Sequence record: MT446405.1 | Source: Escherichia virus TH32 | Length of the DNA: 64,000 nucleotides | Strand: one strand, 5' to 3' | Position numbers and translations under genes: made by a program | Notes under the pieces: model-generated | What the model was told of the DNA's origin: nothing | What the model saw: only the letters and a program-made list of their open reading frames with translations | Databases searched by the model: none | Part shown: positions 1-64,000 of the stretch, one piece after another | How the letters are laid out: the number at the start of each line of letters is the position of its first letter | How positions within the stretch are numbered: the first letter of the stretch is position 1

Positions 1-374
1 AATCGCATCGATTCGCCGATGAATGCTGCAGCCATTTCGCCGCCAGCTTGTTCCCAGTAGCCTTCACGCTCGGCGTGGGTGTCTGGGTTTATACCGTTCT
101 CCATGAGAACTGCTTCAAATACTTCTTTAAGGTTTTCCCAGTCACCAAGATGGTTGTCAATTAGTGCACCAGTGCTTAATGGGATTTCTTGTCCCACGTC
201 AAGCTCGACTTTTGCAAAGCTCAACACTTCCATCGTATACTCTGAACGAAAAGCAGGGTCTTTCGACATTGCAAATTCTACGAATCGACGCTGAATATTC
301 CAGCCTTCCATCGCAGTCATTTTGCTGATTTTAATTTCTACTGTACGACCAGTTTGTTTGTTGGTGATCTTCAT
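1..374 (-). CDS. Partial CDS (N-terminal part; gene continues beyond window start), hypothetical tail-region protein
   Basis: Minus-strand ATG at 374 preceded by GGAA-type RBS; open frame runs off the window edge, so it is absent from the complete-ORF track. Lies in the tail gene block. Confidence 0.45.
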   Translation of the reverse strand, partial: MKITNKQTGRTVEIKISKMTAMEGWNIQRRFVEFAMSKDPAFRSEYTMEVLSFAKVELDVGQEIPLSTGALIDNHLGDWENLKEVFEAVLMENGINPDTHAEREGYWEQAGGEMAAAFIGESMR

Positions 375-375
375 T

Positions 376-936
376 TTATATTCCTACTGTTGATTTTATT
401 TTATTATATAACGAACTCACAGTCGTAGTCAAACTGACTGGTTCTTTAATGGCAACACCATTTGATGATTCGTCTGCAGATTGTTTAGGGTCGAAGCTTC
501 CTTGAATGCTAAATGACGTTTGCTCGAAAGTTATTACTATTGAGACTCCATTCAAGTTTTCTTCTGACTGGGTTATTTCAACGTCGGACATCGACATTTT
601 ACTGGCAATGATGCTTCGAGAAGTTATTGAAAATGTGACTTCGTCATCATCAAATGAATTTATGATATTTTCAATTGTAGACTGGTCATTGCAAATTACG
701 TTTAACGCCATATGGGCTGGCATTACAACCTTTGCCGCCTGTAAATTGCTTACTGATGACGTGCTTGATACTTCGACAACCTGCATGGCTGTACCAGCAA
801 GAGGGAATTGAGTTGTTTCTGCTGGGGATGTTATTTCTGCAGAAACAGGTGAAAGCCTTGTCCAGACAGGAAGGCCTGTTGACTCATTCGTTATGGTCAA
901 AGATTGACCAGAAAGCAGAATCGAAACGAAGTCCAT
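376..936 (-). CDS. Hypothetical virion (tail-region) protein
   Basis: 186-aa ORF, contiguous with the minus-strand structural operon; start abuts the stop of the next gene. Confidence 0.45.
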   Translation of the reverse strand: MDFVSILLSGQSLTITNESTGLPVWTRLSPVSAEITSPAETTQFPLAGTAMQVVEVSSTSSVSNLQAAKVVMPAHMALNVICNDQSTIENIINSFDDDEVTFSITSRSIIASKMSMSDVEITQSEENLNGVSIVITFEQTSFSIQGSFDPKQSADESSNGVAIKEPVSLTTTVSSLYNKIKSTVGI

Positions 937-1469
937 CAGAACATCCCCTTGATACCATTCATCACCTTTGTAGCGACGCCAGTGACGCTGGCAGAAGTTT
1001 CTTTTATGTATGCAATGCCGCGCTCTATTACTGTTGAGTCGCCTGCCTGCGCTGTTTGAATAGACACATCCTGCTGTGTTAATATCTCATGGAAGACCAA
1101 TTGTATGGGCTGAGACGTTATATTGTCAGCGTCCTGGCTGAAGTTGTTATTTTGCAGCACCATACGTTCGAATATTAGACCACGGGAATTAATTGTGTAT
1201 ATAGTCGACCTGTTTTGCAACATCTTAGCTATTGCATCTGATGCGCTTTTCGTCTGAGCTATCACGGTGACAGTGAGTATTCGCGGCATCTTTACTCTGC
1301 CATCGACAATATAGCTGCCGTCTTCCCTTTGGTTTTTGAATATCTTCGCTTGGAGTCTTATTTTGACGTTGACTATGGCCCATCCAAGCGTGGATACTTC
1401 TCCAAGGTTGAAGCTCTTTATCGTGAAGCTTCTGTTTGATAGACTATATGACAGTAAATCGATAGCCAT
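936..1469 (-). CDS. Hypothetical virion (tail-region) protein
   Basis: 177-aa ORF in the tightly packed minus-strand structural operon; start/stop overlap with neighbours. Confidence 0.45.
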   Translation of the reverse strand: MAIDLLSYSLSNRSFTIKSFNLGEVSTLGWAIVNVKIRLQAKIFKNQREDGSYIVDGRVKMPRILTVTVIAQTKSASDAIAKMLQNRSTIYTINSRGLIFERMVLQNNNFSQDADNITSQPIQLVFHEILTQQDVSIQTAQAGDSTVIERGIAYIKETSASVTGVATKVMNGIKGMF

Positions 1470-1966
1470 TAAATGGACCCCAATATGCTCTGCACCACGC
1501 CCTTGGCAATTTGAGACGTGCTCTGTGCGCCACCGTAGCTGGCAAACACAAATGTGTATCGGTTTGTCTTGCGACGGCCTGATTGCTCTATGGAGTCACC
1601 AAGCGGACCGCTGATTATCGTTCCGTTAGAGAATGCCACCCTTCCACCGTCAGGATATGTAATGAGCATCGATGTCACATCCTGAATTGGCAACCACTTG
1701 AATCCACCTTTACGGGCAGATAATAAAAGCTTAAGATTTATGTCGTCTTCAGTGTTTGGAATGACCGCAATGGATACGCGAACGACGGCGGCTTTGTCGT
1801 ATATGCAAATGCCGCCGTCGTAAGTAAGTTGATAACCTACTGATTCAACTTCCTCAATAATTAGCGAATCCTGGTCATCAGACAAAGAACTGATATTCAG
1901 CCCAACAGGAAAAGATTGAAGAGCGACAATTCTAATGCTTGTGCCAAATCCACTAATATTGACCAT
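1469..1966 (-). CDS. Tail tube-like protein, paralog of 2917..3384
   Basis: N-terminus MVNISGFGTSIRIVA closely matches MINVSGFGASIRLVA of ORF 2917..3384; similar size (165 vs 155 aa); sits beside the putative sheath gene. Confidence 0.45.
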   Translation of the reverse strand: MVNISGFGTSIRIVALQSFPVGLNISSLSDDQDSLIIEEVESVGYQLTYDGGICIYDKAAVVRVSIAVIPNTEDDINLKLLLSARKGGFKWLPIQDVTSMLITYPDGGRVAFSNGTIISGPLGDSIEQSGRRKTNRYTFVFASYGGAQSTSQIAKGVVQSILGSI

Positions 1967-1968
1967 GT

Positions 1969-2235
1969 TTACTCCGCAGATGCAGATTTAACTGCAGCAA
2001 GAATTTCATCCTTATAAGAAAGACCCTTGATGTCAATGCCATTTTCTTTAGCATAAGACTTCAATTCTGAAACGCTCATGGAATCAAAATCTAGTTCTTG
2101 TTCAACGGATTTTTCTTCGACCTGCTCTTTGATTTCTGCAACAGGCTCAACCTTCTTATTAAACAGCTCTGATGCGTCTTCAAATTTTTCGCCAAATTTC
2201 ATGACGCCATTTGCAAAATGAATTACTTGTGCCAT
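1969..2235 (-). CDS. Hypothetical protein (acidic, possible assembly chaperone)
   Basis: 88-aa acidic ORF between tail genes; 3-nt gap to the downstream gene. Confidence 0.4.
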   Translation of the reverse strand: MAQVIHFANGVMKFGEKFEDASELFNKKVEPVAEIKEQVEEKSVEQELDFDSMSVSELKSYAKENGIDIKGLSYKDEILAAVKSASAE

Positions 2236-2591
2236 TATTGATTACTCACCTTTATACGTTCGCCATAAATAGTCACCACTTCTGCAGTGAATCCAAGGAT
2301 ACCGTTTTGGATGGTGACAGTCAATGAGTCGATTCCGGCAACGTCTGCTTTCTTCAGAATAGCATCTGCAATCGACTTTCGCGCACCGTCTTCGTCAACG
2401 GGCGACTTGAAAACGGTCCCCAAATAATCGACACCGTTTTCTATATCGTACAAGTCTTCACCAAGTCGCATCTGGTGCGCGGCCTTGATTACTTGCACCA
2501 TCGCTTTTTCTCCTGAAAGAATATTTAAGTTTCTTCCATCAGGCAGAAAAAGGTCATTATTTTCGTTAACTTCAATTGTTAGAGTTGTCAA
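2235..2591 (-). CDS. Hypothetical tail-region protein
   Basis: 118-aa ORF, coupled start/stop with neighbours. Confidence 0.4.
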   Translation of the reverse strand: MTTLTIEVNENNDLFLPDGRNLNILSGEKAMVQVIKAAHQMRLGEDLYDIENGVDYLGTVFKSPVDEDGARKSIADAILKKADVAGIDSLTVTIQNGILGFTAEVVTIYGERIKVSNQ

Positions 2592-2917
2592 ATTGCAAAC
2601 TCCGCTTCAGCAGTTGCCTGGAATTCAGCCAACTCAGATTCTGACATGTAATATAGATTACAGCCGCCAGAGTTAAAACTTTCATAATCAGGTACGCTGT
2701 CGAAAATGAAATTACCGTACCCAATCATGAGATACTTATAAGGCACCATTGGGATACCACCAAAACAGCGCACCCCTTGAATCAAAAGTTCACCGTTGCG
2801 GTATACGTCGGCGCACATGTGCTCGATAGCAGCAAAAATGTGCAACTGCCAATATGCACCGTCAACGTTAAAGCTGATATTCTGGTTAGGTACGCTGTCA
2901 AGTGGTATTTGATACAT
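2588..2917 (-). CDS. Hypothetical tail-region protein
   Basis: 109-aa ORF, 4-nt overlap with neighbours in the operon. Confidence 0.4.
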   Translation of the reverse strand: MYQIPLDSVPNQNISFNVDGAYWQLHIFAAIEHMCADVYRNGELLIQGVRCFGGIPMVPYKYLMIGYGNFIFDSVPDYESFNSGGCNLYYMSESELAEFQATAEAEFAI

Positions 2918-3384
2918 TATAAAATCTCTTGGTTGCTCACGCCAGTTTTGACTACGTTCTCAAACTTGAAGCGATATTGACGTGTTTTCACACGACCTTG
3001 AGACTGGATGCCAGGAATTACTGAACCAGTTGTCAAGGTGCCTTTGTTCAGCGTGATAACCATTCCAGAAGGATAAGTCAGCACAAGTGTGATCACGTCT
3101 TTTGCAGAGTTCTTACGCTTGCCTACGCGGTTTGCGGCTGCAAGAACGTCCAAGTTGACATCACTTTCAGAAGTAGGGATGATGTTCACACCTACTTCAA
3201 GCGGGTTTGCACGGTTCCATACTACTAAGTCACCGTTAAGGCCCATTGCAGCCTCAGAGATTTGCAGGTCCGGCGCGTCAATCGGATCAGCATCATCTGC
3301 AAAATCAGAAAGAGTCACACCATTCGGAAAAGTGTTTGATGCTACCAAACGAATCGAAGCGCCAAAACCGGAAACGTTAATCAT
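2917..3384 (-). CDS. Tail tube-like protein
   Basis: 155-aa ORF immediately downstream of the 512-aa putative sheath gene; shares N-terminal motif with 1469..1966. Confidence 0.45.
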   Translation of the reverse strand: MINVSGFGASIRLVASNTFPNGVTLSDFADDADPIDAPDLQISEAAMGLNGDLVVWNRANPLEVGVNIIPTSESDVNLDVLAAANRVGKRKNSAKDVITLVLTYPSGMVITLNKGTLTTGSVIPGIQSQGRVKTRQYRFKFENVVKTGVSNQEIL

Positions 3385-3431
3385 TACAGATTCCTCTCAG
3401 AGAGATGGCCGCCATTTACGGCGGCAATTAT

Positions 3432-4970
3432 TTAAATAAGAACGTCACGACCTTCAACGCGACGCACAGCATCATCTTTAGAGTAGATTAGCGTGTATGT
3501 TGCATAGTATTCGGTGCGGTTATCGGAAGTGGTTTCAGTGTCAAAATCGACAGTCAACCAATAACCGATAGTCTCAACCTGCCGCCAAGCAGTGTTGTCA
3601 CCGGAGGTTTGCGTGATGTACTGTTTCTGAATTTCCGTCAGCGCCTTACCGACAGAGATGGTGCCGTTAACCTTCGCATTGTCAACAGCAACTTGAATCA
3701 TGGCTTGGACAGTCGCTTTGCCTTCTTCGTTTGCAGGCACGCGACCAAGATTCAAGAACATGCTGAACAGCTGAGAAGTGATAGCAGATTTAAGCCACAT
3801 CTCGTTGGCATAAGTGTTCATGTCAACTGCTGCGGTAGACCCGCCCATCAGAACACCACGCTGGAAGAACGCGAGAGTTTGACCAGCTTGCTGAGTCGCA
3901 CCGATATAGTTTGCACGGTTTTGATCAGCAGTATCTGCGCGTGAATCAGTCGATACGGTTACATTTCGCGTTTCAAACTGATAATACATGTAGTTTTGAG
4001 TTGCATTTACAGTGTTATAGTTTGTCGCCGCAAGAATTTCAGCAGGTGCCTGGTCGATGTAATCATTAGCGAGGTTAGTTGCACGGATCATCATACCAAC
4101 GCCTGAGTAACCTTTCAACGCGGTATAGTATGAGCCGATGTTGGCGAATGCAGTCGAGAACAGATACATGTACATGTTGTTCTGCGAGTGAGTCCAAGCT
4201 GCAACGGCTGTGATTTCTTCCAGCGTTCGGTCTGCTCCAGCGAAAAGGAATGAGCCAAAGTTGTTGGAAATCTCCACAGATGCTGCGATGGCTTCTACCG
4301 GACTTGCTACACCCTGGCCAGCAACCGTAACGGTGCCAGTAGTCGTCCAACCAAGCGCCTGAGATGGGTCGGTCGGTTGGCCTGTGACGTTGATAGACAG
4401 GTTGCCTGCACCAGCGGTCGAAGGCGCTGCTTCCAGCGTAAACTGCTGAGTATTAGCATTCCAATACACTTCTGCATCAGCAAGTGCAGGCACCGACGTG
4501 CCACCTTCTGCTGCGAATTTAGTATTGATTGCCGTTTCCAGAAGTTCAGCAACATTTGCCAGACTTGTCGCCGCTGAAAGGTTAATTGCGTCAGTCAGGT
4601 AGTCTGTGCCATCGTAAGTGATGCTTAAGATAGCGCCAGTAAATGCTTGAAACGTAGCAAGCACTTTAGGCTCAGTATCGCCGATAACCATTGCAGGAAT
4701 CGCCGTGGATACAACGCGAGAAAAGCTGATTGAATCAGGCGAGTTGATTTGCTTGCTGATGAATCCAAAATACAGTGCTGCGCGCTTGTATTCTTCGGAA
4801 GAAAAACCAAAATATGATCCAACGGCATCAGCAGTTGAAAATTCTGCTACAATGCCTGGCGGCAGAACTGTATTAGAAGTCATGACGCGAAGCGACAGTT
4901 TGCGAACTGCAACAGCCGCGCCTGCTCCGACCCCTGATACAATTTTAATATAACGAGATTGACTGATCAC
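3432..4970 (-). CDS. Putative tail sheath protein
   Basis: 512-aa ORF directly upstream of a tube-like gene in the structural operon. Assignment is by size and position only. Confidence 0.4.
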   Translation of the reverse strand: MISQSRYIKIVSGVGAGAAVAVRKLSLRVMTSNTVLPPGIVAEFSTADAVGSYFGFSSEEYKRAALYFGFISKQINSPDSISFSRVVSTAIPAMVIGDTEPKVLATFQAFTGAILSITYDGTDYLTDAINLSAATSLANVAELLETAINTKFAAEGGTSVPALADAEVYWNANTQQFTLEAAPSTAGAGNLSINVTGQPTDPSQALGWTTTGTVTVAGQGVASPVEAIAASVEISNNFGSFLFAGADRTLEEITAVAAWTHSQNNMYMYLFSTAFANIGSYYTALKGYSGVGMMIRATNLANDYIDQAPAEILAATNYNTVNATQNYMYYQFETRNVTVSTDSRADTADQNRANYIGATQQAGQTLAFFQRGVLMGGSTAAVDMNTYANEMWLKSAITSQLFSMFLNLGRVPANEEGKATVQAMIQVAVDNAKVNGTISVGKALTEIQKQYITQTSGDNTAWRQVETIGYWLTVDFDTETTSDNRTEYYATYTLIYSKDDAVRRVEGRDVLI

Positions 4971-4982
4971 GTCGGTGTCCTC

Positions 4983-5468
4983 TTATTTAATGACTTGGCT
5001 GCTGACAGATTGCCACATGAGGCTAGTGTGAATCAAAGGCTTGTCGAATCCCTTCACACGTACAGTATATCTGGCGTTTGGTTGCCACGGTCCGTTTTTA
5101 ATTGATTCGACAATCTTTGCTTCCATCGCAAGCCCAATCTGACCTAATGCCTGTCTAGCGTCTATTTTACCGGAAAAAATCTTTTTAGCAATTTTATTCT
5201 CTATTTCACTGCGCTCACTAACGAATAATTCATAGGCATATCTCATGAATGGTCTGGGTGGCACTTCTACCCTGACTGGCCCTTGCCCAAAGTTCAAAAC
5301 GGCTATGTGACCAAATTCATTAAGTCGCGCGACTTCTGACACCAACATTCCTTCCCCACCAGTTTCTGAAGGGTATCTGGTAGAATCAAACCATCCTGCT
5401 TCAACAGTAAGACCCTTCATCGATTGAAGCGCCTTTATCTGTTTTTCTATCATTTTTGATTTTGTCAT
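4983..5468 (-). CDS. Hypothetical virion protein (head-tail joining region)
   Basis: 161-aa ORF between capsid and sheath genes. Confidence 0.4.
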   Translation of the reverse strand: MTKSKMIEKQIKALQSMKGLTVEAGWFDSTRYPSETGGEGMLVSEVARLNEFGHIAVLNFGQGPVRVEVPPRPFMRYAYELFVSERSEIENKIAKKIFSGKIDARQALGQIGLAMEAKIVESIKNGPWQPNARYTVRVKGFDKPLIHTSLMWQSVSSQVIK

Positions 5469-5469
5469 A

Positions 5470-6051
5470 TCACACCGGAATATCGCCTAAATCGTTATTA
5501 ACAGCTCTTGCAACAGCAGGCGTGTCAATTGAAATTGCGTTTCTGTGAAGGATTACCAAATCAAAAGAAGGAAACGATTCAAACTGAGACATGTCGTCAT
5601 AGAACTTTTCATTGTTGTTCATGTCGACTCTATATACTGAAGCTTGATGCCTTTTAAACCAATCCCTCAAATTAGCCTTGTGGGTTATGAATCTTGCTAA
5701 ATAAGTCAAAACGTCATTAGCCGTAGGCTTTTCTGGATTGCCAGGAACTTCTGGAAATAAGCCGCTAATTTGAAAACGTGTTGCGTATATCTGATCTTCA
5801 ATATCTTTAAATTTGCCATTAACGAATTGAGATTCATCATTGACAAATTCATTCTTTCTCATTGACCAACCGAATGGGACTGAGAATAAAAGGTTAAACC
5901 AAATCTGATCACCAGTCGGAATGCCCTGTTGAGTCGGTTGGTATTTTTTCTGGACCGGAACAGCAGAAAGGTCTGCACGACTATACGCCGCCAGACCTTC
6001 TTCAATTCGCGTTGCCAGCATGTCAATCAGGTCGACATCTGTCATATACAC
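5470..6051 (-). CDS. Hypothetical virion protein
   Basis: 193-aa ORF, 1-nt spacing to neighbours. Confidence 0.4.
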   Translation of the reverse strand: MYMTDVDLIDMLATRIEEGLAAYSRADLSAVPVQKKYQPTQQGIPTGDQIWFNLLFSVPFGWSMRKNEFVNDESQFVNGKFKDIEDQIYATRFQISGLFPEVPGNPEKPTANDVLTYLARFITHKANLRDWFKRHQASVYRVDMNNNEKFYDDMSQFESFPSFDLVILHRNAISIDTPAVARAVNNDLGDIPV

Positions 6052-6052
6052 C

Positions 6053-6439
6053 TCAAGTAGACACTGGAAAGCTTTGTTTTACTTCCACGGCAAGGCAAGA
6101 CGTCCAACCATCTTGGTCAAACCATGTCGTTTCATCTTCCATCTTGTACGTTTTGCCACCAAACACAAAATAGTCGCCGGAAGCGTCGCGGTCAAGGTCA
6201 ACAATGTCTTTGTCCACCCAGATTTTGACATAGTTCTTTTGAAGCTCTAAACCAAGCTCAACGTATTGGTTTCGAAGTACAGCCTGCACCGAAGCAAGTA
6301 AGGTGATTGGTTCTTCATATGTAGTGACATAGTTGCGCATCTTATCAAGGGTGCGCCCCTTGTACATGTAATATTGAATCGGTTGGCGACCGATAACCTT
6401 TGTCGCAACTCGATATAAGTTTACGCCAGGAATCCTCAC
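6053..6439 (-). CDS. Hypothetical virion protein
   Basis: 128-aa ORF in operon. Confidence 0.4.
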   Translation of the reverse strand: MRIPGVNLYRVATKVIGRQPIQYYMYKGRTLDKMRNYVTTYEEPITLLASVQAVLRNQYVELGLELQKNYVKIWVDKDIVDLDRDASGDYFVFGGKTYKMEDETTWFDQDGWTSCLAVEVKQSFPVST

Positions 6440-6900
6440 CAGAATACCCCACCAATTTTACGGAATCCTTCACGCTCTGGAAGGCCGCCGAATGACAAGC
6501 CGCCAACGGCCAGTGCTTGAAGAAGCGCCCACAGCGCCATGCCATATGGAGTGCTTGATAGCCAGTATTCCCAGCCATCACTCGCAGGCGGCGCGACTTT
6601 GTTCACTGTGATGTCACCAATTGTTGCTCCAGTCACGAAGCCGCCTTGTTCAACTCCGTCACCAGAAGACACAGACACTTGTTGGTCTGCGGCTATGCAT
6701 AAAAGATGAGCCGTCATATATTCCAATGCCAGCTCCAATTTACTGCCATTTAAAACACGACAAGGACTGTCTTGTGATTCAATAAATTCACATGCCATGT
6801 CATAGAATACTTGAAGTGTTGTGTCAGGGAATTTAACCTGATCAGCAAACTGTGGAAATTTAATTCTGAACTTTTCGTAATCTAATGACATGGCATTCAC
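6436..6900 (-). CDS. Hypothetical virion protein
   Basis: 154-aa ORF, 4-nt overlap with upstream gene. Confidence 0.4.
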   Translation of the reverse strand: MNAMSLDYEKFRIKFPQFADQVKFPDTTLQVFYDMACEFIESQDSPCRVLNGSKLELALEYMTAHLLCIAADQQVSVSSGDGVEQGGFVTGATIGDITVNKVAPPASDGWEYWLSSTPYGMALWALLQALAVGGLSFGGLPEREGFRKIGGVFW

Positions 6901-6905
6901 CTTAT

Positions 6906-7370
6906 TTAAACGCGGAACAAATCATCTTCTTGGTCGCCGCTCAATTTTACCTTGATGCGCTTGTCAGCAGTTTCGCGCGTCATAGGCGCAAACGGGTCGT
7001 CTGACATGCTGCGAACTTCTTTAGCGACGGCTTTGTGGTTGCCAACAATGTCGTGATTTACGACTTTCACCAAACCTTTTTCAAGATGCTGCTTAAACAC
7101 GTGATGATCTTTCAGATGCTCAAAATCTGCATCGCTTACAACGGTGACGATTCCTTCAGGAGTCCACAAAGGTGCACCGTCAGCGCCTTTTGCCATTTCA
7201 CCAAAGCCGGAAGTTGCTGAAGTAAGACCAGCGCCGCCCTTGATTAGAATCTGTTTGCGAATATTTGGAAGAGCGCCTGAACCAGCTTTTGCATTCGGGT
7301 TTTCTTTCACTTCCGTATAGAAAGTGTAGTTAACTGACATAGACATAGTTGAAACGATGTATTTTGACAT
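6906..7370 (-). CDS. Hypothetical virion protein
   Basis: 154-aa ORF downstream of the major capsid gene. Confidence 0.4.
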   Translation of the reverse strand: MSKYIVSTMSMSVNYTFYTEVKENPNAKAGSGALPNIRKQILIKGGAGLTSATSGFGEMAKGADGAPLWTPEGIVTVVSDADFEHLKDHHVFKQHLEKGLVKVVNHDIVGNHKAVAKEVRSMSDDPFAPMTRETADKRIKVKLSGDQEDDLFRV

Positions 7371-7485
7371 TTTGTAGTCCTATTTATATAAGCCTCAGAT
7401 AAGCCCCTACAGCCCTTGAGGTCTATTGATATGGGGCGAAGCCTTTCGACCACGCCCCATGTGTTTTACTGTGTAATCACAGCAA

Positions 7486-8625
7486 TTAAATACCAGTCAT
7501 ACGGACGACTGCGAACGGACGCTTGAGCAGAACGCCTGCTGTTGCGTTTGCGTAGTCTTCAACGTAGCTCTTAGCACGCTTTTCAACGCCCAGAGTCATG
7601 AACTTGGTTTGAACCAGCTGACTGAATACGGAACCATCATCGCTTGAACCATCGATTGAGGAATCGATGTGATCGGCGTACAGGTATGCCACGTTCAAGA
7701 AAGTCGGGTCACTGCCAAGTGCGCCGTTGAGTTCCGGTGCAGATTTGATCTTCATCTTCGGATAAGTCTGGGTGATCCAGTCACGTACAGAAATACCGAA
7801 GTCAGTGGTGTTGGACAGCCAATCGATAGAGTTAGTCGGCAGCGCCAGAGTCATGTCAACTTTCTCTGGATCAATCTGGTCCTGAGAGTTCACACGAATT
7901 TGACGAACCATCAAACGGATGTCTGCAGTTACCTGTTGGAAAGTCGCAGTAGCCCAGCCGGAAGTGGTGTTGGAAGTCATCGCCGCTGGCAGGTTTGGAT
8001 CATTCAGGAAGCCGAATGTGCGGTTGTTCCCGTTGTACCAGCCATAGAAGCCGATTGCGTTACGCATGATTTCCAGAGATACAGCAGCCTGCTGGCGCTT
8101 GGTTTCTGCGGAGTTCAGACGCATCGCAGACGCGCGGCCTTCTTCCAGCATACCAACTGCCATGCCCATTTCGCCACGAACGATAGAACGACGTTCAAAG
8201 TTTACGTTCCAGCTTGCCAGAGGAATAGAGGTGAAATCACCATATTCGACTGCGGTGCCAGCTGGTTCAACGATGCCCTGAACGATTTCTGCATCTTCCC
8301 ACTGACCAACGGTATCAATACCAACCAGCTCGTCGATTTTACGAGCAGCGGTCATGATTTTGACGAAGCCAGGCAACCACTGCTGCAGGAACTGCAACGG
8401 GGTCGGGATTGACGGAGTGGTCTGCGGCGCAGTAAACGCGGCATCACCTACGCGGAAAGCGCCTGCACGGTTTAAGTGCTCAATCTGATCACGCACAATC
8501 GCGGAATCAAACACAATACCGATACGAGCAAGCTGGGAAACAGCCGCGTCGGTGACGGATTGCATATCAAAAGGTCGCACCTTGCTCGCTGGGAGGCGAG
8601 AGTGTGTTTGGCTAATGCGAGTCAT
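7486..8625 (-). CDS. Major capsid protein (putative)
   Basis: 379-aa ORF immediately downstream of the scaffold-like gene in head-module order; preceded by a 115-nt intergenic region as expected for a highly expressed gene. Confidence 0.55.
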
Positions 8626-8639
8626 TATTCACCTGCCTA

Positions 8640-9278
8640 TTAACGAGTCAATTGTACAATGGTATAAGTGGAAGACTGGACGCTTGGGCCGGAAAGGGCA
8701 ATAGCAGTCGGGTCAATCACGATACCGCCTGGAATGGCAACCATGCCAGTTGGCAGTGAGCCAGTATAGGCGATAATTGCACCGATAGGCAAGTTGTTCG
8801 GGTTGTTACCGCTGGAAATGCCTTTAGGTACATAAGCGAGCAGGTCGCCGTAGTTCAGCGTCTGCGGACTGGTGCTTGGGTTGAATACTTCAACTACGAG
8901 GCCCGTGCACATATCGTAGAACTCGCCTTCGCTATATTGAGGCAGAACCATGCTGGCACCCAAAGGACCAGTAGAGTTGCCATACAGAGCGTAACGCTTG
9001 CTGTTGCCAAGGATGCCATAGTAATTGGTGCCGCCCAGTTCAACTTCAAAGTCCTGCGCGCCCAAGGTTTTGGTCTGGCCAGTACCCATTAATGACACAT
9101 CAGCCTTAAAACCAAACACACGGCTGATGGCGTTTACGTTTGCACCGTCGTTGGCGCTAACGATTCGGCCTGGCTTCCCACGCTGTGGGCCGTCGCGAAC
9201 GATGTCGCCAGGAAAGCCAGTTGTATATTGACGGCCTACACTAGTTTGGAAAGTCATGTTTATTCCCCTTTCAACCAA
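8640..9278 (-). CDS. Hypothetical head protein (possible decoration/accessory)
   Basis: 212-aa ORF between scaffold-like and capsid genes. Confidence 0.4.
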   Translation of the reverse strand: MVERGINMTFQTSVGRQYTTGFPGDIVRDGPQRGKPGRIVSANDGANVNAISRVFGFKADVSLMGTGQTKTLGAQDFEVELGGTNYYGILGNSKRYALYGNSTGPLGASMVLPQYSEGEFYDMCTGLVVEVFNPSTSPQTLNYGDLLAYVPKGISSGNNPNNLPIGAIIAYTGSLPTGMVAIPGGIVIDPTAIALSGPSVQSSTYTIVQLTR

Positions 9279-10681
9279 GCTTCAAATGCTTCGTCAGTTG
9301 CTGCAGAATCCGCAGCGGCCTTTTGTTTTGCGACTACACGCTGTTTTTGACCGTGCTCAACGCCGCGCAGATAATTATCCACCACGTCAAACTCAGCCCC
9401 ATCAACGCACTTCAAGCCTAACTTTTTAGCGCCATATTTCGCTACGGACTTGGAGTCCATAGTTGCATGATCAAAGGCACCAACAACTTTAGACAGGCGC
9501 TGGTAGAGGCTATTCTTACGAGCAGAATCAGCGTAGAAAGCAGCAACTGCTGAATCAGATGCCATTGAGTGTTCCCCTTTTGCTGGACCTGGCGACGCTT
9601 TCGCCGCTTTTGTCGGTTTGTCATCTTTTTCGACCGAAGCCCCCTTTACGTTGCTGTTTTGCAGGCCGCTAACCACATCTTCAGCTTTGTCGCAAGGTGA
9701 TACATCTTCAGCCTTGACTTCAACTTCTTCTTCGTCTTTGACTTCGGCTTCAACTTCTTCTTCATCACCTACCGCGCCACCTTTCAGTTTTGCAATAAGT
9801 GCTTCGATTTGGCTGATCAATTGCGGAAGTTCGCCGCCAGCGTGAGATTCAGCTTCAACTTCAAACTTCTCTTCACCTTCTGGGGTTTCTTCTGCTTCTG
9901 CCTTGACTTCTGGATCAACCATTACTTCTTCACGATTTTCGGTTGAGTCCTTCTCTTCTGCTTTCACTTCAACTTCATCCTGATGAGCAGCTTCAGTACT
10001 CTCTTCGTTCAGAAATTGTTCGAGCGCAGGAATCAGTGATTTCAGCTGTTCAACAGCATTATCACGCGCTTTACCTTTTAACGGTTTTGGCATGTCTAAA
10101 TCCTCGTTGGATGGTGTTACAGTCGTCAAACAAAGATGGTCAAAGCAACGACCATCCAGCACCCGTGCACCTGGTACTCGACCAACGTCCACGAGAGCAA
10201 TGTGGTTGCCGCGAAGAGTTGTCTGCACCACTTCATACGGCTGCCCGTCAAACTCTCCAGACTGTATGATGAATTCACAGTCATAGCCCAAAGACAAGTC
10301 AACCTTTCCAGAATCAATGGCCTTCTTAAGACGACGGCTGAACACTTTAAGGTCGCCGCGCATCCATGGCTTGTCATAATAAACATTGCCAGTCAGAACG
10401 CCATCAACTCCATACTCTTCGGGTGCTGTGTTATCCTCATCACCTTCAAATCCAGAAAGCATTTCGTGATTGTCGATGAAAGGGATATTTTTGAATGAAT
10501 CTATCGCTTCGGGGTCTTTCACCGCTGACTCAGGGCGATAGACTTTTACGATGCGATTCGGATCACCATCAAGACCAACTTGACCAGCAGAATAATCAAA
10601 AATGCCAAATGACGAAATTGGACAACCCATAATCGTCAAGAATCCATTTTTGTCAATTTCGCGTGCCGTTTGCATTCGCAT
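9260..10681 (-). CDS. Scaffold-like protein with acidic low-complexity core (possible prohead protease/scaffold fusion)
   Basis: 473 aa; central run of E/V/K/A repeats (EEEVEAEVKDEEEVEVKAED) typical of scaffolding proteins; sits upstream of the capsid gene. Confidence 0.45.
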   Translation of the reverse strand: MRMQTAREIDKNGFLTIMGCPISSFGIFDYSAGQVGLDGDPNRIVKVYRPESAVKDPEAIDSFKNIPFIDNHEMLSGFEGDEDNTAPEEYGVDGVLTGNVYYDKPWMRGDLKVFSRRLKKAIDSGKVDLSLGYDCEFIIQSGEFDGQPYEVVQTTLRGNHIALVDVGRVPGARVLDGRCFDHLCLTTVTPSNEDLDMPKPLKGKARDNAVEQLKSLIPALEQFLNEESTEAAHQDEVEVKAEEKDSTENREEVMVDPEVKAEAEETPEGEEKFEVEAESHAGGELPQLISQIEALIAKLKGGAVGDEEEVEAEVKDEEEVEVKAEDVSPCDKAEDVVSGLQNSNVKGASVEKDDKPTKAAKASPGPAKGEHSMASDSAVAAFYADSARKNSLYQRLSKVVGAFDHATMDSKSVAKYGAKKLGLKCVDGAEFDVVDNYLRGVEHGQKQRVVAKQKAAADSAATDEAFEAWLKGE

Positions 10682-10779
10682 CCACCCTCAAATAAGTATT
10701 GTGTATTATATCTAATGAAAAAAACTTAGGCAAACAATAATTATGGTTTGAATATGTATAACAACCGATATAGCCGCGC

Positions 10780-11060
10780 CTTTATTAGTGTGATACGGAT
10801 GATACGGATAAAATGAGGCGTATTTTTATCCGTATCGGTGTATAAGCCGCGCTATCACTGGTGTGCTACGGATGATACGGATGATACGGATACTTTTCAT
10901 ATATAAGAGTTTATAAAAAAATAAAATTAAATTAGATATATAATTTTAAATTAATTTATTTGAATTCCTATATAGTACTGCGGCAACGCGTATCATCCGT
11001 ATCATCCGTAAGATTCTTTTGAAAACAACAACTTACTTGATACGGATGATACGTCATTAT
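10780..11060. repeat. Iteron cluster: 9-bp tandem GATACGGAT-type repeats in both orientations flanking an ~85-bp AT-rich spacer
   Basis: tgatacggatgatacggata (10791), ctacggatgatacggatgatacggatac (10866), AT-rich 10895-10975, cgtatcatccgtatcatccgtaagatt (10989), gatacggatgatacg (11039). Same motif family recurs at 26.97-27.3 kb. Confidence 0.7.
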
Positions 11061-11096
11061 ACGTATAAAACTCGCAGCAATCCTTTGCCGATGAAT

Positions 11097-11234
11097 TCAG
11101 TGAATATTAAATAGCACTCCTGCCACTAAAACGCCAATCAACATCGAGTCATAAACAGCCCATTTCCAAGAAAGCAAAGAGTTGCAATTAATATTTCGCA
11201 CTTTAACATAACGTGACTGAATAATCTTTTGCAT
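11097..11234 (-). CDS. Small hydrophobic protein (45 aa)
   Basis: Minus-strand ATG with AAGAGGAAG RBS; product MQKIIQSRYVKVRNINCNSLLSWKWAVYDSMLIGVLVAGVLFNIH has a C-terminal hydrophobic segment; below the track size cut-off. Confidence 0.3.
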   Translation of the reverse strand: MQKIIQSRYVKVRNINCNSLLSWKWAVYDSMLIGVLVAGVLFNIH

Positions 11235-11244
11235 AACTTCCTCT

Positions 11245-12165
11245 TTAGTTCAGCTTAATTGCGGTGATCTGTCCGTAAACGGTAGATGTCAACGCGTCGG
11301 TGCACTGATAGTTTAAATACACATTACCAGGCGCGGCAAGAGTAATTACTTTTGTTGGGATGTTGCCGCCGAAGCGACCTGCAGCCCGAATGCCAGCTGA
11401 CATGGCAAATGCATCATCCGTAATATCTGAATTGCTTGTTGACAATTTGACTGTAATTCCGGTATTCGCTTGAACGCCTGCTGTCGCGACAGTCAACTGA
11501 CTTGCTGTTACAAGCCATTTCCCTGCAGGAAGGTTTAAGGTTGCCAGATTGACCAAAGTTGTTGGAGGATTGCTGACGCTATTAGTGGCATTCTGGACGG
11601 TACTTGCTGCTGCATTAAGCACACCAGACCCATCAATTGATAGAGTTGTACCGACCTTTACGCCGCCTAAAGTAGATGCTGAGGCAATCGGCAATGAGTA
11701 TTGGGTGACGCTGATTGTACCATCACCTGCTACGCTTATTCCGGTGCCTATTTTGACGCCACCAAGAACGGAAGCTGTTGCCGCTGGTAACGTGTATTGG
11801 TTGCCGCTGGTTTTCACAACTTTGACTGCGACAGCGTTTTTCGACCCTCCAGACTCCATACCTATGATCACTGCTTCACCAAAAGCAATGGTGATTGTTG
11901 ATGCAGTCAAGCCAGTTTGAACGTCTGTGATGTTCATCTTAGGCACAGACAATGTCAGGTTAGGCTTGCTGGTCGAATCGCCATCATTGCCAATCATAAA
12001 GAATTGACCTACTGAGTTATACCCTGATGCAAGCGGCGGGCTCAGTGGAACAATCAAGTTTTTATCAGAAGTGAATTCTGAGACAATTGCCAAGCCATTA
12101 GCATACACCGCAGGCAAGACTGGAGTTTGTCCAGATAGAGGGAATGTGTTGATTGGTATCGTCAT
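11245..12165 (-). CDS. Fibre-like protein with tandem G/V/T-rich repeats
   Basis: Internal repeats TLPAATASVLGGVKIGTGISVAGDGTISV / SLPIASASTLGGVKVGTTLSIDGSGVLN resemble phage fibre repeat units; start moved to the internal Met (12165, RBS GAGG) to avoid overlapping the upstream gene. Confidence 0.45.
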   Translation of the reverse strand: MTIPINTFPLSGQTPVLPAVYANGLAIVSEFTSDKNLIVPLSPPLASGYNSVGQFFMIGNDGDSTSKPNLTLSVPKMNITDVQTGLTASTITIAFGEAVIIGMESGGSKNAVAVKVVKTSGNQYTLPAATASVLGGVKIGTGISVAGDGTISVTQYSLPIASASTLGGVKVGTTLSIDGSGVLNAAASTVQNATNSVSNPPTTLVNLATLNLPAGKWLVTASQLTVATAGVQANTGITVKLSTSNSDITDDAFAMSAGIRAAGRFGGNIPTKVITLAAPGNVYLNYQCTDALTSTVYGQITAIKLN

Positions 12166-12172
12166 AATGACC

Positions 12173-13024
12173 TCAGATAATTGGTATTTTTCTGCACTTG
12201 CAGTGTATTGCCCATCCAGGAGGACCGATGTCACCCTTTTTGAACTTAAGTTCTCCACCTACTTCCCATAAGCGTTTGTCATCAAGCTTGAATCTCATGC
12301 CGTCGACGTGCTCATGTGATATTCGCGGCTCTTTGCCTGCTCCTGAATGCGCCCACTCAAATTCCTCAACGCCATTCTGTCGCATCCTTTCATCACTTAA
12401 TACGCAATAAAGTTTGCTCGTTTGGTCTTTGGCGATAAGGTCTACGCGTTTTGCAGAGAATTGTTTTACATTCCTTAGTGCCGCCTGAATGCCGGATGTG
12501 CCTTGCTGCGCTGGGTCTGGCGAAGTCAGCGAAAGCATCACCGCTTCGTACACCCTGTTGTGAATATCCTCGCCAACCTTAGTCACTAGAGTCGTGTTGA
12601 ACGTCTCGCTTGTTTTAAGAGTGTTCTCAACGAATTTATTATATGTGGCTTTTGGCGCTTCTATTCCTGCAGATTTAAGACTTGCGAATGTAGCAGAAGT
12701 CGCACCCTTTTCAACTGACTTGATGAAATCTGCGGCAATCTTTGACCCAACACGGGCGAATGCTTTTGCCCATTTCAGTTGAAGGCGCTTCATCAAGGTC
12801 TGAAAAGTTGAATCAGCAGAGTCTTGCGCAAAGAACTTTTTCACCTGCTTCTTTTCAAGCCACTCAGCAATGCCTGCCTGATAGTCATCAATCATCGCAT
12901 AGCAAAGACCTTTCATCTCACGACGATAGGCCATCGCAATAGCGTTGGATGGGATTATCGGACTGCCGCGCCCGATTCTATCGGGTGAGCGGCGTTCGCG
13001 TTTTTTCGAAGCTTTAAAAGCCAT
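12173..13024 (-). CDS. Head morphogenesis protein (Mu F / SPP1 gp7-like)
   Basis: C-terminal PPGWAIHCKCRKIPI matches the P-x-H-x-x-C-x-C signature of this family; lies just downstream of the portal gene. Start placed at the internal Met abutting the portal stop. Confidence 0.55.
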   Translation of the reverse strand: MAFKASKKRERRSPDRIGRGSPIIPSNAIAMAYRREMKGLCYAMIDDYQAGIAEWLEKKQVKKFFAQDSADSTFQTLMKRLQLKWAKAFARVGSKIAADFIKSVEKGATSATFASLKSAGIEAPKATYNKFVENTLKTSETFNTTLVTKVGEDIHNRVYEAVMLSLTSPDPAQQGTSGIQAALRNVKQFSAKRVDLIAKDQTSKLYCVLSDERMRQNGVEEFEWAHSGAGKEPRISHEHVDGMRFKLDDKRLWEVGGELKFKKGDIGPPGWAIHCKCRKIPII

Positions 13025-13025
13025 A

Positions 13026-15434
13026 TCAACCTTGCTTCGGTGAATTAGTAGGATTATTGAGTGCTCCATATGCTTGAGAGCAATCACCCTTCAACCACTC
13101 CTTGAATGAGTTTACATCCAATTCGTGGATTGAGTCAAATCCATTCCAACCGTTACCAAATGATGCTTGATAAGCTTCTTTCGCTTCTTCTGCTGAATCA
13201 AATCCAAGCATACACTTGTGTTCATCAAATTCGCCAGAATAATTATCATTTTGGTTAACGATAAAGACTTTCGGCGACTTCATATTTGGACCAACAAAGC
13301 AGTCGACTTCATCGTCGTCTGCACCCTTGGTGCCTTTGATGAATCCGTAGTGGTGCGACATCTTCACTGCCCATTCACCGTCAAGGCTGTTCCCTCTACG
13401 GATGCTGTTGCGAGGATTCTCAATACCAAGAATCATCCCGTGCAACTTCATCTTAGGTAATGATGCTGCGTCCATTTTACCAACGTTATGGCGTAAGTTT
13501 ACGACGTTCCCTTTGACGCTTGGAAGGGTAGACGGTTGCACCGACCGTGAATCTTTTTGAGGGTCAAAATCCACATCCTGCCCTTCTTTCAGGTAGTAAT
13601 CAGCAATGCCCTCCAGACCTTCTTTCAACTGCGTTAGGACATCAACCTGATGGCTTGATTCATCATCGGTATCGTCCATGTTGATTTCGACAGGTGCTCT
13701 GTCAGGGTTTTCCGCCAACTCACCACGCGCGGCACCTTCTGGCATAATACCTGTTTCGCTATAGAACTGGCCGCCCATCTTAACGACATCAGCTTTCGCC
13801 TGCTCAATATCGGCCTTACCTTGCAGGACTTCACCAGCAGACTTGCCAAGCAATGCCATATTCTCTGGAGACATTCCTGGGGTTTCTTCTGCTGCGTCTT
13901 CCGGCAGACGGTTGTAGCCGCTGTTTTTGTCGTCTTTGATGCGGTCGCGCTCTTCATCAGGAGAAATGACGCCAGCATCAATAAGAGTTTTGCCAGTGTT
14001 AGCTCGCTTGTCGTTGATTTCTGCAAGTTGAGTAGCAGTAAGTGAGCCAACTGGTTCCCATGCAACCTTAACGTCGACTTCCACCCCTTCTGATTTGAGA
14101 AGGATTTTATAATGGCGGTCGAGAATTTTTGTCAGGTCATGCTGCTGGCACGTTTCCAACTCTTCGTGATAGCTGACCATCTCGAATTCACCAGTGGCGT
14201 TAAAGCCTTTTGGCGAAGTACCAAGCAGTTTGGTCGACGGAACTTTTGCGATTGCGGCCACCAGCTGGTACTGGTTCATGATGATGCTGTCGAAGTCTGA
14301 CAAGTTAATGTCGAACTGGTCCATCTCTTCTTTTTGGCCAAGCACTTTGACTGCATAGTTGTCGCGATACTTGATCCACATCATCAGACGTTCGGCAAAA
14401 GACCGCTCATTGGCAATCGCCTTGTCAACGTCGGTCCGCAGCGTGGTTGTACGCTTGGACATCGCCAGCAATGGCGCTTCGTTAGCGGTGCGTTCAGCGG
14501 CATAGATGCGTTCATAAATCTGCTGAGTCAGAGGAATGCCGCCGTAAATATAAGTCGGCTTTAGAATATCAGCTGGCTCATCGTTGCGCAAGATGATTAG
14601 GTGGCTGCGATGATAACGCTGGCCGCTGATCACCCAGTATTCTGGATCATAGAAGTGCTGTGATGCAGGGTCGGCGGTGTTTTCAGACGTCAAGAATGGC
14701 ATCATCCAATAAGGGTCAACCTGAATAATTCCCTTATAAGACCCTTTTGTCACACCATCGATGTTAAAAGGTTTGCTATAATATTCTGGGTCATCGCTGC
14801 GCACGTCAAATATGATGACGCGAATGCCAAAAATATTCTTGAATCGTTCGGCTTCAACTAAGTGCTCTTTGATATTAAATTCTTTATCAATTTGCTTTAG
14901 GCGTTCGCTGGCCTGTACTGACAATTCCGACTCAGAACTGGATTTGACTTCCCAGCCTTTACGGACCGCATCGCGGCCTACCATGGAACAAGCCTTGTTC
15001 ACCAGCCAGTGCTGCGCGATGATGGCGCAAGCTTGATATCCGATAAATGATTGCGATAAGTACCAGTTTTGCAACTGAATAGGTACTGTGTATGGATTAA
15101 CCTGCCCTTCTGAACTGATGTTCTTCAAGGCATTGTCCATAACTTTTTTGGATACGGTTGCTGAATCTACTGAGCGACCTTTGATGATTGCAACACCGTC
15201 CCCGTTGATATCAGGCTCATATAAAGGAAAGTCATCAACGGTTTTAAAGGTCGGGCGGTTGCTTTCGGTCTTATCCCAGCGTTGACCGCTGCCGCGCCTT
15301 TCCAGGCGTTCAAACGGTGCCAATGGGTCGCCTGGCGGCATCTCCGCTTGTTCGGCTTCTGGTTGCGTCTTCTCCCAGAGTTTTATGCCAAGAATTTTCA
15401 TTGTTAACGCCACCTGACAGTGAAAGGGAATCAA
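13026..15434 (-). CDS. Portal protein (putative)
   Basis: 802-aa ORF between the large terminase and the MuF-like head gene, the canonical position for portal. Size and position only. Confidence 0.5.
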   Translation of the reverse strand: MIPFHCQVALTMKILGIKLWEKTQPEAEQAEMPPGDPLAPFERLERRGSGQRWDKTESNRPTFKTVDDFPLYEPDINGDGVAIIKGRSVDSATVSKKVMDNALKNISSEGQVNPYTVPIQLQNWYLSQSFIGYQACAIIAQHWLVNKACSMVGRDAVRKGWEVKSSSESELSVQASERLKQIDKEFNIKEHLVEAERFKNIFGIRVIIFDVRSDDPEYYSKPFNIDGVTKGSYKGIIQVDPYWMMPFLTSENTADPASQHFYDPEYWVISGQRYHRSHLIILRNDEPADILKPTYIYGGIPLTQQIYERIYAAERTANEAPLLAMSKRTTTLRTDVDKAIANERSFAERLMMWIKYRDNYAVKVLGQKEEMDQFDINLSDFDSIIMNQYQLVAAIAKVPSTKLLGTSPKGFNATGEFEMVSYHEELETCQQHDLTKILDRHYKILLKSEGVEVDVKVAWEPVGSLTATQLAEINDKRANTGKTLIDAGVISPDEERDRIKDDKNSGYNRLPEDAAEETPGMSPENMALLGKSAGEVLQGKADIEQAKADVVKMGGQFYSETGIMPEGAARGELAENPDRAPVEINMDDTDDESSHQVDVLTQLKEGLEGIADYYLKEGQDVDFDPQKDSRSVQPSTLPSVKGNVVNLRHNVGKMDAASLPKMKLHGMILGIENPRNSIRRGNSLDGEWAVKMSHHYGFIKGTKGADDDEVDCFVGPNMKSPKVFIVNQNDNYSGEFDEHKCMLGFDSAEEAKEAYQASFGNGWNGFDSIHELDVNSFKEWLKGDCSQAYGALNNPTNSPKQG

Positions 15435-15563
15435 TCTATATTATAAATATTCATGTGTTTGTAAGCAAATGATATGTATAGTAATCATAAATAGTTCATA
15501 AAATATTTTGCTTTTGTATCATTTTGAGTTATATTTTAGTTAACCAAACGAAAGGAGATTGAA

Positions 15564-15980
15564 ATGAGCACAACAATTGTATTTGTCGTCCTTCATCAAG
15601 GCGAAGTGGTAAACGTATGCGAATATGAAGAGCTGGCAAAAGCCACTGCTGCGCGATATGAAGGTGCCACAGTTGACCCTTGGATTTTGGATGCGCGAAA
15701 CGTGTTGCAGGCGACCATGGATGAGTGGCTTTTAGGTCGCAAGGTGTATCCGGTTGAAAACATCGAATCCATTCAAGGTGAAACAGTATACTTTGAAGAT
15801 GAATGCGTTCGCGGCATTGGTAAATTTATTGGATTGTGCCCATCTTCATCCAAAAATAAATTTTATCGTATTCAAGTTGAAGAGAACGATATGTTCGACA
15901 AAGTAACGCGCTCGATTGTTCCTGGCGGCGGCACTCCAATCTTTATGGCAGAATCAGACATCAAGGGGATCATCAAATGA
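15564..15980 (+). CDS. Hypothetical protein
   Basis: 138-aa plus-strand ORF with AAAGGAG RBS, in the gap between portal and terminase genes. Confidence 0.45.
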   Translation: MSTTIVFVVLHQGEVVNVCEYEELAKATAARYEGATVDPWILDARNVLQATMDEWLLGRKVYPVENIESIQGETVYFEDECVRGIGKFIGLCPSSSKNKFYRIQVEENDMFDKVTRSIVPGGGTPIFMAESDIKGIIK

Positions 15981-16216
15981 GAACGTTAACCGAACTCGAT
16001 GTTTTGAAAGACGTTGCAGCCGCGCTGGGCGTAGAATTATCCGAAAAGGCGACACTAGGTGCTTTGCGTCGGGATTTACTCGAAGCCGTTGACCGCAACG
16101 ATTTTGACCGTAAATGTATGCAAAAGAAGATTCGGCAGGCGGTGAGAGCGGGTAAGCGATTCCGTGCCAGGTCGTTTGCCGCAAGAAAGCTTGACCTTCA
16201 GCACGGAATGCTTTGA
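15977..16216 (+). CDS. Hypothetical protein
   Basis: 79-aa ORF translationally coupled (ATGA overlap) to 15564..15980. Confidence 0.4.
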   Translation: MRTLTELDVLKDVAAALGVELSEKATLGALRRDLLEAVDRNDFDRKCMQKKIRQAVRAGKRFRARSFAARKLDLQHGML

Positions 16217-16219
16217 TTG

Positions 16220-17680
16220 TTAAAGGTTAGAGAAGAAGCCGGATGCTGCAACGATTGGTTTCATCAATGCCATGATTGCTGCGTCCGCTTTGTTAGGTGA
16301 TTTGACTCCACGCTTTGCCATATCCTTTTTGGATTCAACTTTGAACTTGCCAAGAACAGACGTATCTTTGCGCGGCGCTGACATCTCAAAAAGAAACGTC
16401 TCAATCTCTTCAGTAGTCCAAGCTGGAATCCCAAGTTCCGGTATACCATCGGTGTCGATTGAAATCAATTCATCAGTCGGATATACGGCTTGCCCAGTTG
16501 CATATTCGTATGTCTTTCTGAATCTCTCTGCAATTTCAGTCCACTTTTGCGCTTTTATGTTTGCGAAATGGTCTTTATTGAGTATTTCAACGTGTGGTAG
16601 CTCAAGAAAAACGTCATCAGGATCATCAACAGACCCTTGCGCGTTGAACGCATTAAATTCGATTCTTGGAAATGATGGATTTTCATGTATTGCATACTCG
16701 TTTAGTTCATCAAATTTTGAACCAGCAAAAGCGCCGACACCGATGGCGTCATAAGTTATAGAAGCGCCAAATGTAAGCGCATCTTTCCAAACTCCGCTTG
16801 CCGATTTCAACAATTCATCTTCCAGACCTTCCCACGTCTTGATGCCGCGCAATACGTTTCCTGTAACGAATGCAGTGGCGTTAAGGTCGTCGCCATCGTC
16901 CGCTACGTCAAAGCCTATACGGTTAGACCCTGACAAACTCCAGCCCAGCGTAGGGTGTTTGTGGAGATTAAGAGCGGCCTTAACGAATGCACGGTTGATT
17001 ACAGATTTATCGCCGCCAGTCTTCGGCACGCCGCCATAAACGTGCTCTGCCTTTTTCGGGTCGCGCTCGTACATGCCTGCGATAACATCCAGCATTGTTT
17101 GCGACAAGAATGGGTTGTCTTGCCAGTTTATCTTTTTAACTATGGCATTCTTCGGCGGTCGCATAACAAAGTTTTGGTAGACGAAATCGGCCTCTTCATC
17201 AGGGTTAAAGATGATCCATATTTCTGACCCTTCTTTACGGATTGTCGGCTCAATAATGTCCCACTGTTCTTCAGTAAGTGCGTGCGCTTCTTCCAGCCAA
17301 AGAACATCAACACCTTCCGTTGATTTAATTTCATCAACGTTACGTGCGATACCGTAAAATAGAAATTCAGATTTAGTTCTTTTATGCTCGATAGAGTTCT
17401 TTAATAAATTGAACTCATCTTTAAAATCAGAAATCTCTATTTTATCTTTTAATAGAGTATATACAGATTCAGAAATCTTGTTCTGGAATTGTCGAACGCA
17501 AAGGAATTTTAATTTGAAGTTTGCCGCCAAATAAATAGCAAAACCAGCGGCATCATGCGATTTGGAAGATGCACGACCGCCGTATATTACTTTGTATCGC
17601 GCTTTTGTCTTCCAGACTTCTTTTAAAGCAGGATTCAACTGGTACATGACTTTCCAATTATGTGTTAATATTTTATTCAT
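16220..17680 (-). CDS. Terminase large subunit
   Basis: 486 aa; N-terminal Walker A-like YGGRASSKSHD (terminase ATPase P-loop type), acidic nuclease-type C-terminal half. Confidence 0.8.
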   Translation of the reverse strand: MNKILTHNWKVMYQLNPALKEVWKTKARYKVIYGGRASSKSHDAAGFAIYLAANFKLKFLCVRQFQNKISESVYTLLKDKIEISDFKDEFNLLKNSIEHKRTKSEFLFYGIARNVDEIKSTEGVDVLWLEEAHALTEEQWDIIEPTIRKEGSEIWIIFNPDEEADFVYQNFVMRPPKNAIVKKINWQDNPFLSQTMLDVIAGMYERDPKKAEHVYGGVPKTGGDKSVINRAFVKAALNLHKHPTLGWSLSGSNRIGFDVADDGDDLNATAFVTGNVLRGIKTWEGLEDELLKSASGVWKDALTFGASITYDAIGVGAFAGSKFDELNEYAIHENPSFPRIEFNAFNAQGSVDDPDDVFLELPHVEILNKDHFANIKAQKWTEIAERFRKTYEYATGQAVYPTDELISIDTDGIPELGIPAWTTEEIETFLFEMSAPRKDTSVLGKFKVESKKDMAKRGVKSPNKADAAIMALMKPIVAASGFFSNL

Positions 17681-17797
17681 ATTATAGTTTGCTTGTGCAA
17701 GCTATATCAAGTAAAATTATGATTCCAGCTTAGTAGTGGATAAAGGGTGATCTTTCGGCCAGATTCTTTCTGGCCATTTTTTTATCAGGAGTAAACC

Positions 17798-18028
17798 ATG
17801 GCCCTAGTCAACATTCAACTCACTCCCTCTTATACTTCCGTAATCTCTGTTGCTGAAAACGTATCAGGAGCACTTATTCAAGTTCGCGGCGGTGCCGCTG
17901 AGATTTGTTTTGGGGAAAAGGCCGATGACAATTTGATCGGAATCGCAGTTGTTGGTACAGTCACAATCCCGCCAGGCGTTGAGATTTTCGCAAAGGGAAG
18001 TGGCACATTAATTGTGTCTTCACACTGA
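17798..18028 (+). CDS. Hypothetical small protein
   Basis: 76-aa ORF with AGGAG RBS downstream of the divergent region at 17.7 kb. Confidence 0.35.
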   Translation: MALVNIQLTPSYTSVISVAENVSGALIQVRGGAAEICFGEKADDNLIGIAVVGTVTIPPGVEIFAKGSGTLIVSSH

Positions 18029-18116
18029 TACGATGCCATGGACGGCATAATTCACAAAAAGTTTGCCTTTCTGAAACTCTGCGTTATAATCATATTAACT
18101 CAAAACCGGAGGTAAT

Positions 18117-18332
18117 ATGAAACTCATCGACCGCGCCATCAAAGCCATAGACAACCATTCCACGGCTATTGCATTTGTAATGGGATTCTGTTTTACTGCT
18201 GCGTTTGGCGACGTTCACACATTCAAGTCTGTCATCTTGTGCTGGTCTATCTGGTCCCTCATTTCTCTGGTTTTGATTCTTCCGATGACGTGGCTTGTCC
18301 TTACTTGTCTGGAATCTCAAGGTGAAGACTGA
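18117..18332 (+). CDS. Small membrane protein (two predicted TM segments)
   Basis: 71 aa; hydrophobic stretches AIAFVMGFCFTAAF and ILCWSIWSLISLVLILPMTWLVL; GGAGG RBS. Confidence 0.4.
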   Translation: MKLIDRAIKAIDNHSTAIAFVMGFCFTAAFGDVHTFKSVILCWSIWSLISLVLILPMTWLVLTCLESQGED

Positions 18333-18553
18333 TGAGACTATCAATAAAAGAGCGGGCAAAACGTCCCAAAAGGAGTGAGCCAAAAGCGAAATATACATGC
18401 GTAGGCGGTCCATTCGACGGTCAAGCGATGTGGCTTTCAAAATCTAATCCATCGACGGTTGAGTTTAGCCTTCATGGAATGCGCGGCAGATACCTGCTAA
18501 ACAGAGAAACAATCGGCAGCACATTTGTGGAGTGGAAAGAAAATGGCAAGTGA
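18332..18553 (+). CDS. Hypothetical protein
   Basis: 73-aa ORF coupled to the upstream gene. Confidence 0.4.
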   Translation: MRLSIKERAKRPKRSEPKAKYTCVGGPFDGQAMWLSKSNPSTVEFSLHGMRGRYLLNRETIGSTFVEWKENGK

Positions 18554-18776
18554 ATTAACTTTAAAAGTACCAAAAGAAGTGCTAGATAAGGCATATGCAG
18601 ATTCTGTAAAAGAATTGGCCGTGGTGCTTGGGATTGAAAATGAATTTAACGTTCAATTGCAATTCCTTAAGGACACGCTTCAAATTAAAGAGAATAGAGA
18701 GGCTGGAAGCGGTGCGCCTTTAGCTCTGGCAATCCTCTATACAGGTCTGATTTTGCAATCTGGAGACGAACTGTGA
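18543..18776 (+). CDS. Hypothetical protein
   Basis: Start placed at the internal Met (MASELTLKV) with GGAAAG spacing; the track ORF begins at 18525. Confidence 0.4.
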   Translation: MASELTLKVPKEVLDKAYADSVKELAVVLGIENEFNVQLQFLKDTLQIKENREAGSGAPLALAILYTGLILQSGDEL

Positions 18777-18972
18777 ATCGTTGGTGCAGTTGGAAGTTGA
18801 AACGTCTTGCCTGGGCCAATGCCGCCAATTCTGCTGGCGTCATCACCGCTGGCGTTGGGTCGGTATGGGATGGCGAAGGCCGTTGGGACTCGCTGTGTGG
18901 TACGCGCCTATTCTTTCGCGTAAAATAATTATCACCCTTCCCACTTCGGGAAGGGAATTTAAAGAGGTTATC

Positions 18973-19314
18973 ATGAACAACACTTTATCACAACTGCTAA
19001 TCTGGACTATCGCCGCTATCATCGGCACCGTTATTATGATGTCAAGCGCAAAGGCTGAAACGGATATTTGCGGCAGACTGATTTCTGAAAACGGTGAAAT
19101 TTACTATGGCAACTCAAAAGGCGATTACATATCACCTGAAGTTTGCGCTCAGAAGAAAGCGGAAATGCAAAAGCAGTATCATGAAGATCAATCTATATCT
19201 CAAGCCGCGCTGATTGAATTAAGTATATCAGCCATCATCTTTCTAATCGTTTTTATGCTCATTATTAAACCAAATAATGGCAGTAATCGTCATATTCCTC
19301 TCAAAAGAAATTAA
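18973..19314 (+). CDS. Secreted/membrane protein with N-terminal signal-like segment
   Basis: Internal Met with AAAGAGG RBS; MNNTLSQLLIWTIAAIIGTVIMMSSAKAE looks like a signal peptide; second hydrophobic segment near the C-terminus. Confidence 0.4.
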   Translation: MNNTLSQLLIWTIAAIIGTVIMMSSAKAETDICGRLISENGEIYYGNSKGDYISPEVCAQKKAEMQKQYHEDQSISQAALIELSISAIIFLIVFMLIIKPNNGSNRHIPLKRN

Positions 19315-19352
19315 GGTTATAATACGGTTGTCGACAAAAAGAGGACCGTAAA

Positions 19353-21656
19353 ATGCCAAGGCTAATATTCAAAAACAACTTTGAGGTCGCACTGGCTCAG
19401 CCAACGACGACTTCAGACACCACAATCACAATCCGCTCAGGGTCTGGCTTTCCGACCTTGGCCGCAAACGAGCGTGTAGTGGCGACAATCGTCGACGCTG
19501 CAACAGGCCTCCAATTCGAAATCGTCACAGTAACAGCCGTGGTCGGAAACGTGTTGACTGTCCAGCGTGCACAGGAAGGTACTGCAGCGCGTGCATGGGC
19601 GGCTGGCGACATGCTCTCCATTCGAACTACTGCTGCGACTTTGACTAATACCGTCCGAAATTACGGCACAATTCCATCAGGGATGGATTTGAACGCATTA
19701 GATGGCACCTGGTTTGGGGAATATCAGCAACCAAGTGCAGGCGCGGCATCCAGTTCTTTACACTATCCTGTTTCACAAGCAGGGGTATTACTTGTCAAAC
19801 AGGTGAACGAGCAAAATCCATCTCACTGCATTCAAATATACTATCCTACACTGGAAGGAATAGTATATGTCAGAAGGTACAGAGGTTCATGGACTGGATG
19901 GGTTCAAATGTTTGGTCAAGGCGATGTTATTCCAGTAGGGAATGGCGGTACAGGCCAAACAACCATTCAGGGGATGAAAGACGCTTTTGGATTTGGAACA
20001 GTTGCTGATCAGAATATAGTTCCGACTTCCATGGGCGGCACAGGTTCTGCTGATAATGCTCAAGCATGGCTCAACATTCGACCGCAAGGTTCAACGCCGC
20101 TGGCGGGTGACCCAGTAAACGATTATGACGCTACGACTAAACGTTGGGTTGAGAACTTGATCAACACAGGCACCGTTGGCCCAAGCATGAACGGTGTCAT
20201 GAATTATGGCGTTGGCGATTTCCATTTACGAGATAGTCGTGCTTACATCCAACCGTATGAAGTTGTTGCAGACGGGCAATTGCTAAACCGTGCGGACTGG
20301 CCTGAGCTTTGGGCTTATGCGCAGATGCTGACGCCTATTGCTGATGCAGACTGGCTTGCAGACCCTTTGAAGCGCGGAAAATATTCGCTTGGTAACGGCA
20401 CAACAACATTCCGTGTACCAGACCGTAACGGTGTGCAAACAGGGTCCATAGATTCATTGTATGCACGTGGCGACGGTGGAATATCAAGTTTAAACGGTAA
20501 CGTGATCGAATCAGGCGCACCAAACATTACTGGATCACTAAGGACTGTAACTTCTTATTCGGTCTTCGAGTCTGTATCAGGAGTCACAGGAGCATTTAAC
20601 GGTTCAGAGTTGCAACAATACGCGGGGTTGACTGTAGCGCCTGGTTCTGCAAGTAACTATCCGAGAACGGTAACGTTCAACGCATCAAGGTCAAGTCCTG
20701 TTTACGGCAGAACTTCCACTGAAATCCGACCGAAATCATTCATCGGTGTTTGGGTGATTCGTGCATCTGGTGGATTTGTTGCTGCGAATACGCAGTGGAG
20801 TGTAATTACTGGTGACTCATCCCGTCCGTCATCAGGAGTAACAACGGACGGTGGCGAAATAATTTCAAGATATAATATTGGAACGGCACAGGAAGCCCAG
20901 ATGAGCTGGCGCGTCCGAGCTTTAATCGGCGGGACATATTATGCTCGACTTAATGTATCGAACGCAACAAAAGGCACCACCACTGTATTTGATTTTGACG
21001 ACACTGGCGCAATGGCTGCTCCTGGTCCAATTTCTGCTGGTGCTGCTGGTTCCAATTTTAAAAGCACAATAGAAGTAAATAACGTTTCTTATCCAGGACT
21101 TTTGTTCAAGCCTACGTACACAAATGGAAGCGTGATACCTGATACTGTTGTTGGAGGGAATACATTTTTTGAATGCTCATTTATTCAGGGGCAAATATCA
21201 GGCGTGCAATTGTATCGTAGAAGGAAAGACGGGATTGCCACAGGGCAAATAGCAATTTCCTTCCCTACCACTGCAGGAACGCTTGCACTTCAAGGCACAT
21301 CAGGCATTGAATATAAAAAGGACGTTGTAGATGCAGATGCCAAGGAAGCTATGGAGCGAATCAATTCGCAGCGTCTTGTCAATTTCATTTATAAGGATGA
21401 TGAGCAAGAGCGTGTGAGATTTGGTATAATCGCTGAAGAAGCAGAATTGATTGCGCCGCAATATATCAAGCACAATCAAGAAAACGTTTCCGACATTCTT
21501 GATGAAGAAGGAAACAAGATAGGCGAGGAAACGCGCGACCGACCTTCAGTTGACACCAACCCAATCGTAATGGACTTGATGGGTTGTGTGCAATATCTCA
21601 ATAAGCAGATTGAGGATTTGAAGGCAGAGATAGCCGCGCTGAAAGCAGCGAAATAA
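19353..21656 (+). CDS. Tail fibre protein with C-terminal intramolecular-chaperone-like domain
   Basis: 767 aa, G/T/S-rich; C-terminal ~120 aa (GTSGIEYKKDVVDADAKEAMERINSQRLVNFIYKDDEQERVRFGIIAEEAELIAPQY ... coiled-coil end) resembles the autoproteolytic chaperone domains of phage fibres and tailspikes. Confidence 0.6.
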   Translation: MPRLIFKNNFEVALAQPTTTSDTTITIRSGSGFPTLAANERVVATIVDAATGLQFEIVTVTAVVGNVLTVQRAQEGTAARAWAAGDMLSIRTTAATLTNTVRNYGTIPSGMDLNALDGTWFGEYQQPSAGAASSSLHYPVSQAGVLLVKQVNEQNPSHCIQIYYPTLEGIVYVRRYRGSWTGWVQMFGQGDVIPVGNGGTGQTTIQGMKDAFGFGTVADQNIVPTSMGGTGSADNAQAWLNIRPQGSTPLAGDPVNDYDATTKRWVENLINTGTVGPSMNGVMNYGVGDFHLRDSRAYIQPYEVVADGQLLNRADWPELWAYAQMLTPIADADWLADPLKRGKYSLGNGTTTFRVPDRNGVQTGSIDSLYARGDGGISSLNGNVIESGAPNITGSLRTVTSYSVFESVSGVTGAFNGSELQQYAGLTVAPGSASNYPRTVTFNASRSSPVYGRTSTEIRPKSFIGVWVIRASGGFVAANTQWSVITGDSSRPSSGVTTDGGEIISRYNIGTAQEAQMSWRVRALIGGTYYARLNVSNATKGTTTVFDFDDTGAMAAPGPISAGAAGSNFKSTIEVNNVSYPGLLFKPTYTNGSVIPDTVVGGNTFFECSFIQGQISGVQLYRRRKDGIATGQIAISFPTTAGTLALQGTSGIEYKKDVVDADAKEAMERINSQRLVNFIYKDDEQERVRFGIIAEEAELIAPQYIKHNQENVSDILDEEGNKIGEETRDRPSVDTNPIVMDLMGCVQYLNKQIEDLKAEIAALKAAK

Positions 21657-21663
21657 TTCACTC

Positions 21664-21690
21664 AAGGCGCTGAAAAGCGCCTTTACTTTA
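21664..21690 (+). terminator. Putative intrinsic terminator after the tail fibre gene
   Basis: Hairpin aaggcgc-tgaaaa-gcgcctt followed by a T-rich tail (tacttta); the T-run is weak. Confidence 0.35.
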
Positions 21691-21725
21691 TGCGCTATTA
21701 AGTTATACTCATTATACGTTAACAG

Positions 21726-22025
21726 GTGAGGTGGTTTATGAAATTCGAAGACATCGATAAGGCTCAAAAAGCAAAGGCTCTTCCAAAATATTTGATTTGC
21801 GGCATTGACCCTGCAGACAAGCGCCTTGTCTTTTTGAAAGCCGTCAAGGGTGATGAACATGGCAACGCAGTTGATTGGTGCATCCCGCTCTTTGAGACAA
21901 AGGGAGAAGCCGAACAGGCATTGTTAGAAAGCAAGATGCCTTCGCATTACAAAGTCAGGACTCAAGATGAAATTCCAACCTTGATTTTGGACAACATTAA
22001 CAGCGGAGAAGACTCTAATGGATAA
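21726..22025 (+). CDS. Hypothetical protein
   Basis: 99-aa ORF with GGTGAGG RBS. Confidence 0.4.
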   Translation: MRWFMKFEDIDKAQKAKALPKYLICGIDPADKRLVFLKAVKGDEHGNAVDWCIPLFETKGEAEQALLESKMPSHYKVRTQDEIPTLILDNINSGEDSNG

Positions 22026-22116
22026 AGAGGCACGACGCTTTGCATTTTGGGGAACGGTTTGTGTTGTCGCCCTGTTTGGAATCGTTTACGCAATCATCCA
22101 CGCTGCTGCGGCATAA
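22018..22116 (+). CDS. Small membrane protein (32 aa)
   Basis: MDKEARRFAFWGTVCVVALFGIVYAIIHAAAA; start overlaps the upstream stop; single TM. Confidence 0.25.
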   Translation: MDKEARRFAFWGTVCVVALFGIVYAIIHAAAA

Positions 22117-22118
22117 TT

Positions 22119-22514
22119 ATGATCATCGATATTGAAAAGGCGCTCAAGCGCGAATTGACGCCAGGTGCGACCCCTGGCGAGGAAGCCTACTACCGACCAA
22201 AAGCGCAGCGCACCAATGAGATTCCTGTTGTTAAGCGGACAGTGAATAAGAACGGTCAGCGGTCTAGGATGCGCTCTATCCGGTCCGGTGAAAGGCTGAA
22301 AACGATTCGCCAGTGTCTACAACGTCTCGAAATCATGGGTTGTCGCGCTTATATCGACCCTGATGGAAAGGTTCTGGTGAGAATTGGCAATAGTACACAA
22401 CTACAAGACGGATTGCCATGCGGTGAATCCAGACCTATTACCAAGACCGACCGTGTGGCTACGGGTCGCGAGATTGAGGAAAGTTGGTTAGGTGCTTTCT
22501 TATTAAAATATTGA
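22119..22514 (+). CDS. Hypothetical basic protein
   Basis: Track ORF 22047..22514; start moved to the internal Met (MIIDIEK) that follows the small ORF. Confidence 0.4.
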   Translation: MIIDIEKALKRELTPGATPGEEAYYRPKAQRTNEIPVVKRTVNKNGQRSRMRSIRSGERLKTIRQCLQRLEIMGCRAYIDPDGKVLVRIGNSTQLQDGLPCGESRPITKTDRVATGREIEESWLGAFLLKY

Positions 22515-22521
22515 GGTTGAA

Positions 22522-22770
22522 ATGAATCAAAATGAATCAGTAGCATTCTTACAATGGCTGGAAGGTGTGGTGGAGTATTACGCTCCAAAAGACCGTTTCA
22601 TCTTTCAAGGCAAAAGCTTCAAGCGCAAAGGTCAAGCACAGAAAGCAGCGCGTAAGTACTGGAAGGAAGTTTATTCAGAGTTCTTTCAGCAGATGGGCAT
22701 TATCGGTGCGACCGTATCCGGCGACCCAGCACAGTTGGTATCGATTGATGAATCCAATCGTTACAATTAA
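22522..22770 (+). CDS. Hypothetical protein
   Basis: 82-aa ORF with GAGG RBS. Confidence 0.45.
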   Translation: MNQNESVAFLQWLEGVVEYYAPKDRFIFQGKSFKRKGQAQKAARKYWKEVYSEFFQQMGIIGATVSGDPAQLVSIDESNRYN

Positions 22771-22845
22771 TAAACCGATTTGAATGCCGCGCCATGCGGC
22801 TTTATTATAGTTATTGTTAATCACCCAAATATTAAAGGTAATGAT

Positions 22846-23226
22846 ATGTCAAATAAAAATGATTCTATGAGTCACACATATACTAAAGGCAGCGGCATTG
22901 CTTTTGGTTCCAGCATCAAAATTGACGCTCCACCTTGCTATTCTGATGGATTGGAAGTTGGCAACCGTGACTTGACATGGGTTTTACGTCGCCAATCCGA
23001 TTTAGAAGAGAAGTTGGAAAATATTGAGCGTTCTCTCGAAAGTTTGCGCGACCAGCTTTTTGGTTGTTCTGAAGATGATTCTAAATCTCCAGAGTATTGC
23101 GTTAATCATGGTTTGATTGATAATATGCTCGCCACAACCGCTCGATCAATTGGTAAAACTGTGTCCATTGAGTCGTTGATCAGCCAGATTGCTGATGGAT
23201 TTGGTGATGCCCATAAGAGTGAATAG
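22846..23226 (+). CDS. Hypothetical protein
   Basis: Track ORF 22780..23226; start at the internal Met with AAAGG RBS; last plus-strand gene before the ORF-free island. Confidence 0.45.
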   Translation: MSNKNDSMSHTYTKGSGIAFGSSIKIDAPPCYSDGLEVGNRDLTWVLRRQSDLEEKLENIERSLESLRDQLFGCSEDDSKSPEYCVNHGLIDNMLATTARSIGKTVSIESLISQIADGFGDAHKSE

Positions 23227-23257
23227 TGGGTGGATGTTGCTTTAACCGTGAATCGTG

Positions 23258-23285
23258 GGTCGCTGTGGCGGCCCTTTCTTTTGCC
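23258..23285 (+). terminator. Putative terminator after the plus-strand gene block
   Basis: Imperfect GC hairpin gggtcgc-tgtg-gcggccc followed by tttcttttg. Confidence 0.3.
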
Positions 23286-23924
23286 TGCCGCGCAGGAGTG
23301 TACTGCAAATTTCCTGTGGGTACAAAATAGTACGGTACTGTCCAGGACTTTTTCTTTGAAAAGTTAGTGGACCAAATGTGTAGTATTTTGATTAGTGTAC
23401 CGCAAATTCCATCAAGTACCAAAACGCACCAAAAGACCCATGCCATAAAAACCACACGAACGCAATAATCAATCGACGTTACAGTTTCCAGCGTTACAAT
23501 TCGAAAGCGAATGATTCGACGCATAATAATATGAAGCATAATGATTCGAAAGCAAATGATTGCGTGTAGGATAATATCGGTGGGGATTATTCTAGATGCA
23601 TGTAATTTCGCATGCGTACTATTTTCGGACGAAGGGTCGGCATATTCCTCGTTTTAGTTCGGAACGAAGGGAAAGTTTTGCGCCTTTATAAAACAACGAC
23701 TTACGCGACCCGCCCTAACGGTCCGATATAGGTGTCTATATAAAACAAGGACTTACGCGATGTTCTCCATTTAACGTAATACCTGTTATGCGAACTAAGA
23801 CGCATCTCGAAGAAGATTATGCGACGACGAAGGGAAGGATAAAGGAGTTTTCGCGTAGGAGCGCATCGAGATAGGGACGAAGAAAAGCCGCGACTAAGCG
23901 CGGCCTATTAGTAACGGAAGGGTA

Positions 23925-24215
23925 TTATAAGGAGACGATTTTAAAATAAGTTACTTCGCCGCCGAGTTGCGGTACAGCGATATATTCGCCGCCGATTTCG
24001 GTAATCGTATAAACGAAGCCGTTAATCGTTACGCGATAGGATACGATGTCCTCGTCGCGATACTTGTAAAGGTCGAGGAAGTTGATCGGCTCATAAATAG
24101 ACTCGATAATCGCGTCTACGTTAGAGAGATAAACGCTCTCTAAGGTTTCGCCAAATACGTTAGAGTTTTCGGAAGTTTCGACGCGAGCGGAACGGATAGC
24201 GGCTAAAGTAATCAT
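23925..24215 (-). CDS. Island paralog family member 1 (96 aa), unknown function
   Basis: AGGAG RBS; paralogous to 24850..25134 and 24324..24626 (shared SEN..VY..NVD..IE, F.LY, NG(F/Y), EIG blocks); own promoter-leader cassette. Confidence 0.55.
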   Translation of the reverse strand: MITLAAIRSARVETSENSNVFGETLESVYLSNVDAIIESIYEPINFLDLYKYRDEDIVSYRVTINGFVYTITEIGGEYIAVPQLGGEVTYFKIVSL

Positions 24216-24283
24216 AATAATCTCCTAGTTGGTCGGGCGGGTAGCGACCTATTCGCTACCTCATCCCCTCTCGATATAAAACA

Positions 24284-24320
24284 TTATAGTCTTAGTGTAC
24301 GAAGAAGTAAAGCACTTTTT
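24284..24320 (-). promoter_or_regulatory. Conserved promoter of paralog 1 (CTTTACTTCTTCGTACACT ... TATAAT)
   Basis: Minus-sense GTGCTTTACTTCTTCGTACACTAAGACTATAAT followed by the ATATCGAG leader; the same element precedes the other two paralogs. Confidence 0.5.
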
Positions 24321-24323
24321 TCG

Positions 24324-24626
24324 TTATTTTGCGATAAAATATTTATAAGCTTTATCGCCTTCTACGTCGATATACTCGACGATAATTAATGCTTCGCCGC
24401 GAGGCGTAACCGTCTCGATAAGGGTAACGGCTTCGTCGTCGGTCTTCGCGAAGCGGATGGCGCTACGTTCGGCGTATTTAATTTCGTCGAAGGAAAGGCC
24501 GACGAAGGCGACGGCGCGCGCTTTAATAATGCTCGTTTCGAGTTCCGCGTTAACGGCAGCGATAAGAGAGCGAACGGTTAAGCGGTCTTCGTCGTAAGTA
24601 AGGATGGAAGAGATTAAAGTAGTCAT
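24324..24626 (-). CDS. Island paralog family member 2 (about 100 aa), unknown function
   Basis: Track ORF 24324..24683; start placed at the internal Met MTTLISS (RBS GGAG) which aligns with the paralog N-termini; conserved promoter upstream. Confidence 0.5.
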   Translation of the reverse strand: MTTLISSILTYDEDRLTVRSLIAAVNAELETSIIKARAVAFVGLSFDEIKYAERSAIRFAKTDDEAVTLIETVTPRGEALIIVEYIDVEGDKAYKYFIAK

Positions 24627-24683
24627 AATAAAGCTCCCGATGCTAGTAGAAGGAAGGGCCATCGCCCGTCTCGATATAAACAA

Positions 24684-24725
24684 GTATACGCGAGTGTACG
24701 AAGAAGTAAAGAAAAAGATAAAATA
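24684..24725 (-). promoter_or_regulatory. Conserved promoter of paralog 2
   Basis: Minus-sense CTTTACTTCTTCGTACACTcgcgTATACT then tgtttATATCGAGACGGG. Confidence 0.45.
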
Positions 24726-24747
24726 ATTTATCGCATTTTTATCGAAA

Positions 24748-24790
24748 AAGTGCTTTACTTTTTTCTACACTATATTATAATGTACTCATA
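24748..24790 (+). promoter_or_regulatory. Conserved promoter of paralog 3 (divergent from the paralog 2 promoter)
   Basis: GTGCTTTACTTTTTTCTACACTatatTATAAT then gtactcATATCGGGACGGG. Confidence 0.5.
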
Positions 24791-24849
24791 TCGGGACGGG
24801 ATGAGTTAACGAATAGGTCGTTAACGCCTCTCCCAACTAGGAGTTTAAA

Positions 24850-25134
24850 ATGGCTATTCTTAACGTTTCTTCTATCCGTAACGCCATCGTCGAGAACTAC
24901 GGCGTAAAACAAAAATTATCCGAAGTCTACGCCGCGAACGTAGACCAAACTATCGAAGAGGGTGGGGTAACGGTCGCCGAGGCTTTTAAACTTTACGCGG
25001 CGTTACCGGAATCGGACCGCGAAGCCTTCGAAGTAAACGTTAACGGATACTTCTTCGAAGCGGTCGAAATCGGTAATATTTTACTCGTTATGGGCGAAGA
25101 AGAATTTGAGACCTTCTCCCTCGTCGAAGCGTAA
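24850..25134 (+). CDS. Island paralog family member 3 (94 aa), unknown function
   Basis: AGGAG RBS; clear paralogy to 23925..24215; leader carries a conserved hairpin. Confidence 0.55.
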   Translation: MAILNVSSIRNAIVENYGVKQKLSEVYAANVDQTIEEGGVTVAEAFKLYAALPESDREAFEVNVNGYFFEAVEIGNILLVMGEEEFETFSLVEA

Positions 25135-25214
25135 GAGAGGATTTTTAGAGCGTCGTGCGCGGCGCTTTAATAAAATTCTTTCGCGCCTAGCGCCCTAACA
25201 AATAGGAGTTTATT

Positions 25215-25841
25215 ATGGTTAGCTTAAATCGCTTTTCTACTAGCGGCGACGTTATCGCAACTAAGACCGCCGACCTCGTTGCATTTTACAATGCAAATTC
25301 CGGTTCGAAGCCGATTAAAAAGTTCGCTGACCGCCGGACCGCCGAGACTCGCGTAATCGCGCTAATCGAGTCCTTAAACGCGCTCGATGAGCCGTCCAAC
25401 GAATCGCCCATCCCAGACGCGAAGCCGCGCGAGGAAGTGTCCAGCGATGTAAAAACGCACAAGGCGCGTGCGGTCGTTAAAAAGGCCGAGCCGACCCAGG
25501 AAGAACTCGACGCGATGAGCGATGAAGAGTATGAAGCCTTCGTTAAGAGCGGCTTAAACGATAGTGCAAATTGCGTAGTGCAAAATGGAACTCCTTCCCA
25601 TCGCCGTTCGAATAGCGAAGGTATTGCAAAAAGTTGGGATAATAAGGAAGTGGCGCAAAAGCGTCTTACCCGTAACGGCGTTATGGTCGAGGGTGTAGGC
25701 GAGTTCAAATCGGTCCGCGTAGCATTCGCCGCGCTGGGCTTACCGGATAGCAAACACATTCGCTTCCGTATGAAGCTTAAGGAAGCTGGGCGCTTGAACT
25801 TCGAGTTCGGCAACAAGTCCTACACATTCCAGATTATCTAA
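25215..25841 (+). CDS. Hypothetical protein (208 aa)
   Basis: AGGAG RBS; shares the CG-rich codon style of the island; contains two ATAGTGCAAA boxes read as D-S-A-N-C. Confidence 0.45.
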   Translation: MVSLNRFSTSGDVIATKTADLVAFYNANSGSKPIKKFADRRTAETRVIALIESLNALDEPSNESPIPDAKPREEVSSDVKTHKARAVVKKAEPTQEELDAMSDEEYEAFVKSGLNDSANCVVQNGTPSHRRSNSEGIAKSWDNKEVAQKRLTRNGVMVEGVGEFKSVRVAFAALGLPDSKHIRFRMKLKEAGRLNFEFGNKSYTFQII

Positions 25842-25891
25842 TCGAATGGCGGCCCTTCGGGGTCGCTTTTCATAGTGCAAATTGGTGGCTT

Positions 25892-26155
25892 ATGAATACG
25901 CTTATTCTCATCGCTACGTTGTCCATCGGAAGTGGTCGCACCTTATCCCTTTACGACCATAGTGCAAATTGCGCTTACCCTACGCGCGTTGCGGCAATAG
26001 TTAATAGTGCAAATCGAATGCTATTCGAAACTTGTTGGCGGGTCGATAACGAGAAAGGGCGCATCGTCTTAGGTTATAGTGCGAATCTGCTGGTGGAGTC
26101 GTTCGATTGGACGGTTGAAGGTCGTAAATTGTTACGTAAGGTGACTAAAAGATGA
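25892..26155 (+). CDS. Questionable ORF overlapping the ATAGTGCAAAT boxes
   Basis: 87-aa ORF whose frame reads the boxes as xSAN; no convincing RBS; may be non-coding. Confidence 0.25.
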   Translation: MNTLILIATLSIGSGRTLSLYDHSANCAYPTRVAAIVNSANRMLFETCWRVDNEKGRIVLGYSANLLVESFDWTVEGRKLLRKVTKR

Positions 26156-26269
26156 CTTATAATAATACACTTTCTAACGCGTTTATGGTTGTAACCTTCC
26201 CCGTCGTATTACCGATGGCCCTAGAAGTGGAGAAAATGTGTTCTAGGGCCGTTTTATAGTGCAAATTGG

Positions 26270-26758
26270 CTAGTGGCGGGAGAATTGCTCGCCTTCTTTG
26301 GCCGCCTCTCCGAAATCCTTGTAGAAATCGTCCATGGAACGGCCCATTTTACTATTGCCGTTTTCATCAATCATCGTGATGCCGTAGATGATATTCAGTT
26401 CACGAATAGCATTAAGTTTGGCTGACGCCGCGACTTCTGGATCACGCACAAGCTTGACCAAATTGTGAATTGCACCTTTTACGCTCCACAAATCCTTGAG
26501 TGGCATCTCTTCCATACGCTTTTTGAAGCGCATTTTGTAGTATGGGTTGCGTTGCGCGCAAAGGATTCGCTGGCCAGTGTAGCTATCCGTTGCAACTTCC
26601 ATTCCAAATACTAGTGCAAAAGCTGCGCGCATGTCATGGCCCTGAATAACAAGGTCAATGAACTCATCGAATAAAGCCTGATTGTGCTCTGCAAATCGCG
26701 GGTCTTCAAAGTCTTCAGGCATCGCTACATAATCTTGACTCATAGTGCAAAATCCCAT
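26270..26758 (-). CDS. Hypothetical protein (162 aa)
   Basis: Minus-strand ORF with typical phage codon style; start region coincides with the ATAGTGCAAAT boxes, so the true start may be the second Met (MSQDY, at 26743). Confidence 0.45.
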   Translation of the reverse strand: MGFCTMSQDYVAMPEDFEDPRFAEHNQALFDEFIDLVIQGHDMRAAFALVFGMEVATDSYTGQRILCAQRNPYYKMRFKKRMEEMPLKDLWSVKGAIHNLVKLVRDPEVAASAKLNAIRELNIIYGITMIDENGNSKMGRSMDDFYKDFGEAAKEGEQFSRH

Positions 26759-26969
26759 AGTGCAAATTAATAGTGTGAATTATACAATGGATGGACATTA
26801 TATTCAAGTGCAGATTGATGTTCATTATGGCTATAAACGTACACAAATCACAGTGCTGAATGGATAACGGACCGTGGTGCGTGGTGTACTGTTTGATACG
26901 TATAAAAGAAATCCATCCCTTTTGCCGCTTGTTATGCAAATCAATGACTTAGCCGCTGCTGGCTGGTCG

Positions 26970-27300
26970 AAGCGTATCATGACGTATCATCCGTATTGCC
27001 GCAAGTCTTTGTTTTTACTTATATCTTACGGATAATACGTTAAATATATAAATTAACATAAGTATGAGGATGTAGAAAAAAATTAATTTAAATGATTTTA
27101 AAATGGAGTTAATTAATTTTTCAAATTATATATATAACGATGCCCAGTTTTATCCGTATCATCCGTAAGATTAATGTACAAGCCAGGCGCGGCAAGGGCT
27201 GTACACTGATACGGATAAAAAACCATGACGTATCATGACGTAAGGGTGTACCAATTTGGAAAGGATGAATCCAGGAACGGCGCGGCCTGTAGCCATGATA
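26970..27300. repeat. Second iteron/AT-rich region, homologous to 10780..11060
   Basis: cgtatcatgacgtatcatccgta (26975), AT-rich 27040-27140, ttatccgtatcatccgtaagatt (27149; near-identical to 10989-11015), gatacggataaaaa (27208), catgacgtatcatgacgta (27226). Confidence 0.7.
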
Positions 27301-27581
27301 CGCTTAATTTTTAACCGTATTTTAGGCGTATCAAATGTGTTCAAACACCAAGTTTCACGACACTAAAATTTCAATCCATAGACAATTCCTAACAAACACC
27401 ACGGACTAATAGATACGCCCTATAAAATATATTTCTAAATATTTCCGCACAATCAATAAATAAAACACAACCTCATAATCATTCCATCGCAAAACACGAC
27501 CCAAACAACAAAAGGCCGCATAAAGCGACCCATTGCACACATTCCATTCTTCAAAACACGTAAACAGTGTTCGTTTATTCA

Positions 27582-28118
27582 CTATATCTTAGGCATTAAT
27601 CCCTTTTCAGTTCTCCTTTTTATTTCTTCTTTTATCATTTTATTGGTGACTTTATAGCCAATCCTCTCCAATTCCAGCAGCACTTCGTTTTGGTATTTTT
27701 TTATCTTCACAATATCGACTGTATCCCTCCAATAAGAAAATACCTTCTGAATTACTGCTTCATCCATTTTATATCTTGCTGTCGTCCTGTATTTCGATTT
27801 GAAGATATAATTGATTGCATCAGTCTTTAACCATTCGCTTCTCAACTCAGGGTGATCATCCCAAAGAGCTATGGCAAACTCTTGCGGGCTTTTACATCTT
27901 TTTCTAAGCTCCTTTATGTAATCAGTTATGCTGGTTTTGTCACAAAAACGTTTGCGGCAAACTTTGCATTCTTCCTTGAGTAACCATTCAGCCTTATTAC
28001 TTTGCGACGCTGATTCATTATCCCTTCTGTACCTGCCGCATATACTTATTCCTTCATTATCCAAGAAGTAATGCAAGTCTTTAGAATACTTAGCTTTACG
28101 CCAAAAGCCGCCCATCAA
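27582..28118 (-). CDS. Hypothetical Cys-rich protein (178 aa)
   Basis: Last gene of the minus-strand early cluster; several Cys pairs (CKVCRKRFC, RKRCKSP). Confidence 0.45.
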   Translation of the reverse strand: MMGGFWRKAKYSKDLHYFLDNEGISICGRYRRDNESASQSNKAEWLLKEECKVCRKRFCDKTSITDYIKELRKRCKSPQEFAIALWDDHPELRSEWLKTDAINYIFKSKYRTTARYKMDEAVIQKVFSYWRDTVDIVKIKKYQNEVLLELERIGYKVTNKMIKEEIKRRTEKGLMPKI

Positions 28119-28558
28119 CCCTCCTTAACGACCCGATAAGCAATAATCTTTGCACCAGTCGGGCTTGTGACTTTATCCCATGTCAAACTATCCGAAGGAA
28201 CGGCCTCTTTTGATTTATAACCGTTGAGTAATTCAAACTCAACCATCTTCCCAGGCACCGGATTCGCGCCACCAAACCACACGGTCCACGCTTCCTCCTT
28301 CGGCGAATCCTTGCTACGGTTTATTGTTTCGCTGAAAAGTTTAACAACATCTTCAGCGGCTTTGATGCGCTCGCGGTATTGCTCAAGCTCTTCTGTTAAT
28401 GACTCATTAAGTTTAAGCAGCGCGGCATAGTCCTCATATTCAACGTAGCCGCCTTCATCATCCTTTACAACTTCGCAAGTGCAAGCGTGCTGTGTGCAAT
28501 AATCAACATCGTAACGTTGTATCATAAATAGTCTGCCTTCTTCGTTTCTTTTATGCAT
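28115..28558 (-). CDS. Hypothetical protein; shares a C-terminal domain with 29407..29916
   Basis: C-terminal GGANPVPGKMVEFELLNGYKSKEAVPSDSLTWDKVTSPTGAKIIAYRVVKEG aligns with the C-terminus of 29407..29916. Confidence 0.5.
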   Translation of the reverse strand: MHKRNEEGRLFMIQRYDVDYCTQHACTCEVVKDDEGGYVEYEDYAALLKLNESLTEELEQYRERIKAAEDVVKLFSETINRSKDSPKEEAWTVWFGGANPVPGKMVEFELLNGYKSKEAVPSDSLTWDKVTSPTGAKIIAYRVVKEG

Positions 28559-28851
28559 TTGATCACTTGGCTTAAATTGACATCTACCGAAATATCGCTA
28601 TACGTCATCTCTTCAATGTGTTGCTGTTCACATCTGATCGGGTTGTGCATTGAGCTAATCTCGTAGACGTTTATTTCGCCGACAACGGGTAATAAATATT
28701 TTCTTACCAAGCTGATCAATACGTCGTGAGTATCCTTGCCTTCTATTTCTGCTTTAAGATTATTCTCTTCACAAAAGTTCGCAATGATGTCACCGTCCAT
28801 GAATCCGAATTTGCTGGCTAAATCTCTAGCTCTTAGTTTAATTGTTTTCAT
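28522..28851 (-). CDS. Hypothetical protein
   Basis: 109-aa ORF in the operon. Confidence 0.4.
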   Translation of the reverse strand: MKTIKLRARDLASKFGFMDGDIIANFCEENNLKAEIEGKDTHDVLISLVRKYLLPVVGEINVYEISSMHNPIRCEQQHIEEMTYSDISVDVNLSQVIKCIKETKKADYL

Positions 28852-29069
28852 TTCAATTTCTCCAAAATGCGAATAGCCGTTTCCGTTTGCTTCTCAAGAG
28901 CAAGAAGCAGGATGTTGATTTGCATATCACGGTAGGCCAATTCTGCGGCGATGTCGGACTTGCTGTGAAGCCCTTCATGAGTCATGGCATGGATGTGGCG
29001 CGTATAATAGCCGCCCTCGTCGAGTTGCTCGATGTCACGTTGTCCGACTGCGTAGTATTTATTATTCAT
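28848..29069 (-). CDS. Hypothetical protein
   Basis: 73-aa ORF, 4-nt coupling overlaps on both sides. Confidence 0.4.
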   Translation of the reverse strand: MNNKYYAVGQRDIEQLDEGGYYTRHIHAMTHEGLHSKSDIAAELAYRDMQINILLLALEKQTETAIRILEKLK

Positions 29070-29407
29070 TTAACCTTCTCCAGATTGAATCTTGTTTCAG
29101 GAAAGCCCGCAACAAACATGTCACGGCCCTCGACATCACGCTTCACAAACCAACGCATTCCGCTGACTACCGTGAAGACAATTTGCCTTCCATCAATAAT
29201 AAGTCCTTTTGCCTCATAAAGCAAATAGGTCTGACCGACCTTGAAGCTTAACATATCCTTGCTTGCGCTGGTGCACTTGAGCCGCCACTTGGTGAGATTG
29301 GATTCGCTCGCCTCAATGTCAACAACCTTACCGCGCAGCGGCGATGTGCGCTGAATCTCTTTCATTTGCTCGTCGAACGTTAGCTCACGGCCTTCTTGCT
29401 CTTCCAT
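29066..29407 (-). CDS. Hypothetical protein
   Basis: 113-aa ORF; FKVGQTYLLYEA block resembles FKIGETYELFHG of 30328..30693. Confidence 0.4.
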   Translation of the reverse strand: MEEQEGRELTFDEQMKEIQRTSPLRGKVVDIEASESNLTKWRLKCTSASKDMLSFKVGQTYLLYEAKGLIIDGRQIVFTVVSGMRWFVKRDVEGRDMFVAGFPETRFNLEKVK

Positions 29408-29916
29408 TATTCCTCCACGACGCGATAAGCAATGATGTCTTCGCCAAAAGGTCTACCGACAATTTCCCATGTCATACTATCCGAAATTTTAGGCTTTCTT
29501 GATTCATAACCGTCTCGAAGCTTATACATAACTTTCTTACCTGGTACTGGATTCGAGTCGCTGCCGTCCCAATCAATCCAGCCGTCAGCAGTCTTTTGCT
29601 TATCCTTCAAATGCTCATGCTTCTCACCGATGTGGGCAATTGGCTGGTTGCTTTTGTAAAAGAATCCAAGCGCAACATCGTAGCACGGGTGGCTATGGGA
29701 AAGGCAAATGTCATCACACCAAAGCTCCATGGTGCGCGACTTAAGCGTCATGATGTTAGTATACCACTCGATGGTGTAGTGGTCGTTAAGGTTGCCAACG
29801 ATATAGAAGTTGCGACAAAAGTGCGCGGCGTCATCCGACTTCTCGCGATGCCAGCTTTTGATTGCGCCTGCCTTTACAGCCATTTCCAATACTGCTTCGA
29901 GTTGTTCGATTTTCAT
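29407..29916 (-). CDS. Hypothetical protein; paralog (C-terminal domain) of 28115..28558
   Basis: C-terminal GSDSNPVPGKKVMYKLRDGYESRKPKISDSMTWEIVGRPFGEDIIAYRVVEE. Confidence 0.5.
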   Translation of the reverse strand: MKIEQLEAVLEMAVKAGAIKSWHREKSDDAAHFCRNFYIVGNLNDHYTIEWYTNIMTLKSRTMELWCDDICLSHSHPCYDVALGFFYKSNQPIAHIGEKHEHLKDKQKTADGWIDWDGSDSNPVPGKKVMYKLRDGYESRKPKISDSMTWEIVGRPFGEDIIAYRVVEE

Positions 29917-30164
29917 TTCTTTACTCCGAGTTCAATTTGATAGCCGATTGACAATTCATTTTCGCCGATGTTGAATGCATCGACGGGTTGCGACATCACA
30001 GCCTTTAAATATACCTTCTTGCGTCGCTTCGCCTTGTACAAGCAACGGTCGCCGCTGCGGTTGTAGATGTTAAGCCAGGTGCGTTTACTAATCTTATAAG
30101 GCACATGCGGCTTGATGAATAACAAACGGGCTTTAAGATTGGATGTCATGGTTGTCTTCTCCAA
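29913..30164 (-). CDS. Hypothetical basic protein
   Basis: 83-aa ORF, coupled. Confidence 0.4.
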   Translation of the reverse strand: MEKTTMTSNLKARLLFIKPHVPYKISKRTWLNIYNRSGDRCLYKAKRRKKVYLKAVMSQPVDAFNIGENELSIGYQIELGVKK

Positions 30165-30331
30165 ACTGCGTGCAATGTTTTCTGGTCAAACTTGGAAAGC
30201 GTTTCACGCTCCGAAGCCTTAAGGAATCGCGTGCCAAAGAACAACATGCCTTGCGGCGTTTTAACTAGCGACACGCCTTTGTTTCGGTAAAAGCTTACCA
30301 GTACTGATGCGTTATGGACTTCGGTGCTCAT
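30146..30331 (-). CDS. Hypothetical small protein
   Basis: 61-aa ORF overlapping neighbours. Confidence 0.3.
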   Translation of the reverse strand: MSTEVHNASVLVSFYRNKGVSLVKTPQGMLFFGTRFLKASERETLSKFDQKTLHAVWRRQP

Positions 30332-30693
30332 AACTCACCCTCTTTAAATATGAAGCCGCTGATTATGGATTGGTAGTAAGTTACGCCTTGCAACTCTACC
30401 GCCTTGCAGCGATGAGCTTGGCCCTTGTATTCTATCCACCAAACCTCCAGGTCAGGCAAATTGTCGCGACGTGTCAGCCATCCATGAAACAACTCGTATG
30501 TCTCACCGATTTTGAACGGCTTAAACACGCCGTTATAAGATTCATTCAACGCTACGCAGACGACATCATGGCTGTCCATCCAAACGCAGTCATGAAATAA
30601 TCCGCTTCTGCCAAACCTTTCGTCGTAACTCATAATCAATTCTCCTTTGCTTGATGAATTAAGTATAATACAGACAGATAAAAAGGCAAGCAC
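30328..30693 (-). CDS. Hypothetical protein
   Basis: 121-aa ORF with AAGGAG RBS directly downstream of a terminator-promoter unit. Confidence 0.45.
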   Translation of the reverse strand: MLAFLSVCIILNSSSKGELIMSYDERFGRSGLFHDCVWMDSHDVVCVALNESYNGVFKPFKIGETYELFHGWLTRRDNLPDLEVWWIEYKGQAHRCKAVELQGVTYYQSIISGFIFKEGEL

Positions 30694-30703
30694 TTAGCTC
30701 ACC
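30677..30703 (-). terminator. Intrinsic terminator (stem with G-U pairs) followed by a promoter -10
   Basis: RNA sense GGUGAGC-UAAGU-GCUUGCC + UUUUU; next to TATTATACT -10; near-identical copy at 31939..31965. Confidence 0.5.
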
Positions 30704-30711
30704 TTTTTGAA

Positions 30712-30972
30712 TTAAATGTGATCGGCTTCTTCGTGTAGACCGACTGACCTTAACTTACGCCGCAAGTAAGCTTTCTTTTCGCACTCGCGCCCGGCTGGAG
30801 TGATGCGGTACTTTAATGTGTTCTCTCTATTCTTGCGTCGGTTGTTCTCGTCGAGTAGCTCTACCAGTGCCTTTGCGTCGTCGAGTGTTAACACCACGGG
30901 CCGCGACCCATTAACGGCCTGTCGAAGCTTCCGCGCGGCAAGGGCCAGTGGCGTCATCGGACCCTTATTCAA
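30712..30972 (-). CDS. Hypothetical basic protein
   Basis: 86-aa ORF. Confidence 0.4.
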   Translation of the reverse strand: MNKGPMTPLALAARKLRQAVNGSRPVVLTLDDAKALVELLDENNRRKNRENTLKYRITPAGRECEKKAYLRRKLRSVGLHEEADHI

Positions 30973-31361
30973 GCCAGCTCCTTATTCATCGGCGTGATAG
31001 ACAACACCTTCACTTCAGTGATGTCACGGTTGTATTCGCGCTTGATTTGTAGAATCTGAGATTGAATGCGCGCAATAAAGTGAGGCGTGATTCCTTCCTT
31101 AACGTTAATCCAGGCCGCAAGCTGAATTGAGTCGATGTCGCTTCTCATGCCTGTTGGGCGGTTAATGGTACTTGGTGCGCCGTTCGCGCCGTAAGCCAGT
31201 TGGAAATCATAAGCCGAATACTTGAACGCAACCAGAAACATGCGCTCTTCAAGTTGGCTTTCGCTTCTTGGATTCTTATCGCAACCAGACATGTGCTGCA
31301 CAAACTCTTCATGAGGAAGGTGCATGACGTCGTGGCAATAAGGGCAACGTTTCATTCTCAT
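30969..31361 (-). CDS. Zinc-binding protein (Cys/His cluster)
   Basis: Track ORF 30969..31442; start moved to the internal Met MRMKRCPYCHDVMHLPHEEFVQHMSGC to give ATGA coupling with the upstream gene. Confidence 0.4.
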   Translation of the reverse strand: MRMKRCPYCHDVMHLPHEEFVQHMSGCDKNPRSESQLEERMFLVAFKYSAYDFQLAYGANGAPSTINRPTGMRSDIDSIQLAAWINVKEGITPHFIARIQSQILQIKREYNRDITEVKVLSITPMNKELA

Positions 31362-31594
31362 TTTGCATACTCCATAGCATATTGCTGCAACTTGAATGCA
31401 GCCTTTTGTAATTGTTTGCGACGCTCGTTCAACACTTCCCATTCTTCTTTAGGGCAAGCTCGAGAGTCGGCCTTGTTTGTAATCTTGATTAATGATGAAT
31501 ATGTTTGTTGAAAACGAGACACCATGCGCAACTCATTGCGCTTATTGAATGACAACTTGCCCAGCGCGGCATTCATAATTGCACCTCGACACAC
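31358..31594 (-). CDS. Hypothetical protein
   Basis: 78-aa ORF. Confidence 0.4.
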   Translation of the reverse strand: MCRGAIMNAALGKLSFNKRNELRMVSRFQQTYSSLIKITNKADSRACPKEEWEVLNERRKQLQKAAFKLQQYAMEYAK

Positions 31595-31890
31595 GATTCA
31601 CTAGCCTCGAAGCTCCAGCCATCCAGACCGACTTCGCCGCAACAGCGCACCTTTGCCCATCCAGTCATGAGCCATTCGCGGTGCATCTCGAAATACGTTG
31701 GCCTTTCTGAATAACAATGAACAAGGCCGTTATTGTCAATGGCAACGTAACGCGTCCAAGGCGCAACTGGTACAACTACGTCGGGGTGGCCATCTGGCCA
31801 AGGCTTGATGTGTACAGCTGTGTTCAAGTCTACGTTTAACACGCTTCCTAACCGCTCGTCTTGTTCCTTGTCGATGCCTAAGTAAATCAT
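31573..31890 (-). CDS. Hypothetical protein
   Basis: 105-aa ORF with GTGAGGTGA RBS downstream of the second terminator-promoter unit. Confidence 0.45.
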   Translation of the reverse strand: MIYLGIDKEQDERLGSVLNVDLNTAVHIKPWPDGHPDVVVPVAPWTRYVAIDNNGLVHCYSERPTYFEMHREWLMTGWAKVRCCGEVGLDGWSFEASESCVEVQL

Positions 31891-31938
31891 AATTCACCTC
31901 ACTTGTTCGTCTTGATGAAAAGAGTATAAGTATTGATA

Positions 31939-31965
31939 AAAGAAAAGGCAAGCATTTAGCTCACC
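31939..31965 (-). terminator. Intrinsic terminator (second copy of the GGUGAGC/GCUUGCC unit)
   Basis: RNA sense GGUGAGC-UAAAU-GCUUGCC + UUUUCUUUU, followed by TTATACT. Confidence 0.5.
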
Positions 31966-31975
31966 TTTTTGATAT

Positions 31976-32308
31976 TCATTTTACATAGTGGAGTAGGTCA
32001 ATCTCTATCTCGTGCCTTGTCCTTGTTATCTTTGTATCACCCGTCCGGTGGGAGAATTGATAGAAGAAAGAGTCTTTGTGAGCACCTCGTTCAAACGTCA
32101 TGCTGGCAATTCTGCACCCGCATATTGCATCAAGCTTTGCTCCGTTAGACAAAAGGTTGAATGTCAATACAGTGTTATCCATCCTTGCGTTTTGTTTGAT
32201 GCAAGACTTTAAGAATGCATAAGAGTCAGCAAATAATGCGTGCCTTTTACAAATCTCTTTCACCTTCTCACGCTCATGCGCGGCGAGTATCTGATCACGG
32301 GTCATCAC
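31976..32308 (-). CDS. Hypothetical protein
   Basis: 110-aa ORF. Confidence 0.4.
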   Translation of the reverse strand: MMTRDQILAAHEREKVKEICKRHALFADSYAFLKSCIKQNARMDNTVLTFNLLSNGAKLDAICGCRIASMTFERGAHKDSFFYQFSHRTGDTKITRTRHEIEIDLLHYVK

Positions 32309-32544
32309 TGTACCTCTGTTATTCCGGTAATTCGAACGATGACTGTGTCATCCAAATTGAACTGCTGCCGCGCGACGCGTTTTATGTCGTCCTTAAGGTC
32401 CGCAATCAACTCCCTTGTTAACACTGTACGCTCTGAAACGTCATATTGAACGTCAAAGGTATACTCACCATAAAATACTGCGCCATTGGGGAGTTGCACG
32501 ACATAGAATGCCATATACATAGCATTTATATAATCTTCCATTAT
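32305..32544 (-). CDS. Hypothetical protein
   Basis: Track ORF 32305..32655; start moved to the internal Met (MEDYINAMY) to give ATGA coupling. Confidence 0.35.
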   Translation of the reverse strand: MMEDYINAMYMAFYVVQLPNGAVFYGEYTFDVQYDVSERTVLTRELIADLKDDIKRVARQQFNLDDTVIVRITGITEVQ

Positions 32545-32888
32545 ACATTCTCCACTGGTCGACGAATGAGTTTGCGTAATCCTTCGGGCCATACCTTCTT
32601 GATCACAGCTTTCGCTGGGCTGGATGAAAGCTTCTTCAGTTTCAATAGGACACATCCTTCATCATCGTTCGGTTGCACCTGGATAACGACTCGTGCTTGT
32701 CGGTCGATGACCATGACATCGCCAATGCGAATGTCTTTTACCAACACGCCCATCTCTTTCGTGCCGGATACGCCAATCACATGGTCGCATCGAACGCGCG
32801 GCGGTAGCAGCGTGCCACCGGAAGCCATCTCACGCACGCGCTTCTTAATTTCTGCGCCATACAACGTTTCATCTTTAACATGAGCCAT
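32541..32888 (-). CDS. Hypothetical protein
   Basis: 115-aa ORF. Confidence 0.4.
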   Translation of the reverse strand: MAHVKDETLYGAEIKKRVREMASGGTLLPPRVRCDHVIGVSGTKEMGVLVKDIRIGDVMVIDRQARVVIQVQPNDDEGCVLLKLKKLSSSPAKAVIKKVWPEGLRKLIRRPVENV

Positions 32889-33369
32889 GGTCGAGTACCT
32901 TATAAAGAGTGCAAGAAGGACTGTTGAATTCCCTTAATGCATAAGCCACGTTCAAGCTGCCAGGTTCTTTCTTTGCGTTTGTCACTTCCATGTATTGGCA
33001 GCCGTTTATGCTGTATCGTCTTACTACAACAGCATTGAAAATCTGACTGCCGTAATAGACGCAGACGATAACATCACCGACTTCTATTTTATCAGCCGGA
33101 ACAGGCTTAAGGCGCGGCTTTTTATCAACATAAGTCTTGATAGGAACTTGTACGCAACGAGATTGATGGTAAATAGGTCTTGTTGCACCCTTGACGTTGC
33201 GCTTCAGCAATTCATCAATGGCATAGTCAACATCATCACTTTCAAACTCCTTCATGATGAAGTCTCTTACCCTTACACGAAGGTTAACATCTGCTTCTGC
33301 ACGTCTCAATGCGTGCAGGATTTCTTCACACTCTTCTTTCTTTAACATTAAAGGGCGATGAATGATCAT
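32875..33369 (-). CDS. Hypothetical protein
   Basis: 164-aa ORF. Confidence 0.4.
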   Translation of the reverse strand: MIIHRPLMLKKEECEEILHALRRAEADVNLRVRVRDFIMKEFESDDVDYAIDELLKRNVKGATRPIYHQSRCVQVPIKTYVDKKPRLKPVPADKIEVGDVIVCVYYGSQIFNAVVVRRYSINGCQYMEVTNAKKEPGSLNVAYALREFNSPSCTLYKVLDHGSC

Positions 33370-33371
33370 AA

Positions 33372-33527
33372 TTAACCTCTGATTTGTGACACAAAACGTT
33401 TATAATGTTCTTTTGCTAAGACGCGTGCACGCTCTTTCGTGTGGCCGCTGGCTTCAAGTACGCGGCGAAGCTGCTTGATTGCGTCTGCCTTACTGATTTT
33501 GTTATCGCTAAACTGAAATTTATTCAT
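33372..33527 (-). CDS. Small basic protein (51 aa)
   Basis: MNKFQFSDNKISKADAIKQLRRVLEASGHTKERARVLAKEHYKRFVSQIRG; start overlaps the upstream stop (ATGA); below the track cut-off. Confidence 0.3.
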   Translation of the reverse strand: MNKFQFSDNKISKADAIKQLRRVLEASGHTKERARVLAKEHYKRFVSQIRG

Positions 33528-33745
33528 GCTTCACAAGCCGCCTTAATTTGACGTGGAGTAACGATGACCACTTCACCAACAAGTGACTTGTCATCTTCTT
33601 TTACCGTATCGATTCGAACGCGGTAGTGATTGCGACCGCGCGAATCAGTAAGGTGTTGATCCAGCTCAAGGATGGTGCCTGCGCGCATATTCTGTCCTGA
33701 CATCCAACGGATGCGGTCACCAGCCTTAAGAGTTTTCTTTCTCAT
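33524..33745 (-). CDS. Hypothetical protein
   Basis: Track ORF 33524..33910; start moved to the internal Met (MRKKTLKAGDRIRW) to avoid a 158-nt overlap. Confidence 0.35.
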   Translation of the reverse strand: MRKKTLKAGDRIRWMSGQNMRAGTILELDQHLTDSRGRNHYRVRIDTVKEDDKSLVGEVVIVTPRQIKAACEA

Positions 33746-33752
33746 CTTCAAC

Positions 33753-34031
33753 TCACTTATAGTATTTAAACATAGCCGCGCAAAAGTCTTGCATGGCATT
33801 CTTAATTTGCTTCTTGAACAACGGATCATGCATCGTCTCAACATTCGTCTTAATCCGAACGTGACCGATAACATCAAACGCAGTCGCTGGCATCGGCTCA
33901 TAGATTTCATGATCGTTCAAGATTATATCTAGCTTTGACTCAGAAATCACGGGATAATTCTTGCCAGCAGTAAATTGGTCATCAATAGATGATGTGCATT
34001 TGACAAAGAATACTTTGTATGTAGTAATCAT
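33753..34031 (-). CDS. Hypothetical protein
   Basis: 92-aa ORF; ATGA coupling with the upstream gene. Confidence 0.4.
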   Translation of the reverse strand: MITTYKVFFVKCTSSIDDQFTAGKNYPVISESKLDIILNDHEIYEPMPATAFDVIGHVRIKTNVETMHDPLFKKQIKNAMQDFCAAMFKYYK

Positions 34032-34237
34032 AGAGAATCCTTCGGGCCGCAGTAGCGCCCGTCCAGGTAGCGGTCGTATTGGATTAAAGCGAATGTTTTC
34101 AACGAAAGGTTACGGCGCTTAAACAGGTGACCCGTTGATGGATTCTGCTCGTGCGCCGTTGGATAAAGGCGTGAAAGGTAGTGAATGAGGACTTGTAAAG
34201 CCCTACGTTGATTTGTTATTCTCCCCTGTGTATTCAT
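34028..34237 (-). CDS. Hypothetical small protein
   Basis: 69-aa ORF, stop overlaps the next start; underlying DNA is unusually GC-rich with a ccttcggg tetraloop-like hairpin. Confidence 0.3.
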   Translation of the reverse strand: MNTQGRITNQRRALQVLIHYLSRLYPTAHEQNPSTGHLFKRRNLSLKTFALIQYDRYLDGRYCGPKDSL

Positions 34238-34427
34238 GGCTGAATCTACCCTCTGTCAATATCCGGTCATGGATGACTATACCAGTGCAGCGCAGGCGGT
34301 TGGCATTGCTTCGCGCCTCTGCTGCTTGATGAGGATTGAACAAGCCGAACAAACTAGCCTTAAAAGCAAACTGGTAATATTTGATTAAGGTGCTAAGTGC
34401 TAACTCAATCCTGTCTAAATTAATCAT
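34203..34427 (-). CDS. Hypothetical small protein
   Basis: 74-aa ORF with GAGGTG RBS. Confidence 0.4.
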   Translation of the reverse strand: MINLDRIELALSTLIKYYQFAFKASLFGLFNPHQAAEARSNANRLRCTGIVIHDRILTEGRFSHEYTGENNKST

Positions 34428-34466
34428 AATATCACCTCGTCAGAAAAGCAAATATTTTGATGATAA

Positions 34467-35114
34467 TTATCCTGTGGCCTGCATATTGCGTACATACTTC
34501 TGCTCTAATGAATAGATGAAGTCGGCGACAGTCAATCCCTTCGTGTGCCATTCATACATGGTGAAGCCTGTATTCAGGAAATAGCCGCGCACCTTGTCCA
34601 TCGCTTCAGCTTCCTCCATTGAAGCCATCAGCGCCGCGACATTGTCATAAGAAGGCACAAATCCCTTCTTGCGTAGCGCATTGCGCAAATCCTTAGTTCG
34701 GAATCCAATCTTGCAGGGGTCATCACGACCCGTGGATGATGCGACCTTTGGAAGAGCAAGGAACTCTTTAAGGAACATTGCAATGTTCAAGTCGCCTGCG
34801 TCATCAAGCTTCTGGATTCGGTTGCGACCGCGACCCTTGAATTCACTCGCACGAGGGTGAGAGCCAAAACAGTGCGCCCCTTCCAGTTTAGGGTCAATGA
34901 TCATTACATCTTTCCCAATGCGCAACTCTACGTAGTAAAGATAAGACTCATCGACAAGCTTTGTGCGCTTGCAAGTGATTGAGTCCTTATCATAACCAAA
35001 GCCACGCAACACGGTTGAAATCATCCGGTTCATTTCTTCGCCGTGAACATCACTTTCTTTGTTCAGTTCACCAAGATGTTGAAAGAATTTAGCGATGTTG
35101 ATTGCTTTATTCAT
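34467..35114 (-). CDS. Hypothetical protein (215 aa)
   Basis: Coupled (ATGA) to the primase-helicase gene. Confidence 0.45.
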   Translation of the reverse strand: MNKAINIAKFFQHLGELNKESDVHGEEMNRMISTVLRGFGYDKDSITCKRTKLVDESYLYYVELRIGKDVMIIDPKLEGAHCFGSHPRASEFKGRGRNRIQKLDDAGDLNIAMFLKEFLALPKVASSTGRDDPCKIGFRTKDLRNALRKKGFVPSYDNVAALMASMEEAEAMDKVRGYFLNTGFTMYEWHTKGLTVADFIYSLEQKYVRNMQATG

Positions 35115-36784
35115 CAGAATTCATCCTTATCTCTTCCCAAAGAACGTTTACGCTCAATAACCTTCTTCAAGAATTCAATATCTTCAGGGTCAGACTCATC
35201 GCGGATAAGATACGCTAAGATGGTCATCAAATCAGAAATGTATTCTCCTGCTTCATTCTTAATCAGCGGCGTAAAGTAACCGCGCTGGTTGCGATAGGTT
35301 GCAGGCTCAAAACCAAGCTTCGACATATGCGGCGCAAGGGTACGAGAGAAAGGCGACTTGCCGCACTTCGCTCTGAATCCCATAGCAATAGCACCACTGG
35401 TGATGTGCCAGCGTCCGCTGTGATGTCGGTCATAAGGCGCGGTGATGACGACTTCAACAAGGTCGTTGTCCACCATCTCATCACGAATAACGCCGCGCGC
35501 ACGTTCCATTTCGTTCTTACTAAACTCAGTAAGCATGCGAGATGTTTCACCAACAAACGCGTTGTAACCTGCTTCGCCGTGTTTTTCCATCCACGCAGCA
35601 CACTCAGCCATCAACTGCCAAACGTCTTCTTTCAAAGTGGAAAGGTCAGCTTGGAAATCTTTCGACCAGTTCGGTTGCCCGTCCTTGTCAGCGAGTTGGC
35701 CAACAAAGATAGGGTACACACGACGGTTGCCCGTGTCGTCACGCTGCATGCCTGCGTATTCGTTGCCGTCCATGATCGCAATCCACTGGCGTGGTTTAAC
35801 CTGAGTATCTTCAAATTTGAAGTCCAGGTCATCTTCCGTCTTAGTCAGGAATGCTTTCATGTTTTCGATGTCGGCCTTTTTAAAGCCTGTCATCTCGCCA
35901 ACGTTCGCGATAATTGAGCGACCCGTAATAGCTCGCAAGAACGGGTTGAAGTTCTGCGCGGCTAAGTTCAACGGAATCGGTGTTGCGTGGCGGTCGTTCA
36001 TAATAGCTTCGCAAAGCAGCTTGCTAAAATAACTTTTCCCTGCGTTCTGGCCGCCGATGAGCGCGATAGAAATTGGCGCTTGACAGCCAGGGTTGGTCAG
36101 GCGGTTATAGAGCGATAGCCAAAAATACACACCGATTTGTCGGTTTAACTCTGTATCGAACGGTCGGAATAGCTCGATAAGGTATTTCTCGATGCGCGCA
36201 GTACCGTCCCATTCAGGCAGCTTCTTGTAGAAGAAGTCCATCAGGTCGTCGCGCTGATAACGCATGGCCCATTCCTTATAGGATTGAGCGACCTGACGTG
36301 AGTTTGGGTTAGACAGCCCTGCTGCGTCGACAGCGGCAACTATCTCTGTGACTTCCAAGGTACGGTCAGTGAATGTTTCGCCGCGATGGTCGACTAAGCG
36401 CCCACGAAAAGTATCTTTGTGAGGGAATGGAACAATGCCACTTCCCTTATCAAACAACGCGTCGAAAACCGCATAACGGTTCATGTCACTCGTCCGGTCT
36501 GCCTGTAGAACGAAGTCATCTTTGGTAGGCTTGTAGTGAGGGAACTTGATTACCTGAAGTGAGGCGAGCAAGCGTGCTCTTTCAACCAAGTCTTCTTCAC
36601 CGTAGCATTCCATGCGCTCTGAATCTTTTTCAACAGCTTTATGTTGAAGGCTGATTTTAGCTCTGGTGCCTTGCTGCTCTGCTGCCTGCATTTCTTCCGA
36701 AACGCCTGCATCTTGAATTTCGTCAAAGATTGCACCAAATTCATCACCTGTATCCTCTGGAAGATTGTCATTATTAATTGACAT
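35114..36784 (-). CDS. Primase-helicase, SF3 type (P4/D5-like C-terminal ATPase)
   Basis: 556 aa; Walker A IALIGGQNAGKSYF in the C-terminal half with an N-terminal domain of primase-associated size. Confidence 0.6.
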   Translation of the reverse strand: MSINNDNLPEDTGDEFGAIFDEIQDAGVSEEMQAAEQQGTRAKISLQHKAVEKDSERMECYGEEDLVERARLLASLQVIKFPHYKPTKDDFVLQADRTSDMNRYAVFDALFDKGSGIVPFPHKDTFRGRLVDHRGETFTDRTLEVTEIVAAVDAAGLSNPNSRQVAQSYKEWAMRYQRDDLMDFFYKKLPEWDGTARIEKYLIELFRPFDTELNRQIGVYFWLSLYNRLTNPGCQAPISIALIGGQNAGKSYFSKLLCEAIMNDRHATPIPLNLAAQNFNPFLRAITGRSIIANVGEMTGFKKADIENMKAFLTKTEDDLDFKFEDTQVKPRQWIAIMDGNEYAGMQRDDTGNRRVYPIFVGQLADKDGQPNWSKDFQADLSTLKEDVWQLMAECAAWMEKHGEAGYNAFVGETSRMLTEFSKNEMERARGVIRDEMVDNDLVEVVITAPYDRHHSGRWHITSGAIAMGFRAKCGKSPFSRTLAPHMSKLGFEPATYRNQRGYFTPLIKNEAGEYISDLMTILAYLIRDESDPEDIEFLKKVIERKRSLGRDKDEF

Positions 36785-36920
36785 TTAATCCTCCTGATAC
36801 GGCTTTGTTATATTGTTGCATGGATATATCCTTTCAGGGTGCGGTAAATAAACGCCAGAAATCTGGCGTTGTATATTAATATAGTAAAACTCAATTTAAA
36901 GCAATATAACTGGTGAACTA

Positions 36921-37211
36921 TCAGCAAGGAAATTGGTTGGCGTATGCCTTTCTCAATTTGTTTACTGATTGAACAGCATGAAGGTATTGGCAATCGGTGA
37001 AGATGCGGCGCAAATGATCCATAGAAGACAGGTCATCGTTAGTAACCACCAGAATCTCTTCCGAAGGACAGCCAGCCTCTTTGACAATCTCATTGAGATT
37101 TGCGCCACTAATTTCTTCAACACGTTTCACCTCATCGATACCGTAAACATCAACGGCAACTTCGATGTCGTCATCGCTGATATTTTCACCATAAAGAATT
37201 ACAATATTCAT
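36921..37211 (-). CDS. Hypothetical protein
   Basis: 96-aa acidic ORF. Confidence 0.35.
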   Translation of the reverse strand: MNIVILYGENISDDDIEVAVDVYGIDEVKRVEEISGANLNEIVKEAGCPSEEILVVTNDDLSSMDHLRRIFTDCQYLHAVQSVNKLRKAYANQFPC

Positions 37212-37330
37212 CCACTCACCCCTGCCAAATAATATGCCATATCCAATACATATAATAGCCCCAGGATGATGACAAGGGAAATGATTAATGTGTATTTCTT
37301 TACGGCTTTCATAAGTATCTATACCTAAAT

Positions 37331-37594
37331 TTACTGTTGAGGATCACCAATGGAGTCTGTTGCATCCCATTCAACGCGTGCTGTGCGTTCTGCTGGTGGG
37401 CAACCTTCGCCAGCGTAAAGCTCCACAACACCTTCATGAGAGCAGCACTGGCACTCTACAAGGTCGCCATCTTCCCAGGCACCTTCCTCCGCGTTGCGAT
37501 GTTGCCGCACCTTGATAACATCGCTCGCACAGTTAGGACAAGTCGAGAGATTGCTGGTAACGTTCCAGATGAACTCGTTACGGAAAGCACCCAT
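37331..37594 (-). CDS. Zinc-ribbon protein
   Basis: CPNC ... CQCCSHEG ... GCPP Cys pattern; start at the internal Met with AGAGG RBS. The antisense plus-strand ORF 37337..37651 was rejected. Confidence 0.4.
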   Translation of the reverse strand: MGAFRNEFIWNVTSNLSTCPNCASDVIKVRQHRNAEEGAWEDGDLVECQCCSHEGVVELYAGEGCPPAERTARVEWDATDSIGDPQQ

Positions 37595-37595
37595 G

Positions 37596-37886
37596 CTACA
37601 CCTCTTGATCTCTTTGCTGTTGAATCGCGGCTGAAGCTTCGTCAAAATTGACTGGCTCAACGGTGAACGTTGCACTGACTGTAAGGTCTTTAATAGTCAG
37701 CAGCGTGTTGAATCGCTCGGCCTGAAGATTCATAGCTACATGCGTGGATACGTTAAGGATTGCACCAACAACTTCCTCCACTGCGTAGCCTGCAAACAAG
37801 GGGAGAATCTGGTTGACAAGCTTAAGCTCGTTTTCAACACGAAGCTTTTGTGCTTCTTCAACGGTCATCATTTTTGGTTCGTTCAT
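37596..37886 (-). CDS. Hypothetical protein
   Basis: 96-aa ORF. Confidence 0.4.
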   Translation of the reverse strand: MNEPKMMTVEEAQKLRVENELKLVNQILPLFAGYAVEEVVGAILNVSTHVAMNLQAERFNTLLTIKDLTVSATFTVEPVNFDEASAAIQQQRDQEV

Positions 37887-37888
37887 CT

Positions 37889-38035
37889 TTATTCCTTAAC
37901 AAATTCAGAGTAGTGTTTGGCCGCAGCCGCTTGATGGTGAGCCATGACTCCTTGAAGGGTCGGAAGCTCTGCTGGTTTAGGTTCTAACGACTTTAACAGA
38001 CATTCAACCTCGATGTTCAATTCTTCGCTTTGCAT
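37889..38035 (-). CDS. Small protein (48 aa)
   Basis: GAGGTGATTC RBS; MQSEELNIEVECLLKSLEPKPAELPTLQGVMAHHQAAAAKHYSEFVKE; stop 2 nt before the next start. Confidence 0.3.
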   Translation of the reverse strand: MQSEELNIEVECLLKSLEPKPAELPTLQGVMAHHQAAAAKHYSEFVKE

Positions 38036-38093
38036 GAATCACCTCTGCTTCAGTTCATAAAATGATTATAGTTGCTATGAAAATAAAAGCAAA

Positions 38094-39176
38094 CTATTTT
38101 ATGCCACCTGCACGACGATTTATCATGTCAAGTTGATTCTCAATATAAGGCATGACGATTGCTTCAACAAAAGCAGTCCAACCTTTCTTGCCTTCCCCTT
38201 TCCGGTGACAGTCGTGGGCGCAACCGAACACAAACTCATGTTCTGCACCAGGGATAGGGCCGCGAAAGTAAGCGCCATACGGGTCGCCGTTGGTGTGTTC
38301 TTCACCCCAAGGACAGATTATGCGGCACTTGCCTGACATATTCTCGATGACGTCGCCATCAGACCCTTCACCCATCTTGTTGCGCGCTAGAATTTGCTGG
38401 GCTATTTTATACCAAACAGCATCATACTTGTATTCATCGACGTCAATTTGAATCTCACGCTTTTGCGGCATGACGACGTGAAAGCCAAATGCCTGACAAA
38501 TGTCTTCGATGGTGTAGCGCAAGGAGTAGTCTGCATGGACAAGTCGGCAGCGGAACGGGTTGCCGTTCTCATCGACATATTTATAGGGGCCGTCGTGAGT
38601 CACACGCTTGTTGTTGATGCACCCAGGAACACGGCCCACGCGCGTTACGTCTTTAATCGTGTTGTCGCCGCCCTTCTTGAGTACCATGTTTACGAAAGAC
38701 CCAAGGAATGCTTTGAACTGAATAAGATGGTCAATCGGTTCTTTAAAGAAGTACCAAAGCTGGTGGTTGTTCGGTGAAGTCTCGACGATGACAGTCGGCT
38801 TCAGTCGCTCAAAAAAGAATTCCAAATCTAAATCGCCTTTGGACCCTTTACCGTGACCGATGTCGTCGACCATCATCGCCATGCCGTGACCAAAGGCCGA
38901 CTCTGTACGCCAGTATCGCATCTCACCCGTCTTTGGGTTGGGAGACTTACGCATTGAACTGATGCACGCATAGCCGTTTTGGTGCTGCATGAGCGGCTTG
39001 CCCAGCTTCCAAGGCTTAGGCCAAAAGCTACTGTTAATCTTCTTGCCGCGCTCATCGGTCTGCACCGTTGCTTCAGGCGCAAACACCGTCATGACGCGTT
39101 CATCTTCTGGAATGCCTCTTTGGAGTTCTGTTAAAAACTCTTCGATTATTTTTGCTTCTTCTCTTAAACTAGCCAT
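38094..39176 (-). CDS. Primase-polymerase (prim-pol)-like replication initiation protein
   Basis: 360 aa; acidic catalytic-looking blocks MMVDDIGHG and PTVIVETSPNNHQLWYFF plus a C-terminal Cys/His cluster (CPWGEEH ... CAHDCH); first gene of the minus-strand early operon. Confidence 0.45.
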   Translation of the reverse strand: MASLREEAKIIEEFLTELQRGIPEDERVMTVFAPEATVQTDERGKKINSSFWPKPWKLGKPLMQHQNGYACISSMRKSPNPKTGEMRYWRTESAFGHGMAMMVDDIGHGKGSKGDLDLEFFFERLKPTVIVETSPNNHQLWYFFKEPIDHLIQFKAFLGSFVNMVLKKGGDNTIKDVTRVGRVPGCINNKRVTHDGPYKYVDENGNPFRCRLVHADYSLRYTIEDICQAFGFHVVMPQKREIQIDVDEYKYDAVWYKIAQQILARNKMGEGSDGDVIENMSGKCRIICPWGEEHTNGDPYGAYFRGPIPGAEHEFVFGCAHDCHRKGEGKKGWTAFVEAIVMPYIENQLDMINRRAGGIK

Positions 39177-39336
39177 CTTTCTTTCCTTCGGTGATCAATA
39201 CCTGCAGTATAATATTGAGTGATACAAAGTCAACAATATTTACCATTTAGTTCACAATTTCGATTTACTTTGCTTTATACTATATCTGCAATTATACTAT
39301 CAGAAAATATTTCCGCACTAACAAAGGTCGCCTGAA

Positions 39337-39663
39337 ATGAACGAAAAAGATACGAAGCAACGCGAACGTGCAACACACGTCGGCATCGTTGAGTCCTTCC
39401 TTAATACCCGAATGAACTCAAGCCTAACAATCATGCGATTCCTGGGTCAACCAGACAGAATCAAATTTATTTTTGCCGCAAATCCGGTATCGCTGTACAT
39501 CCCTGTTGAATCCATGGCGTACTTAGTGCGCGACGAGAAAGGATGGAAGATACCAAACACAACTGTTTTCTTCAGCCATGTTGATGGTGAGATGTTTGAA
39601 CGAAAAGAAGATTGCCATTTTATTCCAGTATATCTGGACCTTGACAGCGTAGTGGAGTTATAA
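39337..39663 (+). CDS. Hypothetical protein
   Basis: 108-aa ORF, first gene of the plus-strand replication block. Confidence 0.45.
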   Translation: MNEKDTKQRERATHVGIVESFLNTRMNSSLTIMRFLGQPDRIKFIFAANPVSLYIPVESMAYLVRDEKGWKIPNTTVFFSHVDGEMFERKEDCHFIPVYLDLDSVVEL

Positions 39664-40847
39664 TGAACATTCCAGAATTTAATGATGAGCCAGTGATTCA
39701 GTTTAACGCGCAACAAATCGATGCCATCGAGAAGGCCGTTGCATGGTACAAGCGATTGCAGGACGGTAAAACGACGAAGCGTGTGTTTTTCATTGCTGGC
39801 TATGCAGGGACTGGTAAAACTTCTATTGCTCGCGAGATTGTGCGCCGCTGTGTCGGTGAGTACGGAGCTATCTATATTGCGCCGACCGGAAAGGCTGCAA
39901 GCCGATTAAAGCAAAAAGGCTGTCGTGGCGCTAAGACCCTTCACCAGTTCATCTATAACGTGCGCGGCGTAAATGACGACAATGAGCCAATCTTTTCGAG
40001 GAAGTCAAAGCTGGATGAAAGGCCGCACCTTGTTGTCCTCGATGAAGCGTCGATGGTTGGCGAGTGGGACACAGAGCGCCTTCTTGATCACCGCATCCCT
40101 GTGCTGGCATTAGGCGACATTGGACAAGTCCCTCCGGTAAAAGCCGCCGCCTACTTTACTGAAGATGCCGTTGACGTGCTGTTAACCGAAATCATGCGGC
40201 AAGGGAAAGAGTCCAATATAATCCGCGCCTCCTTCTTCGTGCGCCAAGGCAACCGCCTTCCTCCGCGTGAATACGATGACGTCAAAGTATTGGCAGAATC
40301 GCCGCGCGTTACTGCATTGAAGAAATTCATGGGCGAAGATGATCAAATTATTTGCTCCTATAATAGCACCAAAGATAAATGGAATTCATTATTACGGCAA
40401 GTGAGCGGACGTATAACGCCAATGCCAGGAATCGGCGAGAAAGTTATTTGCACCTTCAACCAGCACGGGCCAGGATTCTGTAATGGCGAGCAAGGGATTG
40501 TTATTAGCTATGAACCAGTGCCGGACTTTGAAAGGGATGAAGACGAGTCGAATGAAATAATGTATGTCAACTTGCGTTCATTAACTGATGGTAAAGATAT
40601 AAAGGTGAAGATCAATCCTCTTTCCTTCTCTACTGATCAGGAAGTGCGCAAAGAAGCGCAACGCGCTGTTGGCGGGATGGACTATGGCTATGTAATCACG
40701 GTGCACAAATCGCAAGGCAGCGAGTGGGACAATGTGTGCGTGCTGGAAGAAATCTTGCGCGGCGTTCCGTACTCCAAGATGATGTACACCGCAATCACCC
40801 GCGCTAAGAAGAATCTGACCGTGTACCGTGATTTGAAAGCGCGTTAA
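39663..40847 (+). CDS. Dda/RecD-like SF1 DNA helicase
   Basis: Walker A GYAGTGKTS, Walker B LVVLDEASMV, motif VI VITVHKSQGSEWD. Confidence 0.7.
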   Translation: MNIPEFNDEPVIQFNAQQIDAIEKAVAWYKRLQDGKTTKRVFFIAGYAGTGKTSIAREIVRRCVGEYGAIYIAPTGKAASRLKQKGCRGAKTLHQFIYNVRGVNDDNEPIFSRKSKLDERPHLVVLDEASMVGEWDTERLLDHRIPVLALGDIGQVPPVKAAAYFTEDAVDVLLTEIMRQGKESNIIRASFFVRQGNRLPPREYDDVKVLAESPRVTALKKFMGEDDQIICSYNSTKDKWNSLLRQVSGRITPMPGIGEKVICTFNQHGPGFCNGEQGIVISYEPVPDFERDEDESNEIMYVNLRSLTDGKDIKVKINPLSFSTDQEVRKEAQRAVGGMDYGYVITVHKSQGSEWDNVCVLEEILRGVPYSKMMYTAITRAKKNLTVYRDLKAR

Positions 40848-41001
40848 TGTTGACGTAAATTTACGAAAAATAAAACTGAAAATCAGTTTAATTAAAGTGG
40901 CATTGCCGCCATAGTTTTTAGTTGCTACTGGCGGCGACTGAAGGCATAATTAAGTTATCCCAAACGGGGGAATATAAAATAAACTAATTTATTTAAGGAC
41001 T

Positions 41002-41847
41002 GTGAACATGGCCGAAGCAATCAAAGTATTATCTAAAGAAGAAAAACAAGCAGCTGCAGCAGAACGTCGTCGCGTGGCTGAAGAGAAACGCCTGGCTAAA
41101 AAGAAAGAAGCCGAAGAAAAACGCCAGAAGCGTGAGCAGGAAAAACAAGCCAAGCGTGAAGAAGCTGCGCTGAAACGCAAGCAGGCTGCTGATGAGAAGG
41201 CTCAGAAGCGTGCTGAAGAAGCGGCTAAGAAAGCTAAAGAGCGTGCAGAAAAGGCTGCTGCTAAGAAAGCAGAGCGTGAAGCCGCTAAAGCAGCAAAAGA
41301 AATCGAAAAGGCAAAGGCTAAAGAAGAAGCCAAGCGCCTGAAAGCTGAACAAGCTGCTGCTAAGAAAGCAGAGCGTGATCAAGCCCGTGCTGCAGCGAAG
41401 GCCGAAAAAGAAAAGGCCAAAGAAGAAGCTAAAGCGAAACGCAAGGCAGAGCGTGAAGCTGCTAAGATTGCGGCGAAAGAAGCTGCAGAACAGCAGAAAG
41501 AACAGCGCAAGAAAGAAGCTGAAGAGCGTCGCAAAGCGATTGCAGAGCGTAAAGCCGCCAAGAAAGCTAACGGTCAGCGTCGCGCTAAAGCAACTCACTT
41601 TGTTTACACCGGAAACGGCCTGAGCCAGCCGCAAGAGCATTCCACCCGTGGACGCGTTCTGGCGGCGATCAAAGAAGGCGAAATCGGTCAGCCGCAGTCT
41701 ATCGACGAGCTGGGTGAAAAAGTTAAAGATCAGCTGTTTGGCGCTTCCGTTCGCTCTTACCTGAGCAAGCTGGAAGAGATGGGCCACATCGAGTTCATCG
41801 ATGTTGAATCCAATGACGATGCCGAAGACGGTGATCAAGCGGAATAA
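41002..41847 (+). CDS. Lys/Ala/Glu-rich repeat protein (histone H1/TolA-like low complexity) with structured C-terminal domain
   Basis: About 190 aa of KAEREAAK/KEEAK repeats followed by a non-repetitive C-terminal ~90 aa; followed by a strong terminator. Confidence 0.5.
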   Translation: MNMAEAIKVLSKEEKQAAAAERRRVAEEKRLAKKKEAEEKRQKREQEKQAKREEAALKRKQAADEKAQKRAEEAAKKAKERAEKAAAKKAEREAAKAAKEIEKAKAKEEAKRLKAEQAAAKKAERDQARAAAKAEKEKAKEEAKAKRKAEREAAKIAAKEAAEQQKEQRKKEAEERRKAIAERKAAKKANGQRRAKATHFVYTGNGLSQPQEHSTRGRVLAAIKEGEIGQPQSIDELGEKVKDQLFGASVRSYLSKLEEMGHIEFIDVESNDDAEDGDQAE

Positions 41848-41875
41848 CCTGTAGGACGGTTATGTAGCGGTAATT

Positions 41876-41903
41876 GACCCACACTTGTTGTGGGTCTTTT
41901 TTC
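41876..41903 (+). terminator. Intrinsic terminator
   Basis: gacccaca-cttg-ttgtgggtc hairpin followed by tttttt. Confidence 0.65.
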
Positions 41904-41981
41904 GTCTGTACTAAATAAAAATGACTTGTTGCTGTAAGATAATTTAGCTATTATACTTCTCATATCACCCACAAAGGACAA

Positions 41982-42977
41982 ATGAACATGAAACAACCTG
42001 TAATGATTATCGGCGGCGGACTGGCAGGACTTATCACCGCTTGCCACTTCCCAAACTCCATTGTGTACGAAGCAGGGGAACGAGCGCCACAGCACAAGGC
42101 GCTACTACGCTTTCGCGGCGAAGAAGTAAGCCGTATTACCGGAATCCCTTTTAAGGCCGTGACAGTTGACAAGGCTGTGTATTTTCGCGGCAACTACTAC
42201 CACGACCATTGCCCAATCAACCTTGCCAATATGTATTCCATGAAGGTCACCAATCAGTTTGGCAGCCGTTCAATCATGAAGCTTAAAACTGCAACGCGTT
42301 ATATTGCGCCTGATGACTTTTATGATCAACTTGTCGATAAGCTTGGCGACCGTATATTCTTCAATACTCCGGTCGACACCCTCTGCGGCTATAGCGAGAC
42401 GCCAATCATCAATACATCGCCGCTGCCCGTCATGATGAAGCTTGCTGGTATTGATCAAAAGCTCGACTTCTCGTTTGATAAGGCAAATATACGCGTTTAT
42501 CGTTTTAAGATTAAGCGCAAGTGTGAACTGTATCAAACAATTTACTTCCCTGACTATTCTGTAAGGACTTACCGCGCATCAATTACTGGTGACACGCTGA
42601 TTATCGAAACAATTCCATTGGTAAGCGTCAGCGCGGCAGCAGTTGAAGCCGCTGGCGGCATTACCCGTTATCGCGACATGAAGTTGCGTGCAGAAGTGGA
42701 CGAAGTTCTGACCGCTTTTGGTCTTTCATGGAATGACATCTCTTTGGAAGAAGTTGAAAAGGTTGACCAGAAGTATGGCAAGATTGTCGACATTCCTAAA
42801 GACTTGCGCCACGCCTTACTGCTCCAGCTGACCATGGATTTGAACGTATTTAGTGTCGGTCGCTTTGCTACTTGGCGAAACATTTTGCTTGATGACGTTG
42901 CTCATGACCTTGTTGAAGTTGAAAAACTCATCAAAGCAAATAACTATCAAAAATTTGCTTATATTGCTAATAAATAA
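41982..42977 (+). CDS. FAD/NAD(P)-binding oxidoreductase
   Basis: N-terminal Rossmann dinucleotide-binding motif VMIIGGGLAGLITACHF ... YEAGER. Confidence 0.5.
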   Translation: MNMKQPVMIIGGGLAGLITACHFPNSIVYEAGERAPQHKALLRFRGEEVSRITGIPFKAVTVDKAVYFRGNYYHDHCPINLANMYSMKVTNQFGSRSIMKLKTATRYIAPDDFYDQLVDKLGDRIFFNTPVDTLCGYSETPIINTSPLPVMMKLAGIDQKLDFSFDKANIRVYRFKIKRKCELYQTIYFPDYSVRTYRASITGDTLIIETIPLVSVSAAAVEAAGGITRYRDMKLRAEVDEVLTAFGLSWNDISLEEVEKVDQKYGKIVDIPKDLRHALLLQLTMDLNVFSVGRFATWRNILLDDVAHDLVEVEKLIKANNYQKFAYIANK

Positions 42978-43042
42978 TTTGCTTTCTGCTTCAATGGGCG
43001 TATACTTTAATCATTGAAGCAGAACTCATAGAGGAAACGAAA

Positions 43043-43489
43043 ATGAAACGAATCACTGGAATCGCGCTTGCCGCGACTGCTATTCTCGGAACCATGTATA
43101 TGGAAGCGACTGAAGCCGCTGTCCGTACTTCCGATTCAATCGCCGTGTATGATTGCGAAGCGATGGACGGTAAAACCGCAGCAACCACTGGCGCAACTAT
43201 CACAGCTTACATCGGCGTGAACGAGCAAGAAGGTTTGAACATTCAGATTCAAGGATTCACAGGGAAAGGTGCCAACCGTACTCCGTGGATGCAACGTTTC
43301 ACTTTCGTTCAGCCTCGTTCAACTGGCGGCTTCATCAACCTCATTGGTGAAAACCGTTCTGGTGCAGAAATCTTTACATCAATGAGTTCTAATGATGAAC
43401 CAAAGAAAAGTTTTCAGTTGCTTTATAACGCACAATTCGTTTATCATTGCACCTTCTCTGGTGATCAGCAACTAGTGAATTACCGTTAA
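43043..43489 (+). CDS. Predicted secreted protein
   Basis: N-terminal signal-like segment MKRITGIALAATAILGTMYMEA; GAGGAAACGAAA RBS. Confidence 0.4.
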   Translation: MKRITGIALAATAILGTMYMEATEAAVRTSDSIAVYDCEAMDGKTAATTGATITAYIGVNEQEGLNIQIQGFTGKGANRTPWMQRFTFVQPRSTGGFINLIGENRSGAEIFTSMSSNDEPKKSFQLLYNAQFVYHCTFSGDQQLVNYR

Positions 43490-43502
43490 TAGGATAATTA
43501 AA

Positions 43503-44333
43503 ATGAAAGTTGAATTAATTCGATACACCCAAAATGCACTTGACCTTTTGCTGGAAACAAAGAACACGCGCATGACTGGCAAGCCCGTCTCTGAGATGAC
43601 AGAATCAGAGAAGCAAGAGCACTGGCGCTACATGCTTGACACCATCAAGTCACCTTTCGACTTTGTTGACTATATCTTTGACATCACTGATGTATCAAAG
43701 AATATGACTCATCAAATGGTGCGCACACGAACAGGTGCATATCAAGAACGAACAAGCCGCGCTCAGGAGTCTTCTGCCTTTGATGCGATTCGTCCGAAGG
43801 CATTTTCACACCAAAATCCAGAGTTGATTGATCACTGTGAAGCATTTGGAACTGATGAAGAGCAACAATCTTTACTTCAAAAGCAATACTTAGCAGAGAA
43901 GTGGGATGACGCAATGGCGACTATCGATGCTTTGTATCAAGAACTTCGCGCGGCTGGCGCAGAGATTCAAGATGCACGTGCCGTGTTGCCTTCTAATATG
44001 CAAACGCATATCATGGCAAAGTTCAACTTGCGCACCCTGCAGCAAATGGCCTCTAACCGCTTGTGCACGCGCACTCAAGGCGAGTATCAAGAAGTATTCC
44101 GTGCAATGGTTGCGGAAGTCCTTAAGGTGCACCCGTGGGCTAATCCTTTACTACAGCCGCAGTGCATCGGTATGGGTAAGTGCGCATTTCCTCGTCACGG
44201 TAAGGCCCATTGCCCTTGGTATCGTGATTGGATGGATACCACGGCACAGCAAGAAGAGTTGCGCATCCAGTTTTGGAGTGCAATGCCAATCACCAACAAT
44301 CCAGTTGCTAAAGATGGAGTATCAAAAGGATGA
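43503..44333 (+). CDS. ThyX-like (flavin-dependent thymidylate synthase family) candidate
   Basis: RTR-x8-S segment (VRTRTGAYQERTSRAQESS) resembling the ThyX RHR-x7-S signature and a downstream LRTLQQMASNRLCTRTQGEYQ block; divergent, so tentative. Confidence 0.4.
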   Translation: MKVELIRYTQNALDLLLETKNTRMTGKPVSEMTESEKQEHWRYMLDTIKSPFDFVDYIFDITDVSKNMTHQMVRTRTGAYQERTSRAQESSAFDAIRPKAFSHQNPELIDHCEAFGTDEEQQSLLQKQYLAEKWDDAMATIDALYQELRAAGAEIQDARAVLPSNMQTHIMAKFNLRTLQQMASNRLCTRTQGEYQEVFRAMVAEVLKVHPWANPLLQPQCIGMGKCAFPRHGKAHCPWYRDWMDTTAQQEELRIQFWSAMPITNNPVAKDGVSKG

Positions 44334-45202
44334 GCATTAAAAACAGCGAAATCTTAAACGTATTCGACCTTGACGGAACGCTGTTTGATGACCGTTGGCG
44401 CTTAGACCGCATCAAGGTGGCAGGTCCGTTGTCAGACTATGATGACTATCACAGCGGTATTGGTTATGATCAGTTCTATCCTCACATTGCATCAGCAGTA
44501 GAGGCTGCATCTCTTCGCGGTGAGGCGGTTGAATATTGGACTGCAAGACCAGAAAAATACAGACAAGTGACTTTTGAGCGTCTGGACAATGTTTTCCCTT
44601 TTGATGAATTTACAATCAAGATGAGAGACTCTGGCGACAAACGTCCATCAACTATTATGAAATCTGCATGGCTATCGCACGCTTTGCGGCACGGCGATTA
44701 TCGAATCATCAATGTATTCGACGACCGACAAGACGTACTCGCGCGGATGCAAGATGAAGCATTGTATTATAACTCCGTTGCTCAAAATAAAATCGCTTTT
44801 ACATTTAATCTTTGCAAAGCAGGTGAAGTGGTGCAACAATTAGCAATTGATCCAAGCGCAACAGGGCAAGAAGATACTAAGGCTGTGGAAGTTGAACAAT
44901 CTCCGGCAACTGCCGCCGATATTCTTGATGCGATGGCCGCGACCTTCCGTGAGCGCAACGCCGTTTATGGCGATAACGCTGTGATGGTGGGCCAGGTGAT
45001 GCAAGTTCTCTTCCCTAATGGCGTCACGTTGAAAACGCCGGAAGACTACCACATGTGGCACCTCTTCGAGCTTAAGATTGTCAAGCTTACACGCTTCGCA
45101 ATCAGCGGCCTGAAGCACGAAGACTCTATACACGATGATGGTGTTTACAGCGCCATGTGTGAACGTCTTGTGAACACCCATAATATTAATTTCAATAAAT
45201 AG
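44330..45202 (+). CDS. HAD-superfamily phosphatase-domain protein with C-terminal domain of unknown function
   Basis: HAD motif I FDLDGTLFDD at the N-terminus, FDDRQD-type motif later; C-terminal ~140 aa unassigned. Confidence 0.5.
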   Translation: MSIKNSEILNVFDLDGTLFDDRWRLDRIKVAGPLSDYDDYHSGIGYDQFYPHIASAVEAASLRGEAVEYWTARPEKYRQVTFERLDNVFPFDEFTIKMRDSGDKRPSTIMKSAWLSHALRHGDYRIINVFDDRQDVLARMQDEALYYNSVAQNKIAFTFNLCKAGEVVQQLAIDPSATGQEDTKAVEVEQSPATAADILDAMAATFRERNAVYGDNAVMVGQVMQVLFPNGVTLKTPEDYHMWHLFELKIVKLTRFAISGLKHEDSIHDDGVYSAMCERLVNTHNINFNK

Positions 45203-45267
45203 TTTACTTGTGCGTTTCGATGAGTTATATTTATCTCATCGAAACGAAGTCCAAAAAGGATAAATAA

Positions 45268-45951
45268 ATGAAAAAGGTAATTGTTGTAACAGGTGCCAAT
45301 TCCGGTCTTGGTAAATCTATTTTTGACACCCTTGGCGCTTACGGTCACGAAGTCGTCGGAATCGATTTAGAGAACGGCTATGACATTCGTAACGCAAAAC
45401 AGATGAAAGAACTTCTTAGCGGTTACGACGTAGAAGGCTTGATCAACTGTGCTGGCGTAAACTCTAACAACTGGTTTGAAGACGTCGATTATGAAGAGTT
45501 TAATCGCGTTATGCATACTAACGCATTCTCTTTCGTCAACACAACACAGGCTGCGTTGAAAAGTCTTGTCGATAATAAAGGCTTTGTTATTAACATTGTC
45601 TCTAACGCCGCGCATATTCCTATGACGTCCAGTTTGTGCTATAATGCATCCAAGGCCGCTGCGCTTATGATCACTAAGCAGATGGCGCACGAGCTTACGC
45701 CTAAATACGGTATTACGGTATTCTCTATTAGTCCGAACAAGTTGCGCGGCACTGGCATGTCTAAACAGATTGAAGATGCTGTTTGTGCAACTCGCGGGTG
45801 GACCCCTGAGTATGCCGCTGAATACCAGAAAAAGGCATTGATGAACGGATTGGAGACTGAGCCGCAAGTAATTGCTGACTTCATTCGCCATATCTTAATT
45901 ACGGGCGCATGGCGCTTTATGTCTGGTACTGATATTCCATTTGGGAAATAA
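45268..45951 (+). CDS. Short-chain dehydrogenase/reductase (SDR)
   Basis: TGANSGLGK cofactor-binding motif and YNASK catalytic motif. Confidence 0.65.
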   Translation: MKKVIVVTGANSGLGKSIFDTLGAYGHEVVGIDLENGYDIRNAKQMKELLSGYDVEGLINCAGVNSNNWFEDVDYEEFNRVMHTNAFSFVNTTQAALKSLVDNKGFVINIVSNAAHIPMTSSLCYNASKAAALMITKQMAHELTPKYGITVFSISPNKLRGTGMSKQIEDAVCATRGWTPEYAAEYQKKALMNGLETEPQVIADFIRHILITGAWRFMSGTDIPFGK

Positions 45952-45954
45952 ATC

Positions 45955-46170
45955 ATGAACAAAGCCTGGTTAGCGGTGATTGGTCTGGTCCTTCTGGTTG
46001 TATTGGGATACACTATCAAATTTGAAGTTCCAAATCCTGCTGAGCCTGACAAAAAGATTGTCGTTGAAGTACCAGGCGCGAAAGGGGAATTACCAAAACC
46101 TAAATTCGAAGTGGTAACGCCTGCGCCTGAAAAACCGCAGGACTCTGATAACACCGTAATCAATAAGTGA
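45955..46170 (+). CDS. Small membrane protein
   Basis: 71 aa; N-terminal TM AWLAVIGLVLLVVLGYTI. Confidence 0.35.
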   Translation: MNKAWLAVIGLVLLVVLGYTIKFEVPNPAEPDKKIVVEVPGAKGELPKPKFEVVTPAPEKPQDSDNTVINK

Positions 46171-46303
46171 GATTATGGAAGAAGAATTTAACATCCCTGG
46201 TCTGGATGAAGAAAAAGACTATGCTGCTGAAGTAGTCAGCAAAGAAGAAACTCATGAAGCCGACAACGTTTGCGGCGATGCTTGTAAAATCTAAGGAAAC
46301 AAA

Positions 46304-46855
46304 ATGCCACATTTTAAAATTGAACAAATCGCCCTGTCAATTCCAGATGCTCAGCGCGCACAGGATTTCTTGGCTAAAATCGGCCTGACAGAATGGTTCC
46401 ATGATCATGTTGTTGCTACTGGTCGCGTATTTGAAGCTGATGACTTTAAAGGTCGTCGCGACGATTGCACCAATGAAGCTGACTTGCGCTTCAACTATCA
46501 GGCTGGCAACGGTACTGATGGCAGAGCTGGTAAGCCTCTTGAGCTTGAAATCCTTGACTACACAATGGGCTGCAACTGGATTAACGAAAACATCGAATAT
46601 ATCGATGCGCATGACAATCAGGTCAGCCACCTTGGCATGCACGTGACTGCCGCTGAACTTGCTGAATGGCGTAAGTTCTTTAAAGAAGAAGGTATTCAGG
46701 TTGCACAGGAAGTTGTAACTGACTCTCATACCAACCCGAACATTGCTGGTCAACGTCGTTACAACTATGTGATCTTTGATACGCGTGAAATCATCGGCGT
46801 TGATTTGAAGTTTATCGTGCGCTTGAATCAAGACGGTACTCCGTACACCGTATAA
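46304..46855 (+). CDS. Hypothetical protein (possible VOC/glyoxalase-like fold)
   Basis: 183 aa with His/Glu-containing blocks (WFHDH, LELEILDY, HLGMHV) loosely resembling metal-binding VOC proteins. Confidence 0.3.
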   Translation: MPHFKIEQIALSIPDAQRAQDFLAKIGLTEWFHDHVVATGRVFEADDFKGRRDDCTNEADLRFNYQAGNGTDGRAGKPLELEILDYTMGCNWINENIEYIDAHDNQVSHLGMHVTAAELAEWRKFFKEEGIQVAQEVVTDSHTNPNIAGQRRYNYVIFDTREIIGVDLKFIVRLNQDGTPYTV

Positions 46856-46871
46856 CGAATCGTGAATCTGT

Positions 46872-46897
46872 GGCCGTCCTAATGGGCGGCCTTTTTG
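46872..46897 (+). terminator. Intrinsic terminator
   Basis: ggccgtcc-taat-gggcggcc hairpin followed by tttttg. Confidence 0.6.
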
Positions 46898-46909
46898 TAG
46901 GAGGCTAAT

Positions 46910-47452
46910 GTGTTATTTCTCCCTTATGACTTCGAAACAACCGGATTGACCGTGCACCCGAAAGCGCCGCTTGGGATGCAGCCGCGCCCTATTGAATTTG
47001 CAGGTCTGTTGACAGACGGCAAAGAGATTCTTGAAACGTTTGAATTCATAATTAATCCTGAAATCGTGATTGAAGAAATTATCACAAAGATTACCGGATT
47101 AACAAATGAAGATATTGAGTGCAATCCACCGTTCATCAATTTCGTCCCGCAGCTAAAAGAAATATTCAAGAAGACTGATGCAACTATCGCGCATAACCAT
47201 GCGTTCGATAAAAACATTCTTGATTATGCACTACAGCGCGAAGGACTTACGCTTGATGATGTTAATTTTCCAGAAATAAACATATGTACAGTTGAGCAAA
47301 CCTTGCCTATTTTTGGCCGAAGAGTTAAGCTTCAAGAGCTGTATGAATTATATTTCGGAAAATATGAACAGAAGCACCGTGCATTAGACGACGTAATATT
47401 ACTGCACAAAGTCTGCCAACAAATTGGTGTATATGACATCTGGAGTAAATAA
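46910..47452 (+). CDS. DnaQ-like 3'-5' exonuclease (DEDDh proofreading subunit)
   Basis: Exo I YDFETTGL, Exo II HNHAFDKNIL, Exo III HRALDDV; GTG start after AGGAGG RBS; stop overlaps the DnaE start. Confidence 0.7.
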   Translation: MLFLPYDFETTGLTVHPKAPLGMQPRPIEFAGLLTDGKEILETFEFIINPEIVIEEIITKITGLTNEDIECNPPFINFVPQLKEIFKKTDATIAHNHAFDKNILDYALQREGLTLDDVNFPEINICTVEQTLPIFGRRVKLQELYELYFGKYEQKHRALDDVILLHKVCQQIGVYDIWSK

Positions 47453-50349
47453 TGTTTCCACAATTGAGAGTTCGCAGCGGTTACACGTTCAAAGAAGTTT
47501 ATGGACGGCACCCTGAAATTATAGCACGGCTCAAAGAGTTGGGCTGCGAAGTCGCGGCATTAGTTGATAACAACACATGGGGTCATGTCCGCTGGGAAAA
47601 GGAATGCCAGAAAAATTATATTAAGCCTATGTTTGGGATGGAGATTCCAATCATCGACCCTGATGCGGACCCGAAAAAGGGATTCAAACCGAAGGCTTGG
47701 ATTCTTGCGCTTGATTTAAAATCTTTCTACAACGCAACCACGCTTGCAACCAAAAAGGGCGGCTTAACCCGTGCAGAGTTCGGTGCGCTTGATGGCGTAG
47801 TTAAATTCTGTGGCGGTGCCGTGGAGCTGTTGCGGCCAGAGGACTATGACTATATAGACGTCAACCCATCATCGTTCCTTTTGGCAAAGCGCCAGGTATT
47901 GGCTCATCGCGCAGGAGGAAGGCCGCTGGTTTTAACCGGATACAATCACATGCCTTCACCTGAGCACGTTGACTTTGCTTATGCTTGGGAAGTGCGCGAC
48001 ACGGTTAAGCCGCACTGCATCGTAAGCGATGAAGAGTTGCGGAGTCAACTAAAAGGTATTCTTACAGAAGACGAGCTTGCACAGGCAACTTCAAATGCCA
48101 TTGACATCGCAAATGGCATAGTCGGGCTTGACCTTAAACTGCGCAAGGCTCCGATTATTCACCTTGCAGGCGACATGGTAAAACTTGCTCGTGAGGGGAT
48201 GGAGTACCGTCTAAAAGCAGGTCACATCAAAGAATGGACTCAGGAATATGAGGACCGCTTCAACGAAGAAATTCATCAGATTCAGCTGAAAGATTTCGAC
48301 TCATACTTTCTGGTGGTAGCGGACCTTGTACGATTCGCAAAAACAAAAATGCTCGTCGGTCCTGCGCGCGGCTCATCGGCTGGTTCACTGGTTTGTTATT
48401 GCTTAGGCATCACGGAAGTGGACCCAATCCCGTATAAGCTGCTGTTTGCCCGATTCATCGACGTAAGCCGCGCCGACCTTCCTGACATCGACATCGACTT
48501 TGAAGATACCAAACGCTATATGGTGTTTGATTATCTTAAAGAGAAATACGGCGAAATGAACGTTGCAAAGCTTGGCAACATCAACACGCTTAAGGCCAAC
48601 TCAGTAATGGCTCAAGTTGGTAAGAAGTTCAACATTGGATACCACGAAACAGCCAACATTAAAAACGCACTGCTTGAATACTCATCCGGTGACGCCCGTT
48701 ATGGTCACGGCCTGGAGGATACCTTTGCAACAACGACCACGGGTCAAGAGTTCGTGGCTAAATATCCTGATGCCGCGCGTTGCATGGGTGACCTTGAGAT
48801 TCACCCGTCCCACACAGGTGTTCACGCAGCGGGAATCATTGTGTGTAATGACCCAATCTCTGATTACTGTACTGTAACTGCAGAAGGGATTGCGCAAATC
48901 GATAAGCCTGACAGCGAATACCTCAACCTTTTGAAGCTTGATGCGCTGGGCCTTCGTACTCTCGGCATTATTTCTGATACAGGCGTTATTGATGCTGAAA
49001 CGCTCTACGGAATCAAGCTTGATGATCAAAGCGTCCTTGACATTCTTAACGAAAACAAGATGTCAGGCATCTTCCAGTTTGAAGGTGATGCTGTACGTTC
49101 AGTAACAAACTTTGTGCACGTCGACAACTTTAACAAAATCGACAACCTGACGGCTTTGGGTCGACCTGGCCCGTTGTCATCCGGTATGGCCCAGAAATAC
49201 ATTGAACGCGCGGCAGGGCGTGCGCCGATTGAATACGACGTGCCGCAGCTTGAGCCGTACTTAAAAGAGACTTACGGCGTGTTTCTTTACCAAGAGCAAA
49301 TCATGGCCGTGGTTAAAGAGATTGGTTCATTTGACTGGGCGAAAACGTCAGCTGTACGTAAGGCGATGTCAGGCCGTAAGGGTGAGGAATACTTTAACAA
49401 GCTTGGCGAGGACTTTGTTGCAGGCGCAATCAATAACGGCGTACCGGAAGCGGATGCAAGAAAGCTTTGGCAAGCGATGGCTACGTTCGGGTCATGGGGC
49501 TTTAACAAGTCACACTCCGTGTCATACGCGGTCGTGACCTACTGGACCTTGTGGCTTAAGCGACACTACCCGTTGGAATTTGCCGCTGCCTGCTTACGCG
49601 CTGCTAAGGACGAAGACCAGACGATTGCGATATTACGTGAACTTGCAAAGGAAGGCGTGGATTATGTGCCAATCGACCCTGATCACTCTTCGATGAACTG
49701 GACCATCGCGAACGGAAAGCTAATCGGCGGCATCATGAACGCGAAAGGGTACGGCATGGTGAAGGCGATGAAGTACATCGAAGCGCGTGAAGCCGGAACC
49801 TTAACGCAGAAACAAAAGGACGCATTGGCCAATGCTGAAGTAAAATACGGCGACCTTACAGAGATGCACACAAAGTTCGGCTGGGCGTATAATGACCCGT
49901 ATCTGATTGGGGTGACGTCCGGCGCTTCAATACGCCAGATGAAGGAAGTCGGTGATGACGAGCGCGCAATAGTAATCGGCAAGTTGACAAAGAAGGTGCT
50001 TGCGGACGAGAACGAAGCAACACGCATCCGTAAACGACTTGAGCGCGGCATCTATACAAAGCACGGCAAGCTTAAAAAGGGTCTTCAAGCTGATGGCCGC
50101 TACGCAGAGTTTGACCAGTACGGGAACAAGCTTGAGACTCAGTTCATCGACCTTATGTGCAAAGACGACTCGACCGACTCGCCAATGCGCTTCAGGATTC
50201 GTCCAGAGAAGTTCCAGAAGTACGGGAAGTACATCGCTGAAAACGTCGGGAACGGCGCATTCTTCCTGATGAAAGGTCGTAAGCTTGAAGGCATTGACAT
50301 GTTCATCGTTGACGTGATCAAACAGGTGTATCCAGATGGCAACAAATAA
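47452..50349 (+). CDS. dnaE: DNA polymerase III alpha subunit (DnaE-type replicative polymerase)
   Basis: 965 aa; N-terminal PHP-like region; GPARGSSAGSLVCYCLGITEVDP matches the conserved DnaE motif. Confidence 0.8.
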   Translation: MFPQLRVRSGYTFKEVYGRHPEIIARLKELGCEVAALVDNNTWGHVRWEKECQKNYIKPMFGMEIPIIDPDADPKKGFKPKAWILALDLKSFYNATTLATKKGGLTRAEFGALDGVVKFCGGAVELLRPEDYDYIDVNPSSFLLAKRQVLAHRAGGRPLVLTGYNHMPSPEHVDFAYAWEVRDTVKPHCIVSDEELRSQLKGILTEDELAQATSNAIDIANGIVGLDLKLRKAPIIHLAGDMVKLAREGMEYRLKAGHIKEWTQEYEDRFNEEIHQIQLKDFDSYFLVVADLVRFAKTKMLVGPARGSSAGSLVCYCLGITEVDPIPYKLLFARFIDVSRADLPDIDIDFEDTKRYMVFDYLKEKYGEMNVAKLGNINTLKANSVMAQVGKKFNIGYHETANIKNALLEYSSGDARYGHGLEDTFATTTTGQEFVAKYPDAARCMGDLEIHPSHTGVHAAGIIVCNDPISDYCTVTAEGIAQIDKPDSEYLNLLKLDALGLRTLGIISDTGVIDAETLYGIKLDDQSVLDILNENKMSGIFQFEGDAVRSVTNFVHVDNFNKIDNLTALGRPGPLSSGMAQKYIERAAGRAPIEYDVPQLEPYLKETYGVFLYQEQIMAVVKEIGSFDWAKTSAVRKAMSGRKGEEYFNKLGEDFVAGAINNGVPEADARKLWQAMATFGSWGFNKSHSVSYAVVTYWTLWLKRHYPLEFAAACLRAAKDEDQTIAILRELAKEGVDYVPIDPDHSSMNWTIANGKLIGGIMNAKGYGMVKAMKYIEAREAGTLTQKQKDALANAEVKYGDLTEMHTKFGWAYNDPYLIGVTSGASIRQMKEVGDDERAIVIGKLTKKVLADENEATRIRKRLERGIYTKHGKLKKGLQADGRYAEFDQYGNKLETQFIDLMCKDDSTDSPMRFRIRPEKFQKYGKYIAENVGNGAFFLMKGRKLEGIDMFIVDVIKQVYPDGNK

Positions 50350-50758
50350 CCGTGAGCAGAAATACATATTCGTGCCTTTGAAGAAGCATTCAGAATCGGT
50401 ATTGAAGCTTCAACGAATCGAGTCGATGACTGGTGATGGCGTGCCGGACGTAATCGGCACCAACCGGAAAGGGCGCGGCTTTTGGCTTGAAATGAAGTTC
50501 TTTGAATCGTGGCCTGCAAGGGCCACCACTGCACCTTTCAGAAATGCATTTGAGAAAGGCCAATGCAGCTTCCTTTCTTCGTGGAATGATTGGCGATACC
50601 CATCATTCGTTTTGCTTAAGGTTGATTCTGAGAAGATGTTTTATTTAGTCCACCCTTCTATTGAATTAAAGCGTTATAATACTGCAGACGTTCAACGTGA
50701 GATAATCGTGAAGGGAACTATTCATCACATCATCAAGTATTTAGAGGAATTGTCATGA
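50336..50758 (+). CDS. VRR-NUC domain nuclease
   Basis: TGDGVPDVIGTNRKGRGFWLEMKF fits the G-x-PD ... E-x-K VRR-NUC signature; immediately upstream of an SNF2 helicase, a common pairing. Confidence 0.5.
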   Translation: MATNNREQKYIFVPLKKHSESVLKLQRIESMTGDGVPDVIGTNRKGRGFWLEMKFFESWPARATTAPFRNAFEKGQCSFLSSWNDWRYPSFVLLKVDSEKMFYLVHPSIELKRYNTADVQREIIVKGTIHHIIKYLEELS

Positions 50759-52278
50759 AAACACAAGGAATGCGCCACCAATTATTGGCGCTTGATAAAG
50801 CAGGCCGCAGAAAATACTTTGCTTATTTTATGGAACAGGGTCTTGGTAAAACCTGGACTGCTTTGGCAGAGTTTGAAAAACACTTCGCCGCTGGCGCATT
50901 TGATGCCATGGTTGTCATCGCTCCTAACGGTGTCCACTCGAACTGGATTCGTCGTGAAGCACCAGAACACCTTTCCATTAAATGGATTGGTCATTACTGG
51001 CGCGGAAATGACAAGATGAAAACTAAAAAGGGTAAAGCCATTTGGGAGAAGATGTTTGCTGATCACTATCCTGAAGGTGAAGTGCCTGCGCGCATCTTCT
51101 CATTCAACATCGATACTGTCAACACACCAGTCGGTTATCAACACATCGAGTCTGTCCTGAAGAAGTACCGCTGTTTGATGATCATTGACGAATCGACGCG
51201 TATCAAAAATAACACAGCCAAACGCTCCATCAAGGTTGTAGAATTGGGACGGCTGGCAAAGGCCCGTCGCATACTTTCCGGCACGCCGCTGCCGCGCTCG
51301 CCTGCTGATATTTACATGCAGTATCACTTCCTTGAAGCTGGCTTGCTCGGCACCAAATCGTTCCGTGCATTCAACTCTGAATTCACAGTGCTGCTTGAAG
51401 CGCACGACCCAGAGATGCAGGCCATTCTCAAGAAAATCGGCGGCAACGGTTATGGCATTCCGCAAGTGCCGCGCAAAGACCAGTTTGGCCGACCGATGTA
51501 CAAGAACCTTGACAAGCTTATCCGGCTGATGGAACCGCACTATTTTCGTGCAACAAAAGCAGAATACTTGCCTGACCTTCCAGAGAAGGTGTACAAGTTT
51601 ATTGACTTCGAGTTGTCGCCTAAGCAGCGCGATGTATACGATGAACTCAAGAATGAGTACAACTATTTGATGGAATACAAGGGCGAAGAAGAAAACGTCA
51701 AGTTTGAGATGATCGCGTCGCGCACCAAGATGAAGCAGGTTACATCCGGCTTTGTCAAGGTGTATGATGAGATGGTCTACATGGAAGACAACCCACGCTT
51801 CACGGCCTTTAAGGATTATGTGGAAGGGGTGTTGGAAGACGACCCAGAGCGCAAATTCATCGTTTGGGCCATCTTTAAGGAAGAGATGAACCAGATTAAG
51901 GAATGGCTTGAGTCTGAAGGCGTGGTCACTGGTGTATACAACGGTGAAACATCAAAAGAGCAGCGCGAGTTCTTGATTGATGACTTCCAGAAAAACACAG
52001 TCGCGAATGGTGGAACACAGGTATTGGTTTGCCACGCTGCAGCGGCAGGCATCGGCATCACACTTACCGCTGCTGACTTGGCAATCTATTATTCTTGCAA
52101 CTATGACAATGAGTTGCGCAAGCAATCCGAAGACCGAAATCACCGCATCGGCACCAAATCAAGCGTGTTGTATGTTGATTTTATTGGGGTTGATACCATC
52201 GACGAAGAAATTCAGCGTTCATTGAGTATGAAGTCTATGCTTGCTGATCACATCCTCGACGGCAAAAAGATGAATTAA
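50755..52278 (+). CDS. SNF2-family helicase/ATPase
   Basis: Motif I EQGLGKTWTA, motif II IIDESTRIKN, C-terminal helicase domain. Confidence 0.7.
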   Translation: MKTQGMRHQLLALDKAGRRKYFAYFMEQGLGKTWTALAEFEKHFAAGAFDAMVVIAPNGVHSNWIRREAPEHLSIKWIGHYWRGNDKMKTKKGKAIWEKMFADHYPEGEVPARIFSFNIDTVNTPVGYQHIESVLKKYRCLMIIDESTRIKNNTAKRSIKVVELGRLAKARRILSGTPLPRSPADIYMQYHFLEAGLLGTKSFRAFNSEFTVLLEAHDPEMQAILKKIGGNGYGIPQVPRKDQFGRPMYKNLDKLIRLMEPHYFRATKAEYLPDLPEKVYKFIDFELSPKQRDVYDELKNEYNYLMEYKGEEENVKFEMIASRTKMKQVTSGFVKVYDEMVYMEDNPRFTAFKDYVEGVLEDDPERKFIVWAIFKEEMNQIKEWLESEGVVTGVYNGETSKEQREFLIDDFQKNTVANGGTQVLVCHAAAAGIGITLTAADLAIYYSCNYDNELRKQSEDRNHRIGTKSSVLYVDFIGVDTIDEEIQRSLSMKSMLADHILDGKKMN

Positions 52279-52352
52279 TATCAAAAATAATTTGACTTGT
52301 CACGGAAGATGAGTCATAATTACTTCATCGAAACGAAACAGAGGAATACAAA

Positions 52353-52616
52353 ATGGTACGCATCCTTGAACGTTACAAAAATGAAGCTACTGGCGCAATC
52401 GCTTTCAAACGTCTTTTGGTCAAAGAAATTGACGGAATGTTTCGCATTGTTAAAGAGTTTGATTATGGCAACGGTGCTGGGGTGAATACCGTTATCATGC
52501 CTGGCATCAAGGCGTATAAAACCTTAAAAGGCGCTGAGAAGGCTTTGGCGGCTTGGAAACCTGAACGTTATCAAATGACCCGTGTTGAAGGGCTAATGCA
52601 AGAAGGTAAAATTTAA
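52353..52616 (+). CDS. Hypothetical protein
   Basis: 87-aa ORF with GAGGAATA RBS; upstream GATGAG/CTCATC hairpin element. Confidence 0.4.
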   Translation: MVRILERYKNEATGAIAFKRLLVKEIDGMFRIVKEFDYGNGAGVNTVIMPGIKAYKTLKGAEKALAAWKPERYQMTRVEGLMQEGKI

Positions 52617-52864
52617 TGAGTAAAAAAGTTCTGTTAATTGGGCCGCGTAACTCCGGCAAGACTACCAGTGCAAATAAAATTGCCGAAGTCATGGGACTTG
52701 CAGAAATATTTGAGCTTGACGGATTCAAAGTGCCAAACGGTTATAAGTTGCGCGATGACGTTGATGCCCTGTTTATAGCATCAAAACTTCCTCGCGGAAT
52801 CCGTCGAGAACATTTTGACATAGTCATTGAAATTAATAAGGGGTACATAAATGTCAACTATTAA
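52616..52864 (+). CDS. Small P-loop NTPase-like protein
   Basis: Walker A-like LIGPRNSGKTT. Confidence 0.4.
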   Translation: MSKKVLLIGPRNSGKTTSANKIAEVMGLAEIFELDGFKVPNGYKLRDDVDALFIASKLPRGIRREHFDIVIEINKGYINVNY

Positions 52865-53408
52865 CTGGGAAGATGATCTGCCGCAAGTAGCTCCTGAAAG
52901 TATTCAAGAGCGCCTTGCGCGCTTAGTATCTGAACTGGCAGAACGCCAAGAAGCTTTGACAGAGCTTGAAGATGAAGCTGATATGCAAAAGCAGCGCATC
53001 AGTGAAATCAAAACTGTTCTGCTTCCTGGCGTTATGGATGAGCTTGGTGTGTCCGAAATCAAGCTTGAGGACAAGACCAAAATCAAGGTCGAGTCCAAGG
53101 TGAACGCTTCAATCAAGAAAGAAAACGAATTAAAAGTTTTCGATTGGCTTGTAAACAACGGTTACGGCGGCTTGATCAAGTCCAGCGTCACGGCTGAGTT
53201 CGGTCGCGAAGAAATTGAACAGGCGCAAGAGATTGTTGCCGCGCTGCGTGAAGATGGTGTTGAAGCCACGTTGAAACAAGGCGTTCATTCTGCTACACTG
53301 AAGTCGTTTGTAAAAGAACAGCTGGAAGCAGGCAATCCAGTTAGTGAAGATATTAGCGTTTTTGAATACAAAGAAGCTAAAATAACCTTGCCTAAAAGCA
53401 AAAAGTAA
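52851..53408 (+). CDS. Hypothetical acidic coiled-coil protein (possible recombination-associated)
   Basis: 185-aa acidic helical protein located ahead of a 286-aa candidate annealing-type protein. Speculative. Confidence 0.35.
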   Translation: MSTINWEDDLPQVAPESIQERLARLVSELAERQEALTELEDEADMQKQRISEIKTVLLPGVMDELGVSEIKLEDKTKIKVESKVNASIKKENELKVFDWLVNNGYGGLIKSSVTAEFGREEIEQAQEIVAALREDGVEATLKQGVHSATLKSFVKEQLEAGNPVSEDISVFEYKEAKITLPKSKK

Positions 53409-53467
53409 TTTAACCTTTATCTTGAAATCAGGTTGCCACGAAACTTGATACTATAGGAAAATATCAA

Positions 53468-54328
53468 ATGTCTAAGAAAGAAACTACCGAAGTTGCAGTG
53501 AAAAACACCCAGATGTCCGCTATGGCTGATTTTGTCGACATGACCGATTTTGGCGCTGGTTTTGAAGGTGCCGATGCCGATGCGTATGCCATTCCTTTTA
53601 TCGTCGTCCTGCAGAAGATGTCTCCTATGGTCGACGAAGATGATCCAAAACACGTTCCTGGCGCAAAAGCCGGAATGCTTTACAACACCGTTACTGGTGA
53701 GTTGTATGACGGTAAGAAAGGCGTGCAGATCATCCCTTGCGCATTCAAACGCACCTTCATTCTTTGGGGCGGTCGCGAGTCCGACGATAAAGGCTTTAAA
53801 GGTGAATTTACCAAAGAGCACGTTGATGCAGAAGTCGCGGCAGGCCGCGCTGTTGAGATCAACGGTAAGGTATTCGTGCCTGACGAAAACGGCAAGGTGC
53901 ACGAGAAGAAATCGCCTTACTACGCAGATACACGCAACCACTTTGTGATTCTGTTGAACGAAGAAACTGGTGAATTTGGTAGCGCAATGCTGTCTCTGAC
54001 TTCTTCCATGATCAAGCCGTCTCGCATGCTGATGACCGCTCTGCAGCAGAAGAAAGTTCAGACTCCGCAGGGTCTGAAAACGCCGCCGACCTTTATGAAC
54101 ATCGTTCGCATGGGTACTGCATCCCAGTCCAAAGACGGCAACACATGGTCAGTTCTGAAGTTTGAGCTGGAAGGTCTGGTGCAGGACAAAGGTCTGTACG
54201 AAGTCGCCAAGGCATTCCACAACGACGTGGTTGGCGGCAACGTTAACATTGACCGCAGCAAGCAGGAAGAAGCAAGCGGTGCCGCTGGTCCTGTCAATGA
54301 AACTCCGACCGACGCAGAAGAGTTTTAA
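53468..54328 (+). CDS. Hypothetical protein (candidate single-strand annealing/recombination protein)
   Basis: 286 aa, size and position typical of phage recombinases; no definitive motif seen. Confidence 0.3.
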   Translation: MSKKETTEVAVKNTQMSAMADFVDMTDFGAGFEGADADAYAIPFIVVLQKMSPMVDEDDPKHVPGAKAGMLYNTVTGELYDGKKGVQIIPCAFKRTFILWGGRESDDKGFKGEFTKEHVDAEVAAGRAVEINGKVFVPDENGKVHEKKSPYYADTRNHFVILLNEETGEFGSAMLSLTSSMIKPSRMLMTALQQKKVQTPQGLKTPPTFMNIVRMGTASQSKDGNTWSVLKFELEGLVQDKGLYEVAKAFHNDVVGGNVNIDRSKQEEASGAAGPVNETPTDAEEF

Positions 54329-54346
54329 TCGACAATCAAATCAACA

Positions 54347-54374
54347 AGGCTGCCGATTGGCGGCCTTTTATTTA
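54347..54374 (+). terminator. Intrinsic terminator
   Basis: aaggctgccg-att-ggcggcctt hairpin followed by ttatttat. Confidence 0.55.
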
Positions 54375-54385
54375 TCTGGTGCATC

Positions 54386-54904
54386 ATGATAGAAAGAATT
54401 GTACCGCTCCTGAAGATTCTTGCCCTTGTTGGCGCGTTTGCCGCTGGATCATACGTTGAAGACCTGCAGCAAACCAACGCATCACTGACCAAGGATAATC
54501 AATATCTGAAATCGCTTAATGAGCGTAAGGACAAGATAAATGCACTCGAAGAGCAAATTGCATCTTTACAGGTTGAATCGGCATCGGCATATGAGAAAGG
54601 TCGCCAGGAAGCGCAACTGGTTGCTGATGACACTATTGCTCGTTACAAGTCTGGGAATATCAAGCTGCGCGCGCAACTCAGCTGCTCCCGTGAGTTACTC
54701 AGGCGTGTGCCCGACTCTGCGACCACTGGACGCCTCTCTATCCCAGAAGGAAACTGTGGACTATCAGAAGATGATGTCAGATTTCTTGTTCAGTTCGCCG
54801 CAGAAACAAATCGATTAAAAGAGAAAGTTAATAGCTTGATTGATACTTATAATCAGGCTAAAATAAAAATCGATCAATTCAATGCATCAAAGGAAAATAA
54901 ATGA
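54386..54904 (+). CDS. i-spanin (Rz-like)
   Basis: N-terminal TM (IVPLLKILALVGAFAAGSYV) followed by long coiled-coil; contains an embedded lipoprotein ORF in another frame. Confidence 0.55.
   Translation: MIERIVPLLKILALVGAFAAGSYVEDLQQTNASLTKDNQYLKSLNERKDKINALEEQIASLQVESASAYEKGRQEAQLVADDTIARYKSGNIKLRAQLSCSRELLRRVPDSATTGRLSIPEGNCGLSEDDVRFLVQFAAETNRLKEKVNSLIDTYNQAKIKIDQFNASKENK
54591..54818 (+). CDS. o-spanin (Rz1-like lipoprotein) embedded in the i-spanin gene
   Basis: Alternative frame: MRKVARKRNWLLMTLLLVTSLGISSC with lipobox I-S-S-C, Pro-containing mature part with a second Cys. Start could instead be at 54540 or 54627. Confidence 0.5.
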   Translation: MRKVARKRNWLLMTLLLVTSLGISSCARNSAAPVSYSGVCPTLRPLDASLSQKETVDYQKMMSDFLFSSPQKQID

Positions 54905-55494
54905 AACAGATTTATGCAAACATTCGCCAGTGGGCTTCTGACCGTAACATCATCCAAGGTTGCGACCTTAAGGACCAATACCCGAAGCTTATCAGCGAGT
55001 TTGGGGAGTTAACCGACCACGTTGATCAACTCCATGACCTTGTGTTCTTTGACCCTGAAATTGGATATACAGAGCAGGCCATCTGTGACCTGCAGGCCGC
55101 AATCAAGGACGACATTGGTGATTGTCTTGTTGTGTTAACCATCCTGGCAGCGCAAAACGGTGCTGAAATCGAAAGCATCAATGGCGGCGGTTGTGCCGAT
55201 AAAGGGGCGCACCCTCATTCATTCATTCTGCGTTTGGCAAAGACCCTTGGCCGACTTGGTGATGCGGTCGCTAAGAATCAGACCATGGATATTGATGTCA
55301 CTATCATGGCCGCAGTCGATTATCTTTCTGGTGTTGCTCACGATTACGGCCTGCGCCTTTCGGACTGTGCCCAGGCGGCTTATGAAGACATCAAGGACCG
55401 TAAAGGCGTGATGTATAACGGAACGTTCATCAAGTCGACTGATTCAACCTATGCTTATGCCATGGAACAAGTAATGAATGAGGGGAAAGAGTGA
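54901..55494 (+). CDS. MazG-like nucleotide pyrophosphohydrolase
   Basis: EExGE-type motifs LISEFGELTDHV and DDIGDCLVVLTILAAQNG. Confidence 0.45.
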   Translation: MKQIYANIRQWASDRNIIQGCDLKDQYPKLISEFGELTDHVDQLHDLVFFDPEIGYTEQAICDLQAAIKDDIGDCLVVLTILAAQNGAEIESINGGGCADKGAHPHSFILRLAKTLGRLGDAVAKNQTMDIDVTIMAAVDYLSGVAHDYGLRLSDCAQAAYEDIKDRKGVMYNGTFIKSTDSTYAYAMEQVMNEGKE

Positions 55495-56468
55495 TGGCAG
55501 GAGAGATCAAAGCGCTTAAGCCAATGAAAGGCTGTCAACGTAAGCAAATCATCGAACGCGGTGAAGACGTTCCGTTACCTTGCGGATTGTCATTTAAGGT
55601 TGATGGCATACGTGCTATGGCTTATGACAAGCTTCCTATGGGTACGTCTGGAATGCCGCTGCGAAACGTTCAAATCAAGAAAGAGTTCCTTTTCTTGGGC
55701 GATTTGATTTACGGCCTTGATGGTGAACTCATCGACGGCAATCCTAATGACAAGAACGTCATGCAGCAGGCATATACTGCGTGCATGAATACTGATGCAA
55801 TAACTAACTTTACATGGTGGGTGTTTGATGACTTCAGCGACCCCGATTTACCTTTTGAAAAGCGTTATGCGAACTATCGGGCTAGAGTTGCTGAGGTCAA
55901 TCAGTATCTCTTGGGCCATGGCCACAGACCATTCCTTCGCGCCCTTGAATACCGAAACATTGAGAATATGGATCAATACGCGGCAATGCAAGTCGAAGCG
56001 GACCAGCTTGGATATGAAGGCTTATACGGCAAATCGTGGACGGGCAAATACAAGCATGGCCGCGCAACGCCGAAGTCGCGTGATGTATGGAAAGACAAGC
56101 CGTGGACCGACGAAGAAGGACAGATCATAGATTTCGTCGAGATGATGGAGAATAACAACGAAGCGTTCATTGATGAGCTTGGTCGCACAAAACGATCAAA
56201 GGAAGCTGAAGGACTCGTTGCCAAGGGTTGTCTCGGATCATTTGTCGTAGTCAATCCAAAGTATGTAGATGAGAAGGGTGAGATGATTCCTTTCCGTGTG
56301 TCCGCAGGTTCAATGCCTATGGCAGAGCGGAAGATGCTTTGGGATAATCGCGAAAATTATCGCCACAAATACTTGACGTATAAATTCTTTAACTTTGGCA
56401 TCGTTGACGTGCCGCGCTCTGCGCTTTATAAATGCTTCCGTGATATTACTGATATGGAGTATTTTTAA
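55491..56468 (+). CDS. ATP-dependent DNA ligase
   Basis: Adenylation motif I KVDGIR, motif III LDGELI, motif IV EGLYGK, motif V lysines. Confidence 0.7.
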   Translation: MMAGEIKALKPMKGCQRKQIIERGEDVPLPCGLSFKVDGIRAMAYDKLPMGTSGMPLRNVQIKKEFLFLGDLIYGLDGELIDGNPNDKNVMQQAYTACMNTDAITNFTWWVFDDFSDPDLPFEKRYANYRARVAEVNQYLLGHGHRPFLRALEYRNIENMDQYAAMQVEADQLGYEGLYGKSWTGKYKHGRATPKSRDVWKDKPWTDEEGQIIDFVEMMENNNEAFIDELGRTKRSKEAEGLVAKGCLGSFVVVNPKYVDEKGEMIPFRVSAGSMPMAERKMLWDNRENYRHKYLTYKFFNFGIVDVPRSALYKCFRDITDMEYF

Positions 56469-56540
56469 CACACTGAATAAATAATTGGCGCGGATAATCT
56501 ATCCAGCCGTTTTATAGAATTTAATATACAGTGTGTACAT

Positions 56541-56570
56541 AAAGCCGGTTAATCCGGCTTTTCTTTTATT
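56541..56570 (+). terminator. Intrinsic terminator
   Basis: aaagccgg-ttaat-ccggcttt hairpin followed by tcttttattt. Confidence 0.6.
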
Positions 56571-56643
56571 TACCTTTCGTCGTATTTACTTTCAAAACCT
56601 TCGGCCTATACTATTACTATTCATAATCAAAAGGTGAATTATA

Positions 56644-57186
56644 ATGAAAGCTAACAAATTAAAGATTGTTTTGATCATCATCATGGCCATGCTGACAGTA
56701 ATATTCTTCACCAAAACTGCATCTGCTGAAAATATGTTTACGCCGCCGAATAGTAATGCAAAGGTGCTGACAAGATACTTTAACAACGGTCAATCTTTTG
56801 AGTTCTGCTGGAATAAATATGACGTTGTAAAGAGCAAGTTCGGCAAAGAAAAGATGTGTGTAATGAATGATCGCGGTCGACAGGTCGTGTCATTTGTTTT
56901 CGGAATGTCCATGGCAAAAGTTGATGCCCCTGAAATCGTTGTCAGGTATAATACATTGGACAGCGGCCTTGTCGACAAGACATACCCTGTTGCAGTAGAC
57001 AGCAGGACAGGCGGCGCACTCATACTTACTCCAGAAGATAAATCAGATGTCGTTAACATGCTCATCAACAGCAAAGACGTAATCGTGTTTTATCATGTTG
57101 AAGGCGTATCAGACTACCAAATGGCCTACTATCCACTGCCCTTAAGAGATGCTTCAGGTAATGTTAAGACACAGGACGTGCGTTGA
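56644..57186 (+). CDS. Secreted protein with signal peptide
   Basis: MKANKLKIVLIIIMAMLTVIFFTKTASAENMF; AAAGGTGAA RBS. Confidence 0.45.
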   Translation: MKANKLKIVLIIIMAMLTVIFFTKTASAENMFTPPNSNAKVLTRYFNNGQSFEFCWNKYDVVKSKFGKEKMCVMNDRGRQVVSFVFGMSMAKVDAPEIVVRYNTLDSGLVDKTYPVAVDSRTGGALILTPEDKSDVVNMLINSKDVIVFYHVEGVSDYQMAYYPLPLRDASGNVKTQDVR

Positions 57187-57413
57187 CATGGGTGGTAGTT
57201 ATGCAGAAAGATTTGGAAGAAAACAAAAGGCTGAAAAAGGCTTTGACGTCTCAAATCTTGTCCCTGTTGGTAAAGCTTATTGGGGAGTCAATTAGCAACA
57301 AGGTGGCACGGGCCGCGATTGTTGGCGTGATTGGCATGGCGGGGTATTACTTCGACTTGCCAGACATTGATACAAGCTCCGCGCCGCCCGTCCAGGTTGA
57401 AGCCGTAAAATAA
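57183..57413 (+). CDS. Small membrane protein (holin/antiholin candidate)
   Basis: 76 aa with one hydrophobic segment AAIVGVIGMAGYYF; adjacent to, but convergent with, the endolysin gene. Confidence 0.3.
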   Translation: MTWVVVMQKDLEENKRLKKALTSQILSLLVKLIGESISNKVARAAIVGVIGMAGYYFDLPDIDTSSAPPVQVEAVK

Positions 57414-57416
57414 ACA

Positions 57417-57436
57417 AAGGCCCATATGGGCCTTTT
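57417..57436. terminator. Bidirectional terminator between convergent genes
   Basis: Perfect palindrome aaaggccc-atat-gggccttt between the plus-strand block and the minus-strand endolysin. Confidence 0.6.
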
Positions 57437-57437
57437 C

Positions 57438-58082
57438 TTACATAACTGCTAGTGCATCCTTGTAACGCTTCCGTCGCAAATCCCCATGGTTAGCCGTATT
57501 CGGCGCGGCCCCGTTAATCCGCTTAACAGTCGAATCAAATGCACCCGCATCGGCAAGAGGAATACAGCCGCTATTCTTAAAGAACCATGCCGCGCTGTCA
57601 GCGATGTATTTTGGTTCAGTCAGAATATCAGGATTGTTCAATGCGTCATAGCCTGATTGCTTTGAATAATCTGCATAGTTATCCTTTCCAGTCAGCTGAA
57701 TGGCACCACGGCCACGGTACTTCCAACCGTCTCCCGATGCTACCGAACCGTTGCCCATGCGGTTTGCATATGTATTATTGGCGATTTCCATTGGTTTACG
57801 GGCAATCGACAATGCCAAGGAGTTGGGTGCACCGCCGAAACGACCGCTGGCGCTGTAACGGCTAGGCCATGTATTAGCAAGACCTTGAGCGGAATAATTC
57901 AAGTTTTCCACAAATGTCTTCAGACTGCCTGTTTCCACTCCTACGTTTGCAAGCAACGCCGCGATGGCGTTCTTGCTTTTGATTCCGTAGTGCTCACAAG
58001 CCTTCTTGAAAGGGTCCACCCATTTCTCTGCGACATCCATGCTGCATCCGGTCCCTTTAGATATTACGTTTGCATTAATCAT
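57438..58082 (-). CDS. Endolysin, glycoside hydrolase family 19 (chitinase-like lysozyme)
   Basis: GH19-type catalytic region including YRGRGAIQLTGKDNY and upstream E-rich catalytic segment. Confidence 0.65.
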   Translation of the reverse strand: MINANVISKGTGCSMDVAEKWVDPFKKACEHYGIKSKNAIAALLANVGVETGSLKTFVENLNYSAQGLANTWPSRYSASGRFGGAPNSLALSIARKPMEIANNTYANRMGNGSVASGDGWKYRGRGAIQLTGKDNYADYSKQSGYDALNNPDILTEPKYIADSAAWFFKNSGCIPLADAGAFDSTVKRINGAAPNTANHGDLRRKRYKDALAVM

Positions 58083-58090
58083 AAATCACC

Positions 58091-59935
58091 TTATGCGCTT
58101 CTGTACCAGCCGTTCAAGACGACATATCGCGGCAGGGTTGAGACAGCCGTTGGAACAGACTGCCCTGCGTTGCCAGTGTTACCGACCACATCGTGAGTGT
58201 GAGCGGGAAGGGTATAGCTATGGCTGTGATTGCCAGCGTAATTTATATTCAACCCATGGGTGTGTGACCCAGAAGATTGGATATTGTGGACGTGGTTGCC
58301 GTTAGTCGAGGTGTTGTATTTGTAGTTATCCCAGTCGCCGCCCTTTCGACTGCCGAAGTTGTTGTGCGTATTGTCATACACGCCATACCGCGCATCATTC
58401 GTATTCGCCTCACCCCAGCTACTGTCATGGTGGTGGTTGCCTGCCGAATCCATTCCGTGCACGTGAGCACCGTTTTGACTGGTATCGCCTGTGTGGTTAT
58501 GGCTGCCCGCATCTCCAGTGGTATTTGACCATGGACCGCTTTGTCGCGTAGTAATGTTCACGCTGTGATTGTGCAGAGGAAGCATGGCGGCGGTAAGGGT
58601 GACGGAGTCCGCGCCGCCAGTGGCAAGACCGTTTCGTGCCGTGCCGGATGTTCTGATGACCATGTTATCAGGCAATCTGGTCCACACCTGTCCATAAGCG
58701 CCAAGCTTGGTGTTTGGGTTGGTGCCATTAGTCAAGAATCGAGTCTCACCGACTTCGAATACATCACCCATAGTGATCAACTTAGAAGCCAAATCATCGA
58801 GTTGACGCTTTGTCACAAACTGTTGCGGCTCACTAGCATCAACACCGATTTGCGCCGCGCCGAATGCTTGAAGAAGACGCCAGACTGTTCCGTCATAAAT
58901 AATGGTGAAAGGCAGCAGACCGACGATGGACCCTGCTGGCAACTCGCCGCCGTCGAATCCAAGGACGGCAACCTTGTTTGCACCAATGGTCACGGTGACA
59001 GGCCCAGTGGTCGTGACATCATTGACGATGGTCAGGCGACTACCTGCTGACGGAGGCCATGAATAACCTGCTGGAACGGTAAGGATTATATCTTGTGCGC
59101 CTTTACCTGATGCAAGATTCGGCGTTCCAATTTGCACGTCTTGAACAGTAGCATTTTGAATCCAGGCACTCCAAGCACCAGAAGTATAAGAGCGGGTGAA
59201 AACATATCCGTTCATTGACGTGTATTGTTGCAGGGCGAAAGTCTGCGCATCAACCTGCCAAGCGCAAACCTGGAGGCGACCTGCAGCCTTCGTCGCACCA
59301 ACCGCGTTCGGGATGTTAGAGCAGAGAGCGGCAACGGCGTCAGATTGAATGACAATAGTTGTGGAAGTCGTGATATTATCAAAGTCCACAAAGTTTGAAA
59401 TCAGTCCGCGAACAAAATACGGGTTTTGCGCATCGCCGCCAGCAGGCATAGGAATATACTTTCGCGCTTCGCTAGGCAGCGTTAATTCCTGCCAAGATTC
59501 CGTTTCGCCGTTGGCTGGTACGGCGCTGGTGTTGCCGTCAACCACGCTCTGGAAAATGCGCCACTCAGGCGCTGAAGGAGTTCCAGAGTTGCTTACCACG
59601 ATGGCGTTTTTCGGGTATCCATCTGGCTTCAAGTCAGACGAGAAATACTGTTGAGCGCCGTGGTCCTGGATGAACATCAGGTTGTCGGTGATCAGATTCA
59701 ACAACCAGTTCATCGACTCACGTTCAACCGCTTTCGCGGCGACGTTTCCAGCTTCCAGAGCAAGTGCATAGTCAGGGGTGTAGCCGCGCTGGAAGTTCAC
59801 ATAACCGCTTGGGCTTGCATCCGGCACCACGGATACATCACCGCTTTGCGCGAAAGGTCTGTTAATAAGTGTTGGCATTGCCGTTCCTCTACACGATGTA
59901 TTTAATTTTTGATAAAAGGGTCGATGCCCAATCAC
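58091..59935 (-). CDS. Tail fibre protein with C-terminal HxH repeat (metal-binding) domain
   Basis: C-terminal HNHSVNI ... HNHTGDT ... HVHGMDSAGNHHHDSSW ... HVHNIQSSGSHTHGL ... HSHSYTLPAHTHDV: repeated His-x-His motifs as in T4-type long/short fibre tips. Confidence 0.6.
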   Translation of the reverse strand: MIGHRPFYQKLNTSCRGTAMPTLINRPFAQSGDVSVVPDASPSGYVNFQRGYTPDYALALEAGNVAAKAVERESMNWLLNLITDNLMFIQDHGAQQYFSSDLKPDGYPKNAIVVSNSGTPSAPEWRIFQSVVDGNTSAVPANGETESWQELTLPSEARKYIPMPAGGDAQNPYFVRGLISNFVDFDNITTSTTIVIQSDAVAALCSNIPNAVGATKAAGRLQVCAWQVDAQTFALQQYTSMNGYVFTRSYTSGAWSAWIQNATVQDVQIGTPNLASGKGAQDIILTVPAGYSWPPSAGSRLTIVNDVTTTGPVTVTIGANKVAVLGFDGGELPAGSIVGLLPFTIIYDGTVWRLLQAFGAAQIGVDASEPQQFVTKRQLDDLASKLITMGDVFEVGETRFLTNGTNPNTKLGAYGQVWTRLPDNMVIRTSGTARNGLATGGADSVTLTAAMLPLHNHSVNITTRQSGPWSNTTGDAGSHNHTGDTSQNGAHVHGMDSAGNHHHDSSWGEANTNDARYGVYDNTHNNFGSRKGGDWDNYKYNTSTNGNHVHNIQSSGSHTHGLNINYAGNHSHSYTLPAHTHDVVGNTGNAGQSVPTAVSTLPRYVVLNGWYRSA

Positions 59936-62627
59936 CAGTTAAGTCAGTTATGTTCATGCTTGAAACATAACCACCAGCAGCACTTCTCGGAAAGTTTACT
60001 GTTGCTACAACATCACCATTAGAAGCAATCAATTGAACTCCAGTGGCAAGTGATCCTGGGTTTTTGATGTATATAGAAGTCGCAGTTTTCTTTGCGAAAT
60101 CTTCGCTTGTTGAAATTGCAAGCGCATTCATCGTATCGCCAGACACAAGCATTAAGCTCAAAATATCAAGGTCAAGAGTCGTACCAACTTCGGTCGGCAA
60201 ATCTTTTCCTGATATCAAGCCGATGCTGATGCCGCCAGTTGATCCATCCCAGGTAGCGCCTTCAACAATCTCAGCGGCAAGGTCAATTTCGATACGTTGC
60301 AAATCACCTGCGCCTATGTTGTAGAATTTAGGGATATAGCCACCCATCCCATCCGGTACAGTTACAAAAAGTTTTTGACCGTTAACCGTGTTGTTTTTGA
60401 CTATTGCGATAAATGACAAAGGGCCAGTCAGGGTGCCAGTGTATTTAGTAGCAAGTACAGCACGTGCATAACCGGATGCTGGCACAGTCCCTATTGTAGC
60501 GGAAAGCTTGAATGATGGGAACTGGTTGGGCACACCGCTGATTGGCGTCGCTGTGACAGTGTTTGCGCCGTCCTTAACGATATTGCCAAATGAAGTTCCA
60601 TCATTAGGCCGAGTATATCGCCAATAGTTAGTGATTGCCGCGCGTGGTATTTCACGACCAAAGTCATCTCTTGATGCTTTTGAGATTGAATAGTCGTTGA
60701 CGAGCGCGCCGTCGACGACCTGGTTTACACCTTTCAAAGATTCAAGCTGGCGTATCACACCGTTGAAGTTGTTCAGCGGCCACTCGTTAATGCCGCCAAC
60801 TCTGATGATACCGTCAGTGTTAATCCACGCAACACCTTCCGTTTCAAATCCTACGCGCGTGTCTGTTATGTCGCTGACAGTCAAATCGATATCAGATAAG
60901 TCTGCGACTTCTTGGTAAAGCTGCCAGCGTATTCCGGCATTTGCTGGCAAGAATCCTTCATTCCTGTCGCCAACTAGCGTCTTAAAGTTGTCAGACAGGT
61001 TGTTGGCGAAATAAGGTCCGATGACGTATTCCATGTAATAGTCGGCGGTCGGCGGCGGCGGTACTCCATCAAGCCTGCTAACGTTCCATGAGCGTCTGAT
61101 GCCGTCAGTCTCTGCAATCAATGTGGCGTTCCCTGGGTACGGGTAGCCGCCGATTGAGCCAGAGTATGCAAGTGATGAGCCAGGTTGCATGAATGACTCG
61201 CCAACCACACCGTTTCTTGTCGTCAGCGGTCCGTTTGCACAGGAGATGTTGTTGAGCGTTCCCGCCGTTACAGACAGTATTGCTGTTCCGTCAGAAGGAG
61301 GGTTTTGCGTTCCATAAAAATAAGGCTCAGGTCCATTTGGATTCTGAACAGGGTCGCAGACGCAAATCGAGTATCCAAAAAGAAGTGCATCAGACCCTTC
61401 AGGCAATTCACGAGTTTGAGTTGATCCAGCGGCAGTCGCCTTCAACTCTATTGAAAAGCTGGTACTTACTCCAGACGCAGCGGTTGCCGTCTGCTCTACA
61501 ATCCAGATTCGATACCAATCGCCGCCGATTGCTTTGATGCCACCACGGCTTGATTCCCTTCTTACTCCATCGAATTTGCCTTTGATGAAATAGCTCAATG
61601 ACGGGTCCAAGTTGAACTGGCCAGTGACGGGGTCAAACAACTTTCCATTGCTCGATGCATCACTATTCTCTGTAACAGAAACAGAAGCGACGTTTTCAGA
61701 AAGCACCTTTATGTAGAAGCTATAGCAAACGTTAACGCCAGCCTGCGAAGGAAGGGCAATTGACTGTGCGCTTGGATTATTGGCCAAAGAATACACAGGC
61801 TCACCGCTTGAAGCCGTCTTGACGACCCTTACTGCGTTGGCAAAATTCTCTATTGCCTCACCTGGGTAATCGCCACACAACTGCCCATAGTAATCAGGAC
61901 CACCATACTGTCTGGTGTCGCCGCCGACAAGCCCTGTGCCGGAACCATTTCCCCATGAGTACCAATCTGGGTGCGCCATCCGTGACACGGTGCCTGATAC
62001 TCCGCTGATGGTCAGTCCGGCGTTGTTGCCATGGCTTAAAAGTATCTGCTTATAATCGTGCTGAATCTCAGTTGACCCCTGCCAGTCGTACAGAAGGAAT
62101 GAGCCATTGGTTGATTCAGACGAAGACACCGCGCCTTGAGTATTGTCGGTCACATATGCGTAGCGTGATGAAGAGTAATCCCAAGCCTCTCCACGGTTGA
62201 AAATCCACTTAAGCATGCGGTTGATACTTTCGATGCGGCCATCACTTGTAAGCGTCAGATAACGAAGCTTAAGAAGTATGCGCGCTTCTTCGATATTCTT
62301 TACAACCTTACCGCCAGCACCAAAGAAGTTGCCGCCGATGTTGTCCGCACCTTCAAAGTTGTCACGCGTCGGTCCAAACGCCCAGTTGTGCTCATAATTG
62401 CTTAAGTCCACAAAGTCTCTTGGTATGCAAAGAATGTCGCACCAAATATAAATGCCCATTGCATCACAAGTGTCAATGTTGAAAATGTTGTTGTACCAGT
62501 CAGTCCAAAACTGATCTTGGTATCTTTCATACCAGTCACTTTTCTTTTGCACCAAAGACGTGATGTTTGGTGCATTGTTCTGCATCCACTTAAGGTTTTG
62601 CAACAGGTTTGTGTCAAACTTTTGCAT
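59889..62627 (-). CDS. Large tail fibre/baseplate protein (912 aa)
   Basis: G/S/T/N-rich large structural ORF upstream of the HxH fibre gene. Confidence 0.5.
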   Translation of the reverse strand: MQKFDTNLLQNLKWMQNNAPNITSLVQKKSDWYERYQDQFWTDWYNNIFNIDTCDAMGIYIWCDILCIPRDFVDLSNYEHNWAFGPTRDNFEGADNIGGNFFGAGGKVVKNIEEARILLKLRYLTLTSDGRIESINRMLKWIFNRGEAWDYSSSRYAYVTDNTQGAVSSSESTNGSFLLYDWQGSTEIQHDYKQILLSHGNNAGLTISGVSGTVSRMAHPDWYSWGNGSGTGLVGGDTRQYGGPDYYGQLCGDYPGEAIENFANAVRVVKTASSGEPVYSLANNPSAQSIALPSQAGVNVCYSFYIKVLSENVASVSVTENSDASSNGKLFDPVTGQFNLDPSLSYFIKGKFDGVRRESSRGGIKAIGGDWYRIWIVEQTATAASGVSTSFSIELKATAAGSTQTRELPEGSDALLFGYSICVCDPVQNPNGPEPYFYGTQNPPSDGTAILSVTAGTLNNISCANGPLTTRNGVVGESFMQPGSSLAYSGSIGGYPYPGNATLIAETDGIRRSWNVSRLDGVPPPPTADYYMEYVIGPYFANNLSDNFKTLVGDRNEGFLPANAGIRWQLYQEVADLSDIDLTVSDITDTRVGFETEGVAWINTDGIIRVGGINEWPLNNFNGVIRQLESLKGVNQVVDGALVNDYSISKASRDDFGREIPRAAITNYWRYTRPNDGTSFGNIVKDGANTVTATPISGVPNQFPSFKLSATIGTVPASGYARAVLATKYTGTLTGPLSFIAIVKNNTVNGQKLFVTVPDGMGGYIPKFYNIGAGDLQRIEIDLAAEIVEGATWDGSTGGISIGLISGKDLPTEVGTTLDLDILSLMLVSGDTMNALAISTSEDFAKKTATSIYIKNPGSLATGVQLIASNGDVVATVNFPRSAAGGYVSSMNITDLTGDWASTLLSKIKYIV

Positions 62628-62633
62628 AGTTCC

Positions 62634-63905
62634 TCACACAAATTTAACGTTGATGAAGCCGCGCATAGTATTCGCCTTATCCCAAGGATTGGCAATCCAC
62701 TCGCTGCCGTAATCGGATGGATAATTTGGCGCTGCCTGTCCGCTTTTCACTGCTGCAATTTTGCAATCTTTAATATACAAGCCTGGATACTCGCAAGACA
62801 CTGCTGAAGCAATTTCAAAAGAAGATTGAGATTGACCTACTGTATATCCTTGCTCACCGTTAAAATTGCCATTGCCGTAATTCAACACAGCGGCAATAAT
62901 AGATTCCGCATCGGCGGTTGCTGTGCCTCTTGAAACAGTAATGTCAACATACAAGTCATATATTACTGCAGTGTTGAACTTCACAAAATAAGACAGTTGT
63001 GATTCTTCGTCTACAACTTCTATTCCATCAGGCGAGTTGACTGGATTGCCCTGATTTGTCGCACCAAAGTCCCACGGCTGGCCGCCCATTTTCGCTTTGA
63101 AAATAGTCTCAGCAAAAACTTGCTTATCGAAAGTTCCGCTTGCGCACACCCAAACACCGTTAGGCGTTGAAAAGGTGATGCCGCGTACCGTTCCAGGCAA
63201 TCCCGTGTCGTTCTCCACGACCATCACAGATTCCACGCCGTCGACCGACATGGCGCGAGCGCGAATGGCACCAAGCGATGCAATGCCCTGCTGGTAAAGA
63301 CGCTTAACGCGAGCGGCCTTTAATGCTCCGTCGCCCATGTATTGCGTTCCTGGCACAGTCGTCGTTGCTGATGTTGAATACGTTCTTGACCATCCGATGA
63401 CGCCATAACCTTGCACCACTGTAAACTCTTCATCAGGGGCAACAGTAAATGAGCCATAATCTTTTGATGCAAGAGTCATGTTGCTTGTCTTGCCAGTCGA
63501 AGTGATTTGAACGTCTTCAAGAACATACCAGTATGTGCCGTTTGAATCCGTCAGCAAACTTCCAGCAGGAATTTCCAACAGCGGCGTTCCTTCTGCGGTA
63601 ATTCCTTTCAACATCGTGCTGATGTTTTTCGTTCGCTCAATACCAAGCAATGCCGCGATGGCATCAAGGTATACGCCATATGAATAATTAGGGTTGATGA
63701 GACTTCCCAGCTCGGCGTTGTTCTTCATGACTGAAGTTCTTGCCAAAGTCTCTGTCGCGATTAGGGTGCCTTGCGGTGTCGATGCATCAACGTCAAGCCC
63801 GACCCCTAATGACTCAATCCATTCATTCTGAACGTCAGCCAGCAAATCGGCTGTGTCGATGGTTATTACACCAGTGCTTACTATGTAAGAATATTGTGCA
63901 CTCAT
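62634..63905 (-). CDS. Tail/baseplate protein (423 aa)
   Basis: Structural-looking ORF in the fibre operon. Confidence 0.4.
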   Translation of the reverse strand: MSAQYSYIVSTGVITIDTADLLADVQNEWIESLGVGLDVDASTPQGTLIATETLARTSVMKNNAELGSLINPNYSYGVYLDAIAALLGIERTKNISTMLKGITAEGTPLLEIPAGSLLTDSNGTYWYVLEDVQITSTGKTSNMTLASKDYGSFTVAPDEEFTVVQGYGVIGWSRTYSTSATTTVPGTQYMGDGALKAARVKRLYQQGIASLGAIRARAMSVDGVESVMVVENDTGLPGTVRGITFSTPNGVWVCASGTFDKQVFAETIFKAKMGGQPWDFGATNQGNPVNSPDGIEVVDEESQLSYFVKFNTAVIYDLYVDITVSRGTATADAESIIAAVLNYGNGNFNGEQGYTVGQSQSSFEIASAVSCEYPGLYIKDCKIAAVKSGQAAPNYPSDYGSEWIANPWDKANTMRGFINVKFV

Positions 63906-64000
63906 TCTATCATATCCCCAGTTCTGTTTCCAGGTCCGTTACCTATGTGACCGTGAGTGGATACATTTGTGCCGCCGATTGTTGTGCCAGTCGGAAGCGT
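63902..64000 (-). CDS. Partial CDS (C-terminal 32 codons; gene starts beyond window end)
   Basis: Open minus-strand frame ending TLPTGTTIGGTNVSTHGHIGNGPGNRTGDMIE, with stop overlapping the start of the next gene (ATGA). Confidence 0.4.
   Translation of the reverse strand, partial: TLPTGTTIGGTNVSTHGHIGNGPGNRTGDMIE

Follow-up and report, generated by a model that had tools for sequence, protein, structure and literature searches.

On circumstantial evidence, we give about an even chance to the proposal that five genes of Wifcevirus (g1, g3, g4, g5 and g6) constitute a non-canonical, flavin-based thymidine hypermodification pathway that makes or helps to make a sugar-type base. The genes were analysed in the window, i.e., the full stretch of 64,000 nucleotides from Escherichia virus TH32 (MT446405.1), an E. 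coli myovirus of the genus Wifcevirus. By analogy, the module would be the Wifcevirus counterpart to the source of the 362- and 390-Da thymidine derivatives in the Pbunavirus phages F8 and 14-1, and the five-gene block is the best candidate for genes that produce sugar-decorated thymine. The link between genes and modification is one that we infer. Part of the chemistry that supports it is that ThyX-like enzymes act at uracil C5, which suggests a match to the modified position. The pathway is regarded as non-canonical because a ThyA-type hydroxymethylase, a 5-hmdU DNA kinase and an aGPT-Pplase are absent.

Organization and distribution of the gene block

The six genes described in the initial annotation were all recovered on the plus strand at the positions given there, and, as it proposed, the block is followed directly by DnaQ and DnaE (Table 1). 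Two features can be added to that description. A seventh small open reading frame (ORF) lies between g5 and g6, and two strong intrinsic terminators flank the block, which delimits it as a transcription unit. Terminators are annotated at both corresponding places in phage Mansfield, where the DnaQ and DnaE counterparts are annotated as the epsilon and alpha subunits of DNA Pol III.

Table 1. Features of the module and its surroundings; positions refer to the window.
Feature	Position	Strand	Remarks
Intrinsic terminator, upstream of module	41876..41896	+	8-bp stem, 5 GC pairs, then T-run
g1, orphan FAD-binding flavoprotein, predicted UGM/protoporphyrinogen-oxidase-like fold	41982..42977	+	331 aa
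g2, signal-peptide-like N-terminus	43043..43489	+	148 aa
g3, divergent ThyX-like flavoenzyme	43503..44333	+	276 aa
g4, PNKP-type HAD phosphatase with DUF6378 four-helix domain	44330..45202	+	290 aa
g5, classical SDR	45268..45951	+	227 aa; adh_short
Small ORF between SDR and VOC-like genes, N-terminal hydrophobic helix	45955..46170	+	71 aa
g6, weakly assigned VOC (glyoxalase/epimerase)-like protein	46304..46855	+	183 aa
Intrinsic terminator, downstream end of module, ahead of DnaQ	46872..46891	+	8-bp stem, 7 GC pairs, then T-run
DnaQ-like exonuclease and DnaE-type polymerase	46910..50349	+	DnaQ 46910-47452, DnaE 47452-50349; RNase_T 2.1e-21

The core of the module is a trio composed of the g1 flavoprotein, the ThyX-like g3 and the HAD–DUF6378 protein g4, which is present in about 360 of 50,697 phage records. 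Taken individually, g1 matches 361 of these records, the ThyX-like protein 363 (at a coverage of 80% or more) and HAD–DUF6378 373. Stretches of no more than 6 kb contain the trio in unrelated Rhizobium phages of 207 kb, one of which has dUTPase and ribonucleotide reductase genes around it, as well as in a Ralstonia phage of 40 kb. The sister genus Pbunavirus and the window have exactly this trio in common beside DnaQ/DnaE. The SDR and VOC-like genes join the trio in Wifcevirus, Kylevirus, Myosmarvirus, Carpasinavirus and many metagenomic relatives, and are absent from Pbunavirus; the order g1-g3-g4-g5-g6 is kept in four named genera and five metagenomic contigs. Overall, conservation of the module extends to phages that infect Pseudomonas, Xanthomonas, Serratia, Rhizobium and Ralstonia, with DnaQ/DnaE as invariant downstream neighbours in every relative examined. 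A SAM methyltransferase, a second HAD protein or an extra Cys/His domain is added in some relatives, and variable additions of this kind are expected of a tailoring pathway.

Predicted enzymes of the module

As originally annotated, g3 is a divergent ThyX-like protein with RTR in place of RHR, and the divergence is evident in the alignment. Like T. maritima TM0449, M. tuberculosis ThyX and PBCV-1 A674R, g3 belongs to the Thy1 family (PF02511; residues 5–212, full profile, 1.8e-29, 103.3 bits against a cut-off of 24.8), but its score of 79.5 bits is below the NCBIfam thyX equivalog cut-off (TIGR02170, 87.9 bits). The dUMP- and phosphate-binding residues of T. maritima ThyX (Q75, R78, R80, R90, R147 and R174) are retained as Q71, R74, R76, R86, R159 and R186, and are invariant. 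The ThyX signature, RHR(X)7S and then x-R-Y, is, by contrast, lost: the motif in g3 reads RTR-TGAYQER-T-S-R-A, i.e., RTR(X)7T. Mapped onto T. maritima ThyX, in which His53 stacks on folate, the substitutions are H53 to Ile, R74 to His, H79 to Thr, S88 to Thr and Y91 to Ala, and the three within the signature (His to Thr, Ser to Thr, Tyr to Ala) are near-invariant among 29 clade members. A further difference is a Cys-rich C-terminal extension of roughly 60 residues with four near-invariant cysteines. Taken alone, the RTR motif is weak evidence, because a similar non-RHR variant exists in actinophages that have none of the partner genes, and proteins of this type may be no more than functional thymidylate synthases. 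The ThyX-like protein of Gordonia phage Sadboi has both a non-RHR motif and a Cys-rich extension, and its phage group is devoid of g1. The ThyX of Clostridium phage phiCP9O retains RHR..S.RY.

The assignment of g1 as an FAD/NAD(P)-binding protein agrees with the presence of a GxGxxG motif and Glu30, and with the FAD/UGM-like fold of the AF2 model. UGM, a flavoenzyme of nucleotide-sugar chemistry, is the closest fold, and protoporphyrinogen and amine oxidases are nearly equal in fold score; by its modelled fold and FAD site, g1 would be placed with UGM. It is not a member by sequence, as judged by Pfam GLF/NAD_binding_8 or Glf similarity. Profile searches gave no match in Pfam or NCBIfam, a PDB profile search returned only the dinucleotide-binding motif, and hhalign against E. 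coli Glf aligned only 21 N-terminal residues (probability 4%), such that no sequence relationship to Glf is detectable beyond GxGxxG. At 331 residues, g1 is also shorter than UGMs (365 to about 510). The protein belongs to phrog_4828, of unknown function, and its family has numerous invariant Arg, Lys, Tyr and Trp positions, among them R43, R45, K88, R96, R106, R198, K267, R294 and W298.

In g4, a HAD phosphatase (about residues 1–178; HAD_PNKP match at residues 11–142) was previously recognized as fused to a further domain, which can now be assigned as the four-helix DUF6378 (about 195–290). HAD motifs I–IV and a cap-less PNKP-like core are present. The closest fold is the phosphatase of T4 Pnkp, and some homologues show a faint match to Phage_T5_dNMPase. 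Unlike the T4 and Clostridium Pnkp 3'-phosphatases and T5 dNMPase, g4 carries DUF6378 and no kinase domain. DUF6378 is found only alone or joined to this type of HAD domain.

The previous SDR assignment of g5 is borne out by adh_short (4e-32, 111.7 bits), by a TGxxxGxG cofactor motif (VTGANSGLG) and by the catalytic Ser-Tyr-Lys set (YNASK), which identify a classical SDR. In the PDB, FabG and acetoin reductases match best (about 1e-13), and no NCBIfam model reached its cut-off. g5 is syntenic in Kyle, Hera, Carpasina and metagenomic relatives. For g6, the proposed VOC assignment is weak: Glyoxalase_4 gives the same weak match in five of five orthologues tested, but the match is sub-threshold (E=0.0023, 18.6 bits against a cut-off of 27) and a PDB sequence search was without match. 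Orthologues in Kyle, Hera and Carpasina are 51–73% identical. The N-terminus of g2 resembles a signal segment in sequence; profile searches gave no family match, and tblastn gave none in the Kyle, Hera, Carpasina, Pbunavirus or Ralstonia loci. This gene is genus-specific and probably outside the pathway. The 71-aa ORF has no family match either, and small ORFs of varying size occupy its position in relatives.

Thymidine modification in relatives and a proposed mechanism

A 2025 preprint reported hypermodified thymidines of 362 and 390 Da in virion DNA of F8 and 14-1, detected by LC-MS. They are located at TG, with about a quarter of T replaced, and were interpreted as derivatives of a tetrose sugar alcohol and of a cyclised aldopentose; the biosynthetic genes were not named. 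By our calculation, the masses are equal to those of 5-hmdU + tetritol - H2O and 5-hmdU + pentose - H2O, or isomeric C-linked forms. Although the modifications of the two phages differ, their flavoproteins are 97% and their ThyX-like proteins 94% identical, and the cause of the difference may have to be sought outside these two proteins. Of six restriction systems tested against Wifcevirus phages, five failed to restrict them, with "no known protection mechanism", and no non-RM defence tested had an effect on them. They are fully sensitive to EcoP1_I, which shows that the protection is not general. The genome of the Wifcevirus Bas98 contains 36 EcoRI, 6 EcoRV, 5 EcoKI and 93 EcoCFT_II sites, and 14 EcoRI sites are found in the window. 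A modification confined to TG would not explain resistance to EcoRI and EcoRV, whose sites are without TG. Furthermore, to place the modification at TG, Pbunavirus must read the sequence of DNA at some step, and the module enzymes are not demonstrably DNA enzymes. The initial interpretation of the block as a module for nucleotide or DNA modification is upheld in part: the LC-MS data from Pbunavirus, with its shared core, and the resistance of Wifcevirus speak for it, whereas g2 falls outside the conserved module.

In the mechanism that we propose, g3 would bind dUMP through the conserved phosphate- and uracil-binding Arg and Gln residues, and add a one-carbon unit at C5 by flavin-N5 iminium chemistry. 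Because the equivalents of His53, His79, Ser88 and Tyr91 are lost, the exocyclic-methylene intermediate could be trapped by water or a sugar hydroxyl, instead of, or alongside, reduction to dTMP, to give a 5-hmdU-type or 5-alkoxymethyl-dU product. The UGM-like g1 would handle the sugar partner, by covalent flavin-C1 chemistry or by ring opening and contraction. The phosphatase g4, with DUF6378, would then remove phosphate from a phosphosugar adduct, possibly on DNA, or from nucleotides to bias the pool, and g5 and g6 might tailor the sugar. Since the latter two are absent from Pbunavirus, the Wifcevirus base should differ from those of Pbunavirus.

Post-replicative thymidine hypermodification pathways of phages were reportedly described by Lee et al. 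in 2018. In base J (beta-D-glucosyl-5-hydroxymethyluracil) of kinetoplastids, the C5-methyl group of thymine in DNA likewise bears a sugar, whose installation depends on sequence or region, and the Pbunavirus masses would fit a pentosyl-5-hmdU. Base J is made by the Fe/2-oxoglutarate dioxygenases JBP1/2 and a glucosyltransferase, but neither enzyme type is encoded in the window.

In phages M6, ViI, PaMx11, SP10 and phiW-14, a ThyA-family dUMP hydroxymethyltransferase is followed by a P-loop 5-hmdU DNA kinase and an aGPT-Pplase amino-acid:DNA transferase (Lee et al. 2021, PMC8989533). The outcome is presumably alike, with part of the virion T carrying a bulky, restriction-blocking C5-methyl substituent, and so are the location beside replication genes and the lineage-variable tailoring enzymes, including an FAD enzyme in PaMx11. 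These systems, however, append amino acids or amines, whereas the group in the Wifcevirus relatives (Pbunavirus) is sugar-like, and the Wifcevirus C5 enzyme is ThyX-like with a UGM-like flavoprotein as partner. The ThyX-like gene is the only thymidylate-synthase-like gene in the Bas98 annotation and the window, with no ThyA-family hydroxymethyltransferase in either. No P-loop 5-hmdU DNA kinase or aGPT-Pplase/amino-acid:DNA transferase is annotated in the whole Bas98 genome or the Mansfield locus, and the Bas98 annotation includes no other thymidylate synthase, no glycosyltransferase and no kinase; this leaves the genome no other candidates, but the want of a glycosyltransferase and a kinase also counts against the proposal. 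Among the ten larger unknown ORFs of the window (those of at least 140 aa), none has a Pfam match of the thymidylate synthase, glycosyltransferase, kinase, aGPT-Pplase or amino-acid:DNA transferase type. The absence of these hallmarks is consistent with the initial statement that the block matches no described pathway. A chemical parallel is found in the flavin- and folate-dependent MnmEG, TrmFO and RlmFO, in which C5 of uracil receives one carbon from a flavin-N5 iminium. The methylene intermediate of MnmEG is caught by a nucleophile rather than reduced (PMC8989533), which provides a precedent for the mechanism proposed for g3. These enzymes differ in having RNA substrates and GidA/TrmFO folds, and no homology to them was found in the module.

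Alternative functions and implications

The main alternative, which we consider possible but doubtful, is ordinary nucleotide metabolism beside the replicase. Here, g3 supplies dTMP, the HAD–DUF6378 protein is a (deoxy)nucleotidase or 3'-phosphatase akin to T5 dNMPase or T4 Pnkp, the flavoprotein, SDR and VOC-like proteins provide redox or cofactor support or belong to unrelated auxiliary metabolism, and any DNA modification is made by other, yet unrecognised genes. The clear Thy1 membership of g3 with its full set of dUMP- and phosphate-binding residues, its position as sole thymidylate synthase of the genome, the dNMPase and Pnkp resemblances of g4, the genomic surroundings of the Rhizobium trio and the partner-less actinophage variants are all in line with such a role. 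To our knowledge, however, ThyX requires no partner enzymes besides NADPH and folate, and ordinary metabolism does not explain why the UGM-like flavoprotein, HAD–DUF6378 and this ThyX clade share a phyletic pattern (about 360 records each), nor why the SDR, VOC-like and sometimes methyltransferase genes are syntenic with the trio. It also leaves the proven Pbunavirus hypermodification without a candidate enzyme, and the sub-equivalog score of g3 is unfavourable to it.

An improbable alternative is that the module serves to synthesise or degrade a small molecule (for example, a modified or signalling nucleotide or a nucleotide-sugar) for host takeover or counter-defence, rather than a base destined for DNA. 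The enzymes are all of small-molecule type (flavoenzymes, phosphatase, SDR, VOC), no DNA-binding or base-flipping domain was identified in the module, and the insensitivity of Wifcevirus to every non-RM defence tested would fit. The proteins nevertheless show no resemblance to known anti-defence enzymes (PHROGs names are only generic), the module is always beside DnaQ/DnaE even in very divergent relatives, and the thymidine-derived modification in relatives needs enzymes. Remodelling of the host O-antigen or LPS by the UGM-like, SDR and epimerase-like VOC proteins, e.g., for superinfection exclusion, is very improbable. Wifcevirus depends on the O16 O-antigen, which contains galactofuranose produced by the host Glf, and the UGM-like fold of g1, the putatively secreted g2 and the hydrophobic helix of the 71-aa ORF could be understood in this light. 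Yet conservation of the module does not extend to g2 and the small ORF, no glycosyltransferase, flippase or acyltransferase was found in the Bas98 annotation or the larger window ORFs, and the module is present in phages whose hosts have unrelated surface glycans. The obligate tie to a ThyX-like enzyme and the replicase would also be left unexplained.

Wifcevirus has many small early ORFs, one of which could encode an anti-restriction protein that accounts for the restriction resistance instead. If thymidine hypermodification by the five-gene block is the correct reading, the modified base would explain the broad restriction resistance of Wifcevirus. Sugar-decorated thymine has only recently been detected chemically in the sister phages, and the genes for it now have a candidate.

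Organization and conservation of the gene block

The six genes listed in the initial annotation are all present on the + strand at 41982–46855, and two strong intrinsic terminators, at positions also annotated as terminators in phage Mansfield, set off the block as one unit. The interval matches 28 Wifcevirus genomes with 90–95% nucleotide identity and, more distantly, about 140 Pbunavirus and related genomes. The Wifcevirus matches, with genomes of about 68–72 kb, are myoviruses infecting E. coli and Shigella, among them Bas98–101, FEC19, WFH/WFC, ECML-117 and Mansfield, and the window contains nearly the entire phage genome.

Features of the block and its flanks, with positions in the window
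Feature	Position	Strand	Characteristics
Strong intrinsic terminator	41876–41896	+	Upstream edge of block
g1	41982–42977	+	331 aa; GxGxxG; phrog_4828 'unknown function'
g2	43043–43489	+	N-terminus signal-peptide-like; without family
g3	43503–44333	+	Thy1/ThyX family, 1.8e-29; RTR versus RHR of ThyX
g4	44330–45202	+	HAD_PNKP domain and C-terminal 100 residues (DUF6378)
g5	45268–45951	+	Classical SDR
71-aa ORF	45955–46170	+	Hydrophobic N-terminus; added to the initially annotated genes
g6	46304–46855	+	Glyoxalase_4 weak match, E=0.0023
Strong intrinsic terminator	46872–46891	+	Downstream edge of block
DnaQ	46910–47452	+	Downstream of block
DnaE	47452–50349	+	Downstream of DnaQ

Gene order was compared by local tblastn and from annotated records. 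The order flavoprotein (g1), ThyX-like protein (g3), HAD phosphatase–DUF6378 fusion (g4), SDR (g5), VOC-like protein (g6), DnaQ and DnaE is found in Wifcevirus, Kylevirus (Pantoea), Myosmarvirus (Serratia) and Carpasinavirus (Xanthomonas), and is identical, from flavoprotein through DnaE, in five metagenomic contigs with diverse homologues of the g4-type fusion. Pbunavirus (phiKTN6, F8, 14-1) and a Ralstonia phage of 40 kb retain just the g1, g3 and g4 types, beside DnaQ/DnaE, and the same trio (gp191, gp196 and gp205) lies inside 6 kb in the unrelated 207-kb Rhizobium phage RHph_Y65, interspersed with dUTPase and ribonucleotide reductase genes. Among 50,697 phage records the trio proteins have a near-identical distribution, with 361 matching records for g1, 363 for the ThyX-like protein (at least 80% coverage) and 373 for the fusion. 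Comparison of the relatives' loci revealed no conservation of g2 or the 71-aa ORF outside Wifcevirus, and g2 was for this reason rejected as a pathway member. Individual relatives have a gene for a class-I SAM methyltransferase between those of the SDR and the VOC-like protein (L014 4497–5360), a second stand-alone HAD_PNKP inserted in the block (L013 5898–6395), or, within the Serratia version of the HAD–DUF6378 protein, an additional Cys/His-rich domain about 190 aa long (L009 4145–5569). The pattern is that of a fixed core with lineage-specific additions, typical of biosynthetic tailoring clusters and unlike unrelated morons.

Two public names in RHph_Y65 look wrong: gp191 (L002 9858–10820), named 'polysaccharide deacetylase', is a homologue of the g1 flavoprotein, and gp205 (L002 15151–15873), named 'phosphoheptose isomerase', is a HAD phosphatase–DUF6378 fusion. 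Directly upstream of the block in the window, a 281-aa protein (41002–41847) is rich in Lys, Ala and Glu and histone-H1-like in its N-terminal half, and ends in a conserved domain of about 90 aa that also occurs in Pbunavirus gp66 ('structural protein') and in every relative examined; the protein may be a DNA-associated virion component. Two conserved proteins of the Pam3 gp33-like (DUF7307) and Pam3 gp34-like families are encoded downstream of the SNF2 helicase (52851–54328), with a synteny that is kept in metagenomic relatives.

The ThyX-like enzyme and its partner proteins

Against the NCBIfam thyX equivalog, g3 scores 79.5 bits, under the cut-off of 87.9. Its residues were mapped by aligning a profile built from 29 members of the clade with solved ThyX proteins, that of T. 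maritima included. The clade keeps the nucleotide-binding residues Q75, R78, R80, R90, R147 and R174 (T. maritima numbering), and carries the substitutions H53I, R74H, H79T, S88T, Y91A, H178R and W181G. Unlike canonical ThyX, the clade proteins are also extended at the C-terminus by a segment containing four near-invariant cysteines (C188, C221, C227 and C237), possibly a Zn or Fe-S site, which the Rhizobium and Ralstonia phage homologues are without. A Clostridium phage ThyX retains the canonical RHR..S.RY. The 'ThyX-like' protein of Gordonia phage Sadboi combines RQR with the four-Cys pattern of the clade and has no g1 partner; a variant motif thus also occurs outside the module, and RTR was rejected as decisive evidence.

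As for g1, related by fold to UDP-galactopyranose mutase (UGM, Glf), no match was obtained in Pfam, NCBIfam or PDB sequences. Single-sequence and profile searches of the PDB, and hhalign against E. coli Glf, recovered the GxGxxG motif only, and fold comparison was the one informative method. The flavoprotein family has about 1,900 members in metagenomes. For the C-terminal domain of g4, a PDB profile search found nothing but POU-domain matches, none of them significant (E ~0.1). In an exhaustive HMMER search for DUF6378 (1,599 matches), HAD_PNKP was the sole fusion partner among the 112 matches that were then scanned with Pfam. The g5 protein is a standard SDR, and the VOC likeness of g6 is weak but reproducible.

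The genome's only other nucleotide-metabolism enzyme is a MazG-like pyrophosphatase (54901–55494, named from Bas98, a Wifcevirus with an annotated whole genome), the gene of which adjoins that of an ATP-dependent DNA ligase; it could be relevant to nucleotide-pool control. When the g4 C-terminal domain was considered as a MazG-like NTP pyrophosphatase, hhalign against this protein gave a probability of 1%; the assignment was rejected, with no relation found between DUF6378 and the MazG-like protein.

Thymidine modification in relatives and known pathways

Pbunavirus DNA hypermodification was first shown in 2025 (PMC12191111). Virion DNA of F8 resists all five tested enzymes with TG in their site, and is cut by five enzymes without it (Yee et al., bioRxiv 2025, PMC12191111). 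In F8 and 14-1 DNA, new nucleosides of 362 and 390 U replace about one quarter of the thymidine, and were read as two thymidine derivatives, one of tetrose sugar-alcohol type and one of cyclised aldopentose type (PMC12191111). No biosynthetic genes are named in that study (PMC12191111) or in the papers citing it, and a literature search returned no genes for the Pbunavirus modification and no Wifcevirus restriction digests or LC-MS. By calculation, the masses equal 5-hmdU + tetritol − H2O and 5-hmdU + pentose − H2O, and also fit isomeric C-linked forms, e.g., dU + pentose + 2H − H2O. In the window, T before G makes up 26% of all T, which matches the replaced quarter if every TG is modified. 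In these two phages g1, g3 and g4 correspond to gp65, gp59 and gp57. Between F8 and 14-1, g1 is 97% and g3 94% identical despite the different modifications, whereas gp57, gp58, gp60, gp61 and gp63 in the interval from the flavoprotein to DnaQ (L004/L005) are 78–83% identical against 94–99% in the flanks. This interval is a local divergence hotspot between two differently modified phages, with no gene gain or loss within the 14-kb stretch compared.

In the described thymidine hypermodification pathways, a ThyA-family dUMP hydroxymethyltransferase is followed by a P-loop 5-hmdU DNA kinase and an aGPT-Pplase transferase, with tailoring by PLP, radical-SAM, FAD or acetyltransferase enzymes (PMC8989533). 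None of the three core enzymes was found in the Bas98 annotation or in the window's larger unknown ORFs, and the Bas98 annotation holds no other thymidylate synthase, no glycosyltransferase and no kinase. Besides replication and structure, the block genes are the only conserved enzyme-like ones. Thymidine hypermodification, if these phages share it with Pbunavirus, where it is demonstrated, uses different enzymes, and the claim in the initial annotation that the combination fits no described pathway holds. The thymidine-modification reading put forward there is plausible rather than proven, and has gained independent experimental support from relatives.

Bas98 contains 36 EcoRI, 6 EcoRV, 5 EcoKI, 4 EcoCFT_I, 93 EcoCFT_II and 82 EcoP1 sites, and the window 14 EcoRI sites; since sites are present in both, avoidance was rejected as the sole cause of restriction resistance. 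EcoRI and EcoRV sites have no TG inside them, so Wifcevirus must either differ in sequence context or have another protection mechanism. Among other sites in the window, GATC is strongly under-represented (105 observed, 254 ± 18 expected), XbaI (1, 9.8 expected) and BsaI (1, 16.6 expected) are nearly missing, and HindIII is over-represented (51, 26 expected).

Proposed chemistry, alternatives and implications

We put the chance that the module (g1, g3, g4, g5 and g6) is hypermodification machinery at about even, with much lower confidence in the individual steps. ThyX chemistry proceeds via a flavin-N5 iminium and then an exocyclic methylene on dUMP. MnmEG is a precedent for nucleophile trapping of such an intermediate (PMC8989533). 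The g3 enzyme would act at uracil C5, the position bearing the modification, and could supply a deoxyuridylate functionalised at C5, in the form of 5-hmdUMP or of an alkoxymethyl adduct. With its UGM-like fold, g1 may activate or reshape the sugar by covalent flavin-C1 chemistry, and g4 may dephosphorylate either nucleotides or a phosphosugar adduct, the latter possibly on DNA. In lineages having them, the SDR and VOC-like protein would tailor the sugar further, and because this tailoring is lineage-limited, the Wifcevirus base can be expected to be related to, yet different from, the F8 and 14-1 bases. A more specific proposal, which we rate as rather unlikely, is that sugar-substituted thymidine arises in DNA by a flavin-only route not described before, in which ThyX- and UGM-derived enzymes, both with covalent flavin-N5 chemistry, would link a sugar or polyol with deoxyuridylate C5 or its methylene. 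The adduct would be finished by the PNKP-like phosphatase–DUF6378 protein, with the SDR and VOC enzyme in most lineages. Such a route would need no ThyA-type hydroxymethylase, DNA kinase or glycosyltransferase, and would be the source of the TG-specific hypermodified thymidine in Pbunavirus and of a related, predicted base in Wifcevirus.

Some observations, the TG-free EcoRI and EcoRV sites among them, do not fit hypermodification by the module easily. TG specificity requires a DNA-reading step that is not obviously supplied by any module protein, and the F8 and 14-1 modifications differ despite near-identical g1 and g3. A further misfit, the presence of the ThyX variant in actinophages without the partner genes, favors the main alternative, in which g3 performs plain dTMP synthesis, g4 acts as a nucleotidase, and the accessory enzymes are unrelated. 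We consider this alternative rather unlikely. If hypermodification by the module is false, it would still have to be explained why an orphan flavoprotein and a HAD–DUF6378 fusion are so tightly co-inherited with a ThyX variant. Less likely than dTMP synthesis are a small-molecule or counter-defence role of the module, which appears improbable, and remodelling of envelope sugars, which is highly improbable.

The window points to a specific, testable five-gene module common to a very large phage lineage. If real, the module represents a known phenomenon in a new enzymatic variant. Pbunaviruses belong to the phages used most often in Pseudomonas therapy. If hypermodification by the module is true, ThyX-like and UGM-like flavoenzymes would represent a new enzymology of DNA base hypermodification, and could find use in putting sugar-like groups on DNA. 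It would also explain why Wifcevirus and its relatives resist restriction, and predict which phages are targeted by modification-dependent nucleases, e.g., the END family.

Follow-up and report, generated by a model that had tools for sequence, protein, structure and literature searches.

What are the recurrent hairpin-and-leader elements that stand ahead of the plus-strand genes starting at 43043, 45268 and 52353 (sites 1, 2 and 3) in Escherichia virus TH32? The window considered here, a 64,000-nucleotide stretch of record MT446405.1, comprises most of the 68-kb genome of a Wifcevirus, an E. coli myophage. Among the roles offered in a preliminary description, that of promoter stem-loops proves essentially right: each element reads as a sigma70-type promoter into which a stem-loop is built. 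All three elements are real; their positions were 3–14 nt off, and the description was incomplete. The −35 and −10 hexamers had been missed, and with them the −10 in the loop (sites 1 and 2) and the predicted start in the 3′ arm. Judged by their sequence, it is essentially right to regard the recurring hairpin-plus-GAAACGAA elements as compact phage cassettes that combine a host-type promoter, a stem-loop and a conserved message start. More specifically, they are probably (about 0.8) composite regulatory cassettes of the PeSL (promoter-early stem-loop) type, each between two phage genes. No novel type of mechanism is involved; a PeSL-like cassette type is already described in T4-like phages, and its apparent counterpart here is in a different group of E. 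coli phages.

The elements fill 65, 65 and 74 nt, respectively, between the preceding stop codon (TAA or TAG) and the next ribosome-binding site (RBS; GAGG, AAGGA and GAGGA at sites 1, 2 and 3) and ATG. In every gap, the −35 and −10 hexamers of a sigma70-type promoter stand 17 bp apart: TTTGCT/TATACT at site 1, TTTACT/TATATT at site 2 and TTGACT/CATAAT at site 3. Scores of 12.9 bits (site 3) and 11.9 bits (site 2) are among the best non-coding matches; the −35 of site 1 is weak (about 8.9 bits by our own arithmetic), which counts against the promoter reading. Sites 2 and 3 can be aligned over the whole promoter, with 34 of 46 positions identical in a hand count. The gaps are unchanged in 7–11 Wifceviruses, whereas the flanking genes are about 10% divergent. 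A protein-anchored search for more divergent relatives (SDR protein, helicase) yielded only three informative lineages. Kylevirus and Myosmarvirus conserve the hexamers and their 17-bp spacing in the orthologous gaps, with changes in the spacer sequence; in Xanthomonas-type relatives, the intergenic gap is absent altogether. An Rfam search of the whole window at gathering score gave 0 matches, and a tRNA scan was empty. Literature searches on Wifcevirus promoters (no transcript or reporter data for Wifceviruses), on the motif string and on Drexlerviridae promoter stem-loops returned nothing relevant.

The site 1 cassette (42975..43045, plus strand) opens with the stop codon TAA (42975-42977), followed by the −35 (42978-42983), the −10 (43001-43006), the RBS (43030-43033) and ATG 43043. 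Its inverted repeat, first drawn as an 8-bp hairpin at other coordinates, comprises 13 perfect base pairs between TTCTGCTTCAATG (42984-42996) and CATTGAAGCAGAA (43012-43024), with the −10 inside a 15-nt loop; the RNA fold has −19.1 kcal/mol and z = −4.2 in a shuffle comparison. From the spacing, transcription is predicted to start at A43013 (TCA+1TT). The GAAACGAA that had been linked to this hairpin (43034-43041) lies in the spacer between RBS and ATG, 27 nt past the −10 as against 9 nt at sites 2 and 3; out of register with theirs, it is probably unrelated to them. The cassette is identical in 7 Wifceviruses, and its −35 context, TTGCTTTCTGCT, also occurs in Pantoea phage Kyle. A reading of TTTGCTT as a T4 MotA box was dropped, as the spacing fits sigma70.

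At site 2 (45200..45270, plus strand), the stop codon TAG (45200-45202) is followed by the −35 (45203-45208), the −10 (45226-45231), the RBS (45256-45260) and ATG 45268 of an SDR/FabG-like gene. The GATGAG-N10 element reported here exists, at slightly different coordinates: GATGAG (45219-45224), 10 nt, and then CTCATCGAAACGAA (45235-45248), 19 nt before the ATG. It belongs to a longer repeat than was stated, with 12 perfect base pairs between CGTTTCGATGAG (45213-45224) and CTCATCGAAACG (45235-45246), or 14 of 15 over arms 45213-45227 and 45232-45246, again with the −10 in the loop. The RNA fold is very stable (−22.1 kcal/mol, z = −6.0; 0 of 200 shuffles equally stable). The leader motif CATCGAAACGAA spans 45237-45248, with a predicted start at A45238. 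Kylevirus and Myosmarvirus retain both hexamers and some of the leader, but not the 5′ arm.

Site 3 (52276..52355, plus strand) comprises the stop codon TAA (52276-52278), A+T-rich sequence (52279-52291), the −35 (52292-52297), the −10 (52315-52320), CATCGAAACGAA (52326-52337; predicted start A52327), the RBS (52341-52345) and ATG 52353. Ten of the 12 promoter consensus positions are matched, and the −10 plus leader is common to unrelated phages. Here too the described GATGAG-N11 element is present (GATGAG 52308-52313, 11 nt, TCATCGAAACGAA 52325-52337, 15 nt to the ATG), but the pairing drawn for it is not the one that covariation favours. The base before TCATCGAAACGAA is T rather than C, which reduces the pairing to 5 bp (GATGA/TCATC), and the minimum-free-energy fold is another hairpin, of 52293-52301 with 52308-52316 around the loop ACGGAA, which bridges −35 and −10 (−10.0 kcal/mol, p = 0.002 against spacer shuffles). 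Covariation supports this alternative: it is 93% paired in 8 sequences from 3 genera, with compensatory changes at 5 of its 9 pairs; its covariation score was reached by 0 of 500 shuffles, and every slid register is worse. The G.U pairs in this hairpin point to the RNA level.

In a motif search across the window, the exact 13-mer TCATCGAAACGAA is found at sites 2 and 3 only, and of the 15 copies of AAACGAA, the 4 in the non-coding 9% all lie on the sense strand upstream of plus-strand gene starts. With ≤2 mismatches, the 13-mer is not enriched (5 found versus 2.65 expected), and GATGA-N8–16-TCATC alone is not significant either (2 versus 0.72 expected; 14 of 100 shuffles do as well). TCATCGAAACGAA is predicted to comprise the transcription start (the A of CAT) and the initial transcribed leader, a call supported by T7 A1 (CCA+1TCGAGAGGG) and T7 A3 (CACA+1TGAAACGACAG), whose annotated starts fall on the equivalent A. 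Leaders from the local promoters are nearly unstructured in predicted folds (0 and −3.4 kcal/mol).

The leader extends well beyond Wifcevirus. RB49 PeSLs (NC_005066) carry CATCGAAACGA in the same register as sites 2 and 3, the pattern −10 + N5 + CAT(C|ACC)GAAACGA fitting 18 of the 26 cassettes compared, and T1-like phages and T4-like Klebsiella phages share both leader and register. A first scan of IMG/VR with AYYTCATCGAAACGAA matched mostly unrelated contigs; an exact scan for ATAAT-N5-CATCGAAACGA found at least 120 stretches, and 77 of 108 distinct contexts have an RBS and start codon within 40 nt. We tentatively suggest that the message start A+1UCGAAACGA(A/G) could be a functional module under selection, not a mere passenger, in early sigma70 promoters of diverse phages of Gammaproteobacteria (T4-like Krischvirus, T4-like Klebsiella phages, T1-like Drexlerviridae, Wifcevirus, contigs of PB1-like phage size and T7 A3). 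If so, it may serve fast promoter escape, 5′-end stability or translation, and PeSL-type cassettes would be exchanged across phage families, not just among T4-like phages as published. The lambda PR′ promoter has a −10-like element with sigma-dependent pausing, and by analogy such pausing at AACGAA was considered. The last base of AACGAA does not fit the −10 consensus.

Further cassettes and promoters occur elsewhere in the window. A related minus-strand cassette (31888..31978; 12.2 bits) has the hairpin AAAAGGTGAGC-TAAAT-GCTTGCCTTTT (31969-31943) overlapping its −35 TTGCCT (31951-31946), then the −10 TATACT (31928-31923), the start region TTCATCAAGACGAAC and ATG 31890; it contains TCATCAAGACGAA, 2 mismatches from TCATCGAAACGAA. 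Its paralogue at 30626..30720 (minus strand), recognised by promoter score, fold and repeated 27-mer, has a 27-mer hairpin (30707-30681) over the −35 TTGCCT (30689-30684), followed by the −10 TATACT (30667-30662), TTCATCAAGCAAAGGAG and ATG 30628; the two 27-mers (30681-30707 and 31943-31969) differ by one base. A plus-strand promoter of the same sub-family but with no strong hairpin lies at 15507..15566 (TTTGCT 15507-15512; TGAGT immediately before the −10 TATATT 15530-15535), with AAACGAA (15546-15552) 10 nt past the −10, in the register of sites 2 and 3, and ATG 15564. Another plus-strand promoter, TTGCTA-17-CATAAT (40922..40970; hexamers 40922-40927 and 40945-40950), has the leader TAAGTTATCCCAAACGGGG and is preceded by a terminator-like hairpin (40897-40909). 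Promoter-embedded hairpins are not general in this genome: structure in the 17 predicted promoters does not exceed that of pseudo-promoters in coding sequence, and their spacer hairpins give a combined p of 0.27. In Myosmarvirus and Kylevirus they are general, the promoters there having spacer hairpins of their own (Fisher-combined p = 3e-6 and 7e-4).

From these arrangements, we infer that the cassettes act as promoters, start sites and attenuators. The host's RNA polymerase, carrying sigma70, would bind the −35 and −10 across the 17-bp spacer and start at the A of CAT, 7 nt past the −10. The mRNA from sites 2 and 3 would begin AUCGAAACGAA, its purine-rich, unstructured leader of 26–31 nt ending in the RBS. 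The inverted repeat appears to be packed where sigma70 does not read, namely in the spacer and, at sites 1 and 2, where it brackets the −10 hexamer, also in the initial transcribed region. With the predicted start inside the 3′ arm, a local transcript would lack the 5′ arm and could not form the hairpin; only read-through RNA would fold. This argues against the translational-control role once offered for the hairpin, as far as locally initiated mRNA with its nearly unstructured leader is concerned. In read-through from the upstream gene, the hairpin would most likely be an attenuator, a terminator or a 3′-end hairpin, a role demonstrated by experiment for one RB49 PeSL stem-loop. A terminator scan did not call sites 1–3, and their hairpins lack the U-tract of an intrinsic (Rho-independent) terminator (3′ flanks CTCATAGAGG, AAGTCCAAAA and TAATTACTTC); the terminator strength of the Wifcevirus stems may be low or nil. 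The conserved cassettes may also supply homology for swapping the genes downstream of them. In relatives, the hairpin loops carry CAAGGATG, whose GGA has been lost at Wifcevirus sites other than the site 3 loop, in which it is isolate-dependent; CsrA binding to these loops of the relatives is a lead only.

Could the repeats instead be operators, at which a dimeric phage or host repressor of the TrpR, LexA or Fur type shuts the promoter off? Their perfect arms of 12–13 bp are far beyond chance length, GATGAGT before and TCATCGAAACGAA after the −10 are common to sites 2 and 3, and at all three sites (with the pairing first drawn for site 3) the repeats are centred within 1 bp of the −10 centre. 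Such centring, though, is simply what results when a hairpin is fitted around a hexamer that has to remain unpaired, and the palindrome of site 1, being different in sequence, would need a second protein. At site 2, Kylevirus and Myosmarvirus keep the promoter and the 3′-arm sequence without the 5′ arm, and RB49, T1-like phages and many others have this 3′-arm sequence as a leader that lacks its palindromic partner. The covarying stem of site 3, with G.U pairs and variation among genera, fits RNA structure rather than a sequence-specific DNA site. We consider operators very unlikely. By eye, the elements show no convincing match to host Fur, PurR or Cra sites.

RNA structure would suit a different explanation, in which the hairpins are processing or stability elements of a polycistronic read-through RNA (RNase III or RNase E sites, or 3′-exonuclease barriers) and the hexamers are secondary. 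Read-through RNA should exist, since there is no terminator among genes 41982-46855; stable hairpins (−19 and −22 kcal/mol) lie directly past the upstream stop and ahead of the next RBS, and G.U pairs and covariation indicate RNA. E. coli RNase III prefers about two helical turns, for which stems of 12–14 bp are short, and across genera it is the hexamers and their 17-bp spacing that are conserved while the hairpins shift and change. We consider this account unlikely; as to the hairpin part, it is compatible with the PeSL-type reading and does not exclude it. That the resemblance is mere chance in A+T-rich intergenic DNA might be argued from the lack of enrichment of the relaxed 13-mer and of GATGA-N8–16-TCATC, but it is refuted: by our own estimate, some 5.8 kb of non-coding DNA should by chance contain about 0.01 perfect 12- and 13-bp short-loop repeats, the folds have the z values given above, the gaps stay unchanged beside diverging genes, and the motif recurs in register in unrelated phages.

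The cassettes also coincide with gene exchange, and the modular shuffling that marks PeSLs is seen for those at 30.6 kb and site 3. The cassette at 30626..30720 forms a gene-replacement boundary between Wifceviruses: in Ro157lw it precedes a different ORF, and homology to the window stops exactly at the ATG. The −10 and leader of site 3 (39 of 43 positions identical) stand before an unrelated ORF in haarsle, a T1-like phage, and a Seuratvirus ORF whose upstream region is unrelated shares 89% identity with the site 3 ORF; cassette and ORF are found separately, in haarsle and Greed. These data provide a transcription-map hypothesis, with predicted starts, for a phage genus as yet uncharacterised, which is employed in O157 biocontrol and included in the BASEL collection, placing internal promoters before the SDR operon, the operon of an 87-aa ORF and a 148-aa ORF. 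They would widen the range of PeSL-type mobile regulatory cassettes past the T4-like phages. The −10 plus leader shared by T1-like, T4-like and Wifcevirus phages offers a concrete handle on the transfer of regulatory DNA and small accessory genes from one phage to an unrelated one, and the cassettes may supply phage engineering with compact parts that combine a strong promoter and a leader.

Among known systems, the likeness to the virion RNA polymerase promoters of coliphage N4 is in name only. Those promoters function through a DNA hairpin with a 5–7 bp stem and a 3-nt loop with conserved bases, read by a phage-encoded RNA polymerase. The Wifcevirus hexamers are instead of sigma70 type and the inverted-repeat sequences vary; no RNA polymerase gene was found among 20 proteins scanned in the 39.6–57.2 kb stretch. 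T7 A1 and A3 are closer, as strong early sigma70 promoters for E. coli RNA polymerase with the annotated start at the A of CAT. This is followed by UCGAGAGGG in A1 and UGAAACGACAG in A3; the latter contains GAAACGA, and A3 has a close variant of the leader (CATGAAACGA) one base further from its −10. They differ in starting 8 nt rather than 7 nt past the −10, in having no embedded stem-loop and in lying in a long leader region, not between genes.

T1-like Drexlerviridae (such as haarsle, G29-2 and SU57) and T4-like Klebsiella phages have the −10 and leader nearly base for base as in the window (haarsle CATAATTACTTCATCAAAACGAACAAGAGGAAAACAAAATG, window CATAATTACTTCATCGAAACGAAACAGAGGAATACAAAATG), and a G+C-rich hairpin abuts their −10; deposited annotation calls such stretches ‘promoter’ (SU57) or ‘terminator’ (G29-2). 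Upstream they have AATAGCACTTTTTGTTAAA, separated from the −10 by 22 nt, which is unlike the −35 and spacer of Wifcevirus, and their downstream genes are unrelated.

The closest counterparts are the PeSLs of T4-like RB49 and phi1 (Arbiol et al. 2010, PMC2839356; Comeau et al. 2014, PMC4122927), in whose published definition a stop codon lying in A+T-rich DNA precedes a sigma70-like promoter, and a stem-loop containing G-T pairs, placed mostly between the two boxes or across the −10, is followed by an RBS with ATG; their promoter and terminator activity was demonstrated by lacZ fusions (PMC2839356; PMC4122927). Several differences are apparent. The host genome is a 68-kb Wifcevirus rather than a T4-like phage, copy number is far below that in RB49, and the 3′ arm of sites 1 and 2 runs past the predicted start. 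Sites 1–3 lie in the conserved replication module, whereas RB49 and phi1 PeSLs occupy hyperplastic ORFan regions, which counts against the PeSL-type reading. The upstream halves of RB49 PeSLs (AAAAAGTTGTTGACA, G-run stems) are not shared; Wifcevirus stems are A/U-rich (CGTTTCGATGAG, TTCTGCTTCAATG, TGACTTGTC) instead of G-run/loop/C-run. As other phage pairs have other stem types (PMC4122927), the G-run/C-run stem marks the RB49 subtype only. In the remaining respects, the Wifcevirus cassettes resemble PeSLs: they are set between an A+T-rich upstream stop and a downstream RBS and ATG, with a sigma70-like −35/N17/−10 promoter and stem-loops with G-T pairs that lie between the boxes or overlap the −10 or −35 (the −35 in the minus-strand cassettes). 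In both, several paralogous copies per genome are conserved over tens of bases, the leader CAT(C)GAAACGA follows 5 nt past the −10, and gene replacements break at the cassette.

Sites 1, 2 and 3, which precede the plus-strand ATGs at 43043, 45268 and 52353, are cassettes of the promoter-early stem-loop (PeSL) type, in which a promoter is joined to a stem-loop, in a Wifcevirus. The surrounding 12 kb is 93-96% identical to the Wifcevirus Escherichia phages WFC, WFH, FEC19, vB_Eco4M-7 and Bas98-101; this kinship identifies E. coli as the host and makes sigma70-type signals relevant. The gaps between stop codon and next gene start measure 65, 65 and 74 nt, respectively, and in each lies a sigma70-type promoter whose hexamers are 17 bp apart. 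On the plus strand, the -35 and -10 hexamers are TTTGCT (42978-42983) and TATACT (43001-43006) at site 1, TTTACT (45203-45208) and TATATT (45226-45231) at site 2, and TTGACT (52292-52297) and CATAAT (52315-52320) at site 3. A consensus promoter scan detects sites 2 and 3; in a position-weight scan both rank with the top non-coding matches of the window, at 11.9 bits for site 2 and 12.9 bits for site 3. They can be aligned from -35 to +11, with identity at 34 of 46 positions.

The preliminary description had reported a recurrent hairpin followed by a shared motif at these places. All three elements exist, displaced by 3-14 nt from the positions it gave, and their regulatory character was sensed correctly, if described incompletely. 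At site 2 the palindrome consists of CGTTTCGATGAG (45213-45224), a 10-nt gap and CTCATCGAAACG (45235-45246); it is longer than reported, matching at 14 of 15 positions over 15 nt. Site 1 has a perfect 13-bp inverted repeat (42984-42996/43012-43024). At both sites the -10 hexamer lies within the loop of the repeat, and the predicted RNA folds (-22.1 kcal/mol, z = -6.0, for site 2; -19.1 kcal/mol, z = -4.2, for site 1) are equalled by none of 200 shuffles. The pairing proposed for site 3, GATGAG with TCATC, amounts to 5 bp only, and the pattern GATGA-N8-16-TCATC is by itself not enriched. As for the shared motif, exact copies of the 13-mer TCATCGAAACGAA are confined to sites 2 and 3, in register; the GAAACGAA of site 1 is out of register, in the spacer from ribosome-binding site to ATG.

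About 7 nt past each -10 hexamer stands the A of a "TCAT" (43013, 45238 and 52327), the predicted transcription start. With this start, TCATCGAAACGAA would correspond to transcript positions -2 to +11, and RNA begun at the local promoter would lack the hairpin's 5' arm. The predicted leaders of such locally started mRNA have essentially no structure (0 and -3.4 kcal/mol). The assignment is supported by the T7 promoters A1 and A3, whose annotated starts likewise fall on the A of CAT; the next bases are UCGAGAGGG (A1) and UGAAACGACAG (A3).

Within Wifcevirus the three gaps are nearly unchanged, while the genes flanking them differ by about 10%. Orthologous gaps were compared in Kylevirus (Pantoea phages Kyle and PA1) and Myosmarvirus (Serratia and Erwinia phages). 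In both genera the -35 (TTGAC or TTGCC) and the -10 persist at 17-bp spacing, and the leader persists in part (TATCTCATC..AAACGAA). Conservation does not extend to the 5' palindrome arm of site 2; the spacers instead bear short G+C-rich hairpins of their own (combined p against spacer shuffles: MyoSmar 3e-6, Kyle 7e-4). The more distant Xanthomonas-type relatives have no gap ahead of the SDR/FabG-like gene that follows site 2. Promoter-embedded hairpins are not a general property of the promoters in this genome.

At site 3 the conserved hairpin (52293-52301/52308-52316) begins at the second base of the -35 and ends at the second base of the -10; its register is identical across the three genera, and two of its pairs are G.U. 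In the alignment 93% of cells are paired and five of the nine pairs show compensatory changes; the score is matched by none of 500 shuffles, slid registers are all worse, and the bases that vary among Wifcevirus isolates fall in the loop. The conserved hexamers and spacing, together with this covariation, show selection on both promoter and stem-loop, the latter being set by structure, not by sequence. The wobble pairs point to action at the RNA level.

In promoter spacers of the relatives the 8-mer CAAGGATG is found repeatedly; it supplies the AGGA loop and the closing pairs of a hairpin with covarying arms (GCTCA/TGAGC, ACTCA/TGAGT, GGCCA/TGGCC). Examples are found at 6576-6598 in the Kyle locus (L003), 9305-9325 in the MyoSmar locus (L004), and about 5695-5715 and 1715-1748 (reverse complement) in the PA1 locus (L129). 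The GGA in the loop resembles CsrA/RsmA binding sites. A remnant of the motif seems to survive at sites 2 and 3, in the GATGAGT immediately 5' of the -10.

Chance resemblance is excluded as an explanation. The inverted repeats could instead form a repressor operator centred on the -10 hexamer, but this is improbable: the arms are neither conserved nor alike from site to site, and the 3' arm is a common leader in other places where its palindromic partner is missing. Read-through transcripts may also be processed as RNA at the hairpins, which is compatible with the assignment to PeSLs.

The plus-strand block at 39.3-57.4 kb is a replication and nucleotide-metabolism module, encoding a Dda-like helicase, ThyX, a PNKP-type phosphatase, the SDR/FabG-like protein, a DEDDh exonuclease, DNA polymerase III alpha and an SNF2 helicase. 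Small ORFs after the SDR/FabG-like gene (45955-46303, including 133 nt without a called ORF) vary: WFH and Eco4M-7 have none, Ro157lw one and Bas98 two. Between the 87-aa ORF that follows site 3 and a DUF7307 gene is an 82-aa ORF (52613-52864) with a weak AAA-ATPase N-terminal match; this 82-aa ORF is missing from the sequenced Wifceviruses among the matches listed, whose homology to the window ends at about 52612. Two canonical terminators, GGCCGTCCTAATGGGCGGCC+TTTTT (46872-46909, preceding the exonuclease/DnaE operon) and AAGGCTGCCGATTGGCGGCCTT+TTATTT (54346-54385), run straight into the start of the following gene, and no promoter is recognisable there, so the operons downstream would rely on read-through. 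Elsewhere, the iteron-like 15-mer GATACGGATGATACG has eight copies in both orientations (0.05 expected by chance), at 10792-11053 and 26983-27169 within two large A+T-rich non-coding gaps (10682-11096 and 26940-27170); the copies may mark a replication origin or a protein-binding array of another kind.

Gene replacement breaks at a cassette in the minus-strand early region. Two paralogous cassettes there have a common 27-mer hairpin over the -35 (30681-30707 and 31943-31969) and a common TTCATCAAG start region. Behind the cassette with the hairpin at 30681-30707, phage Ro157lw carries a different ORF, and its homology to the window ends exactly at the ATG at 30628. The 87-aa ORF is 89% identical to an ORF of Seuratvirus Greed, in which the upstream region is unrelated; in T1-like phage haarsle an unrelated ORF is preceded by the site 3 -10 plus leader, identical at 39 of 43 positions. 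Such separation of cassette and ORF is as expected for cassette-mediated module exchange.

At 24216-24323 (minus strand) and 24780-24849 (plus strand), two divergent genes for weakly related proteins of 96 and 94 aa (27% identity, E=1e-5) have paralogous leaders, ATCGAGAGGGGATGAG-GTAGCGAATAGGTCGCTAC and ATCGGGACGGGATGAG-TTAACGAATAGGTCGTTAA. Both form a hairpin with the loop AATAGG, with two compensatory stem changes, and the opening of the first leader resembles that of the T7 A1 transcript (AUCGAGAGGG). The two genes could thus have a regulatory 5'-UTR hairpin in common.

In the proposed mechanism, sigma70 holoenzyme would use the cassette promoters, starting at the A of CAT and probably early in infection. 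The stem-loop would fold in read-through RNA only, where it may attenuate transcription or shield the upstream message at its 3' end. The argument is at its weakest on attenuator strength, because the Wifcevirus stems lack G-runs and U-tracts.

The start motif has a second recurrent context, TAACCATTGGTTATTGACTGAAAATAACCATTAGTTAATAAT-N5-CATCGAAACGAAACATCGAC, in IMG/VR contigs of mostly 33-56 kb (loci L184, L189, L196, L208, L209, L211, L222, L256, L257, L277 and L285). It features a palindrome around the -35 and neither ribosome-binding site nor start codon downstream, and may be a non-coding RNA promoter in another phage or prophage group.

The PeSLs of the T4-like phages RB49 and phi1 join a strong sigma70-like promoter to a stem-loop, between a 5' stop codon in A+T-rich sequence and a 3' ribosome-binding site with ATG; lacZ fusions demonstrated promoter and terminator activities, and the cassettes were proposed to take part in modular gene shuffling (PMC2839356; PMC4122927). 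Searched for names of other phage groups, the PeSL papers describe the cassettes in T4-like phages only. Rfam families and tRNAs gave no match. Short-query BLAST with the site 3 -10 plus leader (CATAATTACTTCATCGAAACGAAACAGAGGAATACAAAATG) finds matches in several hundred phage records, mostly T1-like Drexlerviridae of Escherichia, Klebsiella, Citrobacter and Salmonella or T4-like Klebsiella phages of about 175 kb. Their module runs from stop codon through A+T-rich stretch, G+C-rich hairpin, -10, N5, CATCGAAACGA and ribosome-binding site to ATG, the anatomy published for RB49 and phi1. An exact IMG/VR scan for ATAAT-N5-CATCGAAACGA yields at least 120 stretches, on T1-like and RB49-like contigs and on others, some of them of PB1-like phage size; in 77 of 108 distinct contexts a ribosome-binding site and a start codon follow within 40 nt, in most with a plausible -35 as well. 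In cassettes of the RB49 hyperplastic region, the leader and its register are the same as in Wifcevirus (for example CATAAT-ATCCC-CATCGAAACGAG and TAATAT-ACCCC-CATCGAAACGAA). Among 26 cassettes compared after alignment on the -10, CAT(C/ACC)RARACGA fits 18. Like sites 1 and 2, certain RB49 cassettes hold the -10 inside the hairpin loop. What remains of most interest in the comparison is how widely the A+1UCGAAACGA leader is spread among unrelated phage families.

Follow-up and report, generated by a model that had tools for sequence, protein, structure and literature searches.

The stretch at 54386..54904 of the window, by which we mean the whole 64,000-nucleotide piece of Escherichia virus TH32 DNA analysed here (MT446405.1), very probably encodes an embedded two-component spanin of a Wifcevirus-type E. 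coli myophage, acting in lysis in the manner proposed below. We follow the definition of this class given by Summer et al. 2007 and Kongari et al. 2018, and the locus combines a single predicted N-terminal transmembrane segment in the outer protein, a lipobox in the o-spanin, full embedding of one gene in the other, and periplasmic cysteines available for disulfides. Placement in a lysis cassette beside holin and endolysin, a usual though not obligatory trait of spanin genes, is not found in the window. We favour the spanin reading because of the sorting signals of the two proteins, their conservation, the dual-coding constraint on the overlap and the lysis-cassette context of the homologues.

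The pair is already known and ordinary, and nothing about it is substantially new. Over 53400..58200, about 28 E. coli and Shigella myophages of the genus Wifcevirus share 91–94% DNA identity with the window, including TH35, Bas98-101, WFC, WFH, ECML-117, FEC19 and Mansfield; an earlier report describes Wifcevirus phages as PB1-like (PMC6753283). The catalogue of Kongari et al. 2018 (PMC6139136) enters ECML-117 (97% identical) under embedded two-component spanins, while the Mansfield and Bas98-101 records annotate both i-spanin and o-spanin and RefSeq names the outer gene 'Rz-like spanin'. The i-spanins of Mansfield (CPT_Mansfield_057/058), Bas98-101 and ECML-117 are 95–98% identical to that of the window and the o-spanins 91–97%. 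Mansfield and Bas98-101 also share its coordinates, frame, start codon, lipobox and gene neighbours, and the window differs from these Wifcevirus phages by few substitutions, for example Arg for Ser at mature o-spanin position 3 and Met at precursor position 78. Lysis genes go unmentioned in the Mansfield genome announcement, and our literature search found nothing on the spanins of phage Mansfield or of Wifcevirus.

The outer gene encodes a predicted i-spanin

The outer gene (54386..54904, + strand) is preceded by a weak ribosome-binding site and encodes 172 aa, with an N-terminal membrane helix predicted at about residues 5–24. This is the single hydrophobic segment of the protein (Kyte-Doolittle 17-residue mean 2.14), no further segment rising above threshold in a scan of all 172 residues, and it is also helical in an AlphaFold2 model built from six input sequences (mean pLDDT 79.7). 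The model places helices at residues 5–106 and 128–171 on either side of an unstructured linker (107–127), so the periplasmic domain is predicted to be mainly alpha-helical, with two helices and a linker between them. A crude test for heptad periodicity was significant for the C-terminal helix (P ~0.02) and gave no support for a single-register coiled coil in helix 1 (P = 0.42). The sequence-only reading of this DNA had described the i-spanin as a transmembrane segment plus coiled coil; a transmembrane segment is predicted, the helices are well supported, and the coiled coil is supported only in part, by the heptad signal of helix 2.

Among protein families, the outer protein matches the PHROG family phrog_1327, 'Rz-like spanin' (E = 1e-25), with residues 6–160 aligned to positions 9–156 of the 158 in the profile. 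Pfam, NCBIfam and PDB sequence searches with both window proteins returned no significant match, and the weak PDB matches to SYNZIP coiled coils (E ~0.06) were rejected, the similarity being compositional only. Two cysteines lie in the predicted periplasmic part: Cys100 is invariant in every aligned relative, including the widest alignment (A3), and Cys124 is invariant in the alignments A1 and A2 and absent from the invariant columns of A3, to which Burkholderia phage Mica was added.

The embedded gene encodes a predicted o-spanin

Wholly within 54386..54904 and in the +1 frame lies the o-spanin gene (54540..54818, + strand, 92 aa), which is annotated in Bas98-101 and Mansfield; the embedded lipoprotein reading frame with the lipobox ISSC that had been noticed from the letters alone is real as described. 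Its predicted signal peptide has a long, very basic n-region followed by a hydrophobic stretch and ends in LLVTSLGISSC. Lipobox prediction had been proposed as a check on the claim, and this segment matches the PROSITE-type pattern, with cleavage predicted between LGISS and C; the precursor thus reads MHSKSKLHLYRLNRHRHMRKVARKRNWLLMTLLLVTSLGISS up to the cleavage site and CARNS... from there on. The lipobox occupies residues 40–43 of the inner reading frame (54657..54668, +), the codon of the predicted lipidated cysteine, Cys43, falls at 54666..54668 (+), and the mature lipoprotein would comprise 50 aa (54666..54815, +). Its second residue is Ala, and the protein therefore lacks the Asp inner-membrane retention signal. 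The mature region contains proline, as had been claimed, although with four Pro in 50 aa it is not proline-rich. It has two cysteines, the second of which forms part of a CP motif and is invariant in the relatives (alignment A4), and it has no C-terminal hydrophobic segment.

A search of PHROG with the o-spanin gave a best match of E = 0.01 and no convincing family; the o-spanins of Yersinia phage PY54 and of Pantoea phage LIET2 match phrog_3198, 'Rz-like spanin', at about 1e-5. Six other reading frames in the window pass a lax lipobox filter, at least one of them (51977..52225) lying within the helicase gene but out of frame with it, and none of the six shows a basic n-region with a hydrophobic core behind it. 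We rejected a unimolecular spanin of the T1 gp11 type, as the o-spanin has no C-terminal transmembrane segment and the window holds no other credible lipoprotein signal. A unimolecular spanin of the PB1 type, with its AWAC lipobox, was likewise rejected: the one match in the window comes from a spurious frame within the gene for the tail fibre, and a search of the syntenic locus of Pbunavirus E217 found none.

Start codon of the o-spanin gene

We favour ATG 54540 as the start of the o-spanin, and consider it probably correct on comparative grounds. A Shine-Dalgarno-like AAGGA (54527..54531, +) stands 8 nt upstream, where a ribosome-binding site is annotated in Mansfield, and it is kept in all five Wifcevirus-like lineages, encoded in every one (5/5) as the Lys-Asp codons AAG GAY. 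The outer-frame codon that supplies the 'AT' of this ATG is AAT, TAT, CAT, GAT and AAT in the five lineages (Asn, Tyr, His, Asp and Asn), and the codon after it begins with G in 5/5. The inner ATG thus survives while the outer residue changes, which points to selection on this start, and the annotators of Mansfield and Bas98-101 use it as well.

Translation from 54540 would produce an unusually long signal peptide of 42 aa, and a variant of the same spanin pair, in which the o-spanin begins at ATG 54591 or both starts serve, is possible though rather unlikely. An o-spanin begun there would carry a classical lipoprotein signal peptide of canonical length (25 aa, MRKVARKRNWLLMTLLLVTSLGISS followed by C), the signal peptides of PY54 and LIET2 (19 and 14 aa) begin near the equivalent position, and ATG 54591 occurs in all five Wifcevirus-like lineages. 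This last point, however, is accounted for by the invariant outer Tyr69-Glu70 (TAT GAR). ATG 54591 also lacks a Shine-Dalgarno sequence upstream, whereas ATG 54540 has one, has been kept despite changes in the outer residue and was chosen by curators.

Conservation of the inner reading frame

Comparative evidence for the inner reading frame is much stronger than evidence from shuffling. When the codons of the outer gene were shuffled synonymously 5000 times with its protein sequence held constant, 312 shuffles (6%) contained an inner ORF of 92 aa or more, and 42 (0.8%) contained one that satisfies the lipoprotein (lipobox) criteria. In all 13 distinct Wifcevirus alleles the inner frame is intact at 92 codons, with its ATG unchanged, a lipobox reading ISSC or MSSC, and both cysteines. 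Third positions of the outer gene vary less inside the overlap (8/93) than outside it (17/79; Fisher p = 0.028), and 3 of the 21 observed changes are silent in both frames, against 9 of the 751 possible ones (p = 0.002), from which we conclude that the overlap is under dual-coding constraint.

Beyond the genus, a +1-frame lipobox ORF occurs in each of four metagenomic relatives (P0002–P0005), whose i-spanins are 52–66% identical to that of the window and whose gene order from polymerase to tail fibre is the same. It is also found in PY54, LIET2 and Yersinia phage P744, at i-spanin identities of 24–29% in the multiple alignment and 26–33% in pairwise comparison. Identity of the mature o-spanin, at 70–74% in the metagenomic group and 42–54% in PY54, LIET2 and P744, exceeds that of the i-spanin in every case, and the lipobox and a residue other than Asp at +2 are conserved across all relatives examined.

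It is very improbable that the inner ORF is a chance frame and that the 172-aa protein acts alone or outside lysis, for instance as a component of the replication module anchored in the membrane: residence in a replication and nucleotide-metabolism operon with translational joining to a MazG-like gene, the appearance of long inner ORFs in 6% of shuffles and the lack of a significant family match for the o-spanin would fit such a reading, but lipobox ORFs are rare among shuffles, the ORF, lipobox and cysteines are kept in 20 of 20 lineages examined, the inner protein is more conserved than the outer under dual-coding constraint, and homologues lie in canonical lysis cassettes.

Relatives in canonical lysis cassettes

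Searches with tblastn using the i-spanin retrieved PY54 (6e-13), P744 (3e-9) and Mica (2e-6), and with the o-spanin PY54 (9e-6). ECML-117, PY54, LIET2, P744 and two Yersinia prophages have a common o-spanin motif, C-x(9-13)-CP-x-[LM]-x-x-[LV]-[DE]...D[YF][QK]xxMSx[FI]LF; a degenerate DNA pattern for this motif found the two Yersinia prophages only. The related spanin set is represented at L004:2471-2992, L005:3734-4234, L006:2501-2962, L027:648-1274 and L028:4515-5036. PY54, LIET2 and P744 resemble the window in the embedded +1 architecture as well as in the o-spanin motif, whereas the PY54 pair adjoins holin and endolysin and the signal peptides of PY54 and LIET2 are short. Kongari et al. 2018 entered PY54 and ECML-117 as separate singleton families (PMC6139136); going by the tblastn matches above, the two families are related, and they share the o-spanin motif.

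The PY54 pair directly follows a holin and a glycoside hydrolase endolysin, and in Mica, where both spanins are annotated, a class II holin and a SAR endolysin precede the pair. In both Yersinia prophages an embedded pair stands immediately after the endolysin, in one case a phrog_7 enzyme and in the other a phrog_465 enzyme preceded by a phrog_126 holin. Among the divergent Wifcevirus-like contigs, L022 has a GH19 enzyme in the endolysin slot, as does the window, and in L020 and L021 the slot holds a 150-aa phrog_90 enzyme (L020:8065-8520, L021:8078-8530), which also shows a weaker match to a metallo-endopeptidase family. In L020 and L021 the endolysin has been swapped without a swap of the spanins, the remaining gene order being kept. 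To judge from these loci, the spanin family works beside at least five endolysin types, which fits the established view that spanins act after the wall is gone, however it was removed.

Comparison with lambda and T4

The window pair shares with lambda Rz/Rz1 an N-terminal anchor, a helix-linker-helix organisation, periplasmic cysteines, and a lipoprotein gene that is fully embedded and offset by +1. An Rz/Rz1-type embedded arrangement was what the sequence-only reading had proposed, and the sorting signals, conservation, cassettes of the homologues and curated annotations all uphold it; the resemblance of the window pair itself to lambda is architectural. The o-spanin differs from Rz1 in being longer (50 aa mature) and in having four prolines against 10 in about 40 aa, and unlike the lambda genes the window pair is not adjacent to holin and endolysin. 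Comparison of the o-spanin with Rz1 yielded nothing in BLASTP and no match to the Pfam Rz1 model.

For the i-spanin, hhalign matched a nine-sequence profile of the family to lambda Rz residues 58–150, first conserved cysteine included, at 72% probability (E = 3.4e-5); with the narrower Wifcevirus-like profile the probability was 0.4%. Against the Pfam Rz model PF03245 (Phage_lysis; gathering threshold 25.4 bits), Mica (62.4) and P744 (40.0) score above threshold and LIET2 (22.3) and PY54 (17.1 bits) below it, and the window i-spanin has no match at E <= 0.1 and so is not a member. The scores of Mica and P744 together with the wider hhalign comparison make remote homology to lambda Rz likely, and we regard the relationship between this family and lambda Rz as remote but probably real.

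Phage T4 offers a likeness in position: the genes of its two-component spanin, pseT.3/pseT.2, are likewise not linked to those of holin and endolysin (Kongari et al. 2018, PMC6139136). The T4 genes are separate and those of the window embedded.

Genomic context and expression

The pair had been placed inside a replication block, and its neighbours agree with this. DNA polymerase III alpha, two helicases, a DUF7307 protein and a Pam3_Gp34-like protein are encoded upstream, and a MazG-like protein and an ATP-dependent DNA ligase downstream. A terminator-like hairpin (54346..54367, +), with a 9-bp stem followed by TTATTTAT, ends 19 nt before the i-spanin start, and a terminator is annotated at the equivalent site in phages WFC and Mansfield. 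This hairpin is the upstream edge of a unit made up of the spanin pair, the MazG-like gene and the ligase gene, and the next terminator-like site follows the ligase (56541..56561). The ATG of the MazG-like pyrophosphatase gene (54901..55494, +) overlaps the i-spanin stop codon (ATGA), so that the spanin gene is joined to a nucleotide-metabolism operon. No sigma-70-like promoter lies between the hairpin and the i-spanin ATG, and since a gap of 19 nt leaves no room for one, transcription probably occurs by read-through. The pair thus looks like part of a spanin, MazG-like and ligase unit that is reached by read-through.

The endolysin had been put on the opposite strand about 2.5 kb downstream, and we find it there: a GH19 enzyme (57438..58082, - strand; phrog_181, 1.7e-69) without an N-terminal hydrophobic segment, 2534 bases from the spanin pair. 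Searches of PHROGs and NCBIfam with the small membrane ORFs of the window assigned no holin. Among such ORFs without a family match are 18973-19311, with two hydrophobic segments, and 45955-46170, with an N-terminal one.

Two further genes lie between ligase and endolysin. The product of the first (56644-57186, +) is 180 aa long, carries what looks like a cleavable signal peptide (…TKTASA before the apparent cleavage site, EN after it) and has no Pfam, PHROG or NCBIfam match; the divergent relatives L020–L022 have a counterpart of similar size and position. The second (57183-57413, +), convergent with the endolysin gene, encodes a small conserved phrog_5165 protein with one weakly hydrophobic segment, and is also present in PB1-like phages (L012:7691-7942) and likewise at L020:7813-8034.

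Proposed mode of action

By analogy with characterised spanins, we infer that the inner frame is translated, that its product is lipidated, and that the two proteins form a complex which disrupts the outer membrane. The outer frame would give an inner-membrane protein anchored by its N-terminal helix, with a helical domain in the periplasm. The inner frame would give a prolipoprotein with Cys43 as its site of cleavage and lipidation, and the Ala at +2 would let it be sorted to the outer membrane. As in lambda (PMC6139136), the C-terminal regions of i-spanin and o-spanin may bind each other, and the resulting complexes, linked by disulfides, may bridge the periplasm; the cysteines that such disulfides need, namely Cys100, Cys124 and the CP-motif cysteine of the o-spanin, are all present. 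The complexes would be caged by the peptidoglycan mesh until a holin and the GH19 endolysin clear the wall, and would at that point act on the outer membrane by fusing or disrupting it. Because a complex of this kind would be inert until the wall is gone, its genes would need neither timing nor placement with the endolysin. Their location in the operon agrees with this, and early or read-through expression from the replication operon would be tolerable.

The same slot in related genera

Pbunavirus E217, Myosmarvirus Spe5P4 and Bcepfunavirus BCSR52 share the order polymerase, helicases, DUF7307, Pam3_Gp34, a gene X and MazG-like. The ligase comes next in E217 and Spe5P4, none is annotated in the BCSR52 stretch, and an endolysin lies further on in all three. 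Where Wifcevirus-like phages hold the spanin pair, X in each of the three is a gene for a 200-aa membrane protein of phrog_1544 (slot compared: window 54329-54904; L012:5289-5894, from E217; L011:5438-6043; L013:5408-6010). The phrog_1544 proteins have three hydrophobic segments, a Gly/Ala-rich one at the N-terminus and two at the C-terminal end, as well as a coiled coil, and their Pfam matches are weak (GTA_holin_3TM, E = 0.02). An embedded lipoprotein ORF is absent from the phrog_1544 gene in all three phages, and tblastn with the three proteins found no homologue in the window.

One may speculate that phrog_1544 is a functional replacement for the spanin pair, with a role in envelope disruption or lysis that has gone unrecognised, and that the slot is an ancestral position for a lysis gene in the replication module, but we consider this unlikely. 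The paper on the Myosmarvirus phage MTx found neither holin nor spanin, and a lysis role of phrog_1544, if true, would fit that report.

A different gene of this neighbourhood has been given a spanin label. ORF85 of Pbunavirus JJ01 (621 bp, beside a SNF2 helicase) is named 'U-spanin' (PMC9583000), and by size and position it appears to be the DUF7307 gene (window 52851-53408, + strand; L012:3627-4247). Neither the E217 counterpart nor the DUF7307 protein of the window has a lipobox or a hydrophobic segment, and for this reason the label looks wrong.

Significance for annotation and lysis gene placement

In many Wifcevirus records, among them EC150, RCIP0363, Ro157lw and the original WFC, the outer gene still appears as a 'hypothetical protein' and the inner one is missing. 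Conservation now backs the annotation of both genes, and the finding has little importance beyond correct annotation. What is new here is the kinship of the ECML-117 and PY54 spanins, the support from conservation for the start at 54540, and the different occupant of the same slot in related genera. As in T4, the spanin genes of the window are not linked to the endolysin gene, which adds one more such case.
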